IMG/VR virus record: IMGVR_UViG_3300032219_000321
Span: 1-26,834 of that record
Direction: 5' to 3' (one strand)
Origin: a virus
Lineage: Duplodnaviria > Caudoviricetes
DNA length: 26,834 nt
The notes beneath the pieces are model-generated. The model was not told the origin of the DNA. It searched no databases and saw only the letters and a list, made by a program, of their open reading frames with translations. Position 1 is the first letter of the stretch, and every line of letters starts with the position of its first letter. Below, in pieces: positions 1 to 26,834 of this stretch. The position numbers were made by a program, and so were the translations under genes.

Positions 1-615
1 AACGATGGAGGTCTGTTGGAGGTCAAGAATTTTAACGCGGCCCTCATCAATAAGTATAGCGAACCGGACGAACCCATTAAGCTGCCGGAAGCCGATTACA
101 TCCAATGCCTACACGAAGCCACCGTATACGATGTCGATCATGTCTACTTCGCTGTTCTGTTTGGGGGCCAGCGGTTCCGGTGGTGGCGGCTTGAGTTTGA
201 CAGCTTTCAGAAAGAAGACTTTCTAAAGCGAGCAGCCGCTTGGTGGGCTATGTGCGTAAACAAAACGCTACCGCCTGCCGATCATCCCGATCAGGCTCGC
301 ATGATCTGGCGGCATGATGACGGTATGCACGTTGTCGCCAATGCTCACGCTGAGACTGCCTGCGCTCAACTGAAGAAGATTAAAGAGCAGATCAAGATGC
401 TGGAAGAGCATGAGGCTACCTATGCCGCAGCTATCCAGAACTTTATGGGGAACAAGGCCATCCTTGAGACAATGGCAGGCGAGACGCTTGCAACATGGAA
501 GTCGGCCAAGAGCAGCAAACGCTTTGACGCTGATTTGCTCAAGAAATCTATGCCCAACATCTATGACCAGTTCTGCGTAGAGAAGTCTGGCTCACGCCGC
601 TTCCTGATTAAGTGA
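1..615 (+). CDS. YqaJ/lambda-exonuclease-like viral recombinase nuclease (5' truncated)
   Basis: Frame 1 is open from base 1 (NDGGLLEVKNF...). It has the PD-(D/E)XK-type LEVK motif, a Y.Q..H segment and a C-terminal TWK...RFD...SRRFLIK typical of YqaJ phage proteins; lies upstream of a RecT-like gene. Confidence 0.8.
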   Translation, partial: NDGGLLEVKNFNAALINKYSEPDEPIKLPEADYIQCLHEATVYDVDHVYFAVLFGGQRFRWWRLEFDSFQKEDFLKRAAAWWAMCVNKTLPPADHPDQARMIWRHDDGMHVVANAHAETACAQLKKIKEQIKMLEEHEATYAAAIQNFMGNKAILETMAGETLATWKSAKSSKRFDADLLKKSMPNIYDQFCVEKSGSRRFLIK

Positions 616-623
616 GGTGAGCC

Positions 624-848
624 ATGAACGTAGAAGAGAAAGAACGTGTCGCTAAGAAGCTGATCGACGTTGTGACAGGCTACACCGCAGACGAGGCTTG
701 CTTCTTCTTGGTGCTGGCTATCGACGCTGTAGTCACAGGCGCCACGCCAACTGACCGTGCTTATCATCAGAGCATGGACATGATTATCGACTACATGAAA
801 CGCGCCAAGGCCGCAGGCCGCGCATTGCCACCGGAGTTAAGACAATGA
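624..848 (+). CDS. hypothetical protein (74 aa)
   Basis: SD GAGGTG upstream of ATG; ATGA overlap with next gene. Confidence 0.7.
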   Translation: MNVEEKERVAKKLIDVVTGYTADEACFFLVLAIDAVVTGATPTDRAYHQSMDMIIDYMKRAKAAGRALPPELRQ

Positions 849-1597
849 GCAATGAATTGGTTCCATTTCAAGATCAGGAACGCATGGCTAATGCCATCGC
901 CAAGTCTGGTCTGTTTGGCATGAAAGACCCTGTAGCTGTGTTAGCCCTTATGGCTGTCGCACAAGCTGAAGGTCGGCATCCTGCCTCTGTCGCTAAAGAC
1001 TATCACCTGATCCAAGGCCGTCCGGCTCTCAAGGCTGACGCAATGCTCGCTCGCTTTCAGAAAGCTGGTGGCATGGTGCAGTGGACTAAATACACAGACG
1101 ATGTGGTGACAGGCGTGTTCTCTCACCCGCAAGGAGGCTCACTTGAAGTTTCGTGGACCTTGGCACAGGCGAAGACTATCGGGCTTGCTACCAAAGATAA
1201 CTGGCGTCTGTATCCTCGCGCTATGCTTCGCGCTAGGGTTATTAGCGAAGGTATTCGATCTGTTTATCCCGGTGTTATCGTGGGTGAATACACGCCGGAA
1301 GAAGTGGGTGACTTCAAGGAAGTTCAAGGAACTCCGGTCATTGATGTGCCACCGCCTCCGCAAATGGAACTCGCTGCTGAAGTAGAAGAGGATGGCATCC
1401 CGATCTATGTGCCGGATGGCGATAGTCAGCGTGTCTATTCATACGCAGCCGACAGCGAAGATTGGCTAAAGAAATATCGCGAAATGATCTCTCAGATCGA
1501 AAGCGCCAAGAAGCTCTCTGACGCAGAACGCGCTATAAAGTCGTCTGCCTTCCGTGTCGTCAATCAAGAAACCCTCGAAACATTGGGAGAATACTAA
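845..1597 (+). CDS. RecT/Redbeta-like ssDNA annealing protein
   Basis: AIAKSGLF...HLIQGRPALKADAM...WTLAQAK..GL..KDNW..YPRAMLRARVISEGIRSVYP....GEYTPEE is typical of phage RecT-like SSAPs; adjacent to the exonuclease. Confidence 0.8.
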   Translation: MSNELVPFQDQERMANAIAKSGLFGMKDPVAVLALMAVAQAEGRHPASVAKDYHLIQGRPALKADAMLARFQKAGGMVQWTKYTDDVVTGVFSHPQGGSLEVSWTLAQAKTIGLATKDNWRLYPRAMLRARVISEGIRSVYPGVIVGEYTPEEVGDFKEVQGTPVIDVPPPPQMELAAEVEEDGIPIYVPDGDSQRVYSYAADSEDWLKKYREMISQIESAKKLSDAERAIKSSAFRVVNQETLETLGEY

Positions 1598-1851
1598 TGA
1601 GCAATTATCAAAATCGTCCGGGCACAGGCGTCCTTTTCATCAACAAGAAGACCACAGAGAAGCAGCCGGATTACAAGGGCAAGTTCGTCTGTGATCGTGA
1701 TTACAAGCAGGGCGAAGAGTTCAAGATTTCTGCTTGGAAGAAGGACACACCGCAGAACCATTTGATTGCCATCAGCGTGGACAACTACAAGTCTGGTGAC
1801 ACAAAGGCTTGGCCTAAGCCTGATCGTGATGACAATGAGGTGCCGTTTTGA
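1597..1851 (+). CDS. small single-stranded DNA-binding protein
   Basis: GVLF.NK....KQPDYKG...ISAW core and acidic C-terminal tail DDNEVPF; TAATG coupling. Confidence 0.7.
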   Translation: MSNYQNRPGTGVLFINKKTTEKQPDYKGKFVCDRDYKQGEEFKISAWKKDTPQNHLIAISVDNYKSGDTKAWPKPDRDDNEVPF

Positions 1852-2069
1852 CCGACGATCTTGTGAAGCGGCTGCGGTCGCCAGAAGTATTCATTACACA
1901 TGGGCAAATGATCAGTCCTGTTGCTTATGAAGCAGCCAACCGCATTGAGCAACTGGAAGCGGCGCTGCGGGATATTGCTTGTACTTGCAGTACAGGATGC
2001 GGTGGACAGCATTCCGAATGTCGCGCCCGCGCCGCACTAGGGGAGAAGCATGGGGAAAATGCAACGTAA
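1848..2069 (+). CDS. hypothetical phage protein (MTDDLVKRLR...EAANRIEQLEAAL type)
   Basis: TTG start overlapping the upstream TGA, SD GAGGTG; fills the gap between SSB and resolvase. Confidence 0.6.
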   Translation: MTDDLVKRLRSPEVFITHGQMISPVAYEAANRIEQLEAALRDIACTCSTGCGGQHSECRARAALGEKHGENAT

Positions 2070-2460
2070 CAAGGGCGCAACGTATGAGCGAGAGATTGTT
2101 CATGCGCTTGTCGAGCGAGGCTATCTCGCAGCCCGTAATCTGACCCAGACCCGCGAGGGTGGTGCTGACATTATCCTTCAAGACTTCATCATTGAGTGTA
2201 AGCGTCGAGCATCTATTGCCATCTACGATTGGCTGGATCAGGCCACGATAGCTGCCAAGGGGCGTAAGCGCCCTCTGGTTGTCGCTCGCGGCGACAGGCG
2301 TGAAAGCGTTGTCATCTTGCGTTTGGAGGATTTCTTGGACCTCGTAGGAGAACGTGATGTGGAAAATGCAAAGGTTCTTTTCCCGCCTGTGGTGGAAAAT
2401 GACAAGGCCGGAACCACTGGAACAGATCATTCTGCTTCAGAGACAAAAGCAAATAGCTAA
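2050..2460 (+). CDS. Holliday junction resolvase-like PD-(D/E)XK nuclease
   Basis: KGATYERE...GGADI....IIECKR motif set, with PLVVAR and LRLEDF. Confidence 0.8.
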   Translation: MGKMQRNKGATYEREIVHALVERGYLAARNLTQTREGGADIILQDFIIECKRRASIAIYDWLDQATIAAKGRKRPLVVARGDRRESVVILRLEDFLDLVGERDVENAKVLFPPVVENDKAGTTGTDHSASETKANS

Positions 2461-2554
2461 AGAAGCTCACCGCGCTTCTAAGCATATAGACAAACAGATC
2501 AAAGCAATCACGACTATGCAACTCCGCAAGTCGGTATCAAGAATAGGTGACTAA
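2357..2554 (+). CDS. hypothetical basic protein (~65 aa)
   Basis: SD AGGAG (2346-2350) 6 nt before ATG 2357; bridges resolvase to DUF6378-like gene. Confidence 0.55.
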   Translation: MWKMQRFFSRLWWKMTRPEPLEQIILLQRQKQIAKEAHRASKHIDKQIKAITTMQLRKSVSRIGD

Positions 2555-2945
2555 GATGAATAACTCTTTGGATTACTCAGAACTCATGACAGAGGCCATA
2601 GAAACCGTGCAGTCACGCGGACTAGATTATGGCAGTGTAAGTGAACTTTTTGAACGCACTTGTTCAATTTACAATTTGATGACGGGCGAGAGCTTCACGC
2701 CTTGGCAGGCCAATATATTCATGACTGCCCTCAAAATGGCTCGCATCAAATCCAATCGCAGCAAAGCCGATAATTATATTGACGGTATCAATTATCTGGC
2801 ATTTGCTGGTCAGTTCGCGCAAGCGAAGCCGGGGCGAGTAGCTGTGTCCATGCCTTCACCGTTGGGGCCAACCGATCAGGTTGAAGACGATATAAAGCGC
2901 ATGGCGCAGATGTTCGCTCCGGTTAATAAGGAAGATCAAGCATGA
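2547..2945 (+). CDS. DUF6378-like protein
   Basis: RG.DYG.....F.R....Y......TP.Q...FM..LKMAR.......DNYIDGINY.A motif; start may be ATG 2556. Confidence 0.7.
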   Translation: MTKMNNSLDYSELMTEAIETVQSRGLDYGSVSELFERTCSIYNLMTGESFTPWQANIFMTALKMARIKSNRSKADNYIDGINYLAFAGQFAQAKPGRVAVSMPSPLGPTDQVEDDIKRMAQMFAPVNKEDQA

Positions 2946-3688
2946 AAGTGTTTATAGCAACTCCCATGTATGGCGGCATGTGCACTGGCCTATTCGCTCA
3001 GTCATTGCTTCAGCTACAGGTTGCAATGCAACAAAACAGCATTGGGGCTATGATTAGCTGCATGTTCAACGAGAGCCTGATTACCCGCGCTCGCAACGCG
3101 CTGGTGCATCAGTTTCTCAAAAGCGACTGCACTCATCTTCTCTTCATTGACGCTGACATTGCCTTCAAGGCCAATGACGTTATTCACCTTCTAAAAGCCG
3201 ACAAGGATGTGATCTGCGGCATTTATCCTAAGAAGGAGATCAACTGGTTCACGGTTGAACAGGCTGTGCAACGTGGTGTGCCGCACAATGAACTGTCAAA
3301 GCACACAGGTTCGTTCGTCATCAACCTTGTTGACTATGCACCGACAATCACTGTGCCAATGCACGAACCGCTCGAAATCTGGAACGGCGGCACAGGCATG
3401 ATGGCAATCAAGCGCGAAGTCTTCGAGAAGCTGAAAGACGTTGTGCCTGCCTATAAGAACGATGTGGTCGATCTGTCAGGCAATACAGGGCTTGGCGATA
3501 AAATCTATGAGTTCTTTGCCACCAGCATTGAGCCTGAGACTGAGCGCCTGCTGTCAGAGGATTATCACTTCTGCCGTGTCTGGCGCTTGCAGGGCGGTAA
3601 GATTTACGCCGCCCCTTGGATGGATTTAGGCCATGTTGGCTCTTACGTTTTTTCAGGCGAGCTGACTAAGAACGAGCAATCGTCCTAA
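2942..3688 (+). CDS. GT-A fold (GT2-like) glycosyltransferase
   Basis: VFIATPMY, ESLITRARN, THLLFIDAD (DxD), GTGMMAIKREVF, SEDYHFC, LGHVG. Confidence 0.85.
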   Translation: MKVFIATPMYGGMCTGLFAQSLLQLQVAMQQNSIGAMISCMFNESLITRARNALVHQFLKSDCTHLLFIDADIAFKANDVIHLLKADKDVICGIYPKKEINWFTVEQAVQRGVPHNELSKHTGSFVINLVDYAPTITVPMHEPLEIWNGGTGMMAIKREVFEKLKDVVPAYKNDVVDLSGNTGLGDKIYEFFATSIEPETERLLSEDYHFCRVWRLQGGKIYAAPWMDLGHVGSYVFSGELTKNEQSS

Positions 3689-4194
3689 ACCATCGTGGAT
3701 GCTTTTTTCTTAACCTCGACAACCCTACGCTCCCACCCTTTGCCAAAGGTAGGCCAAGTGGGCAGGCGCTTAAGGAAGTCGAGGCGCATATCGCAGAGAG
3801 CATCCACCACTTCTTCAGCAGGGCAGGCTTTAATAGCTTCAATGCTCTGAGGTCCGATTAGACCATCGGCATGAACCCCAGCAATTTGCTGAAGGTATTT
3901 AGCGGCACGACCCGTACCAGAATTGACCGCCAAATCGTAAGCAGCATAGTCCACTCCTGATGGAAGATAATCGCCTTTGATCTTGTCCCAGTAGTTTTTC
4001 TTGTAGAGCGGCTTGACAACATCAGGGGTCAAAGCCCGCATCTCACGCTCATCAACCTCACGACCGACAAACTCTTCCCAGACCTTTTTGGTCACGCCAA
4101 GATTTGTCATCCCACCGGGGTCTTTTGGGTTGTTCACAAAGCCACCTTCGTGTTTCAGAACCATCTGAAAGGCTGTTTCCCAGTTATCTTTCAT
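3685..4194 (-). CDS. endolysin, glycoside hydrolase family 108 (ZliS-like) with C-terminal peptidoglycan-binding domain
   Basis: HEGG.VNNPKDPGG.TNLGVT catalytic motif, D.AVNSG, DG.IGP, FGKGW.RR. Confidence 0.93.
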   Translation of the reverse strand: MKDNWETAFQMVLKHEGGFVNNPKDPGGMTNLGVTKKVWEEFVGREVDEREMRALTPDVVKPLYKKNYWDKIKGDYLPSGVDYAAYDLAVNSGTGRAAKYLQQIAGVHADGLIGPQSIEAIKACPAEEVVDALCDMRLDFLKRLPTWPTFGKGWERRVVEVKKKASTMV

Positions 4195-4195
4195 C

Positions 4196-4717
4196 TTATT
4201 TTTCCTTGCTAACCATCAAGTCTGTCTTGGCTTTAGAGCCAGAAGAAGACCCAAAATAATAGGCAATCACGCCTGTGAAAGCCGTCTGCAAAGCGCCAAG
4301 CATCAGCAGCAAAGCCTCGTTTCCGTTCTTAGGAACGCCATAGACGAACATCCAGAACAAGCAACCAAAGAAGCCAACGGTGATCCCGACAGCCAATATC
4401 TTGGGCATGTGGTCTTTTATTTCCATTTCTCGCTTACGGGCGCTGTCACGATCTCCGGCGCTGATACGCTCAAGATCAATGTCCAGCTCTTTCATCCGCA
4501 CTCTGAAGTCGGCGTCGATCTTCTTGAGATCGGAAAGCTGCTGCGGTGTTGCACCCTGTATAGCAGCCGTCACAGCGGCCTCGTCGCCGCTTTCGTTGCC
4601 AAGGAGGACATTCGATAGGGTCTTGGTTGCAAGGCCAGCCAGCGGGCCACCTAGGGCTGTAGCGAGGGTTGGGGCTACCTGACTAAGAAGAGGGCCAACG
4701 GCTTTCAGAATGTCCAC
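4196..4717 (-). CDS. putative holin / lysis membrane protein
   Basis: APTLATALGGPLAG N-terminus, DRDSAR.RE, two C-terminal TM helices ending YYFGSS.GS; directly upstream of the endolysin. Confidence 0.65.
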   Translation of the reverse strand: MDILKAVGPLLSQVAPTLATALGGPLAGLATKTLSNVLLGNESGDEAAVTAAIQGATPQQLSDLKKIDADFRVRMKELDIDLERISAGDRDSARKREMEIKDHMPKILAVGITVGFFGCLFWMFVYGVPKNGNEALLLMLGALQTAFTGVIAYYFGSSSGSKAKTDLMVSKEK

Positions 4718-4718
4718 A

Positions 4719-4931
4719 TTAGCCTCCTATGTTCGCCGGAATACACGCGCCACGAACTTCCAGATTGTAAGCATAGCCTCGCTTGTGCGTCTCTTTAAGC
4801 TCGACCAATGTTCTTTGACACGTTGCATCATCTTGCATCACCGTTATGGGCATGAAGTACATAACCTTGGCAGCCTGCACATCCAGCATCCAAGCAATGA
4901 GGACCACCTTTAAGGTGATCGGGTCCATCAC
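4719..4931 (-). CDS. hypothetical protein, hydrophobic N-terminus, two Cys
   Basis: Overlap-coupled within the lysis cluster. Confidence 0.6.
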   Translation of the reverse strand: MMDPITLKVVLIAWMLDVQAAKVMYFMPITVMQDDATCQRTLVELKETHKRGYAYNLEVRGACIPANIGG

Positions 4932-5407
4932 TTCACCTTTTGCTCAAGAAGGTGGATGCGCTTGTCCAGTTCGCCTCTCATCTTTTCCATATCGAACCGA
5001 ATAGCAGCGCGAGCTTGAGCAGCGTCAGCAGCCATGTCCAAACGGCTCTTATCGACCAATGCCATCGACCTTTCACGGTCAAGGGTCATCGCAGCGCGAG
5101 CCAAAGCAGCGTCACGCTCTACTTTGTCGATCTTATCGTTCAACTGTTCCCTGATCTGAGCCATGTCGATTGTCGTGCCTTGTGGCGGGATCGCCTTGTT
5201 ATCGGCGTTCACCACTACGGCAACTTTCGACTTTAGCTGAATGATCTCATTGTTAGCCCCAGATAGGGCGTTCATGAGATACACAACGCAAGAGAACAGG
5301 ATCGGGACACCAGCGAACACGATCTTCTCAACCAGCGCACCCTTGCTGGCGTTTGCTGCCATCTCAAGGGCCATTTTTTCCTGTTTGTCTTCAGTGGTGC
5401 CGCTCAT
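4928..5407 (-). CDS. single-TM coiled-coil protein (lysis cluster; possible i-spanin-like)
   Basis: TM segment IVFAGVPILFSCVVYLM followed by a long helical region; ATGA coupling. Confidence 0.6.
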   Translation of the reverse strand: MSGTTEDKQEKMALEMAANASKGALVEKIVFAGVPILFSCVVYLMNALSGANNEIIQLKSKVAVVVNADNKAIPPQGTTIDMAQIREQLNDKIDKVERDAALARAAMTLDRERSMALVDKSRLDMAADAAQARAAIRFDMEKMRGELDKRIHLLEQKVK

Positions 5408-5640
5408 GATTTGTCAGCCTTGCCGTCAAGCTTGTCGAAGATGCGCTCGAACATGATTTCGATGCGTTTCATCGTCTCAGCATATTCGTTTTTCTGGACG
5501 TAATTTGTGGGCAGATCGACTTCAATTTTATGAAGATCACGGCGCAGTTCTGAGACTGCATCCCAAAGCTGTCGGGCAAACCATCCGAGGCCAGCCATAA
5601 AGCAGCTAAGTCCTAGATTGATAAGGCTCTGCGTGTCCAT
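5404..5640 (-). CDS. small N-terminal TM / coiled-coil protein (holin/haemolysin-like)
   Basis: Q.LIN......AGLGWF.R.LWDAV..L..DL...EV.LP..YV...RIFDKLD.KADK, a pattern common in phage lysis regions. Confidence 0.65.
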   Translation of the reverse strand: MDTQSLINLGLSCFMAGLGWFARQLWDAVSELRRDLHKIEVDLPTNYVQKNEYAETMKRIEIMFERIFDKLDGKADKS

Positions 5641-5880
5641 TTAGCGGCATCCCCAACGCCTCCTCGCAGCCTTACCGCGCTCACCCTTCCAGCTACGGGA
5701 ACGGGCGCAGAATGACTTATGGCGAGGGTTCTTCTTGTCCTTGGTAGGAGCTTTGAGCTTGCTACCAGTTGCGCGGTTGTATTTGGCGCGTCCCTTCGCC
5801 GTAAGACCACCACCAGACTTGACCGATAGCTTTTCGCCACGGCCAACCGACAGTGATGGTCCTTTCTTCTTTCTAGCCAT
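5641..5880 (-). CDS. small highly basic protein (DUF6321-like)
   Basis: GGLTAKGRAKYNR.TGS.LKAP...R.KSFCAR...ARRRW.C; about one third K/R; SD GGAGG. Confidence 0.75.
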   Translation of the reverse strand: MARKKKGPSLSVGRGEKLSVKSGGGLTAKGRAKYNRATGSKLKAPTKDKKNPRHKSFCARSRSWKGERGKAARRRWGCR

Positions 5881-6038
5881 TAGCGCCTCCGGCTACGCTT
5901 TGCCGTCTTCTTAGATTGACGGAAAGCCTTTGCAGTCGGAGAGCCTTTGCTGCCGGGCTTACGCATACGTTCACCGCTACCAGCCTTGATCCGGCGGCGC
6001 TTGGCGTTGATGTTTGCGTAAAGTCCCCGCTTTGCCAT
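5880..6038 (-). CDS. small highly basic protein (52 aa; not in the ORF track)
   Basis: MAKRGLYANINAKRRRIKAGSGERMRKPGSKGSPTAKAFRQSKKTAKRSRRR*; TAATG-coupled at both ends; 20 K/R, 1 acidic residue. Confidence 0.8.
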   Translation of the reverse strand: MAKRGLYANINAKRRRIKAGSGERMRKPGSKGSPTAKAFRQSKKTAKRSRRR

Positions 6039-6391
6039 TAAACGCCCTCACCGGGGGTGAAGAAACACTCAGATGCAGCAACACCGATAAAGGCAATGTA
6101 CATGTTGGTGTTAGGGGTAAACTGGAATGGTATCGTGTATACCTTGGTAGAGGCAGGAACCGACACCAAAGCATACGACGGAACCCCATTTGCAGGAACC
6201 GTACAGGTCACATTAGCCAGATTGCTAACTGTAAAATACACAGGCTGTCCAACGGTGCCGGTCGGCTGATGATTAGCCACCAAAAGCTGATTGCACGGGC
6301 TATCAGATGTAATGGTTATGGTCTGGCTAGACGTAGTAGCGTTAGCTTTATACGTCTTGCCCTGCGCTTGAAAAGCGATGCTATTACCCAC
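6038..6391 (-). CDS. beta-rich virion-type protein, paralog of 14701-15045
   Basis: GTG start; Thr/Ser-rich; ends FTPGEGV. Confidence 0.7.
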   Translation of the reverse strand: MGNSIAFQAQGKTYKANATTSSQTITITSDSPCNQLLVANHQPTGTVGQPVYFTVSNLANVTCTVPANGVPSYALVSVPASTKVYTIPFQFTPNTNMYIAFIGVAASECFFTPGEGV

Positions 6392-6602
6392 GGCGAGGCT
6401 CCGGCTTGCTGGTCGGGCTGTTCTTGCTGTCGTCAGGACGGCCAGAATAATCCCAGACAGTCGTCAACCCACCCTGCGGCCATTGGCCGGGGGTGAAGCT
6501 GTTGCGGGGATAGCCCATCGTGTTTTTGACGGACTGAGGCTTAACGGCCTTCGCGGGATACGCAGGCTCATTCAGGTTCTTTGTGCTGTTGTCTTCCTTC
6601 AC
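6384..6602 (-). CDS. hypothetical protein (72 aa)
   Basis: GTG at 6602 preceded by SD TAAGGAG; shorter than the ORF-track call. Confidence 0.6.
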   Translation of the reverse strand: MKEDNSTKNLNEPAYPAKAVKPQSVKNTMGYPRNSFTPGQWPQGGLTTVWDYSGRPDDSKNSPTSKPEPRRG

Positions 6603-6798
6603 GGCGGCGCTCCTTAATAAGCGATGGCACAAACACGATTATAGCAAAACCGCCCGCGATTTGCAGGCGCTCTACAGTCGGTGCGTACATGGCCCAACAT
6701 GTTATTCCGAATGTCATCCATAGGGAACACAGGGTCAATAGCCTTTCGGTTAGAACGGCTAAGCTCATACGCACGATAGCAAGCACAGTAGCATCCAC
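6568..6798 (-). CDS. small membrane protein (about 2 TM)
   Basis: GTG start after SD TAGGAGG; hydrophobic segments and a charged C-terminal tail. Confidence 0.7.
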   Translation of the reverse strand: MDATVLAIVRMSLAVLTERLLTLCSLWMTFGITCWAMYAPTVERLQIAGGFAIIVFVPSLIKERRREGRQQHKEPE

Positions 6799-6828
6799 GA
6801 TGACCTCCTAATAGTCGGGGCAGGTGGT

Positions 6829-7029
6829 TCATTCTTCTTCTCCACCGAAGAAGCCCGACCCATAAGCGTCATCATTAACCTTCTGCTTTATTTTTTCAAG
6901 ATTTATTGCCCTATCAATGACCTTTAGTTTTGTATCAACGTCATCAATAACGCCACTCTCAACATCCTTGAGAAGCTGAGAGATCGTCTTTTCGAGGTCT
7001 GGGTTAATACCCTTGTCCTTCTTAGCCAT
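6829..7029 (-). CDS. hypothetical protein (66 aa)
   Basis: TAATG-coupled to the upstream 770-aa gene; SD GAGGT. Confidence 0.7.
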   Translation of the reverse strand: MAKKDKGINPDLEKTISQLLKDVESGVIDDVDTKLKVIDRAINLEKIKQKVNDDAYGSGFFGGEEE

Positions 7030-9341
7030 TAGCGACGTACCTCGTTTACGCTGGTGTCCACTCTTGGAATGGCGTACTGGCGCACAAACTGTTGGAACAC
7101 ATCCTGCAAATAAGTGAGCTTGGCAGGGTCAGCAATTTGGAAGTTGGCAATCTCATTGATTTGAGCGCCAAGACGATCCACCGCAGCTTTGGGGATGCCA
7201 GCCATAGGAAGTGCAGGAGCGATATTTTCGTTGAAAAGCTTAGCCGCGTTTTTGGGGTTTTTAGCAGCAACCTCTGCAATAGTTTCGCGAGCAGCTTGCA
7301 AAAGATCAACACGGCCTTGCGGAGATTGACCCAAGATAGGGCCAACACGCTCCCAAGCTGTCCGATCACCGCCAGTAATAAGTGATTTAATCTGAGAGAC
7401 AGGAAATTCTTTACCGATAATTTTTTCACCTTCACGCGCAGCAGCTGGCTCAACTTTGCCAGAGCGACCAGCCAACTCAGCAGCCGTGCCTTTTTCCTTG
7501 CGGGCAATCGCTTCAGCCTGCTTGAGGCGATACACATAGCCATCAAGCTGAGTGCGAAGGTTTGCCAAAGACGGATGACTAAGCATGTCTTTATTTGCTC
7601 GTAAGAAGCTTTCGACTTGGGCAGGCGTTTTGTTGTTAATAGCTTGAGCAACAAAGTCAGATGCCAACTGTTGAACTTCTTGGGTCTTGCCGCCTGTCAG
7701 ACGGATCAAGTCATCAACACCTTGCTTGCTTCCAAAGGCTTCATTGACCAAAGCTTTGGGATTGGTCTTGAAACGAACCGGATCATCAAAGTCGATGCCT
7801 GTGTATTTCTTGCCAGCCTTACCAGCAAACTTCTCAAGCGCTTCAGAGCCACCAGCGTAAGCTGTTTGCATCTTTTCAAATGCAGGGCCGATAAACTCTT
7901 TCTGAACTTTGCTGACACGCCCGTACAAGTCGCGAGCATTTTCAGCGCTTAAAGCTTCATAACCTGTAACAGGCTCGCCAAACTTGGCTGACTGACCAAG
8001 GCGGCGACGGAAGTCATCCAACGCTTCATAAGCTGTTGGAAATTCACGTTCATAAATCGTCACATTGGTATTTGGGTCTTTACGCTCAATAACTCGCAAA
8101 CCCTTGGCTTTAAGTTCTTGAGCCAGACGAACGGCTTCCGGCTGGTCAGATGTGCCAATAGGTGCACGACGGCTGCGAATAGCGCTCAGTGCTTTTTCAT
8201 AAGCAGAAACAACACCGCTCTCCGTAGCGGTAGCTGTAGGCTGCTCTAGACCAATTTTTCCGGTCAGTGTCTTTTCAGACAAGAACTTTTCTAGGTCTTT
8301 AAAAGCTTTTGTGTTTTCAATGAAATTGCCAATTTGTTGTTTTTGATTGGCAATCTGATTGACCTCTGCGCGAAGCAATCTGTCGGCTTCAGAACGAACT
8401 TCTTCGCCAGCACTTTGAGCATCAACAACCAAACGACGAGCTTTTTCGCCAATAGCTTCCGGTCCAGCGCTGGTATCGCCAATCTGTTCAATGCGAGCCA
8501 TGACAGACGGAACGCGGCTCTCCGAAGCGCCAAGAACGCTTGCAGCGCCACGGGTCAAGCGTGAGGCTTCAGCAGCACCCTTAGCTTCAATCTGGCCTAC
8601 CGCACTCTGCAACTGTCCGTACAAACGGCTGAACTCTGGGTCAGAAGTTGACTTGCCGCGCAGCTTTTCAACAAGACCAGCAATCGCTGCCTTTTCTTGT
8701 TCAGAAGCGCTTTCATAAACAATGCCGCGCTTCTCAAGAAACTGTTTGCCAAGCTCTTTCAAAGCGTTGACAGGGCCAGAACCTAAAACAGATTTTGCCG
8801 TCATTGTAAGAGCAGCAGGAGCCATTGAAGGTGCAATACCTCCAACAATACGCGCTGCTTCAGCAGGAATACCGGGATATTTTGTCTCTACAACTTGTCC
8901 AGCCGTTTCACCAACACCGCCACCGATAGTTCCAAAGATTGACGGAATGACACGGCCAACAGTCGGAGCGGCAGTGGAAATACCAGTACCAATTCCCTTC
9001 AATCCCAATCCGGCGGCCTTTGCCAGAGGATGAGGAACCATTCCAACTAGACTGCCAAGGCCAGACACACCGCGACCAACGCCAGCAGCAATTTCAGGAG
9101 CAGCCGCACCAGCTAATCCACCCATAACGGATGACTCAGCAATCTGAGGAAAATCAAGTTTTTTGCGTTTCTCTGGTTCTTTTTTTTCTGGTTTAGCGCC
9201 GTATCCAATCTTTTTGGAAAAATCTTCAAACGGCATGTCGTTATAGTACTTCTTGTGAAGTCCTTTAGCTAAATCCTCATCGGACATGTCTTTATATTGA
9301 GGAAATTTTTCACGAACATCGCTAATAGTTAGGTCAGCCAT
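7029..9341 (-). CDS. large internal virion / DNA ejection protein (770 aa)
   Basis: Helical Ala/Glu/Lys-rich; N-terminal IS.VR.K.PQY.DMSDE.LA.GLH.KYY.DM motif plus Gly/Ala hydrophobic stretch; last of the ejection-type cluster. Confidence 0.65.
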   Translation of the reverse strand: MADLTISDVREKFPQYKDMSDEDLAKGLHKKYYNDMPFEDFSKKIGYGAKPEKKEPEKRKKLDFPQIAESSVMGGLAGAAAPEIAAGVGRGVSGLGSLVGMVPHPLAKAAGLGLKGIGTGISTAAPTVGRVIPSIFGTIGGGVGETAGQVVETKYPGIPAEAARIVGGIAPSMAPAALTMTAKSVLGSGPVNALKELGKQFLEKRGIVYESASEQEKAAIAGLVEKLRGKSTSDPEFSRLYGQLQSAVGQIEAKGAAEASRLTRGAASVLGASESRVPSVMARIEQIGDTSAGPEAIGEKARRLVVDAQSAGEEVRSEADRLLRAEVNQIANQKQQIGNFIENTKAFKDLEKFLSEKTLTGKIGLEQPTATATESGVVSAYEKALSAIRSRRAPIGTSDQPEAVRLAQELKAKGLRVIERKDPNTNVTIYEREFPTAYEALDDFRRRLGQSAKFGEPVTGYEALSAENARDLYGRVSKVQKEFIGPAFEKMQTAYAGGSEALEKFAGKAGKKYTGIDFDDPVRFKTNPKALVNEAFGSKQGVDDLIRLTGGKTQEVQQLASDFVAQAINNKTPAQVESFLRANKDMLSHPSLANLRTQLDGYVYRLKQAEAIARKEKGTAAELAGRSGKVEPAAAREGEKIIGKEFPVSQIKSLITGGDRTAWERVGPILGQSPQGRVDLLQAARETIAEVAAKNPKNAAKLFNENIAPALPMAGIPKAAVDRLGAQINEIANFQIADPAKLTYLQDVFQQFVRQYAIPRVDTSVNEVRR

Positions 9342-9344
9342 GAC

Positions 9345-10874
9345 TTACCTCAAACCAAGTGGATCATTTTCAGATGTGGAGCCGCCACCTTCAGAACCAT
9401 AACCGGAGAAATACCGATTAACATCTTCCGGCAAGAAGCGCTTGAAGTCTTCTTTAGTACGACGAGTGCCTGCTGTGTACTGACGCTCAGCAGCCGCATA
9501 ACGACCACCAATCAATTCACGCAAGGTTTTGACAACTCCCTTTGTCTGTTGAGGAGAGTTGTAGGATGCCAAAATGCTTTCAGCTTCTTGACGATCAGCC
9601 AGAGCGCCAGCCGTACCCGTGATAGCTTTGACAATTTCAGATGCAACAGCCTGTTTTGCTGCATTGAAATTTGAGACTTCTGGATGACCAAGCTGAGTTT
9701 TGAAATAATTGATAAGACGGTTTTCAGCTTGAATGTCTCCATTCTGAAGAGCTTCCGAAAGTTTATCAATCGTCTCAAGATGGTTATAAACGGTGTTAAA
9801 TGCTTGAATTTGCTTAGCACCAGCGCCGTTCGGATTAGTCCAGTTTCTTTCAGCAGCTTGAATGTTGCCAAAATCACCTTCGTTAAAATTAGGATTGATC
9901 TCACGAACACGCGCCATGATCTTGTCGCGATTACGATTTTGAAGACCCGGCGCTTTGAAGGCCAAATTAGCAATGCCTTGCGCTGTTTTTTCAATTTCTT
10001 CATCGCTTGCAGTTGTGCGGCCACGGTCAGTTGGACGAGCAATCTGCTCAACAGCCTGACCACTAGCGGTGGCCTGACGAAGCTGAGCAGCGCTGTAAAA
10101 GCCTTTAATGCCATCAATGCTGGCATAAATAGTTTGTCCACCTGATGTATCACCAAGTGCTTTATCAATAGCCGCAACAGTTCTTAGAGATTGATCCACT
10201 TGAGTATTAGCGCGGTTCATCACCTCAATACGCATCTTGTCAGTTTCCATCAAACCCTTCTTGTAAAGGTTTGTGGCAAGAGCATCGGCCTCAAGAGATT
10301 TTAGTTCAGTAAAAAGCTTTCGTTCAGCAGCCGGAAGATTGCTTTTAGCCAGTTCCTTGGCTCGATTGAACGCAGCCGTGATCTGATCGTTGTGAGCTTT
10401 GATAGACTGCATGTTTTTGTCAAACTCAGCCTTTTCGCGCTCGAACAGGTCTTTACGGCCCTCACGATAACCTTTGAGCATACCGCCCATAGCGTTCATA
10501 GCGCCGAGAGCAGAGCCATATGACTTACCGCCGCCAAACGCACCGATAGCGCCAATCAAGCCAAACAAACCAACAAGTTCAGCCTTGCTTTCCGGCGTAG
10601 CCTTAAACTCTGGAATGTCCTTGTACTGGCTTTCATATTTCTGAGAAAGGTCGCGAGCGGTGCGGCTTTCACGATCAGCGCGAGCAACTTCAAGCTCTGC
10701 CTTTTTCTTGGCAGCGCCGAGCGTTGCTTCGCTCTCTTTCTTGATAAGACTTTCGTAAACATCCGGCTCAGTCAGCTTAGGAGCTTCAGCAGGCTTGATG
10801 TTCTTCAAAAGCTCATCGCGCTTGACGCGGAGGCCATCAGGCGCGGTGCTACCGTCAATAACTTCATCAACCAT
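9345..10874 (-). CDS. internal virion / ejection protein (509 aa)
   Basis: Helical, with a Gly-rich hydrophobic patch; C-terminal NDPLGLR; synteny. Confidence 0.6.
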   Translation of the reverse strand: MVDEVIDGSTAPDGLRVKRDELLKNIKPAEAPKLTEPDVYESLIKKESEATLGAAKKKAELEVARADRESRTARDLSQKYESQYKDIPEFKATPESKAELVGLFGLIGAIGAFGGGKSYGSALGAMNAMGGMLKGYREGRKDLFEREKAEFDKNMQSIKAHNDQITAAFNRAKELAKSNLPAAERKLFTELKSLEADALATNLYKKGLMETDKMRIEVMNRANTQVDQSLRTVAAIDKALGDTSGGQTIYASIDGIKGFYSAAQLRQATASGQAVEQIARPTDRGRTTASDEEIEKTAQGIANLAFKAPGLQNRNRDKIMARVREINPNFNEGDFGNIQAAERNWTNPNGAGAKQIQAFNTVYNHLETIDKLSEALQNGDIQAENRLINYFKTQLGHPEVSNFNAAKQAVASEIVKAITGTAGALADRQEAESILASYNSPQQTKGVVKTLRELIGGRYAAAERQYTAGTRRTKEDFKRFLPEDVNRYFSGYGSEGGGSTSENDPLGLR

Positions 10875-10877
10875 GAC

Positions 10878-12074
10878 TTAAGCCCTCGAACCGCCGTAAA
10901 GCTGCGCCAACTGCGTGAAGAAGTTGCCAGCCGCCGTGTTGGCTTGATTTGTAAGACTGACGCGGGTGTTCAGCGCATTGATCTCATTGGCGATAGCCGA
11001 GTTCATGACCGTATTGCCCGAGCCGAGGATTTGCAAAGCCTGCGTCAACTGATTGTTGATAGCCTGCTGCCGCATTTGTTCAGCGATCTGCGTTGCTTGC
11101 ATAGCTCCAACAGAACCAGAGCGAGACGCTGCTTGAGCCAACTGAGCGCGAGCAACGTCAAACTGTTGTTGATTGACAGGTGTCAAACCGCCTTGAGTAG
11201 CAAGACCGTATTGCAGACCACCTTGCTGCAAGAACGGCTGAGCCATCGTACGCTGTTCTTGAGCCAGAGCTTTGATCTGACCAGCAACGTCGCCAGCTTG
11301 CTTACGAGCCGCAGCAGATTGATAAGCGCCAAGACCACCAGCGCCTAGCAACAAAGCCAGCTTGAGGGGATCAGCAGTCAGCTTGTCAAAAAAGCTTTTT
11401 TCGCCTGTCGTGGTTCCCTTAGCTTGTTCAAGCTGAGACAAACGCTTCAATGCATCTTCTTGACCAGAAATGATGCGATCAATCTCTTCTTGAGAACGAC
11501 CCCCCTCACCCTCTTCGCTGCCAGTTGTACTAGCAAAATATTTATTCAACTCAGGAGCTAATTCTTGATATGGACGAAGCTGCGGAGTTGCTGCAAAAGT
11601 TGGTGCATATGAACCAGTTAAGATTGGGTCAGTCGCCAAGGTTGAATAAGCCGTGCTTATATCGCCTTGCTGAGGATACGACGGAAAATCATAAGGCGTG
11701 TAATTTCCAAGCGTAGCGCCACCTGTTGCAGATGGTTCGTAAGCAGGACCAGCAGGCTGATCGTAGATGTATTGCGGTTCATTGCCTTGATATGGCGTGA
11801 ACTCACCAGCGGCAGGCTCAACGAAAGAACCGTAATCTGTTGGGCCAGAGAAGATGTCAAAATAACCGTCTTCAAACTCAGGAAGGCCCGTATCAGGGTT
11901 GATAGAGCCACGACCACCTTCACGCTTTAGTTTACGAGCCTCACGCGGCGTAATGTGAGCCAGAACCGTGTCACGGCCACGGCCCTTCGAGCGCACGATC
12001 TGCGCGAGGGCTGCAACCGGAAGGTTGGTCGTCACATCAGTTTGGAGGACTTCAGCAAGGTTTTTCTTACGCAT
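10878..12074 (-). CDS. internal virion / ejection protein (~398 aa)
   Basis: GRGRDTVLAHITPREA..LK..GG.GSINPDTGLPEF motif and Gln/Ala-rich C-terminus; ATG 12074 follows SD GGAGAGG. Confidence 0.65.
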   Translation of the reverse strand: MRKKNLAEVLQTDVTTNLPVAALAQIVRSKGRGRDTVLAHITPREARKLKREGGRGSINPDTGLPEFEDGYFDIFSGPTDYGSFVEPAAGEFTPYQGNEPQYIYDQPAGPAYEPSATGGATLGNYTPYDFPSYPQQGDISTAYSTLATDPILTGSYAPTFAATPQLRPYQELAPELNKYFASTTGSEEGEGGRSQEEIDRIISGQEDALKRLSQLEQAKGTTTGEKSFFDKLTADPLKLALLLGAGGLGAYQSAAARKQAGDVAGQIKALAQEQRTMAQPFLQQGGLQYGLATQGGLTPVNQQQFDVARAQLAQAASRSGSVGAMQATQIAEQMRQQAINNQLTQALQILGSGNTVMNSAIANEINALNTRVSLTNQANTAAGNFFTQLAQLYGGSRA

Positions 12075-12861
12075 TTTCCTCTCCAATAGTCCTTAACGAT
12101 GCGGTGTTCCAGACATTAGACGGCGGCTTCTCTGTATCGGAAGTGCCAAAGACTGCCCCACCGGGAACATAACCGGACGGAGCAGACGGTAAGCCGCCAC
12201 CGATTGTAGCTCCACCTGAAGGCGCAGTCACGCCTCTACTAAGGGCAGATTGAGCTGCTGTGCCGCCAGCACCACTGCCTCTACCACCGCCCCCAATGTA
12301 ACCTAAACTACGGCTTGCCGACGGCGCTAGGGCAGCTTGCAGACCCGCAGAAAGGCCAGTGTTAAGAAAAGCTGTTGAATAAGGACCAAGATCAGCCGCC
12401 GTTCCAATTCCACTAGAAAGACCACTAGACAGGCCGGAAATAGCTCCACTTTTGAGTGCCTGACCAATGTTAGCGCCACCAGCTAAAGAGCCAGCCGTAC
12501 TACCAGCAGCTCTTCCAACTCCCGTAGAAATCGCCTTATCAAGAGCTGGAGAGCCAGTAGAGCCTAAAGCTGAAGCAACAGTAGGAGTAACAAATGCTCC
12601 AACACCACCAGACACACCGCCCGTAAGAGCGCCTTTGGCTATGTCTGTGCCGCCAATAGCTGCTGATGTAGCCCCAATTCCGGCCCCAATAACGGCTCCA
12701 CCCACAACGTTGCCTACAGTAGTTGCGGCAATAGTTGCGGCGGCAGCTTCAGCACCTACGATGGCAGCACCAACAGGCGCAGCAAGGCCAGCCGTAGCAA
12801 TGGTCGCAACCACCGCAACAGCAACCGCCAGCCACTTCCTGATTTTTTTGAACCAACCCAT
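12067..12861 (-). CDS. Gly/Ala-rich DNA transfer (pilot-like) protein
   Basis: MGWFKKI followed by long Gly/Ala/Ser hydrophobic glycine-zipper-like repeats. Confidence 0.65.
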   Translation of the reverse strand: MGWFKKIRKWLAVAVAVVATIATAGLAAPVGAAIVGAEAAAATIAATTVGNVVGGAVIGAGIGATSAAIGGTDIAKGALTGGVSGGVGAFVTPTVASALGSTGSPALDKAISTGVGRAAGSTAGSLAGGANIGQALKSGAISGLSSGLSSGIGTAADLGPYSTAFLNTGLSAGLQAALAPSASRSLGYIGGGGRGSGAGGTAAQSALSRGVTAPSGGATIGGGLPSAPSGYVPGGAVFGTSDTEKPPSNVWNTASLRTIGEENA

Positions 12862-12863
12862 TC

Positions 12864-13361
12864 TTAGAGGTCCATTTCGATATAGTACATGGGCGACATT
12901 TGCTGACCGTCGAACATCATTTGTTGGCTGACTTTAACGTTTGGCCCCATTGATTTTGCCATTTCTACATCATCTTTGTCATCTGTCATTGAGACAATTT
13001 TCTTGATGCCCATTTGCTTGAGGGTGTTAGGCAGAACCTTTAGGCGCTCAGCGGCTTGCTCTGGCTCAGCCGTAAAAGGAAACATCATCACCGTACCGGG
13101 CGGCAGGGGCTTTCCTTTGCTATCAATCTTGTTCAGCAAAAAGACCGTCTGCCCAATTTGAGCAAGTTGAGCCTGTTTGGCTTGCACCATACGACCTATG
13201 TTATTGAGAAATTGATTAGCTTCTTTTGGTCCCATTTCTTCAGTCAGAACTTTAGTAATGATCTCAGCAGAGTTCATAACCTTGGGTTCAACCGCCTGCT
13301 TAGGCTGACGAAGCTTGCCCATCTGAACCTTCTCAGGCTTTCCAATCATCGGATCAGGCAT
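12864..13361 (-). CDS. hypothetical protein (165 aa; possibly degenerate GNAT-like)
   Basis: Occupies the slot before the ejection genes; tight spacing. Confidence 0.65.
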   Translation of the reverse strand: MPDPMIGKPEKVQMGKLRQPKQAVEPKVMNSAEIITKVLTEEMGPKEANQFLNNIGRMVQAKQAQLAQIGQTVFLLNKIDSKGKPLPPGTVMMFPFTAEPEQAAERLKVLPNTLKQMGIKKIVSMTDDKDDVEMAKSMGPNVKVSQQMMFDGQQMSPMYYIEMDL

Positions 13362-13362
13362 G

Positions 13363-13701
13363 TCACAACCCCAAGGTGTCTATGATTTGTGTGTGGATAG
13401 AATAGTGCTGAGCGACCCATTCGTAAAACTCATCTTCTTTACGAAAGTCTGCGTCTAACATATTGAAAGGGTTAGACAAATCTAAAACAGACGCAAAGAA
13501 CTGATGCTCTACTTGGTGCATCAACAACCAATCGTCAAAATTATCGGTATCAATGTCCGTTAATGGATAGGACGGGCATTGGATGCCGCGCTCTCCAAGC
13601 TGCTGCCGAAACAGACGATGTTGCTCAGCGTTCTCAAAGGCAAAGTCCTTGAGGCTCTCAGGGTCGCCAAACTCAACAATAGAGAGCCGCTCAAGGTCCA
13701 T
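13363..13701 (-). CDS. His-rich acidic hypothetical protein (112 aa)
   Basis: ATG 13701 lies 1 nt after the upstream TGA, SD GGGGTG; two W-x3-H-x3-H motifs. Confidence 0.7.
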   Translation of the reverse strand: MDLERLSIVEFGDPESLKDFAFENAEQHRLFRQQLGERGIQCPSYPLTDIDTDNFDDWLLMHQVEHQFFASVLDLSNPFNMLDADFRKEDEFYEWVAQHYSIHTQIIDTLGL

Positions 13702-13702
13702 G

Positions 13703-14692
13703 TCACACCCCGTAGTAAGGGATTTTCTTATTAACCCCACCGATTTGAACGATGATATAGCCTTCCGGCACAAGCGGCAGGCTAGAGGTCGCAAAGGTCG
13801 CGTTGGCGTTCGTCGTACCCGTCAGGTTCAAAGTCGCCGTAGCAACTGATCCTGAGTTCATTGTCAGGTTATCGACTGTCAAATTACCGACAGTTGAGGT
13901 TGTAGAACCCAACGTCAGTGTCGTATTACCAAGCGTCAGAGTGCTGTTAGCCAAACCCGAGTTTGGAATAGTTGCATTTATCTGCGACGGCGCGATGCTG
14001 ATCGCCGCGTTCGCCGCTGCTGTAAGACGCCCCTGCGCGTCAACAGTGAAAGTTCCGACGGTGCTTGCATTGCCATAGCTCCCTGCCGCGACAGCCGTAT
14101 TAGCCAGATTAAGAGTGACATTTCCTGTCAGCGCGCCACCGCCCGACAGACCCGTGCCAGCAAGGACATAGGTTGTGTTGCTGACAGCCCCAGAGACTTG
14201 AGCAGCCGTGATAGCAATCGTGGCATTAGCAGCCGCCGTGAGCCTGCCTTGGGCATCTACGGTAAAAGTAGCAACCGTTGCAGGCCCGCCATAGGAAGCA
14301 GGCGTTACAGCCGTATTGGCGAGGGCTAGTGTAACATTAGCATTAAGCTGCCCACCACCAGATAGCCCAGTAGAAGCCAGCACATACGTCGTATTTGGTG
14401 TGGCTCCAACATTGGCTGCTCCTAAGACTACAGCCCCCACTTGCCCGTTGACAGACGTAACAGCATCCGTGTTGTCGATCTTTTGCCAGACGTTGCCGTT
14501 AAAGACAGCCCAATCGCCAATCTGCCAATCCGTCACACCATCAAGATTGGTCGAACCAGCAACATTGACGACGTAGTAATAGCCTTGCGTTCCAACTCCC
14601 GATTGAAGAAACGGAGAGTTAGCTGAAGCGTTCCATGTCCCCTGATAGCGGAGACTGCCTACAGCCGCGAGAGCGCTGGCTACCTTGAGCAT
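13703..14692 (-). CDS. tail fibre / structural protein with 72-aa duplication
   Basis: YQGTWNAS.N.P.L..G.G..G.YY.V..AG...LDG..DW..GDW...NG..WQKIDNTD module, VTSVNGQ.GAV, and fibre-type TVDAQGRLT repeats. Confidence 0.75.
   Translation of the reverse strand: MLKVASALAAVGSLRYQGTWNASANSPFLQSGVGTQGYYYVVNVAGSTNLDGVTDWQIGDWAVFNGNVWQKIDNTDAVTSVNGQVGAVVLGAANVGATPNTTYVLASTGLSGGGQLNANVTLALANTAVTPASYGGPATVATFTVDAQGRLTAAANATIAITAAQVSGAVSNTTYVLAGTGLSGGGALTGNVTLNLANTAVAAGSYGNASTVGTFTVDAQGRLTAAANAAISIAPSQINATIPNSGLANSTLTLGNTTLTLGSTTSTVGNLTVDNLTMNSGSVATATLNLTGTTNANATFATSSLPLVPEGYIIVQIGGVNKKIPYYGV
13975..14395 (-). repeat. tandem 216-bp (72-aa) intragenic duplication
   Basis: NTTYVLA.TGLSGGG.L..NVTL.LANTAV...SYG...TV.TFTVDAQGRLTAAANA.I starts at 14395 and again at 14179. 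Confidence 0.9.
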
Positions 14693-14700
14693 TTATCACC

Positions 14701-15045
14701 TCAGAGGCCGTCACCCGGCACAATGTAAAGAGTTGCCGTGCTGGATGCCGTCAGAGCCGTAAAATAAGCGTTCGGCACAAACGTAATCACTTCATCCGTG
14801 GCAGGCAGGATGTAGAGAGTGCGTGTGCTGTTAGCCCCGCCACCTGTCGGAATAACGCAGTTGGCCGTCGCATCTGCTGCTGTAGAGGCAAAGGACAGCC
14901 AAGCACCAACTGTCGTTGACGAGTTGATGATGCGATACTGATTGCCGCCCAACGTAGCCGAGGAGCATTGCACGGGCGTCGGTGCGCTTGTTGCAGCCGT
15001 CAGAACGATTGTGTTGCCCGTAACGGTAAAGGCATTGACACCCAT
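14701..15045 (-). CDS. beta-rich virion-type protein, paralog of 6038-6391
   Basis: SD GAGGT; Thr/Ala-rich; ends IVPGDGL. Confidence 0.75.
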   Translation of the reverse strand: MGVNAFTVTGNTIVLTAATSAPTPVQCSSATLGGNQYRIINSSTTVGAWLSFASTAADATANCVIPTGGGANSTRTLYILPATDEVITFVPNAYFTALTASSTATLYIVPGDGL

Positions 15046-15054
15046 GATGACCTC

Positions 15055-15381
15055 TTAGGAAAGAGCAGCGAACGGGGGAACCATCGGAACCACCGGAGGA
15101 TTGTTGAGCAGCGCAATCTGATCTGCGAGCTTCTGGTTGATCTCAGTCATGTCGAGCTTGTCAGAGCAAACCGCAATGCACCAATCAGCCGTCAACGAAG
15201 CGTAAGGCTTAAAGTCAGACGGGTTAGGCGCATCAAGAGCAACCGTGCCGTAGCAGCCGCAAGAGACTTTGCCATCTGTCGCGTCATAGCGCCAATGGAT
15301 CGTCTTCACAACGTCGGTCAGGCCGTCTTCAGCCTTGGCAACGTCAAACTGCGGGAAAGTCCACGCATAAGAGATAGACAT
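15055..15381 (-). CDS. tail fibre-associated protein
   Basis: Y.W......DGL.DVV..IHWR...F.PY..LT...W pattern, typical of genes directly downstream of S74 fibres; TAATG coupling. Confidence 0.7.
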   Translation of the reverse strand: MSISYAWTFPQFDVAKAEDGLTDVVKTIHWRYDATDGKVSCGCYGTVALDAPNPSDFKPYASLTADWCIAVCSDKLDMTEINQKLADQIALLNNPPVVPMVPPFAALS

Positions 15382-16820
15382 TATTTAGCCTCCAAAACGG
15401 CCACGCGGGCCTTCAATTCGTCGTTCTGAGCTTTAAGTTCTTGAATGGCGGCTACGAGAGTTGCAACAACAAAGCTGGCATCAACCCCCTGATGTTTTGG
15501 CTTTCCATCAGAGTCAACCGCATCTTTTTCTCCACAGACCGCGCCCGGAATTACAGATTGCAATTCATGAGCAATAAAGCCTTCGCCATCAGACCCGTCT
15601 GATCTCCATTTAAAAGTCACGGGTTTAAGCAGAGAAACACGAGCAAGAGCGTTTTTCATCGGCTCAATCGTATCTTTCAAGCGATAATCCGACGAAGTTG
15701 TGTAAAGAACAGTTGTGCTTCCGTTGTGCGTGATTGCACCCGCCTGAGCGGGAGTATCATTTACAAATTGAACGTAATTTCCACCAGTTGTCCCTGTGTC
15801 GCGCATGACTAGACCATTAAAGGCATTCATGCTGCAAGAGATCAAAACTTTTGATGAGCTAAGCGCCGCTGTCGCCCCCACCAGCAAATTGCCGTTGTTG
15901 TCTAAACGCATTTTTTCTGTCGGCGCGGAGTTCAACGCGCTTGATGTGCTGAACACCAACTGACCAGTTGGATATTGACCGTTTGTTCTTGCGCCAAAAA
16001 TGCAGTTAATAGCCGCAGAGGTATAGTACGTTGAATTAATGCCTGTGAGAGCAGCAAAACCCAACTGAGATGTATTGCTTGTAGTTGTGTCGGAATTTCC
16101 AATCACAATAGCCGCTGTGCTGCCAGCAATAGTGGTGCTGGTGTCACTTTTTGAAACAAGCAGGGGGCGAACTGATCCAACCTGATCGTTGACGTTGTTA
16201 GCCGTATTTCCGATCCCCACGTTGCCGGAGGAGTCAATGCGCATACGCTCTGTGCCATTAGTTGCAACAACTGCATACGACCCATTCAGTGCAATCGGCA
16301 AATAACCAGACTGTGCGGTGTTTGTGGATTCCAGCAAAGCACCACTAAATGAAGAACTATAACCAGCAATACGAAGAAGGCCGCTTGAGCCAACATTAAA
16401 CATCGTATTGCCGTCACCGCCAGAAACAACAAACTTTCCGTAAGTGCTTGGCGAACTCGTCCCGATCCCCACGTTCTGCGACGTATCAATCGTCATGGCC
16501 GTTGTCGTGCCATTGCTCTGGAACGTCAGGTTGCCGTCAGAACGATGCGTTGCAGCATTGAGCGTCGTTGCATTGATCGTCGTGATATTGCCCGTCGTGG
16601 CCGTAACAGTTGAGAAACGACCCGTAGAAGAGGTCGTTGCGCCAATTGTAGTGCCGTCAATCGTACCGCCCGTGATCGAGACGTTAGACAGAGCGTTCGT
16701 GCCATTGCCTATGCCGTTGATGCCGTTGACGACAGTTGTAAAATTGGCGTCGAGCTGCGAGAGCGGGATGGCACTCGTTGCCGTCGCAAAGGTGTATGTG
16801 ACGCTAATCGGGAGAGCCAT
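15381..16820 (-). CDS. tail fibre with C-terminal intramolecular chaperone (Peptidase S74)
   Basis: IPLSQLDANF anchor, ERMRIDSSGNVGIG repeats, Y.TSSDYRLK auto-cleavage site, GFIAHELQ, C-terminal coiled coil. Confidence 0.9.
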   Translation of the reverse strand: MALPISVTYTFATATSAIPLSQLDANFTTVVNGINGIGNGTNALSNVSITGGTIDGTTIGATTSSTGRFSTVTATTGNITTINATTLNAATHRSDGNLTFQSNGTTTAMTIDTSQNVGIGTSSPSTYGKFVVSGGDGNTMFNVGSSGLLRIAGYSSSFSGALLESTNTAQSGYLPIALNGSYAVVATNGTERMRIDSSGNVGIGNTANNVNDQVGSVRPLLVSKSDTSTTIAGSTAAIVIGNSDTTTSNTSQLGFAALTGINSTYYTSAAINCIFGARTNGQYPTGQLVFSTSSALNSAPTEKMRLDNNGNLLVGATAALSSSKVLISCSMNAFNGLVMRDTGTTGGNYVQFVNDTPAQAGAITHNGSTTVLYTTSSDYRLKDTIEPMKNALARVSLLKPVTFKWRSDGSDGEGFIAHELQSVIPGAVCGEKDAVDSDGKPKHQGVDASFVVATLVAAIQELKAQNDELKARVAVLEAK

Positions 16821-16821
16821 A

Positions 16822-19026
16822 TTAGAACCTCACTCTGAGTTCGTGTTCCATTTCGAACGTGTTGTAGATCATTCCGGGTGAATTGGATGTTACTGTAAGT
16901 CCAAGGTATTTGCCATATTGCATAGCATCGGACTTGTAGAGCGCATAGCCGTTGGACAATGACCAAGGAATTGTTTGCGAGCTGTTATTTTGCCACGGAA
17001 TTGTTGTTCCGAGGTAATTGTACCAAGTGATGAAGTTGGTCAGCGTATAGGCAGGACTTGCACCCGTCTCGCTGTCCACAGTCACGGTCAAAGTACCGCC
17101 CTGCGTCAGCGTCGCTTCAATGCCAAACTTGAGAGCCTGCTTGGTGCGGATCGTGTCCTGCATAGGCCAAAGGGCTGTCAGTAGGCGGGTCGAAACGTTA
17201 GCCGTGGAATTGGCATAAGCGCGGATCAGATTGGTTCCACCCGTGCCATACAAGTAAATGATGCCCAAAGACGGCACAGAGGTCGTCCGCAGCAAAGTGC
17301 CTTGGCTGGTGATGAACCATTTCTTGTCAAAAAACACGGCTTGGATAGGCCGCAGACCCATGACCGGATCGTTGTAATAAAAGTTGAACGCCGCGCAGAG
17401 GATGTTGTTGACAAGAACCTGACCACCCGTGATTGGATAAGAGAAGTCGATCAGAGGAAACACGCCATCCAGAGCATCAGAAATCTTGGTCGTGGTCGCA
17501 CCAACCAGCGCATACACACCGTAATCGTTCATGAACAAGACAGAACGGAAATACGGGAAGATAGAACCGGGGCGACGAGAGCCGACCGAGGCCGACACGT
17601 TGGTGTTGGTAAAGGTCGTAATGCCGTTAGTGCCAACACGAACGTCAGAGAAGACGTTAATGCTGTCGTCACCAAAGATGTAAAGGAAGTTGTTGGCACT
17701 TAGCAAAGCATTGATATTGCTGTGCAAAGTGTCGTCAGCCAGCGTCAGGTTGCCAGCCGAAATTGACGAAAAATCATTGTATTGACCAGCAGCCGTGTAA
17801 AAGACGGTACGGCCTTGGCTGATCCACACACGACCTTGGAACGTCTCAAGACCGTTGTTTGCCTTGGTTGTTGCCACACCCGTTGCTGTCGCGCCATTAC
17901 CTCCGCCGCCAGAGATCGTGACCGTCGGATTGCTTGTGTAGCCAGAGCCGGGGTTAGTTACCACAACGCCGACCACCGCACCTCCAGCAATAATAGCCGT
18001 TGCGGCAGCATTTGCCCCGCTACCGCCAGAAATTGCTACGTTGGGGGTCGATGTATAGCCAGTGCCGCCATTGGTGATGGTGACGCCGACCGTGCCATTG
18101 GCAAAGGACAAGAAGCCAGCCACGGCTGTTGCATTTGTGCCACCGCCGCCCGTGATGGTCACGTTAGGTGTGCTTGTATATCCCGTACCAGCGTTTGTAA
18201 TGCTGATACCGCTCACAAGGCCGGAGCCAAGTGTAGCTGTCAGGTTAGCCCCAGAGCCGCCACCACCTGTAATAGTGATAGCTGGCGTAGTTATGTACCC
18301 ATAACCGGGGTTTGTGATCTGAACGCCAGCGATGGCATTGTTGGAAAGGGTCGTAACGACTGCTTGAGCCTGCGTTCCGGTCGAGGAAGTCGGCGGGTCA
18401 ATCGTAATGGTCGGAAAAGCCGTAAAGCTAGTGCCACCATTATTGATTGTGATGTTAGTAATCGTGCCAGCAGCGTTCGAAATGAACGCAATAGCTGTCG
18501 CCTGCACACCATTCGTTTGGTTCGGAGCCGAAATGGTCACAAGCGGGGGCTGTGTATAACCAGAACCAGCGTTGGTGATCCCGATATTGGTAATGCAGCC
18601 AACGGTAATGAGATTAGCGCCATCCCATGTGTAATAGCCCTTCTCAGGGTCAACGATGGTGGCTCTCTCGTTCTTCCATTGTTTAGAAATGACGCCAGTA
18701 GCCGAGAAAGTGCTTGAATTGGCGACCGTCACAACCGTATTGGACGAGATTTTATAAGCTTGAGCGCTGCCATTAGATTGAAAAGCCAGAATGTAGTCCT
18801 GATTTTCGATATTCACGCTATCAATGTGCGTGACCGTGTTTGCCCATGTAATGCCGACGTTGGACTGAGCCGCAACAATCTTCAGATTTCCGTAACCAAT
18901 CGGCTGAATGTTCTCAATCCAAGCAAACTCCTCATCAGCAATAGCCGTGCGGTTTGCTTTGGTGTTCAGAGCCTTGAACGCCTTAACAACTTGGTAATTT
19001 TTCTTTTGTTCGGGCGACTGTGCCAT
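16822..19026 (-). CDS. tail nozzle / packaged-DNA stabilisation protein (P22 gp10 or tubular B-like) with internal repeat insert
   Basis: Beta-propeller-like sequence (GRVW, LYIFG, VLFMNDYGVY, KISD.L); follows the adaptor gene. Confidence 0.7.
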   Translation of the reverse strand: MAQSPEQKKNYQVVKAFKALNTKANRTAIADEEFAWIENIQPIGYGNLKIVAAQSNVGITWANTVTHIDSVNIENQDYILAFQSNGSAQAYKISSNTVVTVANSSTFSATGVISKQWKNERATIVDPEKGYYTWDGANLITVGCITNIGITNAGSGYTQPPLVTISAPNQTNGVQATAIAFISNAAGTITNITINNGGTSFTAFPTITIDPPTSSTGTQAQAVVTTLSNNAIAGVQITNPGYGYITTPAITITGGGGSGANLTATLGSGLVSGISITNAGTGYTSTPNVTITGGGGTNATAVAGFLSFANGTVGVTITNGGTGYTSTPNVAISGGSGANAAATAIIAGGAVVGVVVTNPGSGYTSNPTVTISGGGGNGATATGVATTKANNGLETFQGRVWISQGRTVFYTAAGQYNDFSSISAGNLTLADDTLHSNINALLSANNFLYIFGDDSINVFSDVRVGTNGITTFTNTNVSASVGSRRPGSIFPYFRSVLFMNDYGVYALVGATTTKISDALDGVFPLIDFSYPITGGQVLVNNILCAAFNFYYNDPVMGLRPIQAVFFDKKWFITSQGTLLRTTSVPSLGIIYLYGTGGTNLIRAYANSTANVSTRLLTALWPMQDTIRTKQALKFGIEATLTQGGTLTVTVDSETGASPAYTLTNFITWYNYLGTTIPWQNNSSQTIPWSLSNGYALYKSDAMQYGKYLGLTVTSNSPGMIYNTFEMEHELRVRF
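17870..18594 (-). repeat. six ~40-aa ITN.G.GYT..P.VTI.GGGG repeats inside the nozzle gene
   Basis: ITNAGSGYT, INNGGTSFT, ITNPGYGYI, ITNAGTGYT, ITNGGTGYT, VTNPGSGYT. Confidence 0.85.
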
Positions 19027-19664
19027 TATGGCCCCGTATTGTAGGCGTTAGGCACTCTACGGGTGAACTGGGTCGAGAGGACGTTCTGAACGAGCTTCTG
19101 ATACTCGCCCTTATAGATTTCGCTCTCCCCATAGCTCTGCTCATAATACTTCGCCAGATGAGCGGCAAAGAACGGAACAGGCTGCTGAAACGGCTGAACA
19201 ATGTCAGTTTCAACGTCAGCAAGATTAACAAGGTCTGTCGGCTGCACAACCGTGTCTACTTCAATCGTGTAAACCTGATCTGGCGATGGTCCGAGGAAAA
19301 ACTTCTGCGGTCCATAGGTAGAAAAGGCAATCGGACGGTTGTAATAGTTTTGCCAGTAACGCAACTGGGCATTAAACTGCGACCAAGGCAGATAATTCAG
19401 CGGCCATCGCGAATTGCCCCAGTAGAGATTGATGTTGATGATGTCGAGAGTATTCGAGCCATTAGGCAAAGACGAATAGTTATAGACTTCTTGGTTGGTG
19501 ACTGTCGCAGAAGTCTGAAGTTCGCGCTTACATCCCGTGTCTCGCACAAGCTGGTTACGAGCGGTATTGATGTATGCCGTCAGGTCTTGGTCAGACCAGA
19601 AATTAGCATTGGCATCATGAAGAAGCCGTCTGACTTGCGTGATGTAGTCTTGTAGCGTGGTCAT
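19026..19664 (-). CDS. head-tail adaptor (tail tubular protein A-like)
   Basis: TL.DYITQVRRLLHD....FWSD..L..YIN.A...L, P..F, LGP.PD..Y.IE.D; position upstream of the nozzle. Confidence 0.75.
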   Translation of the reverse strand: MTTLQDYITQVRRLLHDANANFWSDQDLTAYINTARNQLVRDTGCKRELQTSATVTNQEVYNYSSLPNGSNTLDIININLYWGNSRWPLNYLPWSQFNAQLRYWQNYYNRPIAFSTYGPQKFFLGPSPDQVYTIEVDTVVQPTDLVNLADVETDIVQPFQQPVPFFAAHLAKYYEQSYGESEIYKGEYQKLVQNVLSTQFTRRVPNAYNTGP

Positions 19665-19676
19665 CTTGGTTCCACA

Positions 19677-20012
19677 TCATGCAGCCTTGGTCCCTTTCCC
19701 CTCTCCCTGCCTTGGAACAGAGAGAGGGGTCCGGTCCACCGTTGGGGACGTTTCGCGGTGGGCCTGTGGCCGTGTCTCGCTGATCTCAAACTGGTTAAGA
19801 CGAGCAAGCGCTTCCGGCTTGTCATTTGCTGTTTTGGTCCAGCCGAGGCGAACTATTGTTTCTGTCTTGTCTTCTAAACCATAACCAAAAACATGCCGTG
19901 CCACTTCAAGTGGAACCTCGACGGGCTTTCTGGGAAGAAATTCATATTTCTTTCCGTCCCACCCGTCGATTAGGATGTCGTTAGTCTTGTTTATGACCCA
20001 GACAGTAAGCAT
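19677..20012 (-). CDS. hypothetical protein (111 aa)
   Basis: TAATG coupling within the head module. Confidence 0.7.
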   Translation of the reverse strand: MLTVWVINKTNDILIDGWDGKKYEFLPRKPVEVPLEVARHVFGYGLEDKTETIVRLGWTKTANDKPEALARLNQFEISETRPQAHRETSPTVDRTPLSVPRQGEGKGTKAA

Positions 20013-20458
20013 TAGAACGTCACGATGTCGCCATAGACGCTGATGAACGCCTGAGCATTAGCAACATTGGCCGTGACGTTCACGAACAGAGTGTTTGCTG
20101 TGTAGCAAGTTTTAGCTGTATCGGTGTTGAGCGTCAGATCAACGAATGTTGTGTTATTGGTCAGGTTCGTCAGGGTCGTGGTGTTTGCAACGAGGTTTGC
20201 ACCGTCATTGGTCGTGCCAACTGTGACGTTAGCAGAAGCAGCCGACGGAGCAGTCCCGCCTGCGCTATTCGACAGGTTAGCAACAGTGATACGCCGAATG
20301 ATGTATTCGGTTGTACCGCTTGTGCCACCCGACAGGATAGGCAGAGCAACGACAGCATTACCCGTCGTTGCCAGCGAGAACGGAGCTCTGACAGTAGCAA
20401 GGCGCTTATTTCCAAAGCCGTCTTGTAATTCAGAGCCGACGCGGTTTTGGTTAGCCAT
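20012..20458 (-). CDS. putative capsid decoration / cement protein
   Basis: Beta-rich Thr/Asn/Ala protein downstream of the MCP; SD AAGGAG. Confidence 0.6.
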   Translation of the reverse strand: MANQNRVGSELQDGFGNKRLATVRAPFSLATTGNAVVALPILSGGTSGTTEYIIRRITVANLSNSAGGTAPSAASANVTVGTTNDGANLVANTTTLTNLTNNTTFVDLTLNTDTAKTCYTANTLFVNVTANVANAQAFISVYGDIVTF

Positions 20459-20469
20459 CTGAGTTCTCC

Positions 20470-20832
20470 TTACGAGGTAGCGTAGGAGGACTGAGGTGCT
20501 GCATTACCGCCGTTGACTGTGTACAACGTGATCGTCTGAGTTCCCGTCGAAGCATTTGCACGAACGTTGTAACCGTCCGAAACAATCGAACCGCCGACGT
20601 TCGCAGCAATCCACGTTGTCCAGCTATTAGCCGTACCCGTGTAAGCGTTGAACTCGATGGTCACGTTTGCTGTAGGAAGCAGAACGTAGTTGCCAGCGGG
20701 CAAGAACTGGGACGAACCCATAGCTGTCGCGTTACCAGCACCAACGCTGGAAACAGTGACAGGCTGGAAGTACGCACCAGCCGTATTGGCCGAGGCATTA
20801 GCGAGAATAATTTTGTTATTGGCGAGTGCCAT
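20470..20832 (-). CDS. putative capsid decoration protein
   Basis: Immediately follows the MCP; SD TAAGGAG; beta-rich. Confidence 0.6.
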   Translation of the reverse strand: MALANNKIILANASANTAGAYFQPVTVSSVGAGNATAMGSSQFLPAGNYVLLPTANVTIEFNAYTGTANSWTTWIAANVGGSIVSDGYNVRANASTGTQTITLYTVNGGNAAPQSSYATS

Positions 20833-20844
20833 AAGTCGATCTCC

Positions 20845-21855
20845 TTAGAGCGAGAGCGAGTTGTAGCCCGTCACCTTAGTCATCGACTTAGGCTTAGTGC
20901 TAACAAGCTCAGCAATATTGATGACCGCGCCGACGTAGCCAATCTGCCAGTTAGGCAGAGTGCTCTCGAAGCCCGTGAACACGAACTGGCCCTGCTCATG
21001 GATGTAGAGCGAGAGATAGTTGGTGTTGAGGAGGTACAGAGTACCTTCTGGGCAGTACGGGTCAGGATAGATCGGAACGCCAGCGACCATGAGGGCGCGG
21101 AACGCCGACTGCGGGCCATTCGCGTCGCCATCAAAGCCCGAGCCGGGGGTGATGACGTACTGTTCTTGACCAACGTAGTCCTGCGCGAGGAGCGTCCAAG
21201 TACCAAAGCCGCAGACACCGAATGTCGGGACTTCAGCACCGTTCTTGACTGTGCCGGAGATGTACTGAAGCACGTTCTGACGGGTCGGGTTGACCGAGCC
21301 AGCAGCATACTGCTTCGACTTCCACCAAGCATAGGTGTTACGGTTGATGTTGCCGTAGGTCGCTGTGCCTGTGCCATCGTCAACAGCCGCCGGAAGGCCC
21401 GTGAAAGCCTGCGTGTTGGTGGTGTTGTTGTAGAGGGCAGTCGCCATAGCGTCCATCATCACGTTCGTAGCGTCGTTCATACGAGCTTCGATGAGCGGGA
21501 TGATAGCATGATCCTGCTGGACAGCGCCTTCCATGCCGAGGAACGGCACAGGAGAGATCATGAGCTTGAGGTTGAACTCAGCGTTGTAAGCACCCTGCTG
21601 GACGGCAGGCTGTGCGAACGAACCCGAGTAGTCAGACCACTGAGCATTGACGAACTGAGCGCCCTGCACCGGAACCGTGACTGACGAGACACCGCCCGTT
21701 GCAGTCTGCGAGTTCGCGATCAGAGCCGCCATCAGCGGCGTCGAGTTATAGATTTGGACCACCATCTTTGGGATGAAGGCCCGGCGGGTCACATACGTCA
21801 GTTCTGTGTACTGATTAGTGCCCGATGCGGGGAGAATACCGCCTCCGATAGGCAT
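20845..21855 (-). CDS. major capsid protein (HK97-fold expected)
   Basis: 336 aa after the scaffold; FTGLPAAVD, YGNINR....WWKS, GVPIY.DPYCP.G.LYLLNTNYL; strongly biased codons; SD GAGGTG. Confidence 0.85.
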   Translation of the reverse strand: MPIGGGILPASGTNQYTELTYVTRRAFIPKMVVQIYNSTPLMAALIANSQTATGGVSSVTVPVQGAQFVNAQWSDYSGSFAQPAVQQGAYNAEFNLKLMISPVPFLGMEGAVQQDHAIIPLIEARMNDATNVMMDAMATALYNNTTNTQAFTGLPAAVDDGTGTATYGNINRNTYAWWKSKQYAAGSVNPTRQNVLQYISGTVKNGAEVPTFGVCGFGTWTLLAQDYVGQEQYVITPGSGFDGDANGPQSAFRALMVAGVPIYPDPYCPEGTLYLLNTNYLSLYIHEQGQFVFTGFESTLPNWQIGYVGAVINIAELVSTKPKSMTKVTGYNSLSL

Positions 21856-21905
21856 TAGTTCACCTCATGTTAAGTTTCGGTTTGCGCCTCTCGTCCCCGA
21901 TAATG

Positions 21906-22451
21906 TCAAAACCCAATCGGACGCGGGTTCTTCCGCAATTCCGTCAGAGCCTTGGCAGCTTCGTCGCGGGCAGCGGAAGCAGGATTTTTCCAGAACTTAG
22001 ACAGTGAGCTACGAGCGCTGTCATCCAAGACGTTTCGATTATAGGAAGTCTGAGGAGTAGGCGTCGCGGCTTGCCGCATATAGTTCCAGTAATCTGCCGC
22101 CGCTTCGTGGTTGGTTATACCTTTTTCGAGCATAACTTTTTCCACTTCCGCGATGTCATCTTCTGATTTCACCTTGCCAGTTTTAATGAGGTCGCGCCGA
22201 CGACGTTCCAAGGTGTCGAGCGCTTCGCGTTCACGCAGCTTACCTTCAAGCAGGTTTACGCGCTCATTAGACTGTTCAAGTCTTGCTGCCACTTCATCTT
22301 TCAAGTCGATGGCATCAATCGTGAGAGAAGGACGAGCCTTCTTGGTAAGGCGCAAAAACGCCTCCCGAGTATCTGGGTTGTCAGCCAATTCGCGAGCAAG
22401 CTGAGCAAGCTCATCACGGGCTTCCGGTGTAAGGTCTTCGAGAGACGGCAT
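21906..22451 (-). CDS. putative scaffolding protein
   Basis: Charged, helical 181-aa protein directly upstream of the MCP. Confidence 0.65.
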   Translation of the reverse strand: MPSLEDLTPEARDELAQLARELADNPDTREAFLRLTKKARPSLTIDAIDLKDEVAARLEQSNERVNLLEGKLREREALDTLERRRRDLIKTGKVKSEDDIAEVEKVMLEKGITNHEAAADYWNYMRQAATPTPQTSYNRNVLDDSARSSLSKFWKNPASAARDEAAKALTELRKNPRPIGF

Positions 22452-22475
22452 TGTTTTGTCCCCTATGCTGTCTGG

Positions 22476-22661
22476 TTAGATGACTTTTTTGCCATCGCCG
22501 GGAGGAACGATCTTGTAGATGTTCTTCGAGGCGGTCTTCTTGGCGCTATCAAGGCCACCGAGCGTCGCGAAACGCGGCGTGTTGGTGATCTGACCATTCT
22601 GCTGCTGATTGGTCGTCGGGTTGCGAGGCGCAGCGGCCCCGCGAGGCTTAAACAGGTCCAT
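22476..22661 (-). CDS. hypothetical protein (61 aa, MDLFKPRG...)
   Basis: ATG 22661 after SD TAGGAG; the ORF-track 5' extension overlaps the upstream gene and is unlikely. Confidence 0.7.
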   Translation of the reverse strand: MDLFKPRGAAAPRNPTTNQQQNGQITNTPRFATLGGLDSAKKTASKNIYKIVPPGDGKKVI

Positions 22662-22671
22662 TTTGTCGCTC

Positions 22672-23154
22672 CTACATGGGCGGGGTCGGTCCACCGGGCG
22701 GCATACCCGGTGGCATTGCGGTCGGCGCACCAGCGCCCATAGGCGCGGGCGGTGCAGGCATGGGGGGTGCACCACCGGGGGCTGAGCCACCCGGCAGCGC
22801 ACCAGCCGCCTGCGGGAGATTGTTAAGAAGCTGCATGATCTCAGCAGCCTGCAATTCGTCCGTCTTTTGCTTCTTTGCACCAATGATGGAAGTCAAAGAG
22901 TTAAGAGCTGACATGAGTTTACGGCCTTCCGGTGTGGAAGAACCGATTTGTGGGAGCGAGCGTTCCAGAAGATCAAGCGCCATGCTGACGTTAATCATAG
23001 CGGCTTCGCGTTCGCCAGCCTTGGGCTCTGGCGTTGACATAGGCGAAGGCATAGGAGGCATTGCTTCTGAAGCAGGAGGCGGGGCCATAGGTTCATCGCC
23101 CGTTGGAGCGGGACCACCCTTTGCCATCAACTGCATAATGTCCTGATCGGCCAT
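22672..23154 (-). CDS. Pro/Gly/Met-rich protein with helical core
   Basis: SD AAGGTG; disordered termini around a helical centre. Confidence 0.75.
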   Translation of the reverse strand: MADQDIMQLMAKGGPAPTGDEPMAPPPASEAMPPMPSPMSTPEPKAGEREAAMINVSMALDLLERSLPQIGSSTPEGRKLMSALNSLTSIIGAKKQKTDELQAAEIMQLLNNLPQAAGALPGGSAPGGAPPMPAPPAPMGAGAPTAMPPGMPPGGPTPPM

Positions 23155-23170
23155 GTAACACCTTAGTTTC

Positions 23171-23204
23171 TGTCAAAATGCTGACAGTCAGCACGAAATG
23201 TCAA
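23171..23204 (-). promoter_or_regulatory. candidate promoter/operator: two TTGACA flanking the palindrome TGCTGAC-N-GTCAGCA
   Basis: TTGACA on the - strand at 23199-23204 and 23171-23176; 7-1-7 inverted repeat at 23179-23193; no consensus -10. Confidence 0.45.
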
Positions 23205-23243
23205 GCGGGGGATATTTTTACGTCCGTCCCCCGTCAGACGAAA

Positions 23244-23266
23244 CCAAAAACGGGACTAACCCGTTT
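23244..23266 (-). terminator. intrinsic terminator-like hairpin after the micro-ORF array
   Basis: AAACGGG-TTAGT-CCCGTTT continuing TTGGTTT on the - strand, 5 nt after the last micro-ORF stop. Confidence 0.55.
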
Positions 23267-23271
23267 ATTAG

Positions 23272-23310
23272 TTAGCGGCGAGCCTTACGGCCCTTGCGAC
23301 CCATACGCAT
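23272..23310 (-). CDS. Arg/Lys-rich micropeptide 3, MRMGRKGRKARR (12 aa)
   Basis: SD GGAG then ACGCAAA ATG; ends CGC TAA; shares RKGRKA with micropeptide 2. Confidence 0.65.
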   Translation of the reverse strand: MRMGRKGRKARR

Positions 23311-23375
23311 TTTGCGTCTCCGTCATGAGAGGGATGTATTGGTTTGAAAAGCTAATGGACCCTTGCGGGAACCAA

Positions 23376-23411
23376 TTAGCGCTTTGCCTTGCGGCCCTTA
23401 CGCTTAGCCAT
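23376..23411 (-). CDS. Arg/Lys-rich micropeptide 2, MAKRKGRKAKR (11 aa)
   Basis: SD GGAGG then CCGACACA ATG; ends CGC TAA. Confidence 0.68.
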   Translation of the reverse strand: MAKRKGRKAKR

Positions 23412-23452
23412 TGTGTCGGCCTCCGGTTAGAGTAACTGTCCCCAATTTCGGT

Positions 23453-23497
23453 TTAGCGACGCTTGCCGCGACGGCTGCGCTTCATTGACTTGTACAT
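23453..23497 (-). CDS. Arg/Lys-rich micropeptide 1, MYKSMKRSRRGKRR (14 aa)
   Basis: SD GAGGT overlapping the upstream stop, ATG 3 nt after it; ends CGC TAA. Confidence 0.65.
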   Translation of the reverse strand: MYKSMKRSRRGKRR

Positions 23498-23500
23498 AGC

Positions 23501-23662
23501 TTACCTCACGTTTACACGTTGGTTCTGTCGCTGTGTCTGATCCCGCCCGATAGACCGGATCGAAGACACGCGATACTGGAGGTTCGCTGGTTTTTGCTCG
23601 CGTGTCAATTCTTTGGCACTAAAACGAGGTTGATCGCCTGTGGTCGCTTGACGTTCAGCCAT
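23501..23662 (-). CDS. hypothetical protein (53 aa; not in the ORF track)
   Basis: MAERQATTGDQPRFSAKELTREQKPANLQYRVSSIRSIGRDQTQRQNQRVNVR*; SD AAGGGAG; ATG overlaps the portal 3' end. Confidence 0.65.
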   Translation of the reverse strand: MAERQATTGDQPRFSAKELTREQKPANLQYRVSSIRSIGRDQTQRQNQRVNVR

Positions 23663-25271
23663 TTGCGGCTCCCTTTTTCATCGGAGTGACGTTTTCGGCC
23701 TGCGGTTGCGGGGCAGCAGCGGCCTTCTTCAGCTTCTCTTTGAGCATCTGCTTCATGGGCGGGTCGATCAGGTCGAGCAAGCTTTCCTTGTCGATAGCGC
23801 CAGCTTTGAACAGATTGAACGCCATAGACCGCGTATCTTCCATGAAGATAGGGCTATTCGAGTGAGCGTCCACTTTGACGATGTAATCTTTGGTAAATTG
23901 TTCTGGTATGAACTTTAAGCCTTCCGCATCTTTGTAATGCGTCGGGTCGTAAGCTTGGATCAGCTTCATGTAGAGCGTCGCCATCTTTTCCAATGCAAGC
24001 TCGACTTGCAAAGCGCGGCGTTTGGCGCGGGATGAGCCTAAGCGGGCAAGTTGTGATGCGTGACCAGCAGATCGAACACCGCTTTCACCGCGACCTGACA
24101 GCACAGAAGAAATGCCAGAAGCTTCTTCAAACATTGCGTCGATCTGATTGAGCTGTTCATACAGATCAGCAGGCATCTGCGGGGCCAAACGATCAGCTTT
24201 TGCGTTCGGCATATCTGTCGAAAGCAAGCCGCCGGGGCGGTTCAAAGCGAAGTTCTTTTCGTCCAAAATCCCAGTAAAGCCCATCAAGGCTGTCGGTGGG
24301 TTTACTTGCTTGGCAAGAAGGTCAAGGATTTCGCCCATGCGCTTGTTACGCATTTGCTGTAGGAAGACGAGGCGAGAAACTTCCGATTGACCCCAGAAGT
24401 AGTCGGGCATCGGGTTTGGCGTAATCTGAATAAAGGGGTTTTCGCCCTTCAAGAACATATTCTCGTTTGGACGGTCATAGATGATAACATCTGGCTGTGC
24501 GCGAGTGACAACCATGTAGTCTTGGATTTCATCATCCCAGACATACAGCTCCGTCATTTCAATTGTTTCTTCCTCGACCTTTGGCTTCATGCGGTTGTAG
24601 CCAAACAGATCAAGGTTCACGTTGCCGTACATAGTCGGATCGACTTGAGACAACACGATGCGGTCAACGCCGCTTGCGATGTAGTTGCTTTGTGTCGGCG
24701 CAGTTGTGATGCGCGAGATAATGCTGTCGCGTTTCGGATGATTGTACAACCGAGCGAACAGGTCAGATTTTGTCATGTAGTAGGTGTGGGTGAAGGCTTC
24801 CTGCCTGTCATTGTGCGGAATGTCTTCGCGCAACACACCCATCATCGCCGGATCGACAAAGTAGGGGAAAATACTACCGTTATGTACGATCAGCTTTACG
24901 AAAGCCGAATTGAAGCACATGGCCCAGTTTAGAGCTAAACCAAATACATGGTCGCCGTTGCTGTCTGACCATTTGTCGTTAAGAACTTGGGTAAGACGCG
25001 GAATTTTTTTGTATTCGTATTCAGCAGCCGACGCGCCAAGATTGATTGCAAAGCGAGTGGTGTCAGCCGAATAGAGGAAGGCAACCAACTGGTCGATGTG
25101 CGGATAGATTTTGTTGTAAGCCGCCGGAGCTTCTTCTGGGCCAGCGCCGAAAAGATAATAGGAGCGAAGGCTTTCGTAGTCGGCCTTACGATCCTCAAAA
25201 GAAACCTTACACTTGCGAACAAGGTCCAGATAGAACTCTTCGCGATGGTTAAGGTCTTTTGGAATTCTCAT
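23655..25271 (-). CDS. portal protein (538 aa)
   Basis: Size and position after terminase; YNKIYPHIDQL..FLY, VDP, NPF..ITP...PDYFWG.SEV..L..LQ...N, SGI..VL.GRGE.GVRS. Confidence 0.85.
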   Translation of the reverse strand: MRIPKDLNHREEFYLDLVRKCKVSFEDRKADYESLRSYYLFGAGPEEAPAAYNKIYPHIDQLVAFLYSADTTRFAINLGASAAEYEYKKIPRLTQVLNDKWSDSNGDHVFGLALNWAMCFNSAFVKLIVHNGSIFPYFVDPAMMGVLREDIPHNDRQEAFTHTYYMTKSDLFARLYNHPKRDSIISRITTAPTQSNYIASGVDRIVLSQVDPTMYGNVNLDLFGYNRMKPKVEEETIEMTELYVWDDEIQDYMVVTRAQPDVIIYDRPNENMFLKGENPFIQITPNPMPDYFWGQSEVSRLVFLQQMRNKRMGEILDLLAKQVNPPTALMGFTGILDEKNFALNRPGGLLSTDMPNAKADRLAPQMPADLYEQLNQIDAMFEEASGISSVLSGRGESGVRSAGHASQLARLGSSRAKRRALQVELALEKMATLYMKLIQAYDPTHYKDAEGLKFIPEQFTKDYIVKVDAHSNSPIFMEDTRSMAFNLFKAGAIDKESLLDLIDPPMKQMLKEKLKKAAAAPQPQAENVTPMKKGAANG

Positions 25272-25750
25272 TTTTCGATCTTCAGCGTTGGGTCATTCGC
25301 ATGAACGATTGTCGGAAGGTTCGACGGGAGATTAGCATCTTTTGGATTAAAGCCAACTGGCTCACCCATAGCCGATCTGACCGCGCCGCCAGACAACATG
25401 TTTTGCATATTAAACATTCCAGTGCCAGCTTCGCCCCACATCACGCCATTTATCTTGGCTGCGATGGCTGCTTCCTCTTCTTGCTTGCTGACTTTGGCGT
25501 TGTTGCGGGTCAAATAACCCGGCTGAGCCTCGCCTTCACGCACAGATTTGATGTCTGTCATGCCAAAATCAACAGCTAACTGCTTGAGGTTGTTGTCATT
25601 TCTCTTTGTACGCCCCGTTTTAGTGCTATCACGCATAGATGGGGCACGAAGGAAAACTTGGGCCACATCTGTGCATCCATGCTCGCAAAGAGGCTCCCAA
25701 GCTTCAAAAAAGCCGTGCCGAGGGCATTTGTAGGAACGAAGAATACCCAT
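25268..25750 (-). CDS. Zn-ribbon (FmdB-like) protein
   Basis: YKCPRHG.FE....CEHGC metal-ligand pattern; ATG 25750 after SD GGAG. Confidence 0.65.
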   Translation of the reverse strand: MGILRSYKCPRHGFFEAWEPLCEHGCTDVAQVFLRAPSMRDSTKTGRTKRNDNNLKQLAVDFGMTDIKSVREGEAQPGYLTRNNAKVSKQEEEAAIAAKINGVMWGEAGTGMFNMQNMLSGGAVRSAMGEPVGFNPKDANLPSNLPTIVHANDPTLKIEK

Positions 25751-25751
25751 T

Positions 25752-26144
25752 TTAGCTCTCCATTTGTTCTTTGAAGGTGGGTTTAGAAAAATCAGCTCTA
25801 TTCTTAACCCCAATGTTAAGGGTAATCTTACCCCCGTCTAATTTCAAGCCATATCCACGGACCATGCGGGGCTTAGGGTCGCGGTTGTATTGGAGATACT
25901 TGGTGCGGTTGCGGTTACGCATGACCGTCACATCGCCACGTTCAAGGCGCATCAGGGCTCGAGACATGCGAACCTGTGTCTCTTCAGACATGGTGTGCGT
26001 GTCGCCAATGAAGATGCCAAAGATCAGCCGCTCAGATAGTCCAGCCAGCTCTGCCAAAAATTTGACACTCATGACCCTATCTTCCTCTTCGAGGTAGCGG
26101 GCCATCTGGCGATAGATTTCAGCTTTGCTCATAACTTCGTTCAT
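25752..26144 (-). CDS. putative HTH DNA-binding protein
   Basis: MSVKFLAELAGLSERLI resembles an XRE/Cro HTH; ATGA overlap with the terminase. Confidence 0.55.
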   Translation of the reverse strand: MNEVMSKAEIYRQMARYLEEEDRVMSVKFLAELAGLSERLIFGIFIGDTHTMSEETQVRMSRALMRLERGDVTVMRNRNRTKYLQYNRDPKPRMVRGYGLKLDGGKITLNIGVKNRADFSKPTFKEQMES

Positions 26145-26833
26145 TGGCCGTACATTCCAATCTTGCGGAGATAACTAGACACGTTTCGTCCGGTGGCTAT
26201 TTCTTCTGGTGTGAAGTCTTCCATGCCTTTCGACACAGCGCGGGTGAGCTTCATAGCAATCAGACGCGGCTGCACCTGTTCAGCAAAAGCCGCCGCAGCA
26301 AGTGCGGTTGCAATCACGCGGTCATCTTTCTGTCTGCCGGGAGCTGCAATAGTTCCACCGTCGCGCCGGATCGTTTTCATTTCTTCGATGCAGTCGATAG
26401 ACCTGATCCGCATCATGCCGCGCTCGAAGTAATCCTTCATGTAGGACAACATGCGTTCTTTAGTTGCGTGTGTGGTTAGCCAGCCGATGCTTGTGCCGGG
26501 ACCAGACAGCGTGTCGTTCTTGCGCCAGATGTAGTTCTGCATGTGAGAGAGAACATCCATCAGATCATTTCCGCGAGCGCCGCCAACCGCAGCCGCATGA
26601 CGCTTGAGGTTGCGAAGTTCTTGAAGAACAGGCTGGCCGGGTCCGTTGACTTCGAGGTTCAGCGTCGAGTTTTTGTAAGCGCCAGCAAGGTGCGCGATGA
26701 CCCACGCAAACTGATAGGTGTTCATTTCAGACGTAGCAAACTCAGCAACCTGTTCAAGTCCGTCTGCGTAACAACGATAGACTTGAACAACAAATCTATC
26801 AGCCCAATCTGAAGACCCATAAGCAGGGTCAGC
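26141..26833 (-). CDS. terL: terminase large subunit, C-terminal nuclease domain (5' truncated)
   Basis: Frame is open to the window edge: ADPAYGSSDWAD..., LEVNGPG, GWLT...TK, KDDRVIA are RNase H-like TerL nuclease motifs. Confidence 0.88.
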   Translation of the reverse strand, partial: ADPAYGSSDWADRFVVQVYRCYADGLEQVAEFATSEMNTYQFAWVIAHLAGAYKNSTLNLEVNGPGQPVLQELRNLKRHAAAVGGARGNDLMDVLSHMQNYIWRKNDTLSGPGTSIGWLTTHATKERMLSYMKDYFERGMMRIRSIDCIEEMKTIRRDGGTIAAPGRQKDDRVIATALAAAAFAEQVQPRLIAMKLTRAVSKGMEDFTPEEIATGRNVSSYLRKIGMYGQ

Positions 26834-26834
26834 G

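Follow-up and report, generated by a model that had tools for sequence, protein, structure and literature searches.

Does the interval between the portal gene and the capsid block of a tailed phage encode peptides of only 11 to 14 residues and, if so, what could such peptides do in the head module? A first-pass annotation had proposed that three ORFs in this interval form a multi-copy system of protamine-like peptides, which would condense the phage DNA or neutralise its charge. The window, i.e. the whole stretch of 26,834 nucleotides analysed here, corresponds to a 75%-complete virus record of 26.8 kb, whose terminase, portal, capsid and tail genes all lie on the minus strand.

Three micro-ORFs between the portal gene and the capsid block

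The coordinates, SDs and compositions of the three SD-led, K/R-rich ORFs of 11-14 codons are all reproduced (Table 1). As the first-pass annotation had described, D and E are absent from the three peptides, each ORF ends in CGC-TAA, and the RKGRKA stretches of ORF2 and ORF3 differ at three synonymous third positions. When both strands are scanned (SD, ATG and 8-20 codons, with at least 45% K/R), ORF1 to ORF3 are the only such ORFs of the window, and 100 dinucleotide shuffles of the window contain 0.11 of them on average and 1 at most. The nearest relative, L001, is 98% identical at the DNA level and carries a Lys at the position of Met3 of the window ORF3, a Met that also arose independently in L317. 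The 53-aa ORF located upstream of ORF1 has a basic C-terminus and is without PHROG, Pfam or Atlas match; it is conserved after the portal gene, with homologues in close relatives but not in distant ones.

Table 1. Features of the head module in the window (all on the minus strand)
Feature	Position	Strand	Remarks
Portal protein, 538 aa	23655..25271	-	phrog_1216 E 4e-14; Pfam SU10_portal E 4e-14; upstream anchor of the cassette
53-aa basic ORF	23501..23662	-	between portal stop and ORF1; overlapped at its end by the ORF1 SD
Degenerate promoter-like site	23579..23607	-	TTGACA-17-GAACCT, 8/12; weak in the window's subclade; scored on L001, same sequence
ORF1, 14 aa, Met-Tyr class	23453..23497	-	MYKSMKRSRRGKRR, 8/14 K/R; SD GAGGT 23507-23503, 5-nt spacer
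Conserved TTGGGGAC spacer, weak hairpin	23426..23445	-	z -1.06, not significant alone
ORF2, 11 aa, RKGRK class	23376..23411	-	MAKRKGRKAKR, 7/11 K/R; SD GGAGG 23424-23420, 8 nt
Hairpin with GCAA loop	23353..23378	-	starts at the ORF2 stop codon; z -2.32
ORF3, 12 aa, RKGRK class	23272..23310	-	MRMGRKGRKARR, 7/12 K/R; SD GGAG 23321-23318, 7 nt
Terminator-like hairpin (loop TTAGT) and T-run, after ORF3	23244..23271	-	23266-23248 in the terminator scan; z -2.74
PK-B, predicted H-type pseudoknot / inverted repeat	23206..23240	-	ends one base before the -35 box
Conserved TTGACA, -35-like box	23199..23204	-	ahead of the capsid block; -10 poor in the window
Dyad in the TTGACA spacer	23194-23180	-	ahead of the capsid block
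Capsid block	20845..23154	-	Pro-rich ORF, 61-aa ORF, likely scaffold, MCP
Pro-rich ORF, 160 aa	23154-22672	-	first gene of the capsid block
61-aa basic ORF	22661-22476	-	capsid block, after the Pro-rich ORF
Likely scaffold	22451-21906	-	position only
HK97-fold major capsid protein	21855-20845	-	phrog_9953 E 5e-35 and AF2 model

The AF2 model of the major capsid protein (pLDDT 74.6) assigns it to the HK97 type fold, its best structural match being the capsid of cyanophage A-1(L) (7f38, TM 0.61), and the product of 22451-21906 is, from its position, likely the scaffold. The Pro-rich 160-aa and the basic 61-aa genes, both without PHROG or Pfam match, precede the scaffold gene in every relative with a capsid protein at least 40% identical. 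Elsewhere in the window, a basic 79-aa protein with the Pfam domain DUF6321 (5880-5641, minus strand) adjoins the lysis genes.

In the lake metatranscriptome run X1, one contig spans 23344-23555, i.e. ORF1 and ORF2, with one mismatch, ORF3 being uncovered; other contigs of this run cover much of 19.7-22.8 kb, and just one diverged contig falls within 1-19500. As the runs were found using 20800-25300 as the query and consist of contigs that may stem from DNA, their depth and contig ends rank no explanation.

Conservation and selection in relatives

Portal searches yield 57, 80 and 12 loci. The interval from the portal stop to the next capsid-block gene is spanned by 197 loci, 139 of them distinct, and 110 of these come from portal-anchored searches. 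The portal-anchored scan of relatives, which the first-pass annotation had put forward as a check, finds a sense-strand cassette (at least one such ORF) in 104/110 intervals and an antisense one in 0/110, while such an ORF occurs in 2/1080 shuffled intervals. One copy is present in 11, two in 49 and three in 44 of the 104 positive intervals, so that the proposed multi-copy character holds, with 0 to 3 copies among relatives. The wider portal scan is less uniform, the ORF being present in 52/68 complete intervals; after dereplication (83 lineages of 160 loci), the cassette is found in 74 lineages, and a quickly built tree of the portals needs three to five changes to explain its absence from the others. 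The clade is large, with an estimated 2,000 or so portal matches in IMG/VR and 2,819 clusters of capsid proteins. The window has only two close GenBank relatives, both uncultured spring-water phages, each with two unannotated peptide ORFs overlain by opposite-strand gene calls, in agreement with the claim that gene callers miss such genes. For one capsid homologue, the source given is an uncultured Caudovirales phage; no cultured relative was found, blastn giving chance matches only. When scanned exactly like the window, Mx8, Mx9, a Vibrio phage and a TM7 phage, chosen for a remote capsid or portal likeness, are without SD-led basic micro-gene.

Comparisons of codons point to selection on the peptide, as had been claimed from the window. 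The same peptide is encoded by up to nine different codon strings, with synonymous swaps that include AGC/TCN and CGN/AGA; TAA and TGA stops interchange and SDs are kept. Nearest-neighbour pN/pS is 0.14-0.36 across eight length classes, pN being possibly lowered somewhat by the K/R filter that picked the ORFs. In 67 intervals, the mismatch to the window is 0.19/0.17/0.35 at the three codon positions and 0.30 in spacers. Gap lengths are multiples of three in 91/180 cases in ORFs vs 99/556 in spacers, which is the expected direction, yet blurred by copy-number differences and shared ancestry. The comparative evidence thus leads us to regard ORF1 to ORF3 as real, conserved protein-coding micro-genes under purifying selection. 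The opposite view, in which the ORFs are incidental to a conserved RNA or DNA element that does not code for protein, would suit the highly structured region but is scarcely credible given the synonymous swaps, the exchange of stop codons, the kept SDs and the pN/pS, and Rfam gives no match.

A total of 199 distinct peptides was retained (at least 45% K/R, no D/E). Two lasting classes are distinguished, one starting with Met-Tyr (ORF1 type) and the other with an RKGRK core (ORF2 and ORF3). The peptides are 10-17 aa long in 198/199 cases, contain seven or eight basic residues in 177/199 and a basic-basic-small-basic-basic motif in 193/199, and end in K or R in 196/199. K represents 29% and R 33% of residues, and the longest basic run is 2 in 123 peptides, 3 in 75 and 4 in 1. 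CGT and CGC make up 88% of Arg codons, and Arg, Gly and Ala codons are closer to those of the capsid gene than to those of the portal gene.

In one clade, the K/R peptides are lost or replaced by less charged, Pro/Met-rich versions of 12-25 residues. L254 (6837-6899), L398, L405, L406, L419, L428 and L437 have Lys/Pro/Met-rich versions of 18-25 residues or none, and their portals are slightly more acidic. The idea of a link with salinity was rejected: the portal net charge per residue is -0.033 and -0.032 with 0 or 1 copy vs -0.020, and this reflects mostly one clade.

RNA structure and transcription signals

The peptide genes are embedded in an RNA anatomy that is absent from the first-pass annotation, with stop-adjacent hairpins, two predicted pseudoknots and a putative hidden promoter. 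The first pseudoknot, PK-A, is a predicted H-type structure that ends 14-21 bases before the start of an RKGRK-class gene in most relatives outside the window's subclade. In an alignment of 27 sequences, selected because the motif is present, 95% of cells are paired and 36 are compensatory, a result reached in 0/500 shuffles, slid controls being paired to at most 59%. About 100 distinct copies (e.g., L012:2804-2845, L256:6862-6901, L264:6737-6773) share an invariant GGCTG core and tandem G-U pairs. An ATG within PK-A opens ORFs of 5-7 codons (MAASP.., MADFP..) in L012, L208, L245 and L252, which may be incidental. The window is without PK-A and has the TTGGGGAC spacer in its stead. PK-B has both stems of at least 5 Watson-Crick pairs in 32/102 distinct tails vs 1/510 shuffles, and of at least 4 pairs in 77/102, its alignment being too poor for column-wise pair counts. 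Rfam gives 0 matches in the window and none over the cassette at E<=5 in five relatives, and neither PK-A nor PK-B matches it; as far as Rfam shows, PK-A is an undescribed phage RNA motif. Apart from the cassette, a weak type II hammerhead ribozyme match is found at L256:548-596 (minus strand; 28.7 bits, under the gathering score of 37). The hairpins at stop codons vary in sequence among relatives, several having a conserved YAG-type loop, and the one downstream of ORF3 is kept without T-run in many relatives.

The 150 bases ahead of the first peptide contain a sigma-70-like site (at least 10/12) in 58/238 distinct upstream regions vs 3/238 controls; the site is mostly 70-110 bases upstream and often inside the 53-codon ORF, and the window copy is weak. 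Stand-alone units arranged as promoter, PK-A, SD, ORF and hairpin are present in the distant relatives L262, L263, L264, L389, L391 and L392, with a TTGACA-17/18-TA(G/A)(T/A)GT promoter and, in L389, L391 and L392, a T-run after the hairpin. Ahead of the capsid block, 23204-23180 has the appearance of a late promoter under the control of an operator, its -10 being variable and often poor, and promoter prediction makes no call there in the window.

This anatomy raises the possibility that the cassette is an RNA regulator, the peptides binding their own hairpins or pseudoknots, or the translation of the ORFs switching an RNA structure that sets the read-through into the capsid genes. PK-A, with its strong covariation just before the SD, the presence of PK-B and the hairpins that start at stop codons, several with a YAG-type loop, would all fit. 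Arginine-rich motifs such as that of lambda N, a short basic sequence next to hairpins, indeed bind boxB-type RNA loops. The start codon moreover pairs with the spacer, and this pairing switches with the second codon (27/52 vs 3/52; 33/52 vs 1/52). As a peptide-specific control, however, this start-codon hairpin was rejected, since capsid and scaffold starts pair equally often (65% each). For an attenuator leader, which controls a terminator ahead of an operon without a promoter of its own, the signals point both ways: a terminator-like hairpin does follow ORF3, and beyond it comes the conserved TTGACA, with a poor -10 in the window. Against an RNA regulator, a separate TTGACA stands between cassette and capsid block, and single-gene units have their own terminator. 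Unlike lambda N or attenuator leaders, the peptides have no effector domain, for which 10-15 residues are too few, and they are multi-copy, form self-contained units in distant relatives and use common rather than rare codons. Finally, subclades exchange or lose RNA elements while keeping a peptide, as in the window, which is without PK-A, and in L016, where ORF1 is fused to ORF3 and the spacers have disappeared; this fusion indicates that the peptide outlasts the inner RNA elements. An RNA regulator is thus rather unlikely.

Genomic place of the peptide genes

Three portal-blind patterns, each encoding only SD, peptide and stop, were scanned. Their matches with long flanks lie in this head module in 78/79, 79/79 and 44/46 cases, and the remaining two of the 46 long loci also resemble head modules by their ORFs. 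The metagenome pattern scan reaches phages with 29-38% portal and 40-57% capsid identity to the window, and one peptide pattern gives 0 matches in 401 bacterial genomes.

In L481, the portal gene is inverted relative to its neighbours (3170-4972 of a 67-kb contig) and the capsid block still has the peptide gene at its head, in a single contig for which misassembly is possible. Another gene sits between the peptide gene and the portal gene in L262, L263 and L389. Additional genes have frequently been inserted immediately upstream or downstream of the cassette (L038, L061, L087, L126, L263, L389), which indicates that the portal-capsid junction is an insertion hot spot. The peptide genes track the capsid/scaffold block rather than the packaging genes, often with their own promoter. 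The co-expression with packaging genes that had been proposed must be amended in this sense: the cassette does belong to the head module, but with the capsid/scaffold block. Together, the promoter-terminator units and the L481 inversion argue that the output of the cassette is the peptide itself, which is likely produced in large amounts and is linked to capsid rather than packaging genes.

This location bears on two other explanations. The peptides could act in the cytoplasm, where they would compact or shield the replicating DNA of the phage in place of polyamines, or bind the ribosomes, the nucleoid or the defence sensors of the host; they could also be injected like IPI of T4, a packaged, non-essential anti-restriction protein (PMC9958956, excerpt). 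Composition and expression signals would fit such a role equally well, the promoter present in many relatives uncouples the peptides from the portal transcript, and patchy loss suits an accessory, host-facing function. We nevertheless consider it unlikely, as the portal-blind scans place the peptides almost only in the head module and their sequence appears to change little over very distant phages, unlike that of fast-changing counter-defence genes. The second explanation, very improbable, is that of a lysis aid weakening the outer membrane as cationic peptides do. The charge and a presumably late expression would be suitable, but the peptides have no hydrophobic face (L, F, W and V together about 1%), the endolysin gene (3685-4194) is about 18 kb away, and the peptides stay in the head module at all loci seen.

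A putative DNA counter-ion

The best reading, to which we give a probability of roughly 0.55, is that the peptides are a DNA-binding polycation that would neutralise only part of the genome charge, as suggested by their composition, their position and their expression signals. Peptides of 11-14 residues (+7 to +8) would likely be made in bulk late in infection, a high output to which strong SDs, capsid-like codons, an mRNA stabilised by the 5' pseudoknot and 3' hairpins, and duplication acting as dosage all point. They would bind phage DNA without sequence specificity, as the basic-basic-small repeat, the presumably disordered chain and the absence of acids and of a hydrophobic core suggest. 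They could then enter the procapsid via scaffold-exit openings, like those of P22, whose scaffold exits through hexamer openings (PMC12005531, excerpt), and would be retained in the head after expansion as a counter-ion too large to leak. During head filling, they would partially neutralise the DNA, complementing Mg2+ and polyamines with an ion that does not diffuse out.

The arithmetic sets the scale. A genome of ~36 kb contains ~72,000 phosphates, of which 1,000 peptides offset about 10%, whereas 90% needs about 9,000. With 1,000 peptides, the effect would thus be that of a supplement to Mg2+ and polyamines and not of a protamine-style coat. Arg5 condenses dsDNA, enters herpes capsids and removes capsid pressure (PMC7377361, excerpt), and with spermine 30% of the lambda DNA stays inside capsids that have been opened (PMC3632124, excerpt). 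Given such holding of DNA by polycations and the need for about 9,000 peptides, partial neutralisation would be the most that fits. True DNA condensation by the peptides is consequently unlikely, so that, in the function first proposed, condensation is to be dropped and a nucleic-acid-binding polycation probably kept. Similarly, 'protamine-like' stands as an analogy (short, basic, acid-free), not as a membership, since basic runs are of 2-3 residues and K nearly equals R.

Several points count against a peptide counter-ion. Polycations suppress ejection (PMC7377361, PMC3632124, excerpts), and phages use cations and polyamines, the excerpt of PMC3281028 reporting neither evidence for a large contribution of basic proteins to the neutralisation of phage dsDNA nor much room for them. 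The cassette is dispensable (absent in 9/83 dereplicated lineages and 16/68 complete intervals). The GRK core (115/199 peptides) and the N-terminal Tyr/Phe of one class (83/199) are more conserved than bulk charge alone requires, and Lys codon use is portal-like (AAG 59%, vs 57% in the portal gene), not capsid-like (76% in the capsid gene). No capsid-targeting sequence like that of T4 internal proteins was found in the peptides, and no acidic partner was identified, the scaffold having 32 basic and 34 acidic residues.

Our results describe a real family of micro-genes that is conserved, has escaped annotation and comes with new RNA motifs, and whose function we infer. The literature search, with subscription papers mostly outside its reach, yielded no account of polycation micro-genes from tailed phages, and the excerpts of PMC7247149, PMC11965321 and PMC11323111 contain nothing on this point. 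In the same literature, as far as the excerpts go, no protein of a tailed phage is shown to neutralise genome charge. Metal ions and polyamines are regarded as the agents that neutralise the DNA of these phages (PMC3281028, excerpt). We tentatively propose, with somewhat less than even confidence, that a widespread tailed-phage lineage encodes peptide counter-ions of 10-17 residues from a pseudoknot-stabilised mRNA, with hundreds to thousands per head tuning DNA pressure. If so, the peptides would stay where Mg2+ and polyamines leak out in dilute water, their copy number (0-3) would serve to adjust the pressure, and their genes would be among the shortest viral genes. A family of 10-17 codons reveals a layer of head-module genes overlooked by gene callers and tryptic proteomics alike. 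The peptides are cheap to synthesise, and their effects on condensation, packaging motors and ejection are testable in lambda, T4 and phi29.

Comparison with known systems

Several small basic proteins of viruses resemble these peptides in part. Protein J of phiX174 and J-like proteins are tiny, unfolded and basic (24-38 aa), are encoded next to the capsid gene and partly neutralise the genome. The window peptides are likewise tiny, basic and encoded beside the capsid block; their length is about half that of J, their genes come in as many as three copies, and the phage is a tailed dsDNA one, with portal, terminase and an HK97-fold capsid, instead of an icosahedral ssDNA phage. J of Microviridae has a basic N-terminus and an aromatic C-terminus (PMC9865509, excerpt), whereas in place of a hydrophobic capsid-docking tail almost all our peptides have a basic last residue, the aromatic residue, where present, being N-terminal.

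Eukaryotic dsDNA viruses condense their genomes with short basic proteins (PMC6163548, excerpt). Our peptides are, like adenovirus mu, baculovirus P6.9 and protamines, short, very basic and acid-free. Protamines and P6.9 are dominated by Arg, in long clusters, in contrast to the short basic runs and the nearly equal share of Lys observed here. Adenovirus mu matures from a longer precursor that the viral protease cleaves, whereas here each peptide is read from a separate ORF, complete with SD, start and stop codon, and has no precursor. Unlike the packaging of mu, P6.9 or protamines, motor-driven packaging through a portal would probably strip bound peptides.

T4 IPI-IPIII are small, non-essential head proteins present in ~360 copies (PMC9958956, excerpt); unlike them, our peptides carry no 10-residue capsid-targeting leader and are far shorter. 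Polyamines are organic counter-ions of phage DNA (PMC3281028, excerpt), a likeness from which the peptides depart in being gene-encoded and of charge +7/+8. By analogy, these peptides would work like J or like a gene-encoded polyamine, although those hallmarks of J, protamines, mu and the T4 internal proteins that could be tested are absent from them.
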